A DNA stretch of 64,000 nucleotides, from NCBI GenBank assembly GCA_001661245.1, contig KV454012.1:1724418-1788417 (forward strand), given 5' to 3'. Below the pieces are notes generated by a model, which made no database searches, had not been told where the DNA came from, and saw only the letters and a list, made by a program, of their open reading frames with translations. Both the position numbers and the translations under genes were made by a program. Below are positions 1 through 64,000 of this stretch, piece after piece. Source of the stretch: Pachysolen tannophilus NRRL Y-2460 (lineage: Eukaryota). How positions within the stretch are numbered: the stretch's first letter is position 1; each line of letters starts with the position of its first letter.

Positions 1-1034
1 TTTGGTAAATTCCAGCTCAAATATAATTTACATACATCCAAATTATTTACTAGATCACAGTATTCAGTTGAATCCAGCTGTTCTGGAATAAGATTCAGCG
101 GTTGAATAAGTAGAGGAGGTTGAAGTGGAGTTTCAGATTTCTCATTATGTAGTGACAATTTATATTTCGGGTGAAGCCCAATTGGTTTTATAAATTCATT
201 CTTGTAAGAAATATCGAGCAATGTCCTGTGCCTAGGTGTAAACTGGAAGCTGGTCTTCATAGGAACAATGTCATCACTATTATCCAAGACAAACCTAACT
301 CCAGCAAGACCAGTGTTATCAACATTGGTCAATTTCTCTTCGATAGTGAAAATTCCAACCTCAGTCTTGTAATCTTGTTTTTTGGTAAAAATCAAATCTT
401 CAGAGGCCATTACGTCCAGCCAGTAAAATTGGACCATAAATTTATCAGAATTATTAATCGAATCATAGCTAATCTCTAAATATTGAAAGTCTGTAGATAT
501 ACTTTTTTCTAATATGTCTTCAATTGATTTTTTTAAACTATAAGATATTTCGTTTGTTGGTTCAAAGTACTTCAATGCGGTTGGTGTAACAATAAACTCA
601 TTGAATAAAACAGATTCATCATTAATGTCAGCGTACAACAATTTTTTAAGCTCCTGATTTATTGCAGTAATTGTTTTGTTGAAATTTGTTTCATAAACAC
701 CGGCTGAATCATCAGCAATTTGTGGGATAAAGTTGACACTTAATCCAGGAGAAGCAACATCACCAAAGATGGAAGAATCATAATCTTCAAGTTTAGAAAA
801 TTGTAGGCGAAACGAATAGCAATCCTTTAAAATCTTGAGCAAATGTGATTCATATGAAACATCTTTTAAAATTCGAGCTATTGGTATTGTGAATCTATCC
901 TGTCTCTTAAATGGTACAATTGTCGAAGGAAGAGTTATTGAGTAAGCTTTATCAATCTTAACCTTTTCATGAAACTGTAATTCGGATGACTTGGGAATTA
1001 TAATTGTTGTCCTTTGGACAATATTTGTAGACAT
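1..1034 (-). CDS. PBN1: PBN1/PIG-X, GPI mannosyltransferase I subunit (3' end runs off the window)
   Basis: Not in the ORF track; hand-translated at both ends and in part internally. ATG at 1034 gives MSTNIVQRTTIIIP; later KTEVGIFTIEE..LAGVRF..KTSFQFTPRH..KPIGLHPKY..CKLYLSWNLP, matching Pbn1 motifs (EVGVF, PIGLHPK). Confidence 0.85.
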   Translation of the reverse strand, partial: MSTNIVQRTTIIIPKSSELQFHEKVKIDKAYSITLPSTIVPFKRQDRFTIPIARILKDVSYESHLLKILKDCYSFRLQFSKLEDYDSSIFGDVASPGLSVNFIPQIADDSAGVYETNFNKTITAINQELKKLLYADINDESVLFNEFIVTPTALKYFEPTNEISYSLKKSIEDILEKSISTDFQYLEISYDSINNSDKFMVQFYWLDVMASEDLIFTKKQDYKTEVGIFTIEEKLTNVDNTGLAGVRFVLDNSDDIVPMKTSFQFTPRHRTLLDISYKNEFIKPIGLHPKYKLSLHNEKSETPLQPPLLIQPLNLIPEQLDSTEYCDLVNNLDVCKLYLSWNLP

Positions 1035-1224
1035 ATTCCTTAAATATTGACCTTGAAATCATTCACTGCTAATATCTTAACTGTTATCTTACTTTTGATT
1101 TTTTAATGCAACTTGTTGATTTTTCAGTAATTTTTTATTTTTTTATTTTTTATTTTTAACTACGCGTTAAAAAGAAGAGATTTTATAACATTATTGCTTT
1201 GAAACAAAAAGACGGTACGTTCAT

Positions 1225-1533
1225 ATGGGCCTAACTTCGTTGGAAAGCATTCACAGGAAGAGGAGAGGATCATTCTTTGAAAGAAAGAGTTTTGGTGATG
1301 ATGATAGTTGTAATTTGGAGAATTGTTTGGATGAAAAAAGAAAGCAAGATCGAACTGTTAAAACAAATCATTATATAACAATAGATTTAATGATGAATGC
1401 TTCTAGAAATGCATATAAGCTGTTAGAAGCTGGTGATGGCAATGGAGATAATCTTGAAGAGAAAGAAACGCCCCTAGAGGATACTTTCAAGCAGAAACCT
1501 TTTTGGCCAGTTATCACAAGAATACGACAATAA
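1225..1533 (+). CDS. Small uncharacterised protein (102 aa); 3' end coincides with a putative inversion breakpoint
   Basis: ATG-initiated ORF with coding-like composition, divergent from PBN1; ACGCGT at 1162-1167; no family recognised. Confidence 0.5.
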   Translation: MGLTSLESIHRKRRGSFFERKSFGDDDSCNLENCLDEKRKQDRTVKTNHYITIDLMMNASRNAYKLLEAGDGNGDNLEEKETPLEDTFKQKPFWPVITRIRQ

Positions 1534-1601
1534 AAAAGGCGGAAAACTCAGGTTTGTTGACTAAAGTTGGCGAATTTTTATTTGGTTTCAATAAAATCTG
1601 A
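1533..1601 (+). other. Orphaned Nup53-type C-terminal amphipathic helix coding segment, inverted relative to NUP53
   Basis: + strand reads KKAENSGLLTKVGEFLFGFNKI* (TGA 1599-1601), resembling the Nup53/Nup35 terminal helix (..LFGWNDL-like), which the - strand NUP53 frame lacks. Confidence 0.75.
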
Positions 1602-1699
1602 AATACTCCAAAACTAGGTTAGATCTCTTTTTTTTTTTTTTTTTTTTTTTTTGGCATTTGGACTTTTTTAACTTAATAATAATATATTTAAAATTGATT

Positions 1700-3396
1700 C
1701 TATCTATATGTATAATCCTGTTCTTCTAATTGCTTATGTTTATTTATAAATAAATCGGTACCATCTTTAATCTTTAAAGTGTTTGGTCCGATTTGCGAAT
1801 TTGTCGTCAAATCGAAAACTTCATTTTTTGCTGTATTGACTGGTGTACTAAAACTTTTATTATATTCTCGAAAGGCACCTGGGATTTCAGCTTCTTTAAT
1901 CTCAGATGGAAGTATGTTGTTAATTCTAGCATTTTCACCTTTATTACTTGGTGTACTTAGTAATAATTCAGTTTTTGTGCTGGAATTTAAAGTAGTTCCT
2001 CCAATGTCATCTTCATTTGTAATCTTTCTATTTAATAATTTCTCTAGTATTTCTTTTTGGTAGGGAATAACAGATATTATAATATCATCCTCTACAAAAT
2101 TTCCATTTTCTCTTATTGCTCTAATAGCTGAGGAAGGACTATCATATGTGATTTTAACCCAGTTTTTCCCAATGAATATAGGATATAATTTTTTGGTTTT
2201 AAAGGGGATGGAGCTGATAATGGTGTAGAATGATCCGAGTTGTTATTACTCAGTCTAGAATGTAACAGCGATTGAGGAGTTCCAGGAGGATTTCCAAATG
2301 TTGATCCGGAAGAGAATGGTGTTGGTGGAGGTAACTGATGCAACTGCGGAGTTTGTGAAATTATGTCTCCAAAATCTTCCAAGATACGTCCAAATTTGGC
2401 AAAATGTTTTAAAACAGTATGGAATGCAAAATCTGGATAACCATAAACCAATACTGCAGTTTCAATATCGTCATGATTGATAGATTTGTTCATTGATGGG
2501 GAAGCTATAGTATCAAAAAGATGTGAGTTATTAACTTCTTTAATGCGAGAGTTGAAATTTAATGAAGAAAATGCTGAAGGTGATGATGTTGTTTTAGCGG
2601 GAGTTTTAAATTTGTCTTGATCAGTAAAACGTTCTGGATAAACTACAGCATTTCTAATTATTTCATCATGCCTTTTATTGTCAATTCCAAATTGTTGTAG
2701 ATTGCCTGATGCAATTTTTTCATTAGTTAAAAGATATCTTGGACTAGAATTGAAAAAATTACTGAAATTATCTGGATGTGTATTAATTGACTCTGTTAAA
2801 GCAGCCACATTTTTCATCCTTAATTCTTCTTCTGTTAACAAATCATCATCATTATCATTATCGGAGAAATTCAAATCAAACATAGACTTTGATGGTGGTT
2901 TCTCATCATCATCAAAATTATCAGCGGTTAATAATGGATTTTCAATTATATCATAATTTCTATTACTTTTCCTAAATTTAGACAAAATATCTTTACTTTT
3001 ATTCTTATCATGCGATGAACTTGGAGATTGTGAATCATCTGAAATTGCTCCCAAATCTTTATTTTCTACTTTAGTTTCATCATCATTTTGATCTTGAAGA
3101 CTTTTCCTATTATTACCTAAAGTTCTCTCAATAACACGACCAGGTATTGTTCTTTTCTTTGGATTATTAATCCAAGATGGAAGTTGTTCTTGTTCTAAAA
3201 TTGCAAATACATTTTCACCAACATTATAATTATTTGCATTAGCATTTCCATTAGCTTTACGATTTAAAATAACAGCTGCTTTTGCTAAGTCAGAAAATCT
3301 TGACTGCTTGATTGGGGTATGCCCAGCACTCGACAAAGGAAATGACCTCTGTTGATTCACATCATTAAATATAGACGGCTGCACTTGATTAAACAT
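1700..3396 (-). CDS. NUP53: Nucleoporin Nup53/Asm4 family, with one frameshift near 2189-2203 and no terminal helix
   Basis: ATG 3396. RRM-like AVLVYGYP..LKHFAKFGRILEDF; after a -1 shift it continues LYPIFIGKNWVKITYDSPSSAIRAIRENG..VIPY..LKIKDGTDLF to TAG at 1700-1702. Confidence 0.85.
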
Positions 3397-4107
3397 TTTT
3401 TTATAATATCTAAGTCCACTGGTGAAACTGTGAAACTTCAATCAACCGATCAACCAAAATTGTAAATCTATAGAATTCAATTTAATATATATATATATTT
3501 ATATATATATATATTGATTGTATTAAGACTTTCTTTCCTTATAAAAAAAATTTCTTTGTTGATGATTTTCAAAATGGTTTCAGATTCTGTGCACGACCTT
3601 GTTTTTGTTTAATTTTCAATCACTATCTTAAACGGAAGGGAAATGATACCGGAGAATTTAGTAGATTACAGAATTTAAATCACAATGGTATAAGCTATTT
3701 TAAAACTGGATTGACAATATGATAAATCTATTAAATTCTAGATAAATCGTCAGAGCTAAATAAAAAAAAAAAAAAATTCGAAATGCAACTATTATGACAA
3801 AGAAATATTAAATTAAATTAAAAAAAAAAAAAAAAAAAATTGAATCATTATCAATAATCACTACATGTACATCAAATACTTTCAACTTTAAGAAAATAGT
3901 AATAGTAAATTGGGAAACAGAAATCAGAGTATACTGATTTTAAGTTTGTTTTTTTTTTTCGTTTTATTTTTTTTTTTTTTTGGATTTGTATTTTTTGTTT
4001 TCTTTGAAGTTTGAATTTTTCTCTTTTTTCTCTTTTTTTTTTGGGGGTACTTTTTTATTAAAATCTAATGGAAAAATAGTGGAATAGATTTGAAATCTAT
4101 TTCGGTT

Positions 4108-6507
4108 TTAAATTAGACTTGGACCATTATAGCCAGTATTTTGTTGTTGGGGGATTTGCATTGTGTTTTGGTTTTGTAAGAATGGGTTACCAGTGTTTTG
4201 TGGTCCTAAAGCCTGAGTTTGATTATTAGCAGTAAATCCTGTAGAGCTTGGACGTAAAGAAAATCCATTGTTAGTTGAAAAAGCAGTAGAAGCTGGAGGA
4301 ATCTGCAGTCCAGGATTGACATTATTATAATTAGCATATCCTGTGTAATTAGGTTGTACCGAAAAGCCTCCGTTGTTGAACATTCCAGTTGGTTGTTGTT
4401 GAAACTGTTGCTGTTGTTGCTGTTGGGCTAATTTAAGTTTTTGTTGTTCCAATTCAAATTGTGCTTTTAAATTCAGCTGCTCTTGAGCAAATTTTCTCTG
4501 AGTTTCAGGGAAAACAGGAACAGTTTGCCAATTCTCTAATCCACCAGCAGTTACCTGTGGCCTTAGAGGGTTCTGTTGTTGTTGTTGAGCAGAAGAATTT
4601 GGTTCTTCTGCCGATCTGAATGGATTTGTACCCGTATGCATAGCACTAAGCGACATCCTTTGTTCTGGCTTAGTTGTCCCAGTTTTACTGAATGTCAACG
4701 CTGTGGTACCACTTTTATCAGAAAATCTGGTATTGCTGAATGGATTGGTTGTTGGGTTACTAGGCGGACTGTGAGATGATGATGATTCTTCTTGTATATT
4801 GGCCAAAGCGAATGGATTTAATTTTGAAGAACGACGGTTCTGTTGACCCAGATGCTGCTGGAAAACAGTACCAGTGTTAGTGGTGGTTAATAGTGGTTGC
4901 TGTTGGAAAACGTTGCCGGTTGCTGTTGATGTAAGTGGTTGCTGTTGTTGGAAATTGCCTATACCACCAAAAGTCGAAACTGCTCTATTGCCTACATCAC
5001 TAGAAAATGGATTGGTATGCAGATACTGCAATGGCTGTGGCTGTGACTGTGGTTGAGCACTATAACCACCAAAACCAGTACCAGTAAATGCGGTTGTAAG
5101 CAGTGGCAGTGGCAGGGGCTGTGATTGTTGCTGCTGGAAAATATTTGTACCTGCACTGGTATGAAATGGATGTAGTGGCTGCAAGTGTTGTTGTTGTTGT
5201 TGTTGGTCCGACGCAAATCCAGTAGCAGTGAAAACTGGAGTTAGGGCAATTGGTTGCAGCAGCAGCTGCAGCTGCTGCTGCTGGGAAATTGCTGGTTGTT
5301 GAGTAAATCCACCAGTTAATGCAGGTGTCAATACGGTAGTTGGGTTCTTGGAAAGTGCATTATTTGTATACTGCTGAGAGAACTGTTGATTATTGCTATT
5401 CGTAAATGCTGGTTGTTCGGTGAAACCAACATTATTTTGTTGGACCGAGAAATCCCAAGGATTGTAAGCAGTTTGGTTTTGGTTTTGGGTGTTTTGAGTT
5501 TGAGTAGAATTTGCTTCAACTTTCTGGGGTTCTTCCAATTTCTTGGGATCCAATGACTTTTCTTCTCTTAATAAATTAGTATTGGAACCAGTTTTCTTAT
5601 TTTGATATTCTTTACCCCTTTTTTCGGCCAAATACTGAGATCTATTGAGTTCAAAACTTGGATCGTTTAAATAATCTTCCAACGAATTAGCTAAAGCAGT
5701 AGGAGCATGCTTTATAGTTGGAACATGTAATTTAGTAGCATATTCTAAATGCTTAGCTATTCTCAAATATGAAACTACATCTGCAGTTTGTTCAACAAAA
5801 TCTTTATAAATATTTAATGCTCTCTCTGCATCAACTTTACTCATTTCAAAATAATGTTCCAAAATATTAATCACCCCTTCGTTTAAACATTGGTAAAGCG
5901 ATAACAAATCATGAACCAACATTCTAAAACTTGTTAAAATGATATCGTTATTCACTTCAGCTTCAGCATATTTACAACGTAATAAAGCATCGATTTGTCT
6001 TTGAACACTTTCAACTTCTCTTAATACTCCTTTTTCAACAGTAAGACGTCTAAGTCTCCCACCGCTCTCTGGATTTGTGCTTGCTGCATTGTGGGCTCTT
6101 TCATCTCTAACATAGTCAATTTTTGTAGTTGCAAATTCTTTAGACCTTGTTATTAAATATTTGGAATAAGTTTTCAAAGTTCTAATATCACCATGATTCC
6201 CTTGACCTGCTGATCTTGAAACTGTAGTACACTCAAGCATTTTATAATGTTTCGCTAAATAAGTCAACGTTAAATCTCCTTCACCTTCCCTTATCATTAT
6301 ATGAACAACAAGTAAAGCTTTGAAAACAACCGACCATGCCGTATCCTGTAACCGAACTGATAAAGCTCTCATAATTGTTCTAAAATCTTCATCATTAATA
6401 TTTCTAGCAGAGTGCGTCACTATCAATATAGGCTCGATATATTTAGTCTTTGGTGCCGCAAGTTTAATCTTTGTAGCACCTTTGACAATCTTCTCATATG
6501 TCGTCAT
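4108..6507 (-). CDS. YAP1802: AP180/ANTH-domain clathrin adaptor (Yap1801/Yap1802 family)
   Basis: MTTYEKIVKGATKIKLAAPKTKYIEPIL ANTH N-terminus; Gln-rich tail with several NPF motifs. Confidence 0.92.
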   Translation of the reverse strand: MTTYEKIVKGATKIKLAAPKTKYIEPILIVTHSARNINDEDFRTIMRALSVRLQDTAWSVVFKALLVVHIMIREGEGDLTLTYLAKHYKMLECTTVSRSAGQGNHGDIRTLKTYSKYLITRSKEFATTKIDYVRDERAHNAASTNPESGGRLRRLTVEKGVLREVESVQRQIDALLRCKYAEAEVNNDIILTSFRMLVHDLLSLYQCLNEGVINILEHYFEMSKVDAERALNIYKDFVEQTADVVSYLRIAKHLEYATKLHVPTIKHAPTALANSLEDYLNDPSFELNRSQYLAEKRGKEYQNKKTGSNTNLLREEKSLDPKKLEEPQKVEANSTQTQNTQNQNQTAYNPWDFSVQQNNVGFTEQPAFTNSNNQQFSQQYTNNALSKNPTTVLTPALTGGFTQQPAISQQQQLQLLLQPIALTPVFTATGFASDQQQQQQHLQPLHPFHTSAGTNIFQQQQSQPLPLPLLTTAFTGTGFGGYSAQPQSQPQPLQYLHTNPFSSDVGNRAVSTFGGIGNFQQQQPLTSTATGNVFQQQPLLTTTNTGTVFQQHLGQQNRRSSKLNPFALANIQEESSSSHSPPSNPTTNPFSNTRFSDKSGTTALTFSKTGTTKPEQRMSLSAMHTGTNPFRSAEEPNSSAQQQQQNPLRPQVTAGGLENWQTVPVFPETQRKFAQEQLNLKAQFELEQQKLKLAQQQQQQQFQQQPTGMFNNGGFSVQPNYTGYANYNNVNPGLQIPPASTAFSTNNGFSLRPSSTGFTANNQTQALGPQNTGNPFLQNQNTMQIPQQQNTGYNGPSLI

Positions 6508-6713
6508 TTCCGATTATATCTTGATCTTATTATCTCAAGCAATTTCTAATAATAACAATAATAATAATAATAATAACAGTTTAATTTATTAATATTATTA
6601 TTATCGTCAACTAGCCTTTTTAATTTATTACTTTAATTTTTTTTTTTTTTCAATCACCTACTACCATCCAAGATCGATCAATACCATACATATACTATCT
6701 AATAAATTGATTG

Positions 6714-6748
<35 letters not shown>

Positions 6749-6920
6749 ATTATTATTATTATTATTAACAATTATATTAATTACTACACTATGCTATACA
6801 TATTTTCTACTTTTTTTGTATTTTGGTAAAATTTTCTATTTTTCGGAAGTAAGACAGCTATTTCCCAATTGGGAAGGTAACTTCGAGTGTAAAATGGTTT
6901 GGAAACATCAGATTTCGGGT

Positions 6921-8516
6921 TTAAATTGTTGGTGATGGTTCTTTTGCGATTCTTTTCAAGAGAGAGTCGCTCCATTTAACCAAGACTTTGAACTGGTCTA
7001 TGGATATGCCCAAGTTTGTTGTTAGGTTATTCATAAGGAAGTTTTCTAAGTTGTTTAGATCTTTTATTGATAAAGTAGTGCTACTAGAAGTATGTGTAGT
7101 GGTAAATAGTCTTTGATAATATGTTTGAGTTGAATTGCGGGTTTCAACTTTTTCATTAGTAGTGTTGATTATATTTTCATTGGTATTGGATTTTTGATCT
7201 TGTAGTTGGAAAATGTCAAATAGTCTTTTCTTAGCTAGGGATTTGTTATTATGGTTGATTTCGTCATTTTCGTTGCTCAATAAATTCATTTCACACCATT
7301 TCAAATAGTTATCTGTCTTGAAATCATTCCAGTTAAGCAAGCTGTTATAACTGGATTGTTGGTAGATCAAGCTTGATAAGAAAACATCATTATCGCCATT
7401 ATTATTGCTACTGTTGATATCGTTCTGCAAAGAGTTCATAACCCCATACCAGCTTGGCAATAGCGATGAGTTAATGGTGAAATATAATTTTGCACATGAT
7501 ACTAACAATGCAACCACTTTCAATTCAGGAATATTGACTAATGATATCTTAACCAGAAACTTGTCTTTTTTGTTATAATTGAAAAAATTGGATAAATTTA
7601 AATTTATATCTTGTAAAAAAATGGCATTATTAACCATTATAGCAATTTCCATTGGTAAAATTAATTCTTTACATATTTTAAACAATAAAGGTTGATAATT
7701 TAATTCATAATCAAAATTTATAAAATCTTTCCTGTTTTTATTAAATTTTTTCAAATTTTTTAAAACAGAATAATATAATTCACCATTCATTGGTGGTTTT
7801 AAAGGTTCAAGCCCTCTTAAATAATAATTCAGTAGTTTTTTTTTGTTTCCAGGTGGAAGTAATGATGAAGATTTTAAATATGGTAGTTTGTTCACAGAAC
7901 ACCATTTGATGAAGTCGCTAATATAAATGGGTAATTTCAATTGTGCACATGCAAAGTAACACAAGACCAATGAATCTATCAATAATGGCAATTTGCTATA
8001 ATCGTATTCTCCCTCTTGATTAGAAATTTGCACATCACTACTAATTATCTCTTCATCCTCATCTTCATCTTCATCCTGTTGATTATTATTATTATTATCA
8101 CTATGATTGTCTTTTATAATAAGGTTCTGTGATAAATATATAACCCACAATTTCTTGAGTACATTTTCAAACTCTAAAGGAAATTTTTTTTCATTAATCA
8201 ACCATTCACATTGCTTGGATAATATAATCTGGTAGTTTCTAAGAAAAAATTGCTGACCTTTAATACCAAACAATTGTTCATCTGTTTTCTTTTGTTCTAA
8301 TCTCTGAGAATGCTGAGTACCTCCAGAGTTAGACAAAGTAGGTACATTGAGCCTCCTTGTTTGCACGTAGTTCTCATCATCATCATCGTTATATTCATAA
8401 TCACCTTCTCGCACATGTCCGTATTGACATATTTTTCTGCCAGCAATTGATCTCCATAACCTTGATCTACAGTTATCTGTACCACATATTGGACCTCTTA
8501 TCCAAACACTATTCAT
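6921..8516 (-). CDS. RRN7: RNA polymerase I core factor subunit Rrn7
   Basis: N-terminal zinc ribbon IRGPICGTDNCRSRLWR..CQYGHVREG. Confidence 0.92.
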   Translation of the reverse strand: MNSVWIRGPICGTDNCRSRLWRSIAGRKICQYGHVREGDYEYNDDDDENYVQTRRLNVPTLSNSGGTQHSQRLEQKKTDEQLFGIKGQQFFLRNYQIILSKQCEWLINEKKFPLEFENVLKKLWVIYLSQNLIIKDNHSDNNNNNQQDEDEDEDEEIISSDVQISNQEGEYDYSKLPLLIDSLVLCYFACAQLKLPIYISDFIKWCSVNKLPYLKSSSLLPPGNKKKLLNYYLRGLEPLKPPMNGELYYSVLKNLKKFNKNRKDFINFDYELNYQPLLFKICKELILPMEIAIMVNNAIFLQDINLNLSNFFNYNKKDKFLVKISLVNIPELKVVALLVSCAKLYFTINSSLLPSWYGVMNSLQNDINSSNNNGDNDVFLSSLIYQQSSYNSLLNWNDFKTDNYLKWCEMNLLSNENDEINHNNKSLAKKRLFDIFQLQDQKSNTNENIINTTNEKVETRNSTQTYYQRLFTTTHTSSSTTLSIKDLNNLENFLMNNLTTNLGISIDQFKVLVKWSDSLLKRIAKEPSPTI

Positions 8517-9045
8517 TACCAGCTCTCAAAGTATTCCCAAGAATAATATCTCCACAGCAAAAACACTATATCACCAAGCTCATTTATCTCTATTTTAAGT
8601 TGATTTAGACTTTGGCCACTTATCTTGCTTCAAGAGGTTTCTTAATTATTTAATTCAAGTATAGAAATTGTGTTTTTTTCTTTTTTTTTTTTTGTTCTAT
8701 TAATTTTTTTCACGTACAAAAAAATAAATCTTGACCAAAGTAATATCTATGATCTCTCATCTCTTATATATTATATATTATATATTATATTAAATTAAAT
8801 CCTATAAGTAAGATATGTTTTAAATATTATCGATAAATCTTATATAGTCGAGGGCAATAAAAAAAAAATTATTATAATCATTTAAAAATATGTCTGTCGT
8901 GATATAAATTGTATTATATTTAACAGTAAACCAGAACCAAAACCAAAAACCAAACCAAAAACCCAGAATTGTAAGACACCTCATAAAGTTTCAATTGTAA
9001 ACGAAAGTTAATAATAGTCATTATATTAATAAAAAAAAAGCACAT

Positions 9046-11277
9046 TCACGCATTTAATTTCTGTTTCAAAATAGATTTGAATTCTTTCAACTGATCAGGG
9101 ATTTCAACGTAATAGTTTATCAAATCGTCCATTTCGCTAAATAAGATTCTATAATAATGTCTCAATTTCTTCATTATTTCAGTTTCGAGTTTAACGTCTG
9201 GAGTGATTGGTTGGAACCCCCAAATATAATTGAAAATCTTGTAGATTCCGTAAATATTATCATCTATTAATTTATAGTCATCACAGCACTGCTTGAAAAA
9301 TTCAGAACTGATAAATTTTGTATAAAGCTTTGGCGGAATATAATCAACAACAAGAGAAAGATACTGGTTCTTTGAAAGTTTACTCTTGTAACCTTGGTCA
9401 ATTATAAAACTGAGAATGAAATTATCACTGTTTTCAAAGTTTAATAAATAAACAAGAGATTTAATTAAAACTTCCTCATCGTTAATAACTAGAGACTTTT
9501 TCAAAGTTGATTCCTTTAAAAATTTCAATGGATTTAGTTCATGCTGATTTTTAAAAGCAAGTGCCAATAAATCTGTAAAAATGTTCATATTCTCAACTCT
9601 TGAAGTTTCATAGATTAACAAATCAGTCAAATGATTGGTACCAATATTAGTGGAATTGTGTGATGATTTAGTAGTTGCACCTTTGTCAAAATCATCTCTA
9701 ATAACAGTATAATCCCAAAAGAAATTAATCAATTTAAACTGATTAAATAATATACAATTTTTAATAATATTTAATTGGGAAGAAACTGTAAAATCTGGAA
9801 GCCAAGGAATTGAATCAAATTTGAGAAAAATTTCTTCTGCTTTATTTAAATCTTTATAAGAAATTTCCAATAAATAACAAGATATTAATCTTTGTGCAAC
9901 TTTATCAAAAATTTCTGGGTTTTTTCTTAAAGATATAAAAATTTCATCTAATATTTTTGTTGCCTTATCTATTTTACTAATTTTAATCAATGAAGATATC
10001 AAGTATTCATAAATTAAAAATTGATTTGATAACAATGATGAATAATCAATTGAATTTATCTTGAATTGATTATAAATTTTCATTGTAAAATTATAATTAT
10101 TTGATAATTTTAAGAAAGTCAAATAGTATAATAAATTATCTCTTTTTAACTTATTATATAAATCTGTTGAATTTAATTCTAAATTAACCGTTTTGTTTCC
10201 AAATAAGCTTAAACAAACCAAGAAATAATCATAAATTTTTGGATCAAATTTATAATTATTTTCGTTATAAATATTGAAAAGACTTAAACCAACTTTGAAA
10301 AATTGATTTGCTTGATCAAAATTATTATAAATATAAAAAGATTCAACTGCACCTTTAAATAATGGGAATAAAACCAATTCACAAGTGACTAAGTTTGGTT
10401 TTATATTATTATTCAACATATCAGTATAAGTATTTAACAAGTTAGTTAATTTATCTTCTATTGATTCATTTTTAATTTCCCTTAATGAAATTGATTTTAA
10501 AGTCTTATTATAAATTTCCAAATTTACAGGTAAATTCAATTTTTTAAAATTTTGGAAATGAATAAAAATTTCATTATATTTACCATTTTTTTCTAAATTT
10601 GTCAAGATATTCAATTGATCATTTTCCAGTAATGGATGAACCAGATCTGAAGATTCTGAACTAACAATTGTTTTTGTTTCCAATTGAATTGGTTCTTCAA
10701 CTCCATTTTGAATTGCATCTTCTGAAAAATTTGCCAAAGAATTCCGATTTTCTTCAATTTCATGGAAATTTTTAAAGGATAAATAACTTATAGATCTTTT
10801 TTGAAATTTTGTAAATTCATTTAAATTCAGAAATTTCTCAATAATACCAATATTAGGAGCATTAAAATTAAAATTAAAATTAAAATTCATTCTTTTATTA
10901 TCATTTTTCTTAAAAAATTTTTCATCATCATAATCAAATCCACCGGAACTCGTATAACCATTACAAGATTTAAAAATTCGAAACAATAACTTATGATTCA
11001 AAACCGCAATTGATGGTAACAACTGATTCACAAAAAAGCTGAATTTATCATCTCCAAACCTCGTCCTAGACCCACCATCAGTACTATTATAACCCCGATG
11101 ATACCCATGATAATTATAAAAAATAACTTCATCATAATAAAATCGAGAATATTTACAACAATATTCTTTACGCCTATTTTTATTATTACTGAAAAATTGT
11201 TGCAGACGATAAGATAAAGACGTATAAAACCTCTTTTCTTTCCTTAACCGACATAGCAAAAACCTAATCTTAAACAT
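9046..11277 (-). CDS. RPM2: Rpm2-like mitochondrial PPR-type protein (start codon uncertain)
   Basis: Segment YNEI..FQNFKK..LEIYNKTLKSISLR..KLTNLLNTYTDMLNNNIKP..LFKG resembles the conserved Rpm2 region; first ATG at 11277. Confidence 0.65.
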   Translation of the reverse strand: MFKIRFLLCRLRKEKRFYTSLSYRLQQFFSNNKNRRKEYCCKYSRFYYDEVIFYNYHGYHRGYNSTDGGSRTRFGDDKFSFFVNQLLPSIAVLNHKLLFRIFKSCNGYTSSGGFDYDDEKFFKKNDNKRMNFNFNFNFNAPNIGIIEKFLNLNEFTKFQKRSISYLSFKNFHEIEENRNSLANFSEDAIQNGVEEPIQLETKTIVSSESSDLVHPLLENDQLNILTNLEKNGKYNEIFIHFQNFKKLNLPVNLEIYNKTLKSISLREIKNESIEDKLTNLLNTYTDMLNNNIKPNLVTCELVLFPLFKGAVESFYIYNNFDQANQFFKVGLSLFNIYNENNYKFDPKIYDYFLVCLSLFGNKTVNLELNSTDLYNKLKRDNLLYYLTFLKLSNNYNFTMKIYNQFKINSIDYSSLLSNQFLIYEYLISSLIKISKIDKATKILDEIFISLRKNPEIFDKVAQRLISCYLLEISYKDLNKAEEIFLKFDSIPWLPDFTVSSQLNIIKNCILFNQFKLINFFWDYTVIRDDFDKGATTKSSHNSTNIGTNHLTDLLIYETSRVENMNIFTDLLALAFKNQHELNPLKFLKESTLKKSLVINDEEVLIKSLVYLLNFENSDNFILSFIIDQGYKSKLSKNQYLSLVVDYIPPKLYTKFISSEFFKQCCDDYKLIDDNIYGIYKIFNYIWGFQPITPDVKLETEIMKKLRHYYRILFSEMDDLINYYVEIPDQLKEFKSILKQKLNA

Positions 11278-11820
11278 CTTATCCAATCAATCCCCCATAT
11301 ATCAGATTATTATATCTATAGGATATCTATAGATAATCTTGTATAATAAATAAATATATCATGAATCTCAATTTTAATTGGCCTATATTGTCATGCTTCT
11401 TCGTGATCTTTTACAAAAGCCCTAAATTTTCTGTTTTTCTTTTGTTAAAAGAAAAATAAGAAAAAAAAACGTTGTTTATTATTTTTAATAATATAAATTT
11501 TATTATAATATTAAATTATTATAATATTATTATTGATAGAAGAGCATAAAGAAAAAGAGTTAAGGCGGTTAATTCAATTCTGATATAGTAATCAATTGTC
11601 TCTCTTTATCTTTTTTTATTTTAAATTTAAAAATTTTTATTTTGCTTGTTTGTTTGTTTGTTTGTCCAGTTAATTGGTGAGAATTAGGATTTAAAATTTG
11701 TATTAGCGGGAAGAAAGAAAAGATATAATATATATATATATATATATATTAAAATATATATGTATGTATGTGTATATATCTATATATATATATATTGTAT
11801 ACTATTGAGAAGTTATAAGT

Positions 11821-14800
11821 ATGGATGTCAACGGTGTCAATCAAATAATTGGAGCTTTGGGAATAGTTCATTCTCCAACTTCATCTAATGTGGAGCGCCG
11901 TCAAGCACAAGATGTATGTATTTTTACATGTATATATATATATATATATATGAATGATTATTGGTTTTTATTTATTAGTTTTGCACCAAGAATACGAATT
12001 ACTAACATGTTTGATAAAATATTTTTTTATTTTTTTATAGTTTTTGGAGAGAATTAAACAACAACAGGAGTCTCCTTATTGGGGGTATCAATTGGCTCTC
12101 CCAGATAATAATAATGATTATATTGTAAAACATTTTGGATTAAGTTTATTACAATCATCGATTTCTAATCACTATGATGATTTTGATTTGAATAAGCAAA
12201 TCACAGTGAGAAATTGGATCATTGAGTTGAGTAATAAATTATTGGGGAAAGATCCTCATTATATGAAAGAAAAATTGGCCTTTTTATGGGTGGATTTGGC
12301 CAAGAGATCATGGGGGACCTTATTATATAAACAAATCTCAGATACTAATAATGATATGAGTGGATCAGAAAATGGAAATAACAACGCTAGTAATGATAAT
12401 GATAATAATAGTTCGAGAGCGTTGTCAAATGAAGATTTATTGGAAAGTTGGAAAGATATGGATAAAGATTTATGGCAATTATGGAATCTAAATGCTTGTA
12501 CACGAGAATTGACATTTATCATTTTTAGAACATTGTTTGAAGATATATATATTTTAGAAGATCCAATTGCTATAATGAGACTGAAGGAATTAAGTTCATT
12601 ATGCCCAGAAATAGTCACTTCATCCAAAATTTTAAGTTTAAAATATGAACCAAATGAACAATTATCATTATTCAGAGCTTCTGATGAAGGTTGGTTAATA
12701 ACATGGTCAAATTTATTACAAGAATGTTTAAATAATTTAAATTCTATAAAGGATAAAGATAATGCAGAATATAAAACTTCAGAAAATTTTGTCATCAAAA
12801 TCTTACAAACTTTGAAAACATGTTTACATTGGATTTTACCTATAGCAATAAGAGAAGCACATATTTTGGCAAGATTGACGCAATGTTTTATGTTTTCAAG
12901 AAATGTTACAATAAGAATTTTAGCAACAGAATCTTTACATCTGTTGTTTACAAGATCTTTTTCTGATCAAGAAGATTTTTCAGAAATTGTTGGTGCAATT
13001 TTTACAAAAGATGGTATCAATATGCTATCACAAGGTTATCATTCAATACAATTGGATCCGGATGACATTGATGACCAATTATATTCGTTATTGAAAAAAA
13101 TGGTTGAAATGATCTTAGGGCTAACTGAATACTTGAATACTAATACAGGTAAGGTACGTGCTTTTGAACTTGCCCCAACTTCCGATATAAGAGGTTATTT
13201 GAATTTGGTTTTGGAAACAACAAATAATGAATCCTTAATAGTAAGCGGATTATCTTTACAATTTTGGTCTTCTGTCTTGAGGATTGATCAATTGGCAAGT
13301 AAACCAGAATATCAGGAGTTATTACCTAAATTATTGGAAGTTGCTTCAAATAGATTGATTAATTACGAAGACTTCAATGATGAATTACCAGCTAAAAAAT
13401 ACCTTGAAGTAGATTTTGAAGAACAATCCGATATCTCTGTTTTTTTGGCAAATTATAGAAAATTGATGGATGATGTTGTTAGAATCACGGTATGTCAGAA
13501 ACCAAAAGATGGATTGAATTGGTTAGAACTGAGATTAAATCAATTTTACTGTTCACCCTTAGGTCAAGAGAATATAGCCAATAATCATTTGACTTATAAA
13601 GGTGATGGAGCTGAATGTTACATATATGGATATTCTCAATTTATTATTATAGAAGCCTGTATTAGAGGTATATCTAGATGGCATATTTGGTATGATGATA
13701 AGCACGAAGACAAACAGCAGAAGGCTGAATATTTAAATACGCTTGTTGAGTCCTTGTGTGAAAAATTGTTAATGTTGCAAATTAAAGATCCCTTATTGTT
13801 AAGAAAACAAGTTCAAACATTGGTGCAATTCTCTCCATTATTGAAAGATTTTTCAAATAATTTGATGTTCAGGGTCTTGGAGAAAGTTATATTATCTTGC
13901 ACATATGAATATCCTGAAAATTCAACAGATGAAGAAAGAGAAAATATTAGAGACTTGAGAACTAGTTGCGGAACAGAATTAAATAGATTGGCATATTTGA
14001 TGCCTGAATCTTTGAAAGTCATTTTAAATGACTTAGAGGTTGCTATAAGTAATATTTTATCCTCTAACAAAGTGACTGATCATGAAGCCGTAGCTTTTAA
14101 GTCGTTTTTATTGGTTGTATCACAAAGATCATCAATCGATAATAAAGTTGAGAGATTTAGCAAGATTGTTGATCCAGAGTTGCTGGCATGGTCTGATCCT
14201 ACTACTGAAAAGGGGTTATTAGAACTTCCTTGGTTTATGGAAAGATTGGGTATTGTGAAAATTGCCGAATATTTTCAAAGTAGAGGTATAACATCAACCA
14301 CAAATTTGTTAGATGCTGAGATGGATGATACCGGAAGGAATTTGAAAAACGAGTTAAAGAAACATTGGTCCTCTGTTTTCCCAATTAGAGCCACTAGGAT
14401 ATTTATCCAATACAGCATCGAGAAATTGCCCCACGATTCTGAAGAATACCAAAACTTGTTGAAATTATGGAAACCGAGAATTCAACCAATATTACCACAT
14501 ATTCTTCAATTGATTCATCAAATTCAGTCTTACCATGATCCTAACAATTGGCAAGATTTACCAGTTGAAGTACAAAGTTTCGTTAAATATAGTTGTATGG
14601 AAAGATTTTGGCAACAAGGTGTTTCAATTCAGTCTAAGGAAACTTTTATGGAGGAAAATGTTAAAGCAATGCATACTTTAAGGGATTTTGCTGATAGTGT
14701 TGGCCACATTGTTAGGTATACTAGAGAGTATTCTTATTTAACTATTGGTTCGATTTCAGAGTTGGAAGAAACTTTGTATGAAGTTCCGAACATGGCAACT

Positions 14801-15787
14801 CAGTTATGGCAAGCTGTTGCTGGTTCTAGTGTTGGTATTACTTTACATTCATGGAGACATTTGATAAATCTAGTGTTGAGGTGTGTTATCAAAAATTGTC
14901 CTTTGAAATTTGTTGATACCTTTATGCTGGAGTTATTACCGCAGGTACTAACGACTTTAGATAATTTATTGTTGAAAAACTGGGAACGCATATATTTAAA
15001 AGGATTACAATTATCCGGAAACGAAGACGACCAAACTCTTTCAGAAGAAATGATGGAGGAGCATTTATTGAGACAGCTAACAGCAGTAGTTGACAGAATG
15101 TTAATTGATTTAGTTGGTCAATTAGGCCATGGAAAGTTGAACGAGTTACAAAAGGCCATCAGAAATTTAATTTTCAATAATGCCAATATATTAGCAATTT
15201 TCTTGCAGTTACTAAATCATATTATACTATTTAAGGATACAAGATGTTCATATAATGCTATATTAATCATGAGGAATTTAATCTCGGACGTCTTATTAAG
15301 AGATGAGGAAGTTGATAAATACATTACTAACACTTTTATTAAAACTTTGGTCACTATAATAAATGATCCATTTTTCCTGGACTGTAAGTCCGAGGCGGGT
15401 TATTTATTGACATCGATGTATCTTGCTTTGAGAAAGAAACATCAATATCCTCAAGACTTTTTAAATGACTTGATAAATGAGATTTCAAATGGTACGGATG
15501 ACAAGAAATCTGGTAGTGATAATATGTTTAGTATCAAACAATTGGAAGAGATATTGAATAAAACTCAATCAATAAGAATGCAGAAGAATATGATGGTCAC
15601 GTTTATAACTGTTGACAGTAATAGTGATCTAGAAGGTACCAATGGTGCTGGTAGTGGCTTTAATAATAATGGAACAAACAGAAAGAAAGATTTGGAAGAG
15701 GCTAATAACAGTAGAAAGAAGAAAACTGACGGTTCAAATATTGAAGATTATACCGGATTGAACAATTTATTTGGTGATGATGTATGA
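11821..15787 (+). CDS. MSN5: Karyopherin/exportin-5 Msn5; two exons (11821-11913, 12041-15787)
   Basis: Intron 11914-12040 with GTATGT, TACTAAC and TAG; splicing gives RRQAQD/FLERIK in frame; long HEAT-type protein with ERFWQQGVSIQSKETF. Confidence 0.95.
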
Positions 15788-16128
15788 ATAAGAAAAAGAA
15801 AATTTTTTTAAAAAAAAAACAAAACCAAAATGTCAATTGAAAGAAACTCGGCTGTTTCCTTCTTTTGTCATTTCATACTATTAAAAGAAAAAAAGGAGTA
15901 CAAATCAATGGAGGTTCCTTTATTTACTATATTGTTTCTTAAAAGTTTTTAATTTCCTTTTACCTTTTACAGGCACCTAACAACATATATATATTGCTGC
16001 TTTATTTTATTTTATTTTTTCTTTTTTCTATTTTTTTTTATATATAATCTTGTCTTTCACTTGTAGTTTCTTGTTTATCGTTAACTATTGTAATATTAAA
16101 TATAATAATATGAATTATTATAAGAATC

Positions 16129-17031
16129 TTAACTATAAAATTTTAATTTCCCATCTACAAAAACAGCTCTTCCACCTGTGTCATCAATCCATAATCTATA
16201 ATTTAAATCGTCAATTTTTTTGTAATTTAACCTAAACTCGTTATTCAAAAACATAGGTTTGTGATTTTTGTAAGAAAATTTCTTGATATCTGTTTTCATG
16301 GTATTATTTAAAAAGAATTCCAACAAAAGATTGATTGATAATGGACCATGTATCAATAAATTCGGATATTTTTCGACATTTCGAGTATAGTCCAAGTCGT
16401 AATGGATCTTATGAGCATTAAAAGTTACACAACTGTACCTCAATAGAGATGTTGTTGTTGGTTTGATAATTATAGAACGATCAGGCACCATAGTAAAATT
16501 AGTTCTTTGGTCTTGTTGCTGATCAGCATTAAAAGTGTTATTCACATACATTAATTTACGCAATTCAGTAAGACAAATATTGCCACTACGATCCCTAAAA
16601 CTTCTCTCAATCTCCACAAGACTTTTAAATTCTAAATCTTTTTCATCCTCTCCAAATATCTTGTAACTTCTTATCCTCTCCGAGAGACTGCATTCTTCAT
16701 GGAACCGCATAAAACTTTCATTTGAAAATGATAACTCCCCACCTACCCAAAGTCTCCGTCTAAAAAAATCATGCTTATTCACTGTTGGTGCCTGGTAGCT
16801 TTCATATCCGTCTTTACTTAGTTCAGATTCTCTTGTCAATGAGTTGAGATATGCAAAATGATACCCTGGTGGCACTTTATTTGTATTATGTGGAAATTCA
16901 TCAGAAGTATTTAATATCGATTGCAACACAATCTTTAGCTGACGTGATGGATATAGAGATAGTGACTCATCCAACAGAGTCCATCTGGAGCTTAATAGCC
17001 TTTGCTTCAAGTTAATCAAATCTTTAATCAT
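16129..17031 (-). CDS. HTD2: Mitochondrial 3-hydroxyacyl-thioester dehydratase
   Basis: RRLWVGGEL and YSCVTFNAHKIHYD..LLIHGPL hot-dog hydratase motifs. Confidence 0.88.
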   Translation of the reverse strand: MIKDLINLKQRLLSSRWTLLDESLSLYPSRQLKIVLQSILNTSDEFPHNTNKVPPGYHFAYLNSLTRESELSKDGYESYQAPTVNKHDFFRRRLWVGGELSFSNESFMRFHEECSLSERIRSYKIFGEDEKDLEFKSLVEIERSFRDRSGNICLTELRKLMYVNNTFNADQQQDQRTNFTMVPDRSIIIKPTTTSLLRYSCVTFNAHKIHYDLDYTRNVEKYPNLLIHGPLSINLLLEFFLNNTMKTDIKKFSYKNHKPMFLNNEFRLNYKKIDDLNYRLWIDDTGGRAVFVDGKLKFYS

Positions 17032-17197
17032 TGAAAGTCATCACTAACCTCTTTTAATTAATTTTTCAGTGTAGAATATGAGCCAAAAAAGAAAATTTGA
17101 AAATTTTTTTAAAAAGTATTCTTCAAAAATTATCAGTTTTACTTGTTCAATCAAGTTTAACTAGTGATACCAGTTGCATTATTCATAGCTGCTTTTA

Positions 17198-18682
17198 ATG
17201 GGTCTAGTATCATTACTCAGAGGACTAGGAAGAACGTGCAAAATGGAAACAACAAAGCGTTTGGGTTATGTTAGTATCAAGTCACAACTTGTGTCACCAC
17301 CTATAAACAGATCAATGTCGGAATTAGATAGATCGTTCTTTACAAAGAAGTTCAATGTATGGTCATTATATTTCCCAGATCCGACTAAAATTGGTGCTTT
17401 TGTAAGAATTGCAAAAGAAGACATCTTGCAAGTGCCACATGTTCCTTTTATAATCAAATATGATGGTACAAAAGGCGAGAAAGGTGTTGTGTTGACGGAT
17501 AGAGTGATTTCACCAGAAGACGTTAAGATTCTGTTACAAAAGAAGACTTTGGAGTTAATAGATGAATATCATTGTCAACTTAGACCTTATGAAATTGTAA
17601 TTGATTATAACTATTGGAAAACAGATGAAATTTTAAGAGCCATATTACCAGATGATTCAGATGAGGAAATTCCTTCTGGATTTACAAGAACTGGACATAT
17701 TGCACATATCAATTTAAAAGATGACTATAAGAAATATGACAAGATAATTGGAACAGTGATATTGGATAAGAATCCTTCTATTAAAACTGTGGTGGATAAA
17801 GTTGATACCATTGATACAACGTTCCGAACTTTTAAAATGAAAGTAATAGCTGGAGAGCCTAATTTTATTGTTGAACAACGTGAAAGTGACTGTTTGTTCA
17901 AATTTGATTTTTCAAAAGTATATTGGAATTCCAGATTGCATACTGAACATAAGAGATTAGTTGATATTTTCACTGATGAAGGTGGTGTTGGTGCAATATG
18001 TGATGTGATGGCAGGCGTAGGTCCTTTTGCAATACCATCAGGTAAAAATCAGCTTGTGGTATTTGCAAATGATTTGAATCCAGAATCTTACAAATGGTTG
18101 GAGGTAAATATAGGTTTGAATAAAGTCGGTGATTTTGTCAAAGCCTATAATACTGATGGTAGAGAATTCATTAAGGAATCAACCAAATTAATCTATGAAC
18201 ATAGTAATAAGGAAAAGGCTATAGAGCTTCCAAGACCAAAGAAGAAGCTGAAGTTTACAAATGAATCCAAGGAGATTTCAAATTTGAAAAAAGAAATTCC
18301 AAAATTTTTTACACAATACGTTATGAACTTGCCAGATTCAGCTATAACTTTCTTAGATGCATTTATTGGATTGTATAGTAAAAACGGGTTCACTAAAGAC
18401 GAAATGTATAGCATACCTGGCTTCAAATTACCAGTGATAAACTTTCATCATTTTGAAAAATTTTCACCAGATGAAAAACCAGAACCAAGCAATGAAGAAT
18501 TGTATAAAAGAATCCATTTGAAGGTGAAAAAATTGATAAACTATGATATCAATTTTGAAGATATGAGTTTCCATTTAGTTAGAAAGGTGGCTCCTACAAA
18601 GCCAATGTACTGTATCAGTTTTACATTGCCAGAAGAGGTTGCATTTTTAGATACACTGAAAATCAGTCATGATAATAAATAA
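17198..18682 (+). CDS. TRM5: tRNA (guanine-37 N1)-methyltransferase
   Basis: GHIAHINL, FDFSKVYWNSRLHTEH, DVMAGVGPFA, ANDLNP, VMNLP motifs. Confidence 0.95.
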   Translation: MGLVSLLRGLGRTCKMETTKRLGYVSIKSQLVSPPINRSMSELDRSFFTKKFNVWSLYFPDPTKIGAFVRIAKEDILQVPHVPFIIKYDGTKGEKGVVLTDRVISPEDVKILLQKKTLELIDEYHCQLRPYEIVIDYNYWKTDEILRAILPDDSDEEIPSGFTRTGHIAHINLKDDYKKYDKIIGTVILDKNPSIKTVVDKVDTIDTTFRTFKMKVIAGEPNFIVEQRESDCLFKFDFSKVYWNSRLHTEHKRLVDIFTDEGGVGAICDVMAGVGPFAIPSGKNQLVVFANDLNPESYKWLEVNIGLNKVGDFVKAYNTDGREFIKESTKLIYEHSNKEKAIELPRPKKKLKFTNESKEISNLKKEIPKFFTQYVMNLPDSAITFLDAFIGLYSKNGFTKDEMYSIPGFKLPVINFHHFEKFSPDEKPEPSNEELYKRIHLKVKKLINYDINFEDMSFHLVRKVAPTKPMYCISFTLPEEVAFLDTLKISHDNK

Positions 18683-18755
18683 ATAAATAATATCGATAAT
18701 TGTAAATATAATGATCAAAAAACAAAAAAAAGTATTAAAAAGAATTAAGAAAGGT

Positions 18756-20492
18756 CTACAATAACCATTGAAATAATGTTTGACGTAAATTTGGCTTTCC
18801 AGTTTTACCTTCTTTTTCCATTTGAAGATGATACTGGTATTCATACTCTTCGACTTCTTCTAAACCATCTTGTAAGTCCACCTCACTTGGTCTTTTAAAT
18901 TTGGTTTTTTTGAAGAGCTTCCAGAATATGAAGATGCCAACATTAACGAAAAGCATGATATAGTAAAATATAAAATCACTGATCAGCCACATTCCAGGAA
19001 TAAATGTAGAGTAACCTATAATTCCAACGAGAATTGTAAGGAAAAAAGTAACAATATAAGCACTATAAGGTTGAAAATAAGCAACATAGGTGAACTTGGT
19101 TCTATCAACACCTTGCTTTTTACAAGCCCAATAAAATGCATCGTATGTAATAATCATATAGAAATAAAGAAGAACTTGTGATTTTGTGCAAATATTGGTA
19201 AGATATGTAAATGCTCCCAATGTTCCACCACTTCCTAAAGATAAGAAAGCTAATAAACCAAAACTCCAAGTAACCAAGACAGCAAAAATTGGGATACCCT
19301 GTCTTGTACATAATTTGAAAAAAGAAGGTGCAAAACCTTTGATTGATAAAGCATACAATTGTCTTGAAGCACAATATACATAAGAGTTTCCTGCTGAAAG
19401 AGCAGATAATAATACAACGGCATTGACTATATTCGGTAAAACCAGTATATTTAAATTATTCATAGCAATAACGTATGGTGATTCGCCTACATCTGTTGAG
19501 CTTGCACCATGTTCCAGGATTAAAGTTGGATCGTTACATGCAAGTAATATTCCAACGGATAATGATCCTCCAACATAGAAGATACATAACCGTATAATAA
19601 CAGATTTAAACATCATCTTCGAAGTTCTTCTAACATCTTTGGCTTCTGCTAATGTAGAAGACATGTATTCGGGACCTCCCACATATTGGTTTGCTTGAAA
19701 TAAAGCTGCCAACCATCCATCAAATCTTCCAAGTGAACCAGTAGTAATGTAACCACTGCCAAATGGTTCAATACCAAAATTTCTGAACCCAAAGGCATCG
19801 TGGTTAGGGTTACCACCACACATGGTGATCAAGGTGAAAAACAATAGGCCAATTGCTAAAATCAACTTAGTAATAGACAAGACAAATTCTGCTTCGCCAA
19901 ATAAAGCAACATCATAAATATTCAAGGCAAGATACAAAGCCAAGACTGCTGCAATAGGTATTCCGGCAGAAAAGTCATCTCTCCAGTAATTCAAGATCGC
20001 GCTAACCGCAGTCAGTTCAAATGGAATGTATAAAGACTCCATTAAGAAGAAATTGTAACCTGAAGAAACCTCAAGTGCTTCATCAATACATCTTCCAGCC
20101 ATGGAAACAAATGGTGAAGGTAAGGGGTACTGCGTAACCATTTCTCCAACTGCTGAGTTCATCATTAAGACAAGCAGAGTATAGAAAGCAGTTGCTGTGA
20201 ACAAACCTGCTGGCCCAGCCCTCAATAAACCAGTTGCAATGGTGACAAATATACTTGTACCAATAGCACCTGAAATGGCAATTAATTGGACATGTCTAAC
20301 GTTGAGGTGACGTTGAATCTTATAGTCCTTGTCAATTTGGAAGAACCTAAACTTCTTCTCTACCTTCTCAATTGGACTATCATTATTTGATGATAGCTCT
20401 TCTATATCTCCGTTACTGTTTTCATCCAAAGATGAAACTTGAACTGTAATATCTGTTTTTCCCAGCTTAGACTCCTGTATAAAAAATGACAT
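18756..20492 (-). CDS. APC-family amino acid permease (Agp2-like)
   Basis: RHVQLIAISGAIGTSIF, FGEAEF, ESPYVIAM motifs; about 12 hydrophobic segments. Confidence 0.9.
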   Translation of the reverse strand: MSFFIQESKLGKTDITVQVSSLDENSNGDIEELSSNNDSPIEKVEKKFRFFQIDKDYKIQRHLNVRHVQLIAISGAIGTSIFVTIATGLLRAGPAGLFTATAFYTLLVLMMNSAVGEMVTQYPLPSPFVSMAGRCIDEALEVSSGYNFFLMESLYIPFELTAVSAILNYWRDDFSAGIPIAAVLALYLALNIYDVALFGEAEFVLSITKLILAIGLLFFTLITMCGGNPNHDAFGFRNFGIEPFGSGYITTGSLGRFDGWLAALFQANQYVGGPEYMSSTLAEAKDVRRTSKMMFKSVIIRLCIFYVGGSLSVGILLACNDPTLILEHGASSTDVGESPYVIAMNNLNILVLPNIVNAVVLLSALSAGNSYVYCASRQLYALSIKGFAPSFFKLCTRQGIPIFAVLVTWSFGLLAFLSLGSGGTLGAFTYLTNICTKSQVLLYFYMIITYDAFYWACKKQGVDRTKFTYVAYFQPYSAYIVTFFLTILVGIIGYSTFIPGMWLISDFIFYYIMLFVNVGIFIFWKLFKKTKFKRPSEVDLQDGLEEVEEYEYQYHLQMEKEGKTGKPNLRQTLFQWLL

Positions 20493-20535
20493 TTTTAAAG
20501 CAAACTATTTGAAGTAAAGTCTGTAAACCTACAAA

Positions 20536-20788
20536 CTTATCACAAAATACATTACAACTATATATATACCGATGGTTTGATAAAAAAAAGCTTATAAAAA
20601 AAGCTTATAAAAACTTAAGAACTCACTCAATAACTCATAAACTTATCTTTTGCTTTAGGTGCCCTATCTTCTTAAAACAATATCAGCTCTCTAGCTTAAG
20701 AACTGATTCTACTTGAGAATTGAGTTGATAATTGTAAATGAAACCAAAGAGGTTCCTGCTTGCCCTGCATATCTGAGCAGTTCTTATC
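20536..20788 (-). promoter_or_regulatory. GATAAG cluster upstream of the permease (possible nitrogen-regulated GATA sites)
   Basis: CTTATC on + at 20536, 20642 and 20783; function inferred only. Confidence 0.4.
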
Positions 20789-21236
20789 TGCATACTTTAC
20801 AAATCGATGAATTTTCCTCATCGGGAAGATAATAAAAGCGCCTAAATAACCAAGCAAAAAAGAACTAAAGTGTGGATAGCTTGTAACCATGTGTGGTAAG
20901 GCAGATCTTTATAGATAGATGTAAAGATAAACGTTTCGATGATTATACACTTCTGGAATTTTGCGCTTTTTGAAAATTGTATCTTCTATTAAGGAGGGAA
21001 CAACAAGCAATCTTTACGGCCTAGTTCCTCGCTTGATAGATAAACCTCTAAATTAGATTGTTATTTTGAAAAGTGCAACCACCGAAAATAGCAGAAACAA
21101 TGAATTTCAGCTAGATAACTTACTAAATATCAAGTTTTAGATTAGATTGAATCAAAAGTAATTTGATATAAACGCAAAAAATTTAAAACAAAATTATAGG
21201 ATAAATGAAATAAAGTCTATTATAAGATTTTCCCAT

Positions 21237-23420
21237 TTAAACAGTCTTGTTATTTTTATAAATCAACCCAAACATTAGAACAAAAACAATTATACACAAA
21301 AAAATATTAGCTTCAAATATACCATTGTAGCAACTTTTACCCATTCTACAAATTAAATGGCCATCATCCAAAAACTCGGAATTTTTGTCAATTTGATGGC
21401 CAAAAATTTTGGTTAAGAAATATAGTCCTATTAAGGGACCTGTGCATATTAAACCCCAAGTGGTGGTAAAACCTTGACTACCAAACAGTTCAGCTATCAC
21501 GGCGGGATATACTCCAAATAGTGACCCATAAGAACATCCAATCAAAACACTTGTTACAGCTAAGCCATCAACTGTGTTTATTAATAAAACTAATATTTGT
21601 GCTATTAATAAAATTGTCAAGGAAAATATCACTAACCACAATCTTTGGCATTTGAATTTTTTATGAATTAAATCTGACATGGGTCCCGATAATAATCTTC
21701 CTGAAAATGAAAACAAAGAGAGTAAAGAAACCTGTAGTGCTTGATACGCTTCAGAAGAAGGATGTTTGTTCGCTATTGTTATTAGATTCAATGTTGCAAA
21801 CATGGATAAATCTTTATTACCTGTTACCCCGGCCTCTGCTATTAATAAACCATTCACTGATGTAGTTATTACATGACAGTTTTCAATGAAGTATGACATA
21901 AGACGATTTTCTGTGGAAGATGAAAAGAAGGCTTCTCTTTTAGTTAACTGGGCCTGAACTATAAAACCGACTGAATAAATATACAATTGACCCATTGATG
22001 AAGATAACGATAGCATTAAATAGTGCAATAAGAATAACTTATCTGTCAATAATTTTTTCAATTGACCCATTGAAGTATGAGGGATATCACTTTTGGATTT
22101 CTTTATTTTCAACTGCCTGGTATTGACATCGGATGTTAAATCTGAATTCATAATTAAAGGTGTTTCTTCCGTGTCTGTTGCAATGGCCACACTGCCTCTC
22201 CTTTGTAACTTTAAATTATAATCTAACGAAGAAAAAGAATTCCTGGGAGAAGTTAGTTCCAAACCAAATAGCTTTACAAACGAAGGTCTACGACCTTCAT
22301 CAATAATTTTTTGATTTGAAGTTTGATTTACTACCAAATTATCGGTGTTGTTGTTTGAAATCAAATTATTAGGAGATAATCCTCGTGTTGAATTTGGTAA
22401 AGAATTGTTATAGACATTATTTATGCTATTTGTGACTGAAGAATTTTTTTGATTTTGCGGAATATTGATGGAATCTTTATTATGGTTGGCTAACAAATTT
22501 AGAGTTTCTGATGAAGAAAATTGTGGGTTAACTGTTGAACCAACTGATTGTGCGTTGAATGAAGAGACTGAGCTTGAGGATCGAGACATTATAGAGTTTG
22601 AATACGAAAACAAAGACGAATAAGATTTGTCGTCTTTACCCAAATTCAATTGAGCTAACGATCCCTTGTGGCCTCCCAAGAAAACTCCATATGTACTTGT
22701 ACCTGAATTATTCAGTCTGATATCCATAGGTTTCAGAGCCCGTGAGTTTCCCCTATTTTCATTAACAATAATTCCATTCTGTTCAATTTGAGTTTCAATG
22801 TCATCATTATTTTTTAGTTCTTGAAATTTTTTAATTTGATCTTTATCAAAAATTTCCAAGAAAAAGCTACCAATTACTATAATGCTACCACAAAAAATAG
22901 CCAAAAATTTCAATAATCCAGAAGTATTTTGTTTAAACCAGTTTGTTGCAATAGCACTAAATATCAAAGCACTTAAACCAAAAGATGAAACAGAGAAAGC
23001 ACCCGCGGTACCTTTATGATTTGGGAAATTCATTGTACAAGTCTTTAAAGTAGTGAAATAGGATATTATCGATCCAAATCCAATTAGCACCATACTTATA
23101 CTTAAAAATAGTAGACTAGAAATCGAATGTAGAAAACAATAGTATAAATTGAAATATCCCAAGAATATACATATAGAACCAATAATGGTAGAGACCCTAG
23201 GACCACATTTATCTATTATTAAACCTGCAGGCAATCCACCCAAAGCAGTACCTATATTAGCAGCAAATGAAATCGTGGCTGCATTTTCAGGTGATATATT
23301 ACACCTGTTAATCAATTGTGGTGAGTAAACTCCGTAGAGATAAGGTGTACCAGCGGCTAGCGCAATAAACACAGAAAAGATCAAAGTTGTAAATCGTGGG
23401 TCTGAAGTTAACGATAGCAT
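21237..23420 (-). CDS. MFS transporter, Mch1/nodulin-like family
   Basis: AAGTPYLYGVYSPQL, GLIIDKCG, GRLLSGPMSD; two TM bundles separated by a long Ser/Asn loop; first ATG at 23420. Confidence 0.88.
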   Translation of the reverse strand: MLSLTSDPRFTTLIFSVFIALAAGTPYLYGVYSPQLINRCNISPENAATISFAANIGTALGGLPAGLIIDKCGPRVSTIIGSICIFLGYFNLYYCFLHSISSLLFLSISMVLIGFGSIISYFTTLKTCTMNFPNHKGTAGAFSVSSFGLSALIFSAIATNWFKQNTSGLLKFLAIFCGSIIVIGSFFLEIFDKDQIKKFQELKNNDDIETQIEQNGIIVNENRGNSRALKPMDIRLNNSGTSTYGVFLGGHKGSLAQLNLGKDDKSYSSLFSYSNSIMSRSSSSVSSFNAQSVGSTVNPQFSSSETLNLLANHNKDSINIPQNQKNSSVTNSINNVYNNSLPNSTRGLSPNNLISNNNTDNLVVNQTSNQKIIDEGRRPSFVKLFGLELTSPRNSFSSLDYNLKLQRRGSVAIATDTEETPLIMNSDLTSDVNTRQLKIKKSKSDIPHTSMGQLKKLLTDKLFLLHYLMLSLSSSMGQLYIYSVGFIVQAQLTKREAFFSSSTENRLMSYFIENCHVITTSVNGLLIAEAGVTGNKDLSMFATLNLITIANKHPSSEAYQALQVSLLSLFSFSGRLLSGPMSDLIHKKFKCQRLWLVIFSLTILLIAQILVLLINTVDGLAVTSVLIGCSYGSLFGVYPAVIAELFGSQGFTTTWGLICTGPLIGLYFLTKIFGHQIDKNSEFLDDGHLICRMGKSCYNGIFEANIFLCIIVFVLMFGLIYKNNKTV

Positions 23421-23961
23421 TATTATTATTACTCGAACCCCTTTTCTAACCAAAAACAAAAAACAAAAAAAAAATTAATTAAAACAACTAACTAAATCAA
23501 CATTAGACAATAAGTCACTCCTATATTAAACAACTGTTTTTTTTAACTAAATGATAGACTTTCCACTGGATCATAAAATCATTTCATGAACTGATAATTG
23601 TTTAATTATAGATAACAGGATGCGATTTTGACCTAATCTTAAGACAAAAACTTCTCCGATTTTTTTTAAATTTCTCCAAACTTCTCCAAGATTCTTCAAA
23701 AATTTCCTTTTGGGAGATGTAAAATTTTTTAATCCAGAAAACGGAGACTGAAATAAATATTAAAAAAACGGAAACCTAAAACGTTTCCGTTTTTGTTTTT
23801 TTGTTTCCGTTTTAGTATTTCCGGAGAAGATTGATGTGTATTTTCAACTTAACGCGTAGTAGAAAATACCATTTAAACCTTTCGGGTTAGATAGATGGAT
23901 CTTGTCAACTGTATCATTTCATCTGTTGAAACTATCTAATCTGGGTTTAAAGTTGTGGACG

Positions 23962-25137
23962 ATGCCAAGGAGATCGACGAGGATTGCTAGAGGAAGAGTG
24001 GAAGAAGAAGAGGAAGAGGAAGAGGAGAATATTTCGCAGCAACAAGATCAACTGGATCAACTGGATCAGCAGCAGCAGCAGCAGCCGGAAGAAGAAGAAG
24101 AAGAAGAAGAAGCTGAAGATTGGAATAGCGCCCATAGTGCTAATACGTGGAACGAAGAGCAAGGAGAAAATTCAGGAAGTGAGACAGAGCAAGATGGTAC
24201 TGGATCACAATACCATTCTCAGAACCAAGCAGCACTAAATAATTATTTTTTCCAATCATTGTCTCTGCGGGAGAGGGAAAGGGCAAACAAATTATCTATA
24301 AAATTGGTAAAAGCGGTAATGGGTGCAGAATTGAAAAAACAAGTTATCTCGCGAGGATATTTGAACAAGTATGTTTGGGAAGATGATAGTTTAAAAGAAG
24401 TTAAATTTGAGCACGTATACAAGTATGCTCAGGGCCATTTGGATAAGCTTGGACTTGAATTAGTTCCGTTATCACCAAGAGAAACATCCAAGGTAAGTTC
24501 TGTAAGTTCTATAACTGGGAATGGGAATGGGAATGTAACGAAGAAGAGGAAACTAAATTCTGATCTCACTACTAGTGATAATAATTCTACACAGGGTGAA
24601 CAAAATCAGAATGCAGATGAACAAGATGTTATTCAGGATATAACAAAGAATTTTAGTCATAACGCGAGTTCCTCATATATACTCCGATCAAAGCTAGGAT
24701 GCAAGTATAGAAATGTTATTGGAGATTTGATTATTGCAAAATCCAATGGAAATCTGGGGAAACCAGATGATTTTGGTCCCATCTTACTAATGATTTGTGC
24801 AGTGGTATTACATAAAAACAATATAAGTAAAAATGAGTTGGAGAAAATTGTTCAAAAATTTGGAATTGATAGTTTTAAATTCGAACATATCATGAAGAAG
24901 GCAGTCAAAGAAGAATATATATATAGCCAAAGAATCACTTCAGAAGATCATAGTAGCAGGAGAAATAATCCAAGAGCTAATGGTAACTCTGACGAGTATG
25001 CTCAATATTTCTTGGGACGTAGAACAAGACAAGAATTCAGTAAAGACGGCCTCACAAGCTTAATTAAAGAGTTATACGGTCCAAATTTCGATGAAAAAAA
25101 AGTCGCAATCAGTTTATCGGGTTGGAAAAATTACTAG
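23962..25137 (+). CDS. NSE3: MAGE-domain Smc5/6 subunit Nse3-like
   Basis: Acidic N-terminus, then KLGLELVPL, SSSYILRS, YFLGRRTRQEF; MCB-like ACGCGT at 23852-23857. Confidence 0.7.
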   Translation: MPRRSTRIARGRVEEEEEEEEENISQQQDQLDQLDQQQQQQPEEEEEEEEAEDWNSAHSANTWNEEQGENSGSETEQDGTGSQYHSQNQAALNNYFFQSLSLRERERANKLSIKLVKAVMGAELKKQVISRGYLNKYVWEDDSLKEVKFEHVYKYAQGHLDKLGLELVPLSPRETSKVSSVSSITGNGNGNVTKKRKLNSDLTTSDNNSTQGEQNQNADEQDVIQDITKNFSHNASSSYILRSKLGCKYRNVIGDLIIAKSNGNLGKPDDFGPILLMICAVVLHKNNISKNELEKIVQKFGIDSFKFEHIMKKAVKEEYIYSQRITSEDHSSRRNNPRANGNSDEYAQYFLGRRTRQEFSKDGLTSLIKELYGPNFDEKKVAISLSGWKNY

Positions 25138-25441
25138 ATATTACATTACACACTATAATGGTTAGATTAACGTATATAGATAAATTTAAACATCATTATC
25201 CTTTACCATTAACATCTTGAATCACCATCAAGATGGCCGATTATTCTAAGCTCAGAAAACACGCGTCTCTTCTCTCTTGTCGGCTAACGGATACTGCTGA
25301 AATAACTTTGAAGAGAATCGATCAAAAAAAAAAAAAAAGTCATGTGACTTGTTTATTTTTCGTATTTTTCTTCATTTTGTACTTTCGGGCAAAGATCTTT
25401 ATGTCCACTTTATTTACTTATTTATACGAAATCTACAAAAA

Positions 25442-25490
25442 GATAAAGATAGATAGACAGATAGATAGATAGATAGATAGGTAGATAGAT
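25442..25490. repeat. Imperfect (GATA)n microsatellite upstream of NCP1
   Basis: gatagatagacagatagatagatagatagataggtagatagat. Confidence 0.85.
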
Positions 25491-25661
25491 TATCTTGTGT
25501 ATCCTTTCTTTGTCAGATATTAGTTTCAGTTATAGAGAAGCGATATAAGGGAATTGCAATCTTTTTTTTTTTTTTTTTTATTTCTATTTTACTTTAATTT
25601 TATTTTGTGGTATACGAGCCATTAGTAACAAACTAAAATACGAAAAATTTATTAAAAGAAA

Positions 25662-27722
25662 ATGGCTTTGGACACACTTGATATAGGTATATTGAGTGTA
25701 GTTTTACTGGCGTTGATAGGGTATTTTGCCAAAGATTTGATAAAGTCTTTGTTATCATCGAACGATTCCACTAATGTATCTACTGACTCCAGAGATTTGG
25801 TGGAGGTATTAAATGAGACTGGTAAAAAAGCTATTGTCTTTTATGGATCACAAACAGGTACAGCGGAAGATTATGCTCATAAATATGCCAAAGAATTGCA
25901 AACTAGGTTTCAAGTTCCAACTATTTGTTGTGATATTGCGGATTATGATTTTGATAAGTTGGGAGCTTTACCTTCAGAAGTAGATGGGTTTAAATTTGTA
26001 ACTTTTTTCATGGCTACATATGGTGAAGGTGAACCGACTGATAACGCTGTTGATTTCTTTGATTATTTAGATAATGAGTGTGATTCATTGGAAGGCTTGA
26101 AATACTTGGTTTTCGGTTTGGGTAATTCCACATACGAGTTTTATAATGCTATAAGTAAAAGATTAGATAAAAAGTTAAGTGAATTGGGTGCTTCTAATAT
26201 TAGTGTTCCAGGTTTTGGTGATGATGGTACTGCTACAATGGATGAAGACTATTTAGCTTGGAAGGAATCAATTTTTGATGTCTTGAAAGATCATTTAAGT
26301 CTAGAAGAACATGATGTGAAATATCAACCAAGTATCAAGTTGATTCCAAGACCGGATTTATCGATTGAAAATCCAATAGTCTCATTAGGTGAACCAAATT
26401 CAAAATATATCAACCCAACTACTGAAGAAACCAAAAATCTGATTCAGTATGGACCTTTTGATCATACTCATCCATACTTATCTCCAATTGTTAAATCAAA
26501 AGAATTGTTTAATTCAGAAACAAGACATTGTATTCATGCAGAATTTGATTTTTCTCAAACAAATTTGAAATATTCAACAGGTGATCATTTAGCTATATGG
26601 CCTTCAAATTCAAACGAAGAAGTTGAAAAATTCTTGAAGCTGTTCAATTTAATTTCAAAAAGAAATGATGTTATTGGATTTGAAACCTTGGATCAAACGG
26701 TTTCTTTACCATTCTCATCACCAATTACTTATGAAGCTATTGTTAGACATCATTTAGAAATTTCAGGCCCTGTTTCGAGGCAGTTTTTACAAAGTGTTCA
26801 TCAGTTTGCTCCAACTGAAGAAATTAAAGCTGATATTGCCAGAATTAGTGGTCATAAGGAGATTTTCTCAAAAGAAGTTACTGAAAAATATTTCAATATT
26901 GCTGATATCTTAGTCAATATATCTAAAGGTTCTAGTTGGGATGACATTCCATTTGAGTTTTTAATTGAATCAATCCCTCATTTACAACCTCGTTATTATT
27001 CGATTTCTTCATCTTCGTTATCTGAAAAGCAAACTGTTCATGTCACCGCAGTTGTTGAAAATGAGAAACCTCAAGGTTCCGATCATTTTGTTACTGGTGT
27101 TACTACCAACTTATTAAGGCATATACAATTGCTGCAAAGTAAATCCGATTTAAAGCCAAATGTTACTTATGATTTAGATGGTCCAAGAAATTTATTCAAA
27201 CCTTTCAAATTACCAGTTCATATTAGAAGATCAACTTTCAAATTACCAACCAACCCTGCCACTCCAATAATCTTGGTAGGTCCTGGAACAGGTGTTGCTC
27301 CATTTAGAGGCTTTATCAGAGAAAAAGTTAAACAAGCTGAGAGTGGTAATAATAAAATTGGTAAAATTTTACTATTTTACGGTTCAAGATCTGTAAATGA
27401 AGATTTCTTATATAAAAATGAATGGCCAGAATATTCCAAGAAATTAGGAGAAAATTTTGAATTAATTACTGCTTTTTCAAGAGATCAAAAGGAAAAAATC
27501 TATGTTCAACACAGAATGTTGGAATATTCAAAAGAGATTAATGATTTATTACAGAAGGGTGCTTTTTTCTACGTATGTGGTGATGCTTCTAGAATGGCAA
27601 GAGATGTTCAAGCTACTTTAGTTAAAATCTTGATTGCTGAAAGAAATATCACAGAAGAAATTGCAAACAATGTTGTTAGAGGCTTCAAGACAAGTAACAG
27701 ATTCCAAGAAGACGTTTGGTAA
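25662..27722 (+). CDS. NCP1: NADPH-cytochrome P450 reductase
   Basis: YGSQTGTAE, ATYGEGEPTDNA, PRYYSISSS, GPGTGVAPFRGF, C-terminal QEDVW. Confidence 0.98.
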   Translation: MALDTLDIGILSVVLLALIGYFAKDLIKSLLSSNDSTNVSTDSRDLVEVLNETGKKAIVFYGSQTGTAEDYAHKYAKELQTRFQVPTICCDIADYDFDKLGALPSEVDGFKFVTFFMATYGEGEPTDNAVDFFDYLDNECDSLEGLKYLVFGLGNSTYEFYNAISKRLDKKLSELGASNISVPGFGDDGTATMDEDYLAWKESIFDVLKDHLSLEEHDVKYQPSIKLIPRPDLSIENPIVSLGEPNSKYINPTTEETKNLIQYGPFDHTHPYLSPIVKSKELFNSETRHCIHAEFDFSQTNLKYSTGDHLAIWPSNSNEEVEKFLKLFNLISKRNDVIGFETLDQTVSLPFSSPITYEAIVRHHLEISGPVSRQFLQSVHQFAPTEEIKADIARISGHKEIFSKEVTEKYFNIADILVNISKGSSWDDIPFEFLIESIPHLQPRYYSISSSSLSEKQTVHVTAVVENEKPQGSDHFVTGVTTNLLRHIQLLQSKSDLKPNVTYDLDGPRNLFKPFKLPVHIRRSTFKLPTNPATPIILVGPGTGVAPFRGFIREKVKQAESGNNKIGKILLFYGSRSVNEDFLYKNEWPEYSKKLGENFELITAFSRDQKEKIYVQHRMLEYSKEINDLLQKGAFFYVCGDASRMARDVQATLVKILIAERNITEEIANNVVRGFKTSNRFQEDVW

Positions 27723-27993
27723 GCACATAAAAAATAAAAGTTAAAATTTCCCATAATATGGATTATATATAAATTTGTAAGCAGATATAATGTAGAATTA
27801 AAAGTTCATGTTTTTGAACTTGTTCAATTTTTGTTCTTCTTTGTAGTAGTAATATCAATTTGCTTGAGGTTTTCCGTAAATTTTCATTTTCACTCTCGAA
27901 AAAGATTTTTTTAATAGTTGAAGATGAAAATAATAATAGTACGATAATAAAATTATCGTATTGGAGATCTAACTAGACTGGAAATAATTCAAG

Positions 27994-29358
27994 ATGATTC
28001 CTAGAAGGCTAGCTATAGGAGTATTTGAAAGGAGACTAGTTAATGTGAGTTTTGTTCGTAATTATAGGGTGACACCTTTTTTGTTGAATGTTGGTTCGAA
28101 TAGAGGTTCTATTTTCAAAACCAAGAGGAATTCAACGAGAAATTCAGTTGAAGAAGAGTTGGAACAAACTCAGGAATACAAAGATGCCATTAACTCTGGA
28201 TCTTGGATTAAGAAATATGGTGCTATTGCAAGAACAAGAACTTTCCAAAAAAAAATGATCAAATGGTATATATTAGGTTATGCAATGTTTGTTCTGTATG
28301 GTATTAGATATTTTCAAAAAGAATATGTAAAGGACAAAGAAAAGGAAAGTTTAGTTGCCAAGTTTAAACAGAATAATGGGGAATTATCAGAATGGGAGCA
28401 ATTGAGGTTAAAAGAGTTAAATAGAGAAGTTATCAGAACTACTGATTCTTTAAAATTACAAGAATACCATAAATTAAAAGATGAACATGATGCTAGATTA
28501 GCAAAAGCTCTGACACAGGAAGAACGTGATGCCATAGGAGAATTCAACCCTAAACTGGAAGATATTTCAATAGATCTGGGACCTAAGACATTTGAAAGCA
28601 AGATATTACCTCCAAAAGATTTAACAGATTTTTATAATGGAATTGCTCCAAAATATGATTCTGAAATTGGGTTTGAAGAAACTTTATCCTTTGTTGGTAA
28701 GAGACGTAAATGGGTGATGGAACAGATATATGGAGATGTATTGGAAGTTGCTTGTGGTACTGGTAGAAATATCAAATATCTTGATCTTGACAATATATCT
28801 TCAATTACCTTTTTAGATACCTCTGAAAAGATGATGGAAATTACCAATGAAAAATTTAGAGAACAATATCCTGATTTCAAGAAAGTCGCATTTGTTGTTG
28901 GAAAAGCTGAGCAGTTGTTGAACTTGGCAAGTGGAGAAAAAAACAGTACATCAACGGACTTGAAACCTAAGGTGAAATATGATACAATCATTGAGACTTT
29001 TGGCTTGTGCTCACATGAAGATCCAGTATTGGCCTTACAAAATATGAGCAAATTACTAAAGCCAGGTGGAAGAATTATCTTATTGGAACATGGTAGAGGA
29101 ACCTATGACTTCATCAATAATATCTTGGACAATAGAGCCCACAAGCACAGTGAAACATGGGGCTGTAGATGGAACTTGGATATCGGCGAATTGGTTGATA
29201 GATCTGGACTAGAGATAATCTCAGAGAAAAGACTCCACTTTGGAACCACTTGGTGTATCGTTGCAAAAAACCCTTGGGACCCTAAGAAGAAAGGTGAAAT
29301 CGGGTTTGTTGAGAAATATTTCTCCAAAGCTCCAAAGGAAGAACTTGTGCAAAAGTAA
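27994..29358 (+). CDS. OMS1: Mitochondrial inner-membrane methyltransferase Oms1
   Basis: Presequence plus TM; GDVLEVACGTGRN, YDTIIETFGLCS, LLEHG, WGCRWNLDI. Confidence 0.92.
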   Translation: MIPRRLAIGVFERRLVNVSFVRNYRVTPFLLNVGSNRGSIFKTKRNSTRNSVEEELEQTQEYKDAINSGSWIKKYGAIARTRTFQKKMIKWYILGYAMFVLYGIRYFQKEYVKDKEKESLVAKFKQNNGELSEWEQLRLKELNREVIRTTDSLKLQEYHKLKDEHDARLAKALTQEERDAIGEFNPKLEDISIDLGPKTFESKILPPKDLTDFYNGIAPKYDSEIGFEETLSFVGKRRKWVMEQIYGDVLEVACGTGRNIKYLDLDNISSITFLDTSEKMMEITNEKFREQYPDFKKVAFVVGKAEQLLNLASGEKNSTSTDLKPKVKYDTIIETFGLCSHEDPVLALQNMSKLLKPGGRIILLEHGRGTYDFINNILDNRAHKHSETWGCRWNLDIGELVDRSGLEIISEKRLHFGTTWCIVAKNPWDPKKKGEIGFVEKYFSKAPKEELVQK

Positions 29359-29731
29359 CCTCCTCCGTGAGTTTTTTTTTTTTTCAATTGTAGACTGTAT
29401 ATACACATATAAAGGAATAGAATTTAACTTGTATCTAATAGTCGTGTTTTTTTAGTTGTCCTTCTCCCTGCCGATTACCGATTACCGATTGCCATTGCCA
29501 TCACCATCGTCGCCGTTGTCGTCGTTATCGTTGTCGTTGTCGGCTCTTCTAACAAATTGTTGTAGTACGCGAAATATCAAAAGTACTATTTGGGATTGGC
29601 TTGTGATTAAATGGCCCCGATTACATATTATGTTCGAGCACACTTCAGAAAGATAAGCTTGAATAATTCTGTATTTACTGTTCTTGTAAATAATAATATC
29701 ATTGAGAACGTAAGGATACATTGGAGTTGGA

Positions 29732-32700
29732 ATGAAGAGGGTTCGGGATTCAGAAACACTTGTTCAAGAACAGCATGAGTTAAAACGGCCTTCTTCCAGT
29801 ATTCTTGGGATATCACGTTCTATAGCGGCTTGTCAAAGGTGCAGAATTAAAAAGACAAAATGTGATCAAAAATTTCCAAGATGTGGGAGATGTGAAAAGG
29901 CTAAAGTGGAATGTGTCGGCTTGGATAGTGCTACTGGGAGGCAAGTTCCTAGAAGTTATATTGTTCATTTGGAAGATAGGGTTGCTATGTTGGAAAAAAA
30001 ATTAAGGAAAAGAGGCGTTGATCCAGATTTAACTGAAGGAGATTTATCTAATGATATTGAACTTACTCAACAACAGGAAGCTCTAATTAATAATAATAAT
30101 AATAATAATAATTCTAGCACAGGTGCTGGAATAATAGATCTGGGAGAGCAGAGAGTAAAACTGGCATCGTCTTTGTCAATGGCTGATCCATCAGCTTCCA
30201 AGCATCACAACAATAAGAAAGTTGGAGAACCATCATCTTCATCAACAATGATGGAAAATGTTTCTAATGCCACTACAGAATCATCATCAAAGGCGCCGCT
30301 ATCGTATCTTGGTGGTTCGTCGTTGGGGATATCATTTGCGAAGTTAATGTTCACCGCCGTCAAATTTCAACAACAAGACAATAAAAGTACCACATCTGGA
30401 ACAACACCAAATTCAGGAAATATAAAGTATCAGATTATGGACCCATCTATGTCCTCCAAGACGGCAATAGGCACAATTCCAGCTCTTTTACCACCAAAGG
30501 ATCAAGCACAAAGGTTTTTAGAAATTTATTTTGCTCAGTCTAATTCTCAGTTACCTATATTTCATAGAGAAGAATTCATTAAACTGTATTTTGAACCCAT
30601 ATATGGTTCTTTAGGATCAAATGTATCTTTGGCTTCTAATTATTCTTCAATCAATAGGGAAGTATTGAATAGTAATATTCAAGAAAATCAGACATGGTTT
30701 TGGAAATACAAAGAACAAATGGAATCTATATTATCCGAACTGATTCTGGAAAATAAAGAAAACCCCGATCCAATCAAAATTGCAAATTCAATTGTGGTAC
30801 CTTTGAAATATCACAGACCTTTATATTTTTTAAATATAGTGTTTGCTATCTCATCATCAGTTCATCATTTACAATATGCATCTCAAATTTCAGAAGGTTT
30901 TAGAACATCTGCTTTGAAATTTATAGAATCTGTTTATTCATCACCCGATAGATTAGAAGCTTTACAGAGTATTTTATTGTTGACTTTATACTCAATCATG
31001 AGACCAGCTGTACCTGGAGTGTGGTATGTATTGGGTTCAGCGTTACGATTAGTTGTTGATCTTGGTCTACACACCGAGAAATCCGTGGCTTCAAGATCAG
31101 AATCATCTGATTCTTTCACTTTAGATATGAAAAGGAGATTATTCTGGTGTACCTATAGTCTTGACAGGCAAGTATGTTTTTATCTTGGTAGACCTTTTGG
31201 AATATCAGAAGAAAGCATCAATGTCCCTTTCCCCTCTGAGTTGGATGATGCGTTAATTGTTAGAAATGATGATTCAATTCCAGATTATAGTACTAGATCG
31301 AGTAGTATGCCTAGCTATAAAGCTGTCTCAATATCGATGTTTAAAATGAGATTGTTGCAATCAGAAGTTCAACGGATATTATATGAAAATGCAGAGCTTC
31401 CAAGAAAATTTTCTTCTTTGATAGATTGGAAAATAGATTGTGATAAAAGATTAGATCATTGGAAAATGAGTTCACCAAAGACACAAAGAAGAATGAATTG
31501 TGAGTTTAATCTTCTGTTTTTCAACTTGAATTATAATCAAACAAAGTTGGCATTACATGGATTATCACCAAAGAACTTGAGGTTAACAGTAAGTGATTAC
31601 TTTATAGTAAATGATGCTTCAAAGGAAGTAATTCGATCATATTCAAATTTACTTAATAATCGTTCTATAAACTATACATGGGTAGCAGTTCACAACTTAT
31701 TCATGGCAGGGACATCATATTTATACTCCATTTACCATTGTGAAGAGGTTGCCCAGAAAACTTCGTTACAAGAGATGCAGTGGTTCACATCTAGCTGTAG
31801 CAAAATATTAAATAGTTTGATGGACAGATGTGATGCTGCTATTCATTGTAAAGATACTTTTGAAATATTGTCCGCTGTAGTGATAAAGCTAAAATACAAT
31901 GTTGATATAACCACGGGTGTCTCAAGACTGGTTCCCACTATGGCCAATGGTAATGGTGAAATTGTTACTGGGTTTGAAATACCTTCAGCATCCAAGATTG
32001 CAGATCAACAGCCTGGGAGACATGTTACTGAACATTTAGAGAAATTGGTGGAGACTTTACCAGGAGCAGTTGCAAGAGGAAATGACATTGTACCTAAAAC
32101 TGAATTTAATGATCAGTCACCGATAATGCAACTGCAGGATAAGTTTAATTATCAACAGCAATATGACAATTTTTTTAGAGCAAATCCTCCACAAACTCAA
32201 CCTTTTCCACAGCAACACTCAGAAAATGCTCAATCAGTTCAATTTCAACCATTTACAGAAGATCAAAGAGGACCAGACCAATCACAGGCAAATAATTACA
32301 ATGAAAGTTTTGATGTTAATACAAGTAATTGGGGTTCAAATTACGATTTGGATAAATTTTTTGAAGAATTGGATCAAATGGGTTCTTTTTCACCAAATTC
32401 AACACGATCTTCATCACTGGATAATATTAATTCACATTCTAACAATAAAAACAAAGAGCGACAAAATGTGAATTTTGTCAATCCTTCTCGGCAATCAGGG
32501 TATAATACTTATCCATCCAATAGCCCGAGCCACTCATCCTCATCTTATCGAACGTTGTCTTCGGAAAACAGTCCTCATGAACAAGATTCAAGACTGGGAA
32601 ATATTCCAACCCCTGTGAACAATAACGGAAACAATCAACTTTATGCTGATCCTAATATCAATACTGGTACTGCTGCCAGTGTTCCTAATCCACGTACCCG

Positions 32701-32866
32701 CAAGCCAGGACAGTTACCGTCAACCAGAGATGGGCAACAAATTTACAAGATGATATATCAGGTTCCAGCAGAATCGATTTGGGAACAATTTTTTTCAACT
32801 CCTGTAGGTTATAACAACATAGAATTCAACTCATCTTTCAACAATGGAAATGGTGATAGAGATTAA
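29732..32866 (+). CDS. PPR1: Zn2Cys6 transcription factor, Ppr1-like
   Basis: ACQRCRIKKTKCDQKFPRCGRCEKAKVECVGLDSATGRQVPRSYIVHLEDR plus the fungal TF middle domain. Confidence 0.9.
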   Translation: MKRVRDSETLVQEQHELKRPSSSILGISRSIAACQRCRIKKTKCDQKFPRCGRCEKAKVECVGLDSATGRQVPRSYIVHLEDRVAMLEKKLRKRGVDPDLTEGDLSNDIELTQQQEALINNNNNNNNSSTGAGIIDLGEQRVKLASSLSMADPSASKHHNNKKVGEPSSSSTMMENVSNATTESSSKAPLSYLGGSSLGISFAKLMFTAVKFQQQDNKSTTSGTTPNSGNIKYQIMDPSMSSKTAIGTIPALLPPKDQAQRFLEIYFAQSNSQLPIFHREEFIKLYFEPIYGSLGSNVSLASNYSSINREVLNSNIQENQTWFWKYKEQMESILSELILENKENPDPIKIANSIVVPLKYHRPLYFLNIVFAISSSVHHLQYASQISEGFRTSALKFIESVYSSPDRLEALQSILLLTLYSIMRPAVPGVWYVLGSALRLVVDLGLHTEKSVASRSESSDSFTLDMKRRLFWCTYSLDRQVCFYLGRPFGISEESINVPFPSELDDALIVRNDDSIPDYSTRSSSMPSYKAVSISMFKMRLLQSEVQRILYENAELPRKFSSLIDWKIDCDKRLDHWKMSSPKTQRRMNCEFNLLFFNLNYNQTKLALHGLSPKNLRLTVSDYFIVNDASKEVIRSYSNLLNNRSINYTWVAVHNLFMAGTSYLYSIYHCEEVAQKTSLQEMQWFTSSCSKILNSLMDRCDAAIHCKDTFEILSAVVIKLKYNVDITTGVSRLVPTMANGNGEIVTGFEIPSASKIADQQPGRHVTEHLEKLVETLPGAVARGNDIVPKTEFNDQSPIMQLQDKFNYQQQYDNFFRANPPQTQPFPQQHSENAQSVQFQPFTEDQRGPDQSQANNYNESFDVNTSNWGSNYDLDKFFEELDQMGSFSPNSTRSSSLDNINSHSNNKNKERQNVNFVNPSRQSGYNTYPSNSPSHSSSSYRTLSSENSPHEQDSRLGNIPTPVNNNGNNQLYADPNINTGTAASVPNPRTRKPGQLPSTRDGQQIYKMIYQVPAESIWEQFFSTPVGYNNIEFNSSFNNGNGDRD

Positions 32867-32869
32867 ATA

Positions 32870-32905
<36 letters not shown>

Positions 32906-32953
32906 AACAATATTGAATGACATTATTTAAGACATTCCGTATATTAGTGAATT

Positions 32954-33340
32954 TCATATATTCTTTAAATTCCCAATCTCTTGTAAGATTTCTAAATTTT
33001 TGAAATCATTCAAGCATCCAGCAGCATCATTGACTGCTGATATATTCAAGACTTGTAAATTCTTTAAATCACCATCAAAGAGACAATCAATGCTCAAAAC
33101 GTTCCCCACATATAATTCATCTTTACTATTATTAATAACCGTGTCTTGCAAATGAATCTTTACAATTTCAACATCTTTTAGCTCATGTTGTCTTTGATTC
33201 ACCGTAGATATTGTCAACTCATTTTCTGTAGGAGAATACGATAAGATCTTGCACAAGAGCCTAATATGAAGTTGATTCTGCGGCGAAACTTCTGGATTTT
33301 GCTCTTTTAAAGAATTGAGACTGATAACTAGTTTCCCCAT
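32954..33340 (-). CDS. Small OB-fold-like protein, possibly CST subunit Ten1
   Basis: About 128 aa from ATG 33340; IRLLCKILSYS and VGNVLSIDCL resemble the Ten1 pattern, but weakly. Confidence 0.5.
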   Translation of the reverse strand: MGKLVISLNSLKEQNPEVSPQNQLHIRLLCKILSYSPTENELTISTVNQRQHELKDVEIVKIHLQDTVINNSKDELYVGNVLSIDCLFDGDLKNLQVLNISAVNDAAGCLNDFKNLEILQEIGNLKNI

Positions 33341-33564
33341 AATCCCATCTTTCAAAAAAACCTTAAAGGTTGGCTATTAATAAATTCAGTTCAAAACCTG
33401 GTTTTGATTTGATTAAATTTTATATTTAAATAATTATTTATTTAGCTTTTTTAAAAACTAAATATTATATATGAAATATGAAAAATGAAAAAATAAAATA
33501 AAAACTTTTCAAAAATATTTCAAAAATTTTATTTTTTATTTCAAGTTTTATTTGAACTAGGATA

Positions 33565-34743
33565 ATGTTAAGATATGGTTCATCAGTAGCGTCTTTTCGT
33601 GATATAAGTCAACATAGATTGTTATTTCAATATCAGCTGCTTAGAAGGAATTCATCTTCTAGGTTTAAAGAAAACGATTTAGCATTAATTATTCAAACTT
33701 CAAGACCTGATAAACAATGGTTAACTAAACCTCTCAAGCTGGGACTTAAACAAGGTATAACGAATGGAGATATTTCTCATGAATCAATAATTGGGATCAA
33801 GCCAAGATCGAAACTTTTTCAAACTAAATTTAAGAGGAATAAATTTATTGTTATTAAACCAACATTAGAAGATTATGTGAATTTAAGTGCAAGAGATGCA
33901 CAACCTATATATCCACTTGATGCTAATGCTATAGTTAATTTAGCTGATTTACATATTGATTATCCCAAATTATCAGAAGATGGAACGAAACTTGCTCCTG
34001 GTGAATATCCTATACAAATTTTAGAGTGTGGGACTGGTCATGGATCTTTAACAATTGCAATTTCAAAAATACTTCATCCAGCAAATTGTTTTATTAAAAT
34101 GTTAGGTTTAGAAAATGGAAGAGGAGCTATATTACATTCTATAGATAATAATTTAAAACATTTACAAACTGGAATGAAGAATTTACAAAAATTTGAAAAT
34201 GGAATTTATTTTCAAAATGTTGAATTTCATAATAGTGAATCTCCAACTGAATGGCTTTTAAATGATTTAAAATCTCTTAAATTTAAAAAAATGGTTGATC
34301 CTAATATTCTGGATGAACATGAATCATCTAAATGTTTTCTAAATGCTATTTTTTTAGATATGCCAAATCCTCATGAACATTTTACTATATTATCTCAACA
34401 TTTAAGAATTAATGCTCCATTAATTATATTTTGTCCATCGGTAACACAAATTTTAGAATGTATCAAGACTTTAAATAATGATAGATCGATTAAATTAAGT
34501 TTCAACAAATGTATTGAGATATTACCAGGTGTTGGAGGAGGATTAAGAGAATGGGATACAAGATTTGTTCAAATAAGAGCTACAGGTGAACAAGGTACAG
34601 TATGTAGACCAAAAGTTGGTTCAAGAGTTGTTGGAGGAGGATTTGTCGGTATATTTAGAAAGCTAACAGAAAATAGTAAAACATTGGAAGAAGAAGAGGA
34701 AGAGGTTGAGGGAGAAGTTGAAGGAGAAACTACACTTGTATAA
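33565..34743 (+). CDS. Trm61/Gcd14-family tRNA m1A58 methyltransferase, probably mitochondrial paralog
   Basis: Presequence-like N-terminus; RDAQPIYP, ECGTGHGSLT, IFLDMPNP. Confidence 0.85.
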   Translation: MLRYGSSVASFRDISQHRLLFQYQLLRRNSSSRFKENDLALIIQTSRPDKQWLTKPLKLGLKQGITNGDISHESIIGIKPRSKLFQTKFKRNKFIVIKPTLEDYVNLSARDAQPIYPLDANAIVNLADLHIDYPKLSEDGTKLAPGEYPIQILECGTGHGSLTIAISKILHPANCFIKMLGLENGRGAILHSIDNNLKHLQTGMKNLQKFENGIYFQNVEFHNSESPTEWLLNDLKSLKFKKMVDPNILDEHESSKCFLNAIFLDMPNPHEHFTILSQHLRINAPLIIFCPSVTQILECIKTLNNDRSIKLSFNKCIEILPGVGGGLREWDTRFVQIRATGEQGTVCRPKVGSRVVGGGFVGIFRKLTENSKTLEEEEEEVEGEVEGETTLV

Positions 34744-34846
34744 AGCTTGTACATATAAATATTGTTTTTTTAATTATAATAAAACCCCAAAACACATAAT
34801 AATAATAATAAAAAAAAAAAATGAAATAAATGATAAAATCTAATAA

Positions 34847-35431
34847 CTATACATAACTTTTTCTAGCAAGTTTTTTTTTATTTTTAAGCATAACTTTAAC
34901 TTTTTCTTGTTCTTGTTCTTGTTCTTCATCTTCAACATCCATTTCTTCTTCTTGTTCTTCTTCTTCAATTTGAGAATCTTTTCTTGCCAATTTTTCTGCT
35001 CTAATTCTTTCTTCAACTTCTTTCATCTTCAACAACTCAGGATTCTCTTCAACCAACTTCTTATCTGCCAGCAATTGTCTTTCCTTATTACCTCTCATTC
35101 TATTTTTATAGAATGCTCTTTCTCTCTTTTTCCTAATTTCTTCTACTCTAGCCATCAGTTTTAATGTAGTTGAAACTAAATCTCTATTATACCTTACTGG
35201 AACATTTCTCCTAGCAGCAAATGTCAACGTTGAATCAACTGCCAACTCCTTACCAGCAGCTTTTCTAAAAGCTTTTGTCCATTTCAATTTTCTTGGATTT
35301 CTACGTTGTTTAAAAGCTTTATGACATTTAGAACGACAAAATCTAAACTCTTTAGCATCATTACGAACAAACATTATTCCATGTCCAGGATACACTGGAG
35401 AAGAACAGAAATGACACGCATAGATTCTCAT
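34847..35431 (-). CDS. RLP24: 60S biogenesis factor Rlp24
   Basis: [48 protein letters not shown]. Confidence 0.98.
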
Positions 35432-35461
35432 GATGAATTAATATTGGAAAACCTGGAAACT

Positions 35462-35493
<32 letters not shown>

Positions 35494-35500
35494 GGATAGT
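35462..35500. repeat. 7-bp tandem repeat (TAGTAGA)n in the RLP24 5' region
   Basis: tagtagatagtagatagtagatagtagatagtggatagt. Confidence 0.85.
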
Positions 35501-35626
35501 GATGATGATGATGATGATGGTTCCAATTTGGTTCTAGTTTGATATTACTACTATAAAATTGTTATAGTGAAAAAAAAAAATTTTTTTTATATTTAGAAAA
35601 AAAAAAGAAAAAAAAATTTTTTTTTT

Positions 35627-35636
35627 TGAAAAATTT
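35627..35636. promoter_or_regulatory. RRPE-like element in the RLP24/PAM18 divergent promoter
   Basis: TGAAAAATTT about 200 bp upstream of a ribosome biogenesis gene. Confidence 0.45.
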
Positions 35637-36075
35637 CAAAATTTCCTAATTCGGTAATTTTGCAGCACCGCGACCCTTACACATTTTTTCAAGTTCGGCG
35701 GACCATAGGCGGAAACTGGGCTAAAACTTGGCGAAAGATTCGCCAATTTAAAACACACAAGTCCCTGTAAATCAAACACTTTTTAAGAGTTCCATTTAAA
35801 ACTATTTTGTATGATAAAAAATGAGGCCCTCGCGGTGCCAAAAAATTACCTAATTAGGAAATTTGTTTTTTTTTTTCAAAAATTTTTCAAAAAAAAAAAA
35901 TTTTTGTTTTTTTTTACAGTGAGAAAAAACAGTTAACAAAAGTATTTTAATAATAATAAATAATAATTTTAGAATTATAAAGTAGTAATTGTAGTAAAAA
36001 GTTATTTTATTTTTTTTTTTTACTATATCGATACAATTAAAGTAATTTGAATTTGAATCAATCTATAGTTGTAAT

Positions 36076-36597
36076 ATGTCAGGACTACCGCGGGACTTTC
36101 AAATTCCAACTTTACCAATTCCTGGTGAAAGTGGCAATAATGGGAATAATAATAATAATAATAATAATAATTTTGATAATTCTATACAATTTGAACAACT
36201 GCAACAATTACAACAAAATTCTTCACAACAATTAAAGACAAAAGAAGGACTGGAATATTATTTTGATCAGTGTTATCATTATTGTTCTCATCATCCATAT
36301 GTTACTGCAATAGGAGTTACTACTTCTCTTTATTTAATATCTGGTTTTTTCAAAAAACCTCAACCTGGTATTAATGGTCGAGCTTTTTATAAAAATGGAT
36401 TTGATCCAAAAATGAATGCATCAGAAGCTTTAAGAATCTTGGAGTTAAGAGAAACAAACTTGACAAAGAAGAAGTTGAAAGAAACACATAGAAGAATCAT
36501 GTTATTGAATCATCCAGATAAAGGTGGATCTCCATTTTTAGCTACAAAGATAAATGAAGCAAAAGATTTCTTGGAAAAAAGAGGTGGGTTAAAATGA
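36076..36597 (+). CDS. PAM18: Mitochondrial import motor J-protein Pam18
   Basis: LPIPG..YFDQ..HP N-terminus, TM segment, J domain NHPDKGGSPFLATKINEAKDFL. Confidence 0.95.
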   Translation: MSGLPRDFQIPTLPIPGESGNNGNNNNNNNNNFDNSIQFEQLQQLQQNSSQQLKTKEGLEYYFDQCYHYCSHHPYVTAIGVTTSLYLISGFFKKPQPGINGRAFYKNGFDPKMNASEALRILELRETNLTKKKLKETHRRIMLLNHPDKGGSPFLATKINEAKDFLEKRGGLK

Positions 36598-36937
36598 AAG
36601 GTTTTTGNTTTTTTTTGTATTTGTATATATAAATCTATGTCGATAATTGTTGAATGAATATCTAATCTTTAGTTACTTTATCTTGTCTTTATCATCGTTA
36701 TTGTTAGTTTTCATTTTTTGTAAAATTTGTTTTTGAAAAAAGTGAAAAATTTTGATGGACGGTCAAAACTTTTTCAACGCGTAGTAAATTGAAAAAAGTA
36801 AAAAATAAAATAATAATTTATAAATATAATTTATATATATATATATAATTTTATAATTTTATTAATTTATTCAATTTCAATTTGAAATCATTGTATATCT
36901 TTTATATCTATAGCGTTGAGAGTAGAGTTATTGGATA

Positions 36938-38627
36938 ATGCAAGCTCCAGTTGTGTTTTTAAGTATGTTTTATTAAATTAAATTAAATTAAATTAAATTA
37001 AATTAGTGATTTCATTATTTTTAAATACTAACATGTTTTTTCAAATTTTTCAATTTTAGATGCATCAACTGAAAGACAATCCGGTCGTCAGGCCCAGATG
37101 TCAAATATCACTGCTGCAAAAGCTGTGGCCGATATTATAAGAACATGTCTTGGACCTAAAGCGATGTTGAAAATGTTGTTGGATCCAATGGGTGGAATAG
37201 TTTTAACCAATGATGGTCATGCTATATTAAGAGAAATTGATGTTGCTCATCCAGCTGCAAAATCAATGATTGAATTAAGTAGGACGCAAGATGAAGAAGT
37301 TGGAGATGGTACTACAACTGTAATAATATTAGCAGGTGAAATCTTGGCACAAACTTTCCCTTATATTGAAAAAAATATTCATCCAGTTATTATTATTCAA
37401 GCTTTAAAACAAGCTTTAACAGATGCTTTAGAAGTGATCCATGAAATATCAAGACCAATCGATGTTGAAAATGAACTGTCAATGATTCAACTTATTAAAC
37501 TGTCAATTGGTACAAAATATGTTAATCAATGGTCTGATAAAATGTGTCAATTAGCTTTAAAAGCTGTAAGAACAGTAGTAATAGATCATGGTGATGGTAA
37601 TAAAGAAATTGATATAAAAAGATATGTTAGAGTTGAAAAAATTCCAGGTGGAGAAATTACAGATTCAGAAGTCTTGGATGGTGTCTTATTAAATAAAGAT
37701 GTTACTCATCCAAAAATGAAAAGACATATTGAAAATCCAAAAATTATTTTATTAGATTGTCCATTAGAATATAAAAAAGGTGAATCACAAACAAATATTG
37801 AAATAACAAATGATGAAGATTGGAATAGAATCTTACAAATTGAAGAAGAACAAGTTAAAATTATATGTGAACAATTATTACAATTTAAACCTGATTTAGT
37901 TATAACTGAAAAAGGTGTAAGTGATTTAGCTCAACATTATTTACTTAAAGGTGGTGTATCATGTCTTAGAAGAGTTAAAAAATCAGATAATAATAGAATA
38001 GCAAGAGCAACAGGTGCAACTATTGTAAACAGAATTGAAGATTTAAAAGAATCAGATATTGGTAATAATTGTGGATTATTTAAAGTGGAATTAATTGGTG
38101 ATGAATATTATTCTTTTATTACTAATTGTGCTAATCCTCATGCATGTACTGTATTATTAAGAGGTCCATCAAAAGATGTCTTGAACGAAATTGAAAGAAA
38201 TTTACAAGATGCTACTTCAGTTGCAAGAAATGTTATGTTTGAACCTTCATTATCCCCAGGAGGTGGTGCTACAGAAATGGAAATTGCTGTTAGATTATCA
38301 GAAAAGGCAAAGTCTATAAAAGGTGTACAACAATGGCCTTACCAAGCAGTTGCTGATGCATGTGAAGTTATCCCAAGAACATTGATCCAAAACTGTGGTG
38401 GGAACCCAATTAGAGTCTTATCAAGTTTAAGAGCTAAACACGCAGAAGGTCATTCCACATTTGGTATAAATGGTGATAACGGAACAGTTGTTGACATGAA
38501 AGAATACGGTATATGGGAACCTGAAGTCATCAAGCAACAGAGTATCAAGACAGCAATTGAAAGTGCTTGTTTATTGTTAAGAGTTGATGATATTGTCAGT
38601 GGTGTCAGAAGAGGTGGCCAACAATAA
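36938..38627 (+). CDS. CCT3: Chaperonin CCT gamma subunit; two exons (36938-36962, 37060-38627)
   Basis: Intron 36963-37059 with GTATGT, TACTAAC (37026) and TAG; splicing gives MQAPVVFLNASTERQSGRQAQ; GDGTTT motif. Confidence 0.98.
36972..37004. repeat. (ATTAA)n pentamer repeat inside the CCT3 intron
   Basis: attaaattaaattaaattaaattaaattaaatt. Confidence 0.85.
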
Positions 38628-38763
38628 ACTTATCTTTAAATTATTTTATTACTAAAATTATTTTGTCTTTTGTTTTGTTTTTTTTCTTTTTCTTTTTCTT
38701 TTGATTTCCTGTTAATGTTATTTTTATTTGATCTTATTTTTATTCCTTTTTTTTCATATAAAG

Positions 38764-38805
<42 letters not shown>

Positions 38806-38887
38806 CTAATAACTTCTACCTAAAAAAACAAAAAAACAAAAACCCTTTAGCGTCATTATAATACAGTATATTTCGTGATTCAATTTT

Positions 38888-39516
38888 TTAAATTGTAGCA
38901 TCTCTCATACTAACATCGTGATCTAGACTTTCCTGTGCTTCTTCAAACTCATCATCAGCTGAACCTTCTTCACCTCCACCAGAAACATCTTGCATCTGAT
39001 GTTCTTCTTCATCATCCAGATTTGCCTGTGGAAAACAATCTTCAACTACTTTTAAAATATTCAAACATTCATCTTCATCAAATCTCTGATCACATTCTTC
39101 CACAATACTGTACAATAACACCATGGATCTCGGAAGAAGATTTAAAATCTGTAATTTTTCAATCTTCATTAATTTAAATTTATTTAAACCATCAATTAAT
39201 TTAATAAAATTCTCTTCATAATTTTGCTTACTGTTATCTGTAACATTGAATTTCAACGAATTGTACAAATAACTATATAAATCTCTTGTTATGACTTCCA
39301 AATTTATTTGGCTATGATGACTAGTATGTGTCTTTGTCAAATTTTTCTTAGTGATAGGATCTAATTTCCAATTGTTCTCCTTCTGCACATCTAATAAATG
39401 GTTATAAACTTCATAGTTTGATAATAACTTATCTCTAGGCACCTCAATCTATACAACAAAAAATTTGTGTTAGTTCATGACTAAAATCCAATAAATCTTT
39501 CCAAACTTACCTTCAT
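38888..39516 (-). CDS. RPC17: RNA polymerase III subunit C17; two exons (39516-39511, 39448-38888)
   Basis: Intron 39510-39449 with GTAAGT, AACTAAC and TAG; gives MKIEVPRDKLLSNYEV; LMKIEKLQILN, IVEECDQRF. Confidence 0.93.
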
Positions 39517-39770
39517 TCTTCAAGCAGAAAATGAAAGAAACTTCCTTAGTTCCTTATAGTTGGTATTTTTTATATTTGATTAAAGACTAAAGGTGATGAT
39601 GGTTTTGAAAAATTTTCAAAAAAAAAAAAAAAAAATGGGTTTTAAAAAATAGTAACAGAAATAGTAAATATAGTAAAATGTTAAGAACTTGTGATATTTA
39701 ATTTTATTTTAACATCATAAATGAATTCTCTAATGATCAAGAGGAATTAAAGAGGCTATAGTTTAGCTCA

Positions 39771-41468
39771 ATGTCAATAATCAAAAAATTGTTGAATTTG
39801 AAACCAGCGGAAACCACAATATTTTTTGTGATTTTAGCGATTAGGATATTTAATGCATTAACCATAAGGACTTTTTTCCAACCGGATGAGTATTATCAAG
39901 CATTAGAACCAGCTTATGCTGTTGTTTTCCACACGGATGGATTCACATGGGAATGGAGGCAAAAATTGAGGAGTTTTAATTATCCTCTATTGTTTGCTTT
40001 AGGTTATAAGGTATTAGAAATGTTAGGATTGAGTGATAACGATTTATTAATAATTGATGTACCAAAAGTTTTACAAAGTTTTATTTCTTCCCTTGGTGAA
40101 TTATACTTATACAAGTTTATTTTTAAAATATCTAATTCGGTAGAGTTGTCAAATATCACACTTTTCTTAAGTCTTGTATCATCGTTTAATTGGTTTTTCA
40201 TAACAAGAACTTTTTCAAATAATGTAGAAATGGTACTTACGATAGTTGGAATTTATTACTGGCCTATTGAAAGTTTGTCAAGTTCTATAGAGATTAAAAG
40301 ATTGAATAATATTTCAAATTATATTTCTGCTATTATTTTTGCTACAATGGCGTGTTTAGTGAGACCAACTAATGTAATAGTATGGGGGTTTCTTGGAATA
40401 AATTTATGTACAAGATTGGATGGATTGGTTTATAAACTTAAGGTTTTGTTAGTGACATTATTAACGGCAAGCATTGTTATAATGATAAATGTGGTTATAG
40501 ATTATTGGTTTTATTCAACTTTGACATTTCCAATATTAAATTTCATTGAGTTCAATTTTATAAAATCTTTATCACAGTTTTATGGTGTCAATTCATTAGA
40601 TTTTTACCTAACTCAACTGATACCGGTTTTATCAAATACTTACTTACCATGCTTTATCTGGGGGATATACTCTGTCATTATTAATAAGAAGAATGGAAGC
40701 TTGGATAAAAAGGATAAAAAATTATATGACATCTTGTTTAACATATTAATATTATGCATATTTGACATTTTTGTATTTTCATTAATTAAACATAAAGAAT
40801 TCAGGTTTATATATCCTTTAAATCCATTTTTCCTAATTTTTGTTTCATTAGGATTTCTAAGGATGATTAAAATGTTAAAGTCTGCAATTTTCAGATACCT
40901 ATTTATTTACATCATAATACTGGTTAATTTTTCACTTGGATTTTATTTAACTCGTTATCATGAGAGTGGAGTTATTGGAATAACCAGTGTATTGAAACAA
41001 CAACTTCAACAGATGAAACTCACCAACGAACCTTGTTCTATTGGATTTCTAATGCCTTGCCATTCAACACCGTATTATTCATATTTAAATGTAGGTAACA
41101 CCAGTGACATAGATATTTGGTCTTTAACATGTGAACCACCTTTAGATATTGAAAAGTCATCAGATTTGGCTACATATAAAGATGAATCAGATTGGTTTTA
41201 CCATAATCCAATGTTATTCTTAAAAAGAAATTTTCCTAATGAGGTTGTATATGATAATGATAATGATAATGATAATGACAAAATGGCCATTTACAAACAT
41301 GATTGGCCAAATTTTTTAGTGATATTTGAAGATTTAGAGAAAGAGATCATTGATTATTTACAAAAGAATGGCTACGAGGAAATTAATAGATTGTTTAATA
41401 CGAGAGCCCACTGGGACAGTAGGCGTAGGGGTGATGTTATTCTTTATGCCAAAAGAGAATTAAAATAG
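39771..41468 (+). CDS. GPI10: GPI mannosyltransferase III (PIG-B)
   Basis: RTFFQPDEYYQALEP, TWEW, HKEFRFIYP, LMPCHSTP, CEPP. Confidence 0.95.
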   Translation: MSIIKKLLNLKPAETTIFFVILAIRIFNALTIRTFFQPDEYYQALEPAYAVVFHTDGFTWEWRQKLRSFNYPLLFALGYKVLEMLGLSDNDLLIIDVPKVLQSFISSLGELYLYKFIFKISNSVELSNITLFLSLVSSFNWFFITRTFSNNVEMVLTIVGIYYWPIESLSSSIEIKRLNNISNYISAIIFATMACLVRPTNVIVWGFLGINLCTRLDGLVYKLKVLLVTLLTASIVIMINVVIDYWFYSTLTFPILNFIEFNFIKSLSQFYGVNSLDFYLTQLIPVLSNTYLPCFIWGIYSVIINKKNGSLDKKDKKLYDILFNILILCIFDIFVFSLIKHKEFRFIYPLNPFFLIFVSLGFLRMIKMLKSAIFRYLFIYIIILVNFSLGFYLTRYHESGVIGITSVLKQQLQQMKLTNEPCSIGFLMPCHSTPYYSYLNVGNTSDIDIWSLTCEPPLDIEKSSDLATYKDESDWFYHNPMLFLKRNFPNEVVYDNDNDNDNDKMAIYKHDWPNFLVIFEDLEKEIIDYLQKNGYEEINRLFNTRAHWDSRRRGDVILYAKRELK

Positions 41469-41486
41469 TATTAAAAATTTAAAAAA

Positions 41487-42653
41487 CTATACCTCCATAT
41501 CCCATTTTGATTTATTTTCAACACTTTTCTCAATTTCCAATTCTTTTGATTTCCTGCTTTCTATTATGTTATTTAAATTGTTTATAGATTCTTTTCTTGC
41601 TATGAAAAAAGTATTTAGTTCTGAGTTTGCATTTGCATTTGCATTTGCATCTCCATTGTTAGTGTTAGGCGAAGATTTGAGTTGGGTCACTATTTTTAAA
41701 GCTTTATCATAATCTTTTAATTTCATATAACAATCAAAGATCCCTACTAAACAACTAATATCTCCTAATTCAACACCGAGTTTAAACCATTCCATTGCTT
41801 TGTTAATATTTTGGAAATAATTTAATTCCAAGAACCCTAAACTTTTGAAACTTTCTTTAAAACCTTGAGATGCAGACATTTCAAAATAATATCTAGACAA
41901 TTTAGGATCATCTTCATGAATTACACCAAGGTAATAATAAGCATGTGATATTTTGTCTAAAGTGGAAAATTTTATTGATTTTTGAAGATAATGTTCAGCA
42001 AGATTCAAATTTGAAAGCTTAAAATTCAAGATCCCTAATGTTTGGAAAACTTGTGAGGCAAGATAAGTATTATTTTCAATCTTTAAGAAATCTTGATAAA
42101 AATCTATAGCTTTATTATAATCATTATTTTTTTCATATTCATAATCACCACTTAATTTTAAAGTTAATGGGTGTTTTAACAAAAGTAAATCTCTTATTAA
42201 TTTCTTTGCCCGATCCACTTCACCAGTTTCCCATTCATCAGGTTTCTTGATACAATCAAAAGCCAAGATCGCAACAGCGTTATTATCACCCAATTCAGCA
42301 GCATATTCAATTAATGAATTTTCTAATAAAATTAAATGTTTATTCTTTGTATGTGTCTTATATCGTATTTCTTTTAAAATATTTCTAAAAATCATTAAAT
42401 CTGAACCTTTAACTTTCTTCAGATTCAAAATATTTAATATTGAAGGTTCCTTTTCATATATGCTTTGTAAAATTGGTAAATATTTTTGATAATTCAATCT
42501 TGAATCGAAATCAAATAATAATTTTTGTAAATGTTTCTTTGCTGGTAATATCTCCAACAACGGTGGAGGATTATTTAAAATATTAGTTGAATAAGGAGAT
42601 CTTAGAAAAGTTATTCTAACTTTGGGATTTGTCACAAGATACCTTCTTAGCAT
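41487..42653 (-). CDS. MSS2: Mitochondrial Sel1/TPR-like Cox2 export factor Mss2
   Basis: LLFDFDSRL, LLENSLIEYAAELGDNNAVAILAF, LGFLELNYF..WFKLG. Confidence 0.85.
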   Translation of the reverse strand: MLRRYLVTNPKVRITFLRSPYSTNILNNPPPLLEILPAKKHLQKLLFDFDSRLNYQKYLPILQSIYEKEPSILNILNLKKVKGSDLMIFRNILKEIRYKTHTKNKHLILLENSLIEYAAELGDNNAVAILAFDCIKKPDEWETGEVDRAKKLIRDLLLLKHPLTLKLSGDYEYEKNNDYNKAIDFYQDFLKIENNTYLASQVFQTLGILNFKLSNLNLAEHYLQKSIKFSTLDKISHAYYYLGVIHEDDPKLSRYYFEMSASQGFKESFKSLGFLELNYFQNINKAMEWFKLGVELGDISCLVGIFDCYMKLKDYDKALKIVTQLKSSPNTNNGDANANANANSELNTFFIARKESINNLNNIIESRKSKELEIEKSVENKSKWDMEV

Positions 42654-42674
42654 TTCTTTATCAAATGTTAAATT

Positions 42675-42713
<39 letters not shown>

Positions 42714-42836
42714 GTATAATGTAGTAGATTTTTCATATATATATTGAGAATACTAAAAAAAAAAGCAAAAGAGAAATTATATAAATATAAAAATATTTAA
42801 GATAATGTGGGATTCATACAATTAATTGAGATATCG

Positions 42837-43142
42837 ATGGATCAGTCAAATATTCACCCCATTGAACTAACAGTTCAATCAATAATAGAATCTCCTTTAG
42901 AGAATTTAAATATTCAGTTACAACGAGTTACAGATAGTCAATTTTTATTAATAAGTATTTTGAAAAATTATGAATTAAAATTGAAAAAATATAATGATTT
43001 ACTTTCTACAAATAATGATACTAAAGAAATGATTAAAAATTATGAAAAGAGAATTAATGATATTAAGTTAAAATTATTGGAAATAAGTTTGAAATTGAAA
43101 TCAGTTAATGAATCAATTGAAAAAAATTTGTCAAGTAAATAA
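42837..43142 (+). CDS. SNN1: BLOC-1 subunit Snn1 (snapin-like)
   Basis: IHPIELTVQSII..SQFLLISIL coiled coil, about 100 aa. Confidence 0.75.
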   Translation: MDQSNIHPIELTVQSIIESPLENLNIQLQRVTDSQFLLISILKNYELKLKKYNDLLSTNNDTKEMIKNYEKRINDIKLKLLEISLKLKSVNESIEKNLSSK

Positions 43143-43224
43143 GTAATAAAGTAATTTTATATTATAGTTTTTTTTTTTAAAAAAGAAGAAAGAAAAAAAA
43201 AAATGAAGTAAAATTTAATAGTTT

Positions 43225-44286
43225 TTAAAAAAATTTTAGTATGTAGAAAGGATAAGCTCCATGTTTTAAATGATAAATGTTTACCAACACAGCATATGAA
43301 ATAAATATTGTAAATACCATTATAACAACTGTTAAAAATTTAATTTTTAAATTTTTAATTTGATTTACTTTATTTAATAAGAAACTTATTGAAACAAATA
43401 AAATTGCATAAATTCCAGAAATAATTTGAGTTTCTACACCTAATTGCAGTTGATGACCAGAAACAAAATATGTAAATGAACCATCATTATTTGTCTTTGT
43501 ATATGGTGTCATTCTTATTTGATTAAACATATAACCACATGTAAATAATATTATAGTTATTATTGAAATACTTTGATAAATTGCTTTTGAATAAACAATT
43601 TTATTAAATTTTGTGGAAAATTTATAAATTATAATAATTATTGATATAATTATTATTAATCTTGTTATAATTTTAGAATAATCTAAAGGTTGAATAATTT
43701 GAAATAATTTTGGAGGAATTTTAATTGGAGTATTTGAAATTAACCAATTTGCTAATGCAGTAGTTTGATCACCAGTTGTAAAAGCATATTCATCAAAATT
43801 ATTATGAAGATTATCATTATTATCTTTTAAATTTGAATTAGTTGGATGAAAATAAAATAATTTTGGAACATTATTTAAACTTAATTTTGTGAAAAATTCC
43901 ATATTATCACTAAAATCAGCAATTGCGAAAAAAATTTTATCACCACCATTTTTATTTAATTCTAAACGTTCTTGTTCATTTAATTTTTTCAAATTTTCCA
44001 GAAATGAATTAGCTAATATTGTATAAATTGGTTGAAATTCATTACATAAAGCACATCCAACTCTTGGAGAAGAAGCTGTTAAATAAACAGCAATATGATA
44101 ATCTTTTCTTTCATTATTTAAAATTTTATTATAATTTTTATCAGTTATCTTAATTATATTATTCTTACTCTTGGAAATTATTTTATCTAAATCTTTTGAT
44201 GTATAAGCACAAACAGATGAACATAGTATTAATAGAATCGTTAAGATTCTAATAATTGAAAATTGACCTTGACAAAAATTTTTCAT
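43225..44286 (-). CDS. OST3: Oligosaccharyltransferase Ost3/Ost6-family subunit
   Basis: Signal peptide, thioredoxin-like CALC, four TM segments, GYMFNQIR, VETQI, YPF. Confidence 0.9.
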   Translation of the reverse strand: MKNFCQGQFSIIRILTILLILCSSVCAYTSKDLDKIISKSKNNIIKITDKNYNKILNNERKDYHIAVYLTASSPRVGCALCNEFQPIYTILANSFLENLKKLNEQERLELNKNGGDKIFFAIADFSDNMEFFTKLSLNNVPKLFYFHPTNSNLKDNNDNLHNNFDEYAFTTGDQTTALANWLISNTPIKIPPKLFQIIQPLDYSKIITRLIIIISIIIIIYKFSTKFNKIVYSKAIYQSISIITIILFTCGYMFNQIRMTPYTKTNNDGSFTYFVSGHQLQLGVETQIISGIYAILFVSISFLLNKVNQIKNLKIKFLTVVIMVFTIFISYAVLVNIYHLKHGAYPFYILKFF

Positions 44287-44693
44287 CTTCTTCAACCAAG
44301 AACCAAAAAAGAAAATAATCTCAATTGATAGATCAATATATATATATATATAGTTAGAGTAAGAGTTTGTTTAGATAGTTTACTTTAAAATCAAAGAAAT
44401 TCAAATGATACGTGTAATGTTAAAACACTATGAAAAACTGGAAACTTTTCACTCACTACCAAATCAACGAACAGATCCAATGAACAAAGATCCAATGAAC
44501 AATGAAAAGATTTAATGAAAATTATCAAATTAATTATCTTTTTTAGTATTTTGTTTTGATTTTATAAATTGTTTCCAATCTTGAGTCTTGAGACTTTTAA
44601 CAGTATTAAACATCTAATTGTAATTTATTATCTTTATACTCTGTCGTAGTAATGAAAAAAAAATTTTAGAGTGTAGAAAAAAAAAAAATAGGA

Positions 44694-44797
44694 CTCCTCA
44701 TCAGGGGCTCGAACCCTGGACATTTCGGTCGACTTCTTTGTCTCGAAATGAAACAATCCTTAAAAGCCGAACGCTCTACCAACTGAGCTAATAAGGA
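44694..44797 (-). tRNA. tRNA-Lys(UUU) with 31-nt intron (44730-44760)
   Basis: TCCTTATTAGCTCAGTTGGTAGAGCGTTCGGCTTTTA[intron]ACCGAAATGTCCAGGGTTCGAGCCCCTGATGAGGAG; 73 nt mature; T-run terminator follows. Confidence 0.97.
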
Positions 44798-45336
44798 TAG
44801 TCCTGCGGAAGGCCCAATTTCAATAGCTGATTTTCTCACTCAGTTTTCTCATTCAGTTTTGTCAATCAGCTATGTCTAAACGAAAAGAAAGAAGAGACCC
44901 TCCTACCAAAACTAATAAATTATAAAAAATTATTTAAAATCAACCAATTAATCAGTACAATTCAATTGTCATCTTTAAGCACAAGGCAAAAACAAAACAA
45001 AACAAAACAAAAACAAAAAAGAATCGAAAACATTTCCTCTTTTTTACATAATTAATTGGTTTCCTTTAACCTCATCGACACTTTTTCTACTTAATTTTTT
45101 CTCTTTTTGGATTTGTTGTGTTTTGCACACACTACCACAATATACGAGGGAAAAAGAAGAAAAGAAAGAAAAATCAGAGCTTTCAGTATATTTTAATACT
45201 TGAACGTGAAAAGAATTAAAAGTTAATACTATAAATTTAGATAAATTGAATAACTGTATTGAATGAATCAATAATTTTATTTATTTTTATTTTTTCTCTC
45301 TATCTCTCTCAACACAGCACAGCACAACACAGTACC

Positions 45337-45368
<32 letters not shown>

Positions 45369-45417
45369 AACTGTTCCTCCTATAATTATCCAATTAATTC
45401 TTATACCTGAATAAAAA

Positions 45418-47367
45418 ATGAACAATTATAATTTGAATGTTAATAATGGTATAAACGTGAATAACGGCATGAATGAAATAAATAGTAAGACCAATCATCC
45501 ATCACCTGTGATACCAGGTGGACCAGTGAATAGATCAGAGGTGATGAATGGGTCACCAGTCAATTTGAATAATAATAATAATAATAATTATAATCGACAA
45601 GGTGGTGGTGCTAATATTGTGAATCAGAATAAAAATATAAGACTTCCTATAAACAATCGTGTTATGGTTGGAAATAGTGTAGGTGGTGGTGTTGGGAGCC
45701 CAGTTAACCAGGTGAATCTTGTGAATCAAGTTAACCAGGTGAATAGAGTAAACACGGGAGGTATTCCAGTGAATGGCGCGGGTATTAATATGAATATGAA
45801 TATGAATATGAGAGGAATGATGCCTAACCAATCTGCGAAATCGCTGTTGTCGCAGCCACAACAGGTACAGCAGCAACAGCAACAGCAACAGCTTTTGAGG
45901 CATCAATTGCAGCAGCAGCTGCAGCAACAACTGCAGGCGCAGCGGCAACAACACCCACAGACTCAGACTCAGACTCAGACACAACAGCAACAGGCGCAAC
46001 AGGCGCAATTGACTCAACAACAAATACAAAAACAAAGACATCAGATATTGTTTCAAAAATTGAAAAATTACAAGTTTTCGGAAACTTCAGAAGAAATTTT
46101 AGCTAAATATGCAAATTTTCAACCATCTTTAGAATTACATATTCATGAAAATTATTTTAGATTTGGTAATCAAGTAGGAATGATCCCAAAAACTTCACCA
46201 TTGATAAAAGAATTATTAGAGTATATAGCACGTGAGCAAATACCTGATTCATTAGTTGAAGTGATCAAAGATGGGGGAATACAATTATACGAAGGTTGTT
46301 GTATAATACAGATATATGATCATAGGCACATGGTAGAAAAAATTGTTACTCAGGATGGTAATAATAACCAACAAGAAGGTGTTAATAATAATAATAATGG
46401 AAATGACATTGATAACCTACCTAAAATAAAAAGAGTTCCAAAAACTTATAGAACTTTATTAAAACCAACTCAATTATCAATTTTTGCTGATTTGTTATAC
46501 CAAATGGATTCACAACAATTTAGATTAAGTGATCATTACATGCTTTTGATAGAAGCAGAGATTCTAACTTTAACAAAGAGAAATGTTGATTTATCTGTAC
46601 CATTAAATCCATTCAAATGTAACGATTATTTACAACCAGAAACACAAAAACCTGTATATGATGCTGAAAAGGATGAGGTAATACATGATTATAGAAAAGA
46701 TTTGAAACCATACCACTTTAAACCATTACATGAAGATATTGTTCATCATAATAAATCAGATTACGAACAATTAATGATGATTTTAAGTGATCATGGTAAT
46801 CATCAGATGGGTGATAATTTATCAAATTCTAGTTCTTCTTCTCAATTTTTAAGATTAAAATTTGTTGAAAATTGGAGACGTAAAAGAGAAAGAATGAAAC
46901 AAGCAGCAATAGCAGCTAATATCCAATATAGACAACAACTGGGAAATGATCCTTCTCAAGGTGGTGTTTCCGGTATGGTTGCTAATACGTCTGCCGGTGT
47001 AGCAGCAAATAATGGATTCAATAATGGACAGTCACAGCAACTGAATGGACAGCAGCAGAGTAACGTCAATGGATTGGGTATGTTTGGATTAACCCAACAA
47101 CAGCGTTATTTAATTCAACAACAAAGGTTAATACAGCAACAACAACAATTACAAATGAGTAATGCTATCAATGGTACGGTAGATAATAATAACATGAGAA
47201 ATAATAATAATTCGAATTCTCAATTACAAAATAATATGGATGGAAGTGGACAATCAATGTCAGGGAAACAGTCAAATTCAAATACCAATCTTCTGAACCT
47301 TAATGGTTCAACAGGTAATAACAATGATAATAACGATGGTAATTCTGGTGCTAATATATATGTATGA
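45418..47367 (+). CDS. SPT20: SAGA subunit Spt20, apparently truncated at an inversion junction
   Basis: Gln/Asn-rich ends; Spt20 domain PSLELHIHENYFRFG..LYEGCCIIQIYDHR..YRTLLKPT; ends abruptly GANIYV* inside a TATATATGTA tract. Confidence 0.9.
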   Translation: MNNYNLNVNNGINVNNGMNEINSKTNHPSPVIPGGPVNRSEVMNGSPVNLNNNNNNNYNRQGGGANIVNQNKNIRLPINNRVMVGNSVGGGVGSPVNQVNLVNQVNQVNRVNTGGIPVNGAGINMNMNMNMRGMMPNQSAKSLLSQPQQVQQQQQQQQLLRHQLQQQLQQQLQAQRQQHPQTQTQTQTQQQQAQQAQLTQQQIQKQRHQILFQKLKNYKFSETSEEILAKYANFQPSLELHIHENYFRFGNQVGMIPKTSPLIKELLEYIAREQIPDSLVEVIKDGGIQLYEGCCIIQIYDHRHMVEKIVTQDGNNNQQEGVNNNNNGNDIDNLPKIKRVPKTYRTLLKPTQLSIFADLLYQMDSQQFRLSDHYMLLIEAEILTLTKRNVDLSVPLNPFKCNDYLQPETQKPVYDAEKDEVIHDYRKDLKPYHFKPLHEDIVHHNKSDYEQLMMILSDHGNHQMGDNLSNSSSSSQFLRLKFVENWRRKRERMKQAAIAANIQYRQQLGNDPSQGGVSGMVANTSAGVAANNGFNNGQSQQLNGQQQSNVNGLGMFGLTQQQRYLIQQQRLIQQQQQLQMSNAINGTVDNNNMRNNNNSNSQLQNNMDGSGQSMSGKQSNSNTNLLNLNGSTGNNNDNNDGNSGANIYV

Positions 47368-47491
47368 GTATATCTATATAAAGAAGCTTTTAAAAAGTAT
47401 TAAATAAAAGATAAGCTATAAATTTTACAAATTAAATAATAATTAATCAATAGAAAAAAAAAAAAAAGAAAAGAAAAATATTTGTAGATAT

Positions 47492-47764
47492 TTAGTTTGT
47501 ATTCTGTGACATGTTGATTCCTCCCATACCTGCCAGCCCAAGATTACCCTGAGAATTAATGGTATTAAGGCCACCAACAGGTGTGGATACAGCAGGTGTA
47601 CTAGCATCGCTTCCTGTCTTACTTTTCTTTTTGTAAGAACCTCTTTTTTCTTTACTGGTGGTTGTTCTTCATTATTAGGTATGGATCCACCAGGGAGAGT
47701 CTTCCCAGAAATTTGATTTTTCTTGGTTGAATTCTTTCTAGGTCTCTTTGTAGTTGTCTTTTTG
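47492..47764 (-). other. Orphaned Spt20-type basic C-terminal coding segment, inverted relative to SPT20
   Basis: - strand just after the DCP1 stop: KKTTTKRPRKNSTKK..PPVKKK / (-1 shift) RGSYKKKSKTGSDASTP..MSQNTN*; resembles the Spt20 tail KRPRKNAKK..PKKKR..SSTP. Confidence 0.8.
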
Positions 47765-47771
47765 ATATATA

Positions 47772-48332
47772 TTATATACTTTGACTCTGATTAAGAATTA
47801 CGTTTAAAATATTAAACATATTTTCTCTATCTGCTTTATCAAAAATCCAAATCCCATATGTTTCATCTTTTAAATTTTTTAAAATTATTAAATCATCATT
47901 TTTTTCAACAATCATATCACTATCTATAACATTTTTATTAGAAAGTAAACCAAGACAAAAATTTTCTGTTTTTATTCTATTTAATATCATTAATCCATAA
48001 GTATAAATTTCATTATTTAAAATATAATTAGGTGACATTTTCAGTTTATCATCAACCAGTTGATTTCTTGAATATATTGAAAGTACACCTTCATATTCCA
48101 ATTTATCCCAATTTTCAGAATCTTGATTAAACTGATATAATACTGAATGTGAAGTATGATATACCAACTGAGTTATCTTAGGATCATATTTACCAATGAC
48201 ATTATAAGTTAAAGCTTTACGGTATACATTCAAAGTCGATTTATCTAACGCTATTTCATCAAGTTGTTGTTCCGTCGATAATGGAGGAGCAGTGGATAAC
48301 GATCCAACAGTTGAATCTTCAGTAGTAGCCAT
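47772..48332 (-). CDS. DCP1: mRNA decapping subunit Dcp1
   Basis: YRKALTYNVIGKYDPKITQL..WDKLEYEGVLSIYSR..YGLMILNR..YGIWI. Confidence 0.95.
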   Translation of the reverse strand: MATTEDSTVGSLSTAPPLSTEQQLDEIALDKSTLNVYRKALTYNVIGKYDPKITQLVYHTSHSVLYQFNQDSENWDKLEYEGVLSIYSRNQLVDDKLKMSPNYILNNEIYTYGLMILNRIKTENFCLGLLSNKNVIDSDMIVEKNDDLIILKNLKDETYGIWIFDKADRENMFNILNVILNQSQSI

Positions 48333-48698
48333 TATTCCCCTTTTACTAATCTCTTTTTAATAAATCATTCAATCAATCTCTTGGTATAATAGAATGTTTT
48401 CACCAATAAATTCATTTAAACTAACTTTTCATTGAGATAGCAAACACTACTAATTTTCTAAAATAGCTTCGTTAATTAATCAACTAATCAACTAATGAGC
48501 TATTGAAAAGAGGACAGTTATAAGGCTTACAATGGTATGATTTTGGTCAATGTTTTGAGTAAAATTTATTTTAAATGTTTGGAGATTGATATTGTATATA
48601 CGGACTTGCCATAAACTTTTAGAAAATGAAATTTGTAAAAGTAAAAAGAAAAGAAGAAAAAAAACACAAATTCATCTTCCAAGTGTTAATTGATATGT

Positions 48699-49283
48699 TC
48701 AAGCTTCCGGAACAACTTTAGAAGCATCAGATACATTGACACTTGTATTATCTGGCTCAACGAAATCCTTAACGACTTTACCATCTTTAACTAACAAAGC
48801 ATATCTTTTACTTCTGTTATTCCCGAAAACAGCCGCACTGTTGAATAAGAGACCTAATTCATTGTTGAACTTACCTTCTGGGTCTGCTAAAAACCTAAAA
48901 GATTCAGCTTCCTTAGGAAATGTCTTTTTCCAAGCCAGAGTAACAAATGGATCGTTAACTGAAATCACAACCAAGTGATCATAACTCTTGGCCTTCAAAT
49001 CTTTCCATGCAGAGATATAACCTGGAATGTGTTTATCGGTACAAGCTGGTGAAAATGCAGCTGGAACACCAACAATTACCGATTTACCAGAACCAAGTTC
49101 TTTTGAAAGGTCAATGCTATCACCTGGAGTAGATTCCTTTAAAGGTACCGATGGGATCTTATCACCTGCCTTAACCATTGCTGGAGAATATGTTCTAAAA
49201 CCTGCTTTACCAATATAACTAGAAGTAAAATAAATTGATTTCAAATTAACTGGTAATTTATTTCTACTTACAATTGAAAACAT
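48699..49283 (-). CDS. Prx5/Ahp1/Pmp20-family peroxiredoxin with presequence-like extension
   Basis: VPAAFSPACTDKHIPGY, SVNDPFV, RSKRYALLV; in-frame ATGs at 49283 and 49178. Confidence 0.92.
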   Translation of the reverse strand: MFSIVSRNKLPVNLKSIYFTSSYIGKAGFRTYSPAMVKAGDKIPSVPLKESTPGDSIDLSKELGSGKSVIVGVPAAFSPACTDKHIPGYISAWKDLKAKSYDHLVVISVNDPFVTLAWKKTFPKEAESFRFLADPEGKFNNELGLLFNSAAVFGNNRSKRYALLVKDGKVVKDFVEPDNTSVNVSDASKVVPEA

Positions 49284-49526
49284 GACCAATTAAACTCTTA
49301 TATATATATATATATATATAGATATTTATAGATATTTATAGATATAGTCAAGGTTCAGTAGTTTTAAAAGAAAAATAGCAAATTTAAATATATTTGGTAA
49401 TTAATAATTTTTTATAATTGCACTTTCCCCTTCTGATTATATAATGTTGCATCAAGTGCATTTAACTATAGAAAAGATGGAATAAATTAAATTCAGGAAA
49501 CTTTTTTTAAATTTAAGAATTGTTTA

Positions 49527-50192
49527 ATGAAAGGTTTTAAAGTGATTAAAGAGGTTTTAAGTTTTAAATGTTATTATTCTGGTATAGTACCTCCTCGTCA
49601 TAAATTAAAACCTTTAACAAATGAACGGAAACAAGAAATATCTTTTGCAAAGAATTGGTTAAAAAAATTAGATACAAATACTATACCTAGAAAATTATTT
49701 GATATTTCCTTTAGTAGAGCATCAGGACCTGGAGGACAAAAAGTTAATAAGACATCATCAAAGGCAATTATTTCATTGGATCAAGTTACATTGGAAGAGC
49801 AATTTCCGAAATTTATACCGCTGATCATTTATGAGCAATTCATAAAATCTGTTGAATTTAAATATTTTAGACCAGTTAATGGTGGAATATTAATTCAATC
49901 TGAAGATTCAAGATCTAGGCAAGAAAATTTAGAAAATTGTTTTAATAAATTTATAACAGAATTGAAAAAAATTATTAAATTTGAACAAGATATTGATTTG
50001 GATATTAAATTGAAATGGGAAAACATTGAAAAAAGGGAAAGATTAAATAAAATTAAGATAAAAGAAAATAGAAAAGTTAAAAAGGAAAATAGGAAAAAAT
50101 TTATATATAAAATAATTTTAAAATATTATCATCATTATAATCACTTATTGCTGTATCCAATTTTTAAAATTTCTATTACTATCATGACTTAA
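49527..50192 (+). CDS. PTH4: Mitochondrial peptidyl-tRNA hydrolase Pth4/ICT1 (true stop probably near 50110)
   Basis: FSRASGPGGQKVNKTSSKA GGQ motif and basic tail; the extension overlapping PSF3 is suspect. Confidence 0.9.
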   Translation: MKGFKVIKEVLSFKCYYSGIVPPRHKLKPLTNERKQEISFAKNWLKKLDTNTIPRKLFDISFSRASGPGGQKVNKTSSKAIISLDQVTLEEQFPKFIPLIIYEQFIKSVEFKYFRPVNGGILIQSEDSRSRQENLENCFNKFITELKKIIKFEQDIDLDIKLKWENIEKRERLNKIKIKENRKVKKENRKKFIYKIILKYYHHYNHLLLYPIFKISITIMT

Positions 50193-50762
50193 TTTAAATA
50201 ATTTTTTTTCAAATTCATCCAATGATAAAATAAAATCATGAGAACCACTTGAATTCCCATTTTTAGAATTTGTAGCAAAATCGTTAATCTCACTAGATCT
50301 ATCTTTTAACATTTCACTTATAACTTCAGCCAATTCTTTATCTTTAAACATAGCACACCATTTAATAGCCAATTTATAATAATATGTGGATATTGAATGT
50401 AAATCTAAAGTTTTACTATTGGTCTTTATGGCATTTATCACTCTATTACTAAAATATTCAGGTTGAACAAGTTCAATAAAAGAATCCTCAGATGTCTCGT
50501 CAATCGGTATTATCGCCAACACTTCAGCAAGCCAAAGAGGTAACTCCAACTTTGAATTCTTTCTTAATGGTTTCCCTGGATTTCCTTCCAAATACCCTAG
50601 TCCAGGTACTGTCATTTGAAATTTACATGGTAATTTCTTAAAATCAAAAAAAAAAAGTAAGTTAGCACAAATAATTATTCCACCGAAACATTTTGATAAT
50701 TTTCTTTTACTCACTTGATTATCAGCTAAAATATCATCTATATCATAGTAACTGCTATTCAT
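50145..50762 (-). CDS. PSF3: GINS subunit Psf3; two exons (50762-50715, 50636-50145)
   Basis: YYDIDDILAD, PGLGYLEGNPG, LELPLWLAEVL; 78-nt intron with GTGAGT, TGCTAAC and AAG. Confidence 0.95.
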   Translation of the reverse strand: MNSSYYDIDDILADNQVSKRKLSKCFGGIIICANLLFFFDFKKLPCKFQMTVPGLGYLEGNPGKPLRKNSKLELPLWLAEVLAIIPIDETSEDSFIELVQPEYFSNRVINAIKTNSKTLDLHSISTYYYKLAIKWCAMFKDKELAEVISEMLKDRSSEINDFATNSKNGNSSGSHDFILSLDEFEKKLFKLSHDSNRNFKNWIQQ

Positions 50763-51082
50763 CTTGTCATTTCTAAATATCTATCTATGTCTTGAATATT
50801 ATTGTAGTTTTAGTCAATTTATATTTGATTTTGCTATATAAGACGCGCCTAAATTGTTGTTATTTTAAATAAACATGAAAAATAGAAAATAGCCCTATTT
50901 TTCACTGTTTTATTATATTTTCACTTTTCTACAATTACTTCTTCGCAAATCAATCCAAATGGCTTACACTTTTCTTATTATATTCTCTATAAACAGAAAA
51001 AGAGGAGAGAAAAGAAATAGAAGGAGACCGAAAGAAAGAAAGTAAGAAAAAAAAAAAAAAAAAAAGAAGAAAAAAAGTCAGT

Positions 51083-51158
51083 GAAGTCAGTGAGTGAAGT
51101 CAGTGAGTGAAGTCAGTGAGTGAAGTCAGTGAGTGAAGTCAGTGAGTGAAGTCAGTGA
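51083..51158. repeat. Perfect 13-bp minisatellite (GAAGTCAGTGAGT) x ~5.8
   Basis: Units start at 51083, 51096, 51109, 51122, 51135 and 51148 (partial). Confidence 0.95.
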
Positions 51159-51205
51159 AATGTACTCTATATTAATGTGGTTTCTTTTTTGAATTTATAT
51201 TTCAT

Positions 51206-53574
51206 TTAATTATTATTTTTCAGTTTTGATGAAAATTTTTTCAAATAAGTTTCAGCTTTGTTAAAATGGTCCACTATCGATTTGTCATTAATTAAACCTT
51301 TTGAATCAATCTCTCTCACGAGAGCAGCAACTTCATAGAAAATTCAACACCTTTAAGTAATTCTTCAAAAGGTGAGTTATGTAAATTGTTGAAATTTCCT
51401 AAAAACAAGTTTTTAGTTTTTGTAAGATCTTCGGAATTATTATTATATATTTCCAAGAAATGTAAGGCAAATATACCAACTAAAGTTGAATTGAAAATTC
51501 TATTAAAGGGTAATTGGGAATTTAAAATAAACCAATTTCTATTATTCCATTTAAATTTATCCTTTATATCGTTATTCATCAAGATAGTATATAAATTGGC
51601 TATTAATAATTCATTGATTTGTTCTTGTGATTTGGCAAAGATGGATCTAAATTGTAATAAGGATCTTGAAAATTTGTTCAAATAATTGATTGGTTTGGTT
51701 TGAAAAATTGGACACAATACTAAAATTTTAGAGATTAATATTATTAATTTTGAAATTTCTGGGCCAGCTGAAGATGGTATTTTCAATTCATTATTATTAA
51801 ATGAAATTAAATCATTCAATTTTAAAGTCTTACCAAATTTTCTTAAAAAATTTATAATTAAAAATAAATTTGTTGAGTAAAGAGATTTTGAAATTGTAGG
51901 TAATAATTCACCCCATGTTGTTAATTTGTTATCTTCACCAATATATTTCAAAATATATAAAGATCTCAATAAAGCTGTTGAAATGATTTGATTATTGGAA
52001 GAAAGCTTTTCCTGTAAATCTAAAGTCTTGGAAGAAATTGATTGATTAACGAATTCTTGATTAATCTTATCAAAAAATAATTTTATTTCAAAATCATCAT
52101 GTGAATTGTCAAAATTAACCGTAAAAGATCTTGTCTTAAAATAAACTGGAGGTGAAATTCTATGAGACAATTCAAAAACATCTGGTTTGTTCTCATTAAA
52201 ATATGTTGTTAAATTAATTTTTTTAACTTGATAATATCTGTGCATAAACTGTGTTAAAAGATTTAATGTCTTATTTTTCAACTCTAAAGAATCATCATCA
52301 GTCACTAATTTCAAATATAAAGGTGTTGGAGAACAATCTAAAGGTAATCTTTCAACATAATTTCCATATAATATTGCTTCAACACTTTTAAATTCAACTA
52401 AACCTACAGATTGATAAAAATAATATTCATTCGACAATCTTTGACCAATAAATTCATGAAGATCATTTGGTACTTTGACATCACTTTTGATAGTTTTATC
52501 TACTGCAAACAGTTGAGAAATTTTTTCCAACTCTCCATCAACATCATTTAATAGTTCAATCAGACCATTTTTCTTTAATACTGGCATAAATTTTAATACA
52601 GAACAGCCTTTAAAAAATTTTTCAGATATATTTTGATCCTGTAAAGCCAAAATTGTATTATAAACGGATCCACCACTTATTGTAACAAATTCATGCAACA
52701 TTTGGAAAGTAATCGCAGGAGAAGAGGGGAAAATTTGTAAAGAATCAGGTTGTAAATCATTACCAACAACCATTGAAATATCTAAAAATTGTTTTTCTGT
52801 TAAATTGAATTTGTTTAATATGAAATTTTTATCTAAAAATTTAAATTCTTTATTTTGAAATTCAATACAAAAGATAAATTTTTCACAGTTTTGCGATAAT
52901 AATAAATCTGTTGGACCATAAATAACATCAACAAATTTTCCTCTTAGTAAATAAGTTAATTGAATAAACGATGAATAAGGAGCAACTTGATAATCAATTT
53001 CTCTTTCAACAAAAAATTTTAATAAATCATTTAAAATAGGTCTTGAATCTATTGGACTATTAAATTCTCGGAAAGTCTCCGTTGTAGGCTTTTGTGGAGA
53101 AGATACCGCCGAGCTATGTCTATCCCAAACTTTTTTATGATGCTTCTCCAACAATGATAACTCAGAAGATGCATTTTTACTATCAAACGCCAAAGTATTT
53201 CTTAAACCTTGAAATACAAAAATTGGTTTAATATTCAATTCTTTAAAAATTTTTAAATCCAACTCAATATAATTCAATAAACTCAATGGGAACCCACCAA
53301 TGGCATCCAAGAAAGATTCTTTCTTAAATGTGAGTAACCTCGAAATATAATGATCAACATCGATCCCAATTGTAGAATTCTTCAAAATATCAATAGGATA
53401 ACTACCAACAGAATAATTATCAAAAAGATATGATTCAAGAGTTTTAACTAAATAAAAGAAAAAAAAAAAAGAAAGAACAGTATACTTTGTTAGTTTAAAA
53501 TTCCAATAATTCCAATATTTTACTTCTTCACCTTTAAAACAACTTCAACAACCATCAAATAACTTACTAGGCAT
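51206..53574 (-). CDS. MKT1: Mkt1, XPG/PIN-like post-transcriptional regulator; two exons and a frameshift near the 3' end
   Basis: Exon 1 53574-53568; intron 53567-53448 (GTAAGT, AACTAAC, TAG); gives MPIKTLESYLFD..GSYPIDILKNSTIGIDVDHY. A -1 shift at 51339-51342 extends the frame to TAA at 51206. Confidence 0.9.
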
Positions 53575-53615
53575 TATTCTATCGTTTCTCTAAAAGTTTT
53601 TTTTCCTTTTTTTTT

Positions 53616-53967
53616 NNNNNNNNNNNNNNNNNNNNNNNNNNNNNNNNNNNNNNNNNNNNNNNNNNNNNNNNNNNNNNNNNNNNNNNNNNNNNNNNNNNNN
53701 NNNNNNNNNNNNNNNNNNNNNNNNNNNNNNNNNNNNNNNNNNNNNNNNNNNNNNNNNNNNNNNNNNNNNNNNNNNNNNNNNNNNNNNNNNNNNNNNNNNN
53801 NNNNNNNNNNNNNNNNNNNNNNNNNNNNNNNNNNNNNNNNNNNNNNNNNNNNNNNNNNNNNNNNNNNNNNNNNNNNNNNNNNNNNNNNNNNNNNNNNNNN
53901 NNNNNNNNNNNNNNNNNNNNNNNNNNNNNNNNNNNNNNNNNNNNNNNNNNNNNNNNNNNNNNNNNNN
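53616..53967. other. Assembly gap (N run) with duplicated flanks
   Basis: TTCTATCGTTTCTCTAAAAGTTTTTTTTCC+T-run occurs at both 53577 and 53968. Confidence 0.95.
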
Positions 53968-53996
53968 TTCTATCGTTTCTCTAAAAGTTTTTTTTC

Positions 53997-54027
<31 letters not shown>

Positions 54028-54232
54028 TAAGATTATCTATTTTTTTCAATTAAATGAATGTTTTATTGATATTTCAACTCCAACTCCTCCTCTTACTTGA
54101 TTATTAGAGAATGAAGTGATTGTTGAACAATTAATTATATAATCTTCAATGTGTTTTTATTTCATTTTCGTTTCAATTTTTTCTTTACGACTTCCGGAGA
54201 CGTTGTTTTGTTCGAAATAAAAGAGAAAACCA

Positions 54233-54240
54233 CACGTGAC
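54233..54240. promoter_or_regulatory. Cbf1/bHLH-type E-box
   Basis: CACGTGAC about 100 bp upstream of the SNF2 helicase ATG. Confidence 0.4.
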
Positions 54241-54338
54241 ATACGAGGGCAACAAAATGTTGTATATATTTTGAGCAAAGATTGGGTTGACAAGTTTGTA
54301 TTGATTATATAATTACAACAGTGGTAAAAGAGTTGGTG

Positions 54339-56780
54339 ATGCCTGATTCTAATGGTGATGAGCTTGAGAAGTTATTTGATTCGCTAAGGATAACTGGCAA
54401 CAAGAATGGTGGTGATAGTGGTGGGTTTTCGAACAAGATTTATCGGTCATTGCTGCCTCCAAGAAGAAATCATTTGAGTCTTAAAAAAAACGATGAAGAG
54501 TTGAAGAAAGCTCTTGGTAGATCCAGAGAGAATGGAAATGATAGTCATGGCCGTGTTTCTAATCGTGACCATGATCATTTCAGGAAATCGGATTTTGTTA
54601 ATTCTGAAAAAAAAAATGCTAGTACAGGTTCTTGTGACAATGATTACAGGAAAACTGGAAATACTGGTAGTATTGGTAATAGTGATGATTTTTTCAAAGC
54701 AATTCCAACAAATGATCCTAGCTGGGGTCACAAAAAATTGGATATTAACAAAATTAGGTCTTTGAATCGTATAACACCTCCTAAGGATGAGTATAATCCA
54801 AGAGATGTAATACGACATGATAGGTGGTCTAAATATTCTAATGGAAAATCTTTTGGATCTTTACTGCCTAAGGAAGGTGAAAATGTTTTAAATAAAAAGA
54901 CTCCAATAAATCAAATTGAATCTGTAATTTCAGACTTGGCAGTGGAAGAAGAAACAAAAGAATCAGAGATCACGTTGAAGCCTGAAGATTTTGAAATTCA
55001 AGGATTAAATGTTAAGTTATTTCCTCATCAAGTAAATGGATTAAGATTTTTACAGAAAAGAGAAAGTATGGATGAAATATTTAAAGGTGGAATGTTATGC
55101 GATGATATGGGATTAGGTAAAACTGTACAAACGTTGGCATTAATTGTTTCTAATAAACCGACTGAAACAGATTTAAAGACAATTGATGAATTGAAATTAA
55201 AAGCGACTTTAATAATATGTCCAGTAGCATTAGCAAGCCAATGGAAGGATGAGGCAGAAAGTAAATGTCCTGGAATAAAAGTATTAATTTTCCATGGTCC
55301 AAAGAGAACAGACTCAATAACAGAATTAGGCAAGTACGATATTGTAATTACTTCTTATTTAACAGTTGTTTCTGAATTTGACAAGGCGAAATCGTCATCA
55401 CCTCTTTATAAAGGTGTATGGTGGAGAATTGTGTTAGATGAGGCTCATATAATTAAAAATAAGAAAACAAAAATGGCAATTGCTTGCTGCAATTTGAAAT
55501 CATTTAAAAGATTTTGTTTAACAGGGACACCTGTTCAAAATAATATAGATGAATTACAATCGTTATTTGTTTTCTTGAGAATCAATAAATATGCTAATAT
55601 TGATGTATGGACGTCAGAAATTAAAAATTTAATAAAAGAATCACAAACGGAGAAGCTGTTGAATCTTTTGAGTAAAGAATTGAAACAAATGATGTTAAGG
55701 AGAACGAAAGCTGTTCTAAATGCTTCTAACAATAGTGGGTTTGAGTTACCACAAAAGAAAATTCATAGGATTTTAATAAAATTCTATCCTTCAGAAAGAA
55801 AATTATACAGGGCAATTGAAGCCAAAATTTTGAATAATATTGGAGATGATTTTGGTAAACTGGATGGTGGATTAGAATTAGGGCCTGAATTTGATTCTGT
55901 TAAATCATCATTTAAATTAAAAGATTTTAAATCTTCCGAGACTAAAAATGGTGGAACTAGTTATATTTATACTTTAGTTTATTTATTGAGATTACGTCAA
56001 GTAGCTTGTCATTGGAAACTTTTATTTGAAAATAATCCTGATAATGAGGAGACAGTTCATACTGAATTAACGACAAATTCTAAAAGCGATTCTGGTGGAA
56101 ATGATTTAGATCAACTATTTGATTCTTTATCGATAAATACCAACAATTGTGAAATTTGTATGAGTAAGATTGAGAATTCTTCAAATAAATTATGTGCTAA
56201 TTGTTTAAATATGCTTAAACCCCCACTTGAATCTAAAAGCTTGATTTCAAATGCAAAAGTTGATAAATTATTATCTATATTATCGGAACAGAAAACACGC
56301 AAAACAATCATTTTTTCGGAATTTACCAAGATGTTGAGTATATTAGAAACAACTTTGAAATCACAAGGTTTTAAAGTAGTGAAATATATTGGATCCATGA
56401 ATCGATTACAACGAGATGAAGTATTGACCAAGATGAAAACCGACCCAAATACAACGATTATGTTATGCTCTTTAAAATGTGCTTCACTAGGTTTAAATTT
56501 GACATGTGCCTCACGAGTTATACTATACAACCCACACTATAACCCTGCCATAATTGACCAAGCCATTGATAGAGTCTATAGACTAGGTCAGACACAGGCT
56601 GTGGATGTATATGAATTAATTGTTGACGATAGCATTGAATTGAAAATATCGGAATTACAAGACAAGAAAAGAGCCCTAGCTCGGGCCGTTGCTGATGGAG
56701 ATGAAACGGCAAAACTCAAGCTAGTCTCCAAATTGACAAGGGAAGAACTAAAGACATTAATGTTTGGACCAGACAGATAA
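54339..56780 (+). CDS. SNF2-family ATPase, Rad5/Rad16/Uls1-like subfamily
   Basis: GGMLCDDMGLGKT, RIVLDEAH, LTGTPVQN, LLRLRQ, GLNLTCASRV, QAIDRVYRLGQ; reduced Cys cluster CEIC..LCANC. Confidence 0.92.
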   Translation: MPDSNGDELEKLFDSLRITGNKNGGDSGGFSNKIYRSLLPPRRNHLSLKKNDEELKKALGRSRENGNDSHGRVSNRDHDHFRKSDFVNSEKKNASTGSCDNDYRKTGNTGSIGNSDDFFKAIPTNDPSWGHKKLDINKIRSLNRITPPKDEYNPRDVIRHDRWSKYSNGKSFGSLLPKEGENVLNKKTPINQIESVISDLAVEEETKESEITLKPEDFEIQGLNVKLFPHQVNGLRFLQKRESMDEIFKGGMLCDDMGLGKTVQTLALIVSNKPTETDLKTIDELKLKATLIICPVALASQWKDEAESKCPGIKVLIFHGPKRTDSITELGKYDIVITSYLTVVSEFDKAKSSSPLYKGVWWRIVLDEAHIIKNKKTKMAIACCNLKSFKRFCLTGTPVQNNIDELQSLFVFLRINKYANIDVWTSEIKNLIKESQTEKLLNLLSKELKQMMLRRTKAVLNASNNSGFELPQKKIHRILIKFYPSERKLYRAIEAKILNNIGDDFGKLDGGLELGPEFDSVKSSFKLKDFKSSETKNGGTSYIYTLVYLLRLRQVACHWKLLFENNPDNEETVHTELTTNSKSDSGGNDLDQLFDSLSINTNNCEICMSKIENSSNKLCANCLNMLKPPLESKSLISNAKVDKLLSILSEQKTRKTIIFSEFTKMLSILETTLKSQGFKVVKYIGSMNRLQRDEVLTKMKTDPNTTIMLCSLKCASLGLNLTCASRVILYNPHYNPAIIDQAIDRVYRLGQTQAVDVYELIVDDSIELKISELQDKKRALARAVADGDETAKLKLVSKLTREELKTLMFGPDR

Positions 56781-56793
56781 ATCACCAAATACT

Positions 56794-56824
<31 letters not shown>

Positions 56825-57274
56825 GCAATATGATGATGGTACATCATCGTACACCAAACTCGTAGTAGTTAACGTAGTTAACGTAGTTAACAAATGTTTT
56901 CCTCTTTTGGAACACTTGGCTTTCAAATGCACTACTTTGGTTTTTTATACATATTTTTTCCCACCAAATTACATCAAATTACACCAAAAGAGAGAAAGAG
57001 CGCGTGAACGGTTGACCGGCTGATTCTTTTGACCGAATAAATTTGAGGAGAAAACCTTTAAGGAATACATGAATTTATCACTTTTAAGCTATTATACAAA
57101 CAATTAGATATATATACATTTATGTTGTATATAAAGTGTCCGACGTCTCCTATTTGATTAATTTTCTTTTAATTTAACTTATTTTATTTTTAAAAGGGAA
57201 AAAAGAAAAAAGAAAAAAGACAAGAAATTTATTTTTATAAAAGAATGAGTTCAACTAACATAAGTAATTTTAAA

Positions 57275-58090
57275 ATGGTTTGCGATACTGTAATTTATCA
57301 TCCAACTTTGGTTAGATTGAAAAAATTTTTAGATGCTACTGGTAAGTTTTAATTGAAGAATTTGGGAAAGAGAAGGTTTTTTTTTTCCCATTTGTATTGT
57401 ATCATTATTACTAATATTTTAATGTAAATAGCTGGAAGAGAGAAGGCACTTCGTCTTCTTCAATATTTGTGTCGGTTTTTATCTTATTATTGTTATCAAA
57501 AAGGTTTTAATCTTGACACAATTCAATTGTTTAAAAAAATCCAAGGCATTATAACAACTAACAGGAAGGCCTTGAGATTCTTAAAGCCATTGAATCATTT
57601 GACAAATGCTTCCAAGACTTTTGATAATAAATTAATGGATAGTATCTTACGTTATACTGCAGTTTCAAAAGATATTGCATACGTTTTTTATTTATCTTTA
57701 GATTCAATTAATTGGTTCAAGATGTTAGGTATTATATCCCATAAAAAATTCCCTAAAAATCAAAAATATACAAATTGGTGTTGGTGTATTGGGTTAATAT
57801 CTGGATTATTAAATGATTTAAGAAAAATTCAAATATCTCATGAAAAGAAAGTTGCCTTATTGAAATGTGAAGATGAGAAAAAAGACGAAAAAGAAGTGAA
57901 AATCTTGCTACTGGATGCTATTAAACTAGGTCATACTGCAAAGAGAAGACTATGTTGGGATTTGTTAGATATCTTTATTGTTTTAAATAACTTGAAATTC
58001 TTAAACTTTGATGACGGCCTGATTGGTGGTGCAGGTGTGATCACCTCAATCTTGGGTCTACAGGACATTTGGAGTAACATAAAAGTATGA
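57275..58090 (+). CDS. PEX11: Peroxin Pex11; two exons (57275-57341, 57432-58090)
   Basis: MVCDTVIYHPTL..FLDAT/AGREKALRLLQY; intron 57342-57431 with GTAAGT, TACTAAT and TAG; additional in-frame ATG at 57245. Confidence 0.95.
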
Positions 58091-58465
58091 CCCAAAAACA
58101 ACCAAAGCTAGACTTTTTCATTTTTTCATCTATTTTTTTTCCCACCTCTTTGCCCTCATATAAAATGTAACTTTTATTTTATAATATATATTCCAAAGTA
58201 TATTAGTACTGTGATATACATTTGGTTATTATAGAAAAACAACAGTAGTGCACAAACGTACAAAAACATTATCTTTTTTTTTTCTTTTTTTTTTGCTGAT
58301 TTTTTCATCATCAACAAAAATATCATTTAATCTCTCTGTAACCATAATATAAATAAATCTTTATTAAATTTTATTAGGAAATATTGTATTTATCTATCTT
58401 TATATATATATGTGTATATATATATATCTATATATGTATATGTATATGTATATATATTGTTAATA

Positions 58466-61400
58466 ATGGCGGTTAGATTAAATAGTAATGGAAGCTCTTT
58501 ATTGTTGAGTTCTGAGTTTTACTCGAGTCAGCTATCAGATTCTCAAAAACAAGAAACTGAAAAATATAATACTGTTGATATTTCTATTAAAGATAGTGAA
58601 GGTGAAATTGTTACTATAGATTTGACTGATGAATTACCGGATCCATCTGAGATTTCGACGTTATTGACTAATGAAAATTGTGGGATTGAGATTTGGTTAT
58701 CAATTGCCAAGAGTTATGCGGTGAATAATAAAATTGATGAAGCGTTAGAAGTAATTGATAATGCTTTAAAAGCTCCATATATTGTTGATGTTCCAAATTT
58801 TAATAAAGTTGGTTTTAATAATTTACTTATTTGGATTTATTTGAAAAAAAATGATTTAGCTAGTGCTATTCAAGAATCTAATAATGTTAATCAAATTGGT
58901 ATTTCAACAGTTAATTTAATTGCACGAGGCATTTTAAATTTGAAAAATAATAATATTGAAGTTGCTTATGAAAATTTTGATAGAATTTTGAAAAAACAAC
59001 CAAATAATTGTTATGCATTATTAGGTAAAGCTAATGTTTTATTTCATAGGAAAAATTATTCTCATGCTTTAAAATTATATCAACATGTTTTAACTTTAAA
59101 TCCTTTAATGAAACCTGATCCAAGATTAGGTATTGGATTATGTTTTTGGTCTTTAAACAATAAAAATTTAGCTGCAAAAGCTTGGCAAAATTCTTTAAAA
59201 GTTAATCCTAATAATAATTTAGAAGCTAAGATATTAATAACTTTACATAAATTGGATGATACTTTTATAAATTCAAATGATGATAAAGAATTTGATGAAA
59301 ATTATAATGAATCTTTAACGTTATTGAATTCATCATTAAAAGAATCAAATTCAAATCCAGTACTATTATTAGTATTGAGTTCATATTATTTTTCACATGA
59401 AGATTATGATACAGTTGAAAAATTATGTACTAGTATTATTAAAAGTGATTCACAAAATTTACCAAATGTATTAAGTGAAGCAAATTTTTGGTTAGCAAGA
59501 TGTTATTTTGCTAAAAAAGATTTCATTAATTCTACCAGAATTTTCCATGATGCTATTAAACTTAATGATGCTAATGTCTTGGCTAAAATTGGAATGGTTC
59601 AATCTCAAATCGCAAGAAGATCATTTGAAGAAGCTATTATCTCTTTAGAGAATCTTATAAAAACCAATGGGAAACTTGCAGAACCAAATTATCTTATGGG
59701 ATTATTATATAATCATAAAAAACATAATTCAAAAGCGATTCAGTTTTTAGAAAAATATGTAAACTTGGCAACGGAAGAGAAAGAACAAATCCATGTTAAT
59801 GCTTATTTGACTTTATCTGAATTATATGAAAGTACAGATTTAAATAAATCTTTGGAATATTTATCTAAATCAATAGAATTGTTTCAGGCTTACCCAGATC
59901 AGGAAATTCCACTTGAACTTTTCAATAATATTGGTGTTTTCTATTATTTAAAAGGTAATTTTGAATCATCCATTAAATTTTTTGAAACTGCATTAGAAAA
60001 AGTATCTCCTCAAAATCCAGAACTTAAAGTCTCTGTTAATTATAATAGGACAAGAGTTTTAGAAACTTCTAACATAACCCAAGCAGAGGAAATTTATTTA
60101 ACAATATTGGATAAAGTTCCTTTGTATTTATCAGCAAAATTAAGATTATTATTATTATCTTGCCTATCCAAGAAAGATGAATTACCTGAATTGTATAAAG
60201 AAGTTGAAGAATTGTTAGAAAGTAACCAAGATGTTATGGAAGTTAGATCATTTTACGGTTGGTTTATAAAGAAGTTTGGTAAGACTTTACAGTTAGATAA
60301 AGATTTGGAAAGTAGGCATCATAAGGAAACTTTGATGAAATATAGTTCCCATGATTCATTTGCATTAATAAGTTTAGGTAATGCTTATTTATCCATAGCA
60401 AAAGAAATTAGACCAAACTCAAGAGAACTAGAAGATAAGAAAAATCAATATTATGTTAGAGCTACACAGTTGTTTCAAAAAGTCTTATCTTTAGATAAAA
60501 AGAATTTATATGCTGCACAAGGTTTAGCAATAACTTTAGCTGAATTAAAACATTATAATTTGGCTTTAGAAATTTTCAGAAAATTGAAAAATGATATGAC
60601 AAAGAATGAATCTACAAATCATGATATTTCTATATATTTGAATTTGGGTAATTTATTGATTATAAACAGGAATTATTCCAAGGCAATTGAAAATTATGAG
60701 CAAGCGTTAAAGATGACGGACAGTAAAGATTCCAAGATTTTGTCATTAATTGGTAGGGCTTGGTTGTTAAGAGGTTTCCAAGAAAAATCTCATGAATCTT
60801 TTAAAAAATCTTTAGAATACTCGGAGAAGGCTTATATCTTAAATAAGATTCCAGCTTTGAAATTCAATATTGCATTTGTTCAATTTCAGATAGCAGAATT
60901 CATTAAGAAATTACCACCTCAAAAGAGAAATCTTTCAATGATTGAAGAATCATTAGTTGGATTAGAAGAAGCAATTAAGAGTTTACTCGAATTAGCACAA
61001 TTACCTGATGCTCCATATTCTTCAGAAGAATTAAAGTCAAGAGTTTCTATGGGATCAGGAACTATCAAGAACCAATTAGAAAGATTGTTACAAGAACAAA
61101 AAGAATACGAAGTTAATTTCAGCAATAAATTAAAAGAAGCCAAGAAATTACAGGAAGAAGAACGATTGAAGATTTTGAAAGAACAAGAGGAATCTAAAGA
61201 AAAGGAAAGATTAGCAACAGAGCAATTAGTTGAGCAAAGAAAGAAATTGGATCAACAAGCCCAAGAATGGTTAGAGCAATTGAGAGATAATGAAAAGGAT
61301 GAAAATGATATCCTAGATGATCAAGCTGCCCCAGACGATGATGCAGTTGCTACCAGGAAATCTACCAAGAAGACAACAAACAATGGCTCGACAAGTGGCA

Positions 61401-61714
61401 CGAAAAAGAAGTTATCGAAAAAGAGAAAAATCATAGTATCTGACAATGAAGATTCTGCCTCTTCAACTGCTGAATCTGACCTTGAAGATGACGACAACTC
61501 TCTGCAAAACGAAAACAACGGTGAGCACAAAAAGGCCTCTAAAAATGGAGGAAAGCAAACAAATTCTACCAAGAAAAAGAAGAGAAAGTTGGTTGCTGCT
61601 TCTGCAAGCCCATCCAAGAAGTCTCAGTTATCTAACGATTTTATCTTGGATAGTGATGAAGAGTTGGAAGATGAAAAATTTGAAGAAGATGAAGAGGAGA
61701 ATACTGACAAATAG
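58466..61714 (+). CDS. CTR9: Paf1 complex TPR subunit Ctr9
   Basis: Many TPRs, PDPRLGIGLCFW, NLYAAQGLAI, KFNIAFVQFQIAE, charged tail LSNDFILDSDEE. Confidence 0.95.
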   Translation: MAVRLNSNGSSLLLSSEFYSSQLSDSQKQETEKYNTVDISIKDSEGEIVTIDLTDELPDPSEISTLLTNENCGIEIWLSIAKSYAVNNKIDEALEVIDNALKAPYIVDVPNFNKVGFNNLLIWIYLKKNDLASAIQESNNVNQIGISTVNLIARGILNLKNNNIEVAYENFDRILKKQPNNCYALLGKANVLFHRKNYSHALKLYQHVLTLNPLMKPDPRLGIGLCFWSLNNKNLAAKAWQNSLKVNPNNNLEAKILITLHKLDDTFINSNDDKEFDENYNESLTLLNSSLKESNSNPVLLLVLSSYYFSHEDYDTVEKLCTSIIKSDSQNLPNVLSEANFWLARCYFAKKDFINSTRIFHDAIKLNDANVLAKIGMVQSQIARRSFEEAIISLENLIKTNGKLAEPNYLMGLLYNHKKHNSKAIQFLEKYVNLATEEKEQIHVNAYLTLSELYESTDLNKSLEYLSKSIELFQAYPDQEIPLELFNNIGVFYYLKGNFESSIKFFETALEKVSPQNPELKVSVNYNRTRVLETSNITQAEEIYLTILDKVPLYLSAKLRLLLLSCLSKKDELPELYKEVEELLESNQDVMEVRSFYGWFIKKFGKTLQLDKDLESRHHKETLMKYSSHDSFALISLGNAYLSIAKEIRPNSRELEDKKNQYYVRATQLFQKVLSLDKKNLYAAQGLAITLAELKHYNLALEIFRKLKNDMTKNESTNHDISIYLNLGNLLIINRNYSKAIENYEQALKMTDSKDSKILSLIGRAWLLRGFQEKSHESFKKSLEYSEKAYILNKIPALKFNIAFVQFQIAEFIKKLPPQKRNLSMIEESLVGLEEAIKSLLELAQLPDAPYSSEELKSRVSMGSGTIKNQLERLLQEQKEYEVNFSNKLKEAKKLQEEERLKILKEQEESKEKERLATEQLVEQRKKLDQQAQEWLEQLRDNEKDENDILDDQAAPDDDAVATRKSTKKTTNNGSTSGTKKKLSKKRKIIVSDNEDSASSTAESDLEDDDNSLQNENNGEHKKASKNGGKQTNSTKKKKRKLVAASASPSKKSQLSNDFILDSDEELEDEKFEEDEEENTDK

Positions 61715-62096
61715 AATTTTCAAGATGTGTATTTTATCTAATATCTGAAAGCTGAGCTAACTAACTATTTTTAAATTTTTCCAAAATTCCTTTCTCAACG
61801 TTTTTTATTGTACTATTATGTTAATACACTTATTACTTCTGTTATTATTTTTTAATTCTCCATATACTGATTGTAGGTTTTCTGCTTTTTTCTTTTTTGG
61901 GTTTTACCTGTGTTTTCCGGAGACGGAGAAGTATTGACTAAAATGTTCTCCGAGATGACTGAAATTATCTTCTCCGCGAAGTTAAAAATTTTTCTTCAGA
62001 TTTTTATCTGTAGGTGAAGAAGAAGAAGAGGAAGGGTATTACAACTAATTAACTGATAATTTGTTATTGGAAGATTGTACTGAAACTGTTACTTTC

Positions 62097-63707
62097 ATGC
62101 CTGTTGATGATATGGAGAACTCAAGAAATGAGATGAGTTGTACGCGTCTTTATATTGGTGGTATTTCTCCACAGTTAGCGGAGAATATTGAAGAGCTAGA
62201 AGATAGGTTATCAAGATATGGGAATATAAAATCATCTATAGAATTGCATAGGAAGCCCACAATTGATAATTTTTTCGGTTTTGTTGATATTGAAATCTTA
62301 CCAGAGAAGTTAGCTGATGTGAAAAGGACTTTGAGTGGTTTTAAATTTATGAATTCTAGATTACTGATAAATGTGAGTGATAAGGGTTTTAAGGAACGGT
62401 GGAAGGAAGATGCTGAGAGACCTGATTTGTTAGCTGAGGATAGAATAAAGAGAAACAAAATAGCGTTGGCAAGACAGGAAAGAATTGAAAATAGGAATGT
62501 ATTTATTAGAGAAGGGGTTTTGGTGAAAGGTAGATTAAGAAAGACCCCGAGAAAGAATTTGAAGAATTTAACTTTTAAAGTTGAAATAAATGGACGAATA
62601 AAAATTTTCAAATGTCAAAAGAAAAAGCTTTGGGGTGTTGATAAGAACAGAAAAATTAGGGATTTGACTTTTAAATTTGTAAATAACCAATGGAGAGATG
62701 GTAATGATCATGTAATTGAAAGTTTAGAATTGAAAAATAATTTACAAAAAATATTATTGGGAGGTGATATTGTTGAAGCGAAAAATTTAGAATTATCATT
62801 GGATGACACTGAAAATAATGAAGAAGAATTACTGGAAGAGAAAAAAAGAAATAACAAGATATTGGAAAATTTGTTTTCGCAATTTGATTTTGAAAAACCT
62901 GTTGCTGTAGAAGATATTGATGCCAAAGAATCATCTGGTGAGTCAGAATATGAATATGAAGCTGTTTATAATAGCGATGATCAGGATAAGAACGAAACAG
63001 ATTCATATGGTGTTCCGGAGAAATCATGCACTTCTAATAACTTGCTTGAAGATTTTTTGAAATCTAACCCTATGAATCCAGAAAAAAAACCGTTTGATGA
63101 ACAAGAAGAAGAAGAAGATGATGATGATGATGAAATTTACAAGCAAGTAGAAAGTGATCATGAAAAAGTTGAGGAGAATTTGAAAAAGGCAGTTCAAGAT
63201 ACTGATGAAGAATTCATCCCGACATTTACCAAGAGTATTGAGAAAACAGACATAGAAGAAAATCAAACGGAAAAATTGAGAAGTTTATTAAATCCGGCTG
63301 CTTCAGAGAAGACATCTTCTTCTTTCAAATTATCTGTGGATTCTGATATTGAAGAAGAAAATGACATGAATTATGAGAGTCATAATAATAATAATGGGAG
63401 CGTAACAGCAACGCTATTATCATCAAAGGAATTAAAAGAGATTCAGAAAGTGCAAAATGATGCCAAGCTCTCTTTATTAACATCTGTAAAAAAATCAACA
63501 CATGGTTTGTTTTTTCTGCATTTTGACTCTCCATTTTTAGTGGCTCAATCACAGTTATCTAAATTGGATGTTGGAAGCACACATTCAACTGAAAATTATG
63601 ATGAATGGTTTTACGAAAACAGAGGTCTGCTTAATAGAGAATTTAAAAGAAAAAGAAGAGATGTATTGAGACAGTATAAAAAAAAAATAGTCATTCATCA
63701 AATATGA
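62097..63707 (+). CDS. NOP8: Nucleolar RRM protein Nop8
   Basis: RLYIGGISP RRM, KKKLWG, WRDGNDHVIE, TEKLRSL, GLFF.HFDSPFLVAQSQ; start codon uncertain. Confidence 0.85.
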   Translation: MPVDDMENSRNEMSCTRLYIGGISPQLAENIEELEDRLSRYGNIKSSIELHRKPTIDNFFGFVDIEILPEKLADVKRTLSGFKFMNSRLLINVSDKGFKERWKEDAERPDLLAEDRIKRNKIALARQERIENRNVFIREGVLVKGRLRKTPRKNLKNLTFKVEINGRIKIFKCQKKKLWGVDKNRKIRDLTFKFVNNQWRDGNDHVIESLELKNNLQKILLGGDIVEAKNLELSLDDTENNEEELLEEKKRNNKILENLFSQFDFEKPVAVEDIDAKESSGESEYEYEAVYNSDDQDKNETDSYGVPEKSCTSNNLLEDFLKSNPMNPEKKPFDEQEEEEDDDDDEIYKQVESDHEKVEENLKKAVQDTDEEFIPTFTKSIEKTDIEENQTEKLRSLLNPAASEKTSSSFKLSVDSDIEEENDMNYESHNNNNGSVTATLLSSKELKEIQKVQNDAKLSLLTSVKKSTHGLFFLHFDSPFLVAQSQLSKLDVGSTHSTENYDEWFYENRGLLNREFKRKRRDVLRQYKKKIVIHQI

Positions 63708-63849
63708 TGATTTAAACTTGATGTGTTTTAAGTCTTGTAAATTATGTTTTAGATAAATGAAATGTTGTTTTTTTTTTTTTTTTTTTTCTAAAAAACTTTT
63801 TGAATTTTTATTTCAAGAAATACCATAAATGTAAATAAGTTTCCTTGAT

Positions 63850-64000
<151 letters not shown>

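What the first reader, a model, noticed from the sequence alone, without database searches (positions are those of the whole stretch)
1528..1732. ~0.2-kb inversion between a convergent small ORF and NUP53 swaps their C-termini
Seen: NUP53 (-) ends ..LFINKHKQLEEQDYTYR* without its membrane-binding terminal helix, while + strand 1533-1601 encodes KKAENSGLLTKVGEFLFGFNKI*. The junctions share an inverted 4-mer, CAAT (1528-1531) and ATTG (1729-1732). Known: Nup53/Nup35 proteins end in an amphipathic ..LFG(W/F)NxL-type helix. Inference: re-inversion extends the small ORF in frame (..RIRQLEEQDYTYR*). It also reattaches the helix to Nup53, but only if the CAAT copy is removed and the A6 run at 1532-1537 is one base shorter, so the exact breakpoint is not resolved.
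Basis: partly seen in the sequence, partly recalled or inferred. Interest (0 to 1): 0.8.

Follow-up and report, generated by a model that had tools for sequence, protein, structure and literature searches.

The report
Assembly error flips yeast NUP53 tail
A 185-base piece carrying the membrane-binding tail of the nuclear-pore gene NUP53 sits backwards in this yeast genome assembly, but contigs built from the sequencing runs that were checked show it the normal way round, so this is most likely an assembly error and the gene is ordinary.

Summary
The inversion is in the assembly, but most likely not in the organism. Contigs of 4 of 4 runs laid on the locus (at most 2 samples, 2 studies) join 1532 to 1717 and 1718 to 1533 on opposite strands; none runs collinear across either junction. 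The flipped piece is 1533-1717, blunt-ended, without inverted repeats. In the read-supported form NUP53 ends ...LEEQ|KKAEN...FLFGFNKI* with no base removed, and the small ORF keeps its 102 residues; only its stop changes, TAA to TAG. There is no C-terminal swap. The + strand peptide is Nup53's terminal helix: a profile from 82 homolog tails finds it alone among 3019 six-frame segments (E 5.5e-6). The same 4 runs also show one extra T behind 2188 that removes a frameshift in the RRM domain, giving one 582-residue gene. Verdict: misassembly of an ordinary NUP53. Contigs drop rare variants, so a minority or clone-specific inversion is not strictly excluded (about 5%).

The parts
1533..1717 (.). 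185-base segment that is reverse-complemented in the assembly relative to the contigs of the sequencing runs; blunt ends, no inverted repeat
   Evidence: Joints 1532->1717 and 1533->1718 'opposite strands' in 4 of 4 runs, sides 55 and 85 letters, 0 shared letters, no letters between; inward and outward inverted match 0
1533..1601 (+). Last 22 codons and stop of NUP53: the C-terminal amphipathic helix ending FLFGFNKI*
   Evidence: Tail profile hit E 5.5e-6; [F/L]G at -6/-5 as in 81 of 82 homologs
1718..3396 (-). Body of NUP53 (Nup53/Nup35 nucleoporin), 560 codons once the missing base is counted; single match in the genome
   Evidence: Pfam RRM_Nup35 halves, 28.8 and 37.5 bits against a cut-off of 24; PDB Nup59 E 1.5e-15, Nup53 E 6e-15; one match in G000; 582 aa with the tail
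2189..2194 (+). T6 run one base short in the assembly: false frameshift inside the RRM domain
   Evidence: One T put in behind 2188 in 4 of 4 runs; the two Pfam half-domains meet at profile position 38
1700..1717 (-). False end of NUP53 in the assembly (DYTYR*); in the read-supported form this is non-coding DNA just behind the small ORF
   Evidence: 0 of 82 homologs end in such a sequence
1225..1533 (+). Convergent 102-codon ORF without detected relatives; same protein in both arrangements (stop TAA in the assembly, TAG in the read-supported form)
   Evidence: only its own record among 5 candidates; no Pfam hit; no usable Atlas hit by features
1628..1652 (+). T25 run in the middle of the flipped segment; the runs' contigs end in this region
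   Evidence: region 1618-1662 skipped as a repeat and no listed piece crosses it
1528..1531 (+).
   Evidence: Contigs collinear through 1532; 5 inverted 4-mer pairs near the junctions, 95% background
1729..1732 (+).
   Evidence: Contigs collinear from 1718 on

Best explanation
The organism has one ordinary NUP53 gene of 582 codons ending in the family's amphipathic membrane helix, followed 115 bases later by the stop of a convergent small ORF. The assembly inserted the 185 bases 1533-1717 in the wrong orientation and also dropped one T from a homopolymer in the same gene. Shown: orientation in the contigs of four runs, exact breakpoints, intact reading frame, identity of the helix. Inferred, not shown: how the error arose. 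My best guess is that the T25 run broke the draft here and a short patch or small contig was put between the two flanks reverse-complemented, which leaves exactly such blunt joints with nothing lost or gained (about 60% among artefact routes; otherwise a chimeric read or graph error). That the protein binds the pore membrane through this helix follows from the family, not from a test here.
For: 4 of 4 runs laid, from at most 2 samples and 2 studies 12-13 years apart, have contigs across both junctions in the gene-restoring orientation, none collinear with the assembly; no substituted letters listed in 1.8 kb, so the DNA is otherwise the same. Each junction lies inside a long contig at ordinary depth (69-177), not in a side branch. 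A second, homopolymer-type disagreement between assembly and all 4 runs lies 470 bases away. No inverted repeat or microhomology at the breakpoints.
Against: All four runs are contigs, not raw reads; they show presence, not absence, and drop rare variants. No single contig spans the whole segment: they end around the T25 run, so 1618-1662 is not tested. It is not known that the assembly was built from one of these samples. The full-length protein was not found in the protein collection (a weak search) nor as a close hit among cluster representatives (none under 1e-30), so no independent annotated copy backs it.
Confidence: 0.94

Rival explanations
1. A real one-off inversion fixed in the particular culture from which the assembly was made (blunt double break rejoined by end-joining), removing the helix; other cultures keep the intact gene.
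For: The origin of the assembly's DNA is not established. Nup53 and its helix are dispensable in S. cerevisiae: the nup53 nup59 double deletion is viable (PMC3474928, PMC8700311, passages), so such a clone could live.
Against: It would need a second private change, the one-base deletion behind 2188, in the same gene, while no substitution is listed in 1.8 kb. Only one NUP53 match exists in this genome. Blunt joints with nothing lost, gained or shared at both ends are unusual for end-joining (own knowledge).
Confidence: 0.04
2. A reversible or minority inversion switch that turns Nup53's membrane helix on and off within a population.
For: The flip cleanly removes a functional element, the helix whose loss suppresses ndc1 deletion in S. 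cerevisiae (PMC10165475, passages). Contigs drop rare variants.
Against: No inverted repeats at the ends for a recombinase or homologous recombination; both junctions are unbranched inside long contigs in 4 of 4 runs; a consensus assembly is unlikely to pick a rare form.
Confidence: 0.015
3. One reading: an inversion between CAAT and ATTG that swapped the C-termini of the small ORF and Nup53.
For: Re-inverting 1528-1732 does extend the small ORF in frame to 111 aa.
Against: It truncates Nup53 at ...HKQ*; no clean breakpoint pair satisfies both genes, 0 of 1050; contigs are collinear across both 4-mers; the 4-mer match is background.
Confidence: 0.005

Closest known systems
Nup53/Nup59 (Asm4)/Nup35 inner-ring linker nucleoporins
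   Same: RRM_Nup35 domain, matches to solved S. cerevisiae Nup59 and Nup53 chains, KDGxxLF-like motif and terminal [F/L]G-x4 helix in the read-supported form. Best representative hit is named as a Komagataella phaffii nuclear pore subunit.
   Different: One gene rather than the Nup53/Nup59 pair; a low-complexity insertion splits the RRM. Nothing unusual at the C-terminus once the assembly is corrected.
Local misassembly (small piece in the wrong orientation; homopolymer indel) in draft genomes
   Same: Contigs from the runs contradict the consensus at both junctions; a second error nearby; a long homopolymer at the centre.
   Different: No N padding marks the joins, so the error is invisible from the sequence alone. 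The exact assembler step is not known; one literature search (listing only) gave no paper on this specific pattern.
Site-specific invertible DNA switches (Hin/Gin, fimS, shufflons that swap C-termini; FLP/FRT of the yeast 2-micron plasmid) - recalled, not from a call
   Same: In the assembly a short inversion replaces a protein's C-terminus.
   Different: No inverted repeat sites, only one orientation in the contigs, and the alternative end DYTYR is non-coding DNA with no counterpart in homologs.

Membership tests
Nup53/Nup35 nucleoporins | RRM_Nup35 domain | tested here: met
   PF05172 positions 3-38 and 38-85 in the two frames, 28.8 and 37.5 bits, cut-off 24; joined by the extra T in 4 of 4 runs
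Nup53/Nup35 nucleoporins | C-terminal amphipathic helix ending [F/L]G plus four residues | tested here: met
   81 of 82 homologs have it; 1533-1598 matches their profile, E 5.5e-6; attached in frame in the read-supported form
Nup53/Nup35 nucleoporins | Membrane binding and nuclear-pore localisation | not testable with these tools
   Known for S. cerevisiae and Xenopus proteins (PMC3474928, PMC10165475, passages); not tested for this protein
Site-specific invertible switch | Inverted repeat recombination sites at both ends | tested here: not met
   0 matching letters inward or outward of the true breakpoints; no pair among 24 inverted repeats listed in 1400-1850 has its arms at both breakpoints
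Site-specific invertible switch | Both orientations present in the population | tested here: inconclusive
   Only the intact orientation in contigs of 4 of 4 runs, but contigs drop rare variants
Site-specific invertible switch | Cognate recombinase gene | not tested
   Only 7 translations near the locus were scanned against Pfam; the genome was not searched for recombinases
Microhomology-mediated inversion | Shared letters at the junctions | tested here: not met
   'both' = 0 at each joint in all 4 runs
Local misassembly | Sequencing data contradict the consensus at both junctions | tested here: met
   4 of 4 runs, sides of 55 and 85 letters
Local misassembly | The contradicting data come from the very DNA that was assembled | tested here: inconclusive
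   No substituted letters listed in 1.8 kb, but the source of the assembly is not established

The most novel reading that the evidence does not exclude
The assembly caught a real, repeat-free 185-base inversion, clone-specific or at low frequency, that removes the membrane-binding helix of the genome's only NUP53: a natural helix-less allele of the kind that bypasses the need for NDC1 in S. cerevisiae.
Probability: 0.05. Interest if true: 0.55.

Novelty: not a real feature. Interest (0 to 1): 0.08.

Why it matters
As biology it is ordinary. Its use is as a correction and a warning. Two hidden errors make a conserved nucleoporin look broken: no close full-length record turned up in two protein searches, so surveys of nuclear-pore gene loss could wrongly score this yeast as lacking intact Nup53 or its helix. 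It also shows that this assembly holds at least one seamless short inversion without N padding, so other apparent inversions or frameshifts in it should be checked against reads first. If the inversion were real it would be a natural test of the Nup53 helix-Ndc1 balance.

Tried and rejected
No RNA holder listed in the run search. Word-based protein search with the 157-aa C-terminal part against longer proteins: 869 candidates, none scored; the HMMER search of representatives then found 82. The 22-aa tail alone against PDB sequences: 0 matches at E up to 10; too short for that search. Exact look-up of the frameshifted 427-aa product (tables 1 and 26), the 102-aa ORF and a 41-aa ORF: 0 of 4 in the collection, so how the public annotation models NUP53 is not known. 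Small ORF: no relatives among proteins of 56-179 aa (longer and shorter proteins not searched), no Pfam family, no usable Atlas hit, and structure rows rest on a model of pLDDT 0.39. A second copy of the segment or gene elsewhere in the genome: one match each (one search gave one unrelated 64-base match to the upstream T-rich region). Hydrophobic-moment scan of the tail gave moderate values, 0.39-0.46 over its core, without a control; not used as evidence. Literature search on small-inversion misassemblies gave nothing specific (listing only). Earlier findings were not available.

Full report
What is in the sequence. The window is gene-dense, about 30% G+C budding-yeast DNA. NUP53 lies on the - strand from 3396. 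In the assembly it is broken twice: a frameshift near 2190 splits the RRM_Nup35 domain into profile positions 3-38 and 38-85, and the downstream frame ends ...HKQLEEQDYTYR* at 1700. The gene's identity is supported by matches to solved Nup59 (E 1.5e-15) and Nup53 (E 6e-15) chains, and the genome holds one match to it and one to the segment.

The + strand peptide is Nup53's tail. A HMMER search with the 157-aa part 2188-1718, which excludes the tail, returned 82 homologs. 81 of 82 have F or L followed by G at positions -6/-5, as does this peptide; the exception is P0073. None of 82 ends in anything like DYTYR. A profile of their last 28 residues, run over all 3019 stop-free six-frame segments of at least 12 residues in the window, finds the segment holding 1533-1598 alone (24.1 bits, E 5.5e-6; next E 0.52); the assembled end scores -0.7 bits. 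That this C-terminal helix binds and bends the pore membrane is established for yeast and vertebrate proteins (PMC3474928, PMC10165475, PMC8700311; I saw matched passages only).

The decisive test. Five public runs hold 95% of the sampled words of 900-3500: four from one sample (2010-2011) and one from another study (2023); two further listed runs hold next to none. I laid four of the five (X5, X1, X3, X4) on 900-2700. In 4 of 4, one contig runs along 1532 and continues on the opposite strand from 1717 downward (55 letters on the short side), and another runs along the NUP53 body to 1718 and continues at 1533 upward (85 letters). Neither joint has shared or extra letters. No listed piece crosses either junction in the assembly's orientation, and no substituted letters are listed. 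So the segment is 1533-1717, and it is the assembly that differs from the runs. All four also carry one more T behind 2188. Limits: these are contigs, which show presence and drop rare variants; three runs are one sample; the contigs end around the T25 run at 1628-1652, so 1618-1662 is untested; X1, X3 and X4 show 2 further unlisted gaps in 900-1532, and the tool dropped rows at repeats.

What the read-supported form encodes. NUP53 becomes one open frame of 582 codons ending ...LEEQ|KKAEN...FLFGFNKI*, with nothing removed from the A6 run. The small ORF keeps its 102 residues and only its stop changes from TAA to TAG; 115 bases separate the two stops. The distance from the KDGxxLF-like motif to the end is 39, within the 29-69 seen in the 43 of 81 homologs that have the motif. 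The in-frame extension was therefore a coincidence, as was the 4-mer: five inverted 4-mer pairs lie within 15 bases of the junctions, and 4695 of 4945 random site pairs have at least one. The true breakpoints have no inverted repeat.

How it most likely arose. Shown: orientation, breakpoints, intact frame, a second disagreement 470 bases away. Inferred: a local misassembly. The long T run interrupts contigs even in the runs' own assemblies; a short patch placed reverse-complemented between two flanks would give blunt joints with nothing lost or gained. I could not see the assembler's layout, so this route is a guess (about 60% among artefact routes). A real inversion private to the assembled culture (4%) would need two private lesions in one gene and no substitution nearby. 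A reversible switch (1.5%) lacks recombination sites and any branch in four runs.

Comparison with known systems. The gene is a plain member of the Nup53/Nup35 family by both sequence features tested. The assembled arrangement resembles C-terminus-swapping inversion switches (recalled, not from a call) only superficially and fails their test for inverted repeats. One paper search on small-inversion misassembly (listing only) gave nothing specific; I make no claim about what is or is not in print on this locus.

Verdict. Not a real feature; interest 0.08. Its value is a corrected gene model and a caution about this assembly.

Noticed in passing
window 2189-2194: T6 in the assembly, one T longer in 4 of 4 runs: a second assembly error that fakes a frameshift in the NUP53 RRM domain.
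   Followed up: yes
window 1420-1422 (codon 66 of the small ORF): The public record of this ORF (P0001) has Ala where table 1 reads CTG as Leu, so its annotators used a CUG-Ala code (table 26). A CUG-Ala yeast clade is known (PMC5951914, start of abstract). The code itself was not tested here.
   Followed up: partly
window 1225-1533 (+): Orphan 102-codon ORF; its public record is 101 aa and stops one residue early, just before the false junction. Not explained. An ACGCGT (MCB-like element, label recalled) lies at 1162-1167 in the 190-base gap shared with the divergent gene at 1034.
   Followed up: partly
window 44694-44797 (-): tRNA gene with an intron, found by Rfam (54.1 bits) but missed by ARAGORN; anticodon reads TTT, so tRNA-Lys, by eye.
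   Followed up: partly
window 51076-51158: 13-base tandem repeat AGTGAGTGAAGTC, 6.4 copies, 98% matches, between two - strand genes. Unexplained.
   Followed up: no
window 53616-53967 and 36608: A gap of 352 N and a single N. The - strand open frame 51319-53544 (742 codons) next to the gap has no ATG near its 5' end, which suggests an intron or a missing first exon.
   Followed up: no
window 12041-15784 (+) and 37032-38624 (+): Long open frames that begin well upstream of their first ATG, with likely short first exons and introns upstream; not checked against reads, so frameshift errors are not excluded.
   Followed up: no
window 4108-6507 (-) and 6921-8516 (-): Upstream neighbours of NUP53 are an ANTH-domain protein and an Rrn7 protein; ordinary. 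The ORF 3-1034 (-) had no Pfam hit at E 0.1 in its 344-aa part within the window.
   Followed up: partly

What the first reader, a model, noticed from the sequence alone, without database searches (positions are those of the whole stretch)
47352..47774. ~0.4-kb inversion between convergent SPT20 and DCP1 puts the Spt20 C-terminus on the wrong strand
Seen: SPT20 (+) stops abruptly at GANIYV* in a terminator-like TATATATGTA tract. Just behind the DCP1 stop, the - strand encodes about 90 aa (KKTTTKRPRKNSTKK..PPVKKK/RGSYKKK..DASTP..N*) with no start codon of its own. The segment is bounded by a perfect 10-bp inverted repeat, TAATATATAT (47352-47361) and ATATATATTA (47765-47774). Known: Spt20 ends in such a basic KRPRK..KKKR..STP tail. 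Inference: flipping the segment and removing one duplicated ATAT restores GCT AAT ATC AAA AAG in frame and gives DCP1 back the TATGTA/TATATA 3' signals. The two genes appear to have exchanged 3' ends.
Basis: partly seen in the sequence, partly recalled or inferred. Interest (0 to 1): 0.85.

Follow-up and report, generated by a model that had tools for sequence, protein, structure and literature searches.

The report
Mis-oriented assembly block truncating yeast SPT20
The end of the SPT20 gene really does lie on the wrong strand in this assembly, but contigs built from public sequencing runs of the same organism show the gene intact and collinear, so the "inversion" is most likely an assembly error and not biology.

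Summary
In the window SPT20 (+, 45418-47367) stops at GANIYV*. The conserved Spt20 C-terminal tail lies on the - strand (47764-47492), split by one frameshift. A perfect 10-bp inverted repeat sits at the stated coordinates. The - strand peptide matches the C-termini of the closest Spt20 orthologues (Smith-Waterman z 5.7-9.5, 0 of 300 shuffles, for 7 closest).

The inversion is not supported as biology. In 4 of 4 public runs laid (3 samples, 2 studies; Logan contigs), one contig runs 46900-47354 on + and continues directly with 47764-47484 on the opposite strand. That is the collinear form. It reads in frame (…GAN-KKTTTKRPRK…) and gives a 736-aa Spt20. Three of the 4 runs also carry one extra T in the T6 run at 47644-47649, which removes the frameshift.

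The flipped block is 47355-47764 (410 bp), not repeat to repeat. The 10-bp AT repeat is at chance level (about 795 such pairs in the window). The window is a scaffolded draft (352-N gap) with a second gene broken at an A6 run.

Verdict: a mis-oriented block plus a probable homopolymer error, giving a truncated public gene model. The right junction was not covered by any laid contig.

The parts
45418..47354 (+). SPT20 coding sequence up to the point where the assembly departs from the read-based contigs (codons 1-645 plus 2 nt). It contains the Spt20 SEP domain.
   Evidence: ORF. PF12090 E 2.4e-48. Orthologues. Contigs of 4 of 4 runs match 46900-47354 with 0 other letters.
47355..47764 (.). 410-bp block that lies in the opposite orientation in the window compared with the contigs of public runs.
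   Evidence: joint 47354|47764, 'opposite strands', in X1, X3, X4 and X5 (1 contig each; depth 182, 11.8, 177.8, 112.2; side 255; both 0). The right end is inferred from a simple flip and was not seen.
47492..47764 (-). SPT20 C-terminal tail (about 90 codons plus the TAA stop at 47494-47492), encoded on the - strand in the window. It holds the basic clusters KRPRK and KKKRGSYKKK and the SGKTLPGG motif.
   Evidence: z 5.7-9.5 against the closest orthologues. (stop codon; GC 0.40 against 0.13 in the non-coding part).
47644..47649 (.). T6 run (A6 on the - strand) where the tail changes frame. Contigs of 3 of 4 runs have T7, which keeps the frame.
   Evidence: table 4: T put in behind 47643 in X1, X4 and X5, but not in X3 (depth 11.8); with the extra base the ORF ends at 736 aa, without it at 752 aa.
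47355..47491 (.). Non-coding part of the block (GC 0.13), shared 3' region of the convergent genes. It includes the A-rich tract 47438-47483 where all laid contigs end.
47772..48332 (-). DCP1 coding sequence (186 aa plus stop), apparently complete.
   Evidence: PF06058 E 1.5e-24, profile 2-116 of 117.
47352..47361 (.). Left arm of the 10-bp inverted repeat. It straddles the block boundary and is incidental.
47765..47774 (.). Right arm of the 10-bp inverted repeat. It lies just outside the block and overlaps the DCP1 stop codon. It is incidental.

Best explanation
The organism has an ordinary, intact SPT20 gene of 736 codons that converges on DCP1. About 144 bp of AT-rich 3' sequence lies between the two stop codons. 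In this scaffolded draft assembly a 410-bp block (47355-47764) was placed in the wrong orientation. The block carries the last ~90 codons of SPT20 plus the intergenic 3' region. One base is probably also missing from a 7-base homopolymer inside the block. As a result the SPT20 frame runs into AT-rich 3' sequence and stops at GANIYV*, so the public gene model (649 aa) lacks the conserved basic tail.

Shown: the collinear, in-frame join and the extra base in read-based contigs, and the homology of the tail. Inferred: that the window's orientation is an artefact and not a clone-specific variant, the position of the right junction, and the role of the tail. I read its two basic clusters as a nuclear-import signal or other basic binding region. 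That reading comes from composition only.
For:: in 4 of 4 runs laid (X1 and X4 from sample S1, X3 from S2, X5 from S3; 2 studies) one contig of 2292-2347 nt covers 46900-47354 on one strand and continues without any letters between with 47764-47484 on the other strand. There are 0 other letters. A T is inserted behind 47643 in 3 of 4 runs.

this form is in frame and gives 736 aa. Its tail aligns with the C-termini of the closest orthologues (z 5.7-9.5, 0 of 300 shuffles for P0002-P0008).

orthologues from Komagataella, Wickerhamomyces and Babjeviella end in the same KRPRK...SGKTLPG...KKKRG[ST]YKKK arrangement.

X3, the one run that shares the window's T6, also shows the collinear join.

Signs of draft quality: a 352-N gap at 53616-53967 and a single N at 36608. 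A second conserved gene (Nup53/35-type) is split between two frames at an A6 run, 2189-2194.

The tail still encodes the conserved motifs, with only one frame break. That fits an artefact or a very recent event, not an old inversion.
Against: Only contigs were available, not raw reads. Contigs show what is present and dominant, not that a minor inverted form is absent.

No laid contig covered 47355-47483, 47765-47870 or DCP1, so the right junction of the collinear form was not seen.

The block ends carry no N and no long repeat. The left end lies in ordinary coding sequence, so I cannot say how an assembler produced the flip.

I do not know which reads the window was assembled from. If they came from a clone not among these runs, the flip could be real there.

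T6 is shared by the window and X3, so it could be a true variant of that sample and not a sequencing error.
Confidence: 0.86

Rival explanations
1. A real, very recent 410-bp inversion is fixed in the particular clone from which the window was assembled. It truncates Spt20 and swaps the 3' regions of SPT20 and DCP1. The public runs come from cultures without it.
For: The window shows it with clean, N-free junctions. The tail carries a frame break, as expected for sequence freed from selection. The source reads of the window are unknown to me.
Against: 4 of 4 runs from 3 samples and 2 studies are otherwise letter-identical to the window over 46900-47354 and 47484-47764, and all show the collinear join. 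This includes X3, which shares the window's T6. There is no homology at the block ends that could drive an inversion, since the 10-bp repeat is not the boundary. The tail motifs are fully preserved apart from one homopolymer base.
Confidence: 0.08
2. The segment is invertible. Both orientations coexist in the population (a flip-flop that toggles the Spt20 tail), and the assembly and the contigs each captured one state.
For: Two orientations are on record: the window, and the contigs. Contigs drop minority variants, so coexistence is not excluded.
Against: In each of 4 runs the contig passes the junction unbranched with 255 or more letters on either side, so the collinear form dominates. The flanking inverted repeat is 10 bp of AT sequence at chance frequency and does not coincide with the block ends. 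No recombinase or long inverted repeat is nearby (Pfam map). The flipped state is out of use for both genes.
Confidence: 0.03
3. The - strand peptide is unrelated to Spt20: a chance basic low-complexity frame, or a separate small gene or a 3' exon of DCP1.
For: Each piece alone gives weak BLASTP results (E 0.003 over 18 aa; nothing meaningful). Neither piece matches a Pfam family.
Against: The joined tail aligns with the C-termini of 9 of 27 orthologues with 0 of 300 shuffles reaching the score. The motif order matches. Contigs physically join it in frame to SPT20. It has no start codon and is in a different frame from DCP1.
Confidence: 0.01

Closest known systems
Spt20/Ada5, core subunit of the SAGA coactivator (Pfam PF12090 Spt20 SEP domain family)
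   Same: SEP domain at residues 234-408. Q/N-rich middle. C-terminal basic tail with KRPRK and KKKRG[ST]YKKK clusters, as in orthologues P0002-P0008. Convergent neighbour DCP1, as I recall for S. cerevisiae YOL148C/YOL149W (recalled, not from a call).
   Different: Nothing biological once the block is read in the orientation of the contigs. The window's gene model (P0001, 649 aa) lacks the last ~90 residues.
Mis-oriented short pieces and homopolymer-length errors in scaffolded draft assemblies
   Same: The assembly disagrees with contigs rebuilt from reads in 4 of 4 runs. N gaps are present in the same window. The 1-base difference lies in a T6/T7 run. A second gene is broken at an A6 run.
   Different: There is no N and no long repeat at the two ends of the block, so the way the error arose is not evident.
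Inverted-repeat flip-flop inversions in budding yeasts (mating-type switching by inversion; PMC6692504, of which I saw only the search listing and the start of the abstract; the details are recalled)
   Same: A chromosomal segment between inverted repeats found in two orientations in a yeast.
   Different: As I recall, those systems use inverted repeats of kilobase scale, and both orientations are functional. Here the repeat is 10 bp, at chance level, and not at the block ends. One orientation breaks a conserved gene, and read-based contigs show only the other.

Membership tests
Spt20 (SAGA subunit) | Spt20 SEP domain (PF12090) above Pfam's gathering score | tested here: met
   164.6 bits against a cut-off of 27.1, profile 3-177 of 177.
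Spt20 (SAGA subunit) | Conserved basic C-terminal tail continuous with the rest of the protein | tested here: met
   Not met in the window as assembled. Met in the contigs of 4 of 4 runs. Tail homology.
Dcp1 decapping protein | Dcp1-like EVH1 domain (PF06058), complete | tested here: met
   86.6 bits, profile 2-116 of 117, ORF 47775-48332(-).
Assembly artefact (mis-oriented block) | Sequence rebuilt from reads contradicts the assembly at the junction | tested here: met
   left junction contradicted in 4 of 4 runs (3 samples, 2 studies).
Assembly artefact (mis-oriented block) | Both junctions of the alternative form seen, and no reads for the assembled form | tested here: inconclusive
   no laid contig over 47355-47483 or 47765-47870. 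Only contigs were available, not raw reads.
Inverted-repeat-mediated or site-specific invertible segment | Inverted repeats at the exact ends of the segment, longer or more frequent than chance gives | tested here: not met
   Block ends are 47354|47355 and 47764|47765. The repeat is 10 bp, one of about 795 such pairs in the window.
Inverted-repeat-mediated or site-specific invertible segment | Both orientations present in one population | tested here: inconclusive
   Contigs of 4 runs show one orientation only, but contigs drop minor variants.

The most novel reading that the evidence does not exclude
The culture behind this assembly really carries, fixed or as a subpopulation, a homology-free 410-bp inversion. 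It removes the conserved basic tail of Spt20 and exchanges the 3' regions of SPT20 and DCP1, and it is so recent that the orphaned tail has at most one frame break. This would be a natural test of what the Spt20 tail and the two 3' UTRs are needed for.
Probability: 0.1. Interest if true: 0.45.

Novelty: not a real feature. Interest (0 to 1): 0.08.

Why it matters
As biology it does not matter: SPT20 and DCP1 look ordinary. It matters for curation. The public gene model for Spt20 from this assembly (P0001, 649 aa, the only hit above 54% identity) is truncated by about 87 residues and lacks the family's conserved tail. The same window shows other signs of consensus errors, so frameshifted or truncated genes in this assembly should be checked against reads before they are read as biology.

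Tried and rejected
**Whole genome:** none is held for this window, so I made no search for a second SPT20 copy or for other flipped blocks.

**RNA:** no RNA holder is listed, so there is no evidence on transcripts.

**Parts without contig cover:** 47355-47483, 47765-47870 and 47934-48300 (DCP1). The right junction stays unseen. The 19-23-nt pieces at 47871-47901 are low-complexity matches of other contigs.

**BLASTP of the two - strand pieces taken singly:** the first piece against P0002 gave E 0.003 over 18 aa. The second piece against P0005 gave nothing meaningful, E 2.0. I replaced these with Smith-Waterman alignment with shuffles on the read-through tail.

**Pfam on the two pieces:** 0 families.

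a flip from repeat to repeat with nothing removed stops at 656 aa. A pure flip of 47355-47764 without the extra base runs to 752 aa in the wrong frame after PPVKKK.

**Earlier findings of this scan:** none for this genome.

**Literature on a nuclear localisation signal in the Spt20 tail:** 8 papers hold the three terms. I read passages of one preprint (10.1101/710020), and it says nothing on an Spt20 signal. The import role of the tail is therefore my inference only.

**tRNA scan of 40000-50000:** none found.

Full report
**What is in the window**

The + strand ORF 45418-47367 encodes a 649-aa protein that ends ...GANIYV* in AT-rich sequence. It carries the Spt20 SEP domain (PF12090, E 2.4e-48).

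Convergent with it, the - strand ORF 47775-48332 (stop at 47772-47774) is a complete Dcp1-like protein (PF06058, E 1.5e-24, profile 2-116 of 117).

Between the two stops, the - strand holds a peptide with no start codon, read in two frames:
- KKTTTKRPRKNSTKKNQISGKTLPGGSIPNNEEQPPVKKK, in the 47443-47790 frame.
- RGSYKKKSKTGSDASTP...NTN*, in the 47492-47668 frame, after a frame change in the T6 run at 47644-47649.

TAATATATAT (47352-47361) and ATATATATTA (47765-47774) are perfectly complementary.

**Is the peptide the Spt20 tail?**

A protein search with residues 200-649 of the ORF returned 28 proteins. One is the window's own model (P0001, 649 aa). The next best has 54% identity (P0002). Named hits come from Komagataella phaffii, Wickerhamomyces, Babjeviella and others.

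The sequences of 12 of them show that the closer orthologues end in the same order of motifs: a KRPRK-type cluster, SGKTLPG, then KKKRG[ST]YKKK.

Taken singly, the two - strand pieces give weak statistics. BLASTP gave E 0.003 over 18 aa for the first piece and nothing for the second, and Pfam found no family in either.

I then read the tail through by reference, with X at the frame break, and compared it with the last 130 aa of each of the 27 other proteins:
- 9 gave 0 of 300 shuffles reaching the Smith-Waterman score: P0002-P0008 (z 5.7-9.5), P0012 (z 7.5) and P0019 (z 4.0).
- 4 gave 1-3 of 300.
- 14 were not distinguishable from composition-matched shuffles. Among these are the Saccharomycetaceae proteins, whose tails look similar by eye.

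So the peptide is the Spt20 tail.

**Is the inversion real?**

Five public runs hold the stretch 46400-48700, each with 0.94 of the sampled words. They come from 2 studies. No RNA run is listed. I laid four of them, X1, X3, X4 and X5, on 46900-48300. They represent 3 samples and 2 studies, and all are kept as Logan contigs.

In 4 of 4 runs, one contig of 2292-2347 nt matches 46900-47354 on one strand. It goes straight on, with no letters between, with 47764 down to 47484 on the other strand. The joint 47354|47764 is reported as 'opposite strands', with side 255, both 0 and 0 other letters.

This is the collinear form. The reading frame passes from ...G-A-N into K-K-T-T-T-K-R-P-R-K.

Three of the four runs (X1, X4, X5; depth 112-182) also have one more T behind 47643. 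This turns T6 into T7 and joins PPVKKK to RGSYKKK in frame. X3 (depth 11.8) has T6, like the window. With the extra base the ORF is 736 aa. Without it the ORF runs on in the wrong frame to 752 aa.

All contigs end in the A-rich tract 47438-47483. No laid contig covers 47355-47483, 47765-47870 or DCP1. The right junction of the collinear form was therefore not seen, and its sequence is only the prediction of a simple flip.

**The boundaries and the inverted repeat**

The block that differs in orientation is 47355-47764 (410 bp). A flip from repeat to repeat with nothing removed stops at 656 aa.

The left repeat arm straddles the block end, and the right arm lies wholly outside it. Such repeats are common here. 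There are 16 inverted pairs in 47000-48100, including another perfect 10-mer. The 29.7% GC window holds about 795 perfect 10-mer inverted pairs 50-600 nt apart outside the N run (43866 minus 43071), against a mean of 167 in block shuffles. The repeat is incidental.

**Best explanation**

The gene is intact in the organism. In the assembly a 410-bp block is mis-oriented, and a homopolymer is probably one base short.

Support beyond:
- The window is a scaffolded draft, with a 352-N gap at 53616-53967 and a single N at 36608.
- A second conserved gene is broken in the same way. The Nup53/35-type RRM is split between the - strand frames 2116-3441 (profile 3-38) and 1703-2242 (profile 33-85). The two frames would join if the A6 run at 2189-2194 had one more base (my reading, not checked against reads).
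- X3, the run that shares the window's T6, still has the collinear join.
- The tail keeps all conserved motifs, which speaks against an old inversion.

Against this reading:
- I had contigs only, and contigs do not exclude a minor inverted form.
- The right junction is unseen.
- The block ends carry neither N nor a long repeat, so I cannot say how an assembler made the error.
- I do not know which reads the window was built from.
- T6 could be a true variant of the sample behind X3.

I put the artefact at 0.86, a clone-specific real inversion at 0.08, coexisting orientations at 0.03, and an unrelated peptide at 0.01.

**How the real locus works**

This part is inferred. SPT20 encodes a 736-aa SAGA core subunit with the SEP domain at 234-408, long Q/N-rich stretches, and a basic tail with two lysine/arginine clusters about 30 residues apart. 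From composition alone I read the tail as a nuclear-import signal or another basic binding region. I found no paper that tests this. One search listed 8 papers holding the search terms, and passages of one preprint say nothing on it.

In the collinear form, 144 bp of 13% GC sequence separate the SPT20 and DCP1 stops. This is a usual shared 3' region for convergent yeast genes.

**Comparison with what is known, and novelty**

The proteins are ordinary members of the Spt20 and Dcp1 families. The arrangement fails the tests for an inverted-repeat-driven invertible segment: the repeats are not at the ends and not above chance, and only one orientation appears in the contigs.

The 'inversion' is best filed as not a real feature. 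Its practical value is as a correction. The only model of this protein found in the searched protein collection (P0001) is truncated.

**In passing**

P0001 equals the table-26 translation of 45418-47364 letter for letter. It differs from table 1 at 6 of 6 CTG codons, where it has Ala. The source annotated this organism as reading CTG as alanine.

Noticed in passing
window 45418-47364 (+): The stored protein P0001 is identical to the table-26 translation and has Ala at 6 of 6 CTG codons where the standard code gives Leu. The organism is therefore annotated as a CTG=Ala yeast.
   Followed up: yes
window 1703-3441 (-), A6 run at 2189-2194: A Nup53/35-type nucleoporin gene is split between two frames inside its RRM domain (Pfam profile 3-38 in one frame, 33-85 in the other). 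One more A in the A6 run would join them. It is probably a second homopolymer error, or else a real frameshift. Not checked against reads.
   Followed up: partly
window 53616-53967 and 36608: A 352-N scaffold gap lies directly upstream of the MKT1-like ORF (51319-53544, -), whose 5' end may be missing. There is also a single N at 36608, just after the ORF 36046-36594.
   Followed up: no
window bins 3500-3999 and 11500-11999: Local excess of perfect 10-mer inverted pairs (156 and 136 pairs per 500-nt bin). These may be AT microsatellites or real inverted repeats. Not examined.
   Followed up: no
window 47438-47483: An A-rich tract (an A run followed by GAAAAGAAAAA) at which the contigs of all 4 laid runs end. 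It is a natural break point for assemblers inside the mis-oriented block.
   Followed up: partly
window 41490-50780: Gene map around the finding, from Pfam: TPR protein (41490-42710, -), OST3/OST6 (43228-44370, -), SPT20 (+), DCP1 (-), Redoxin/Ahp1-like (48702-49289, -), RF-1 domain protein (49491-50189, +), GINS Psf3 (50148-50780, -).
   Followed up: partly
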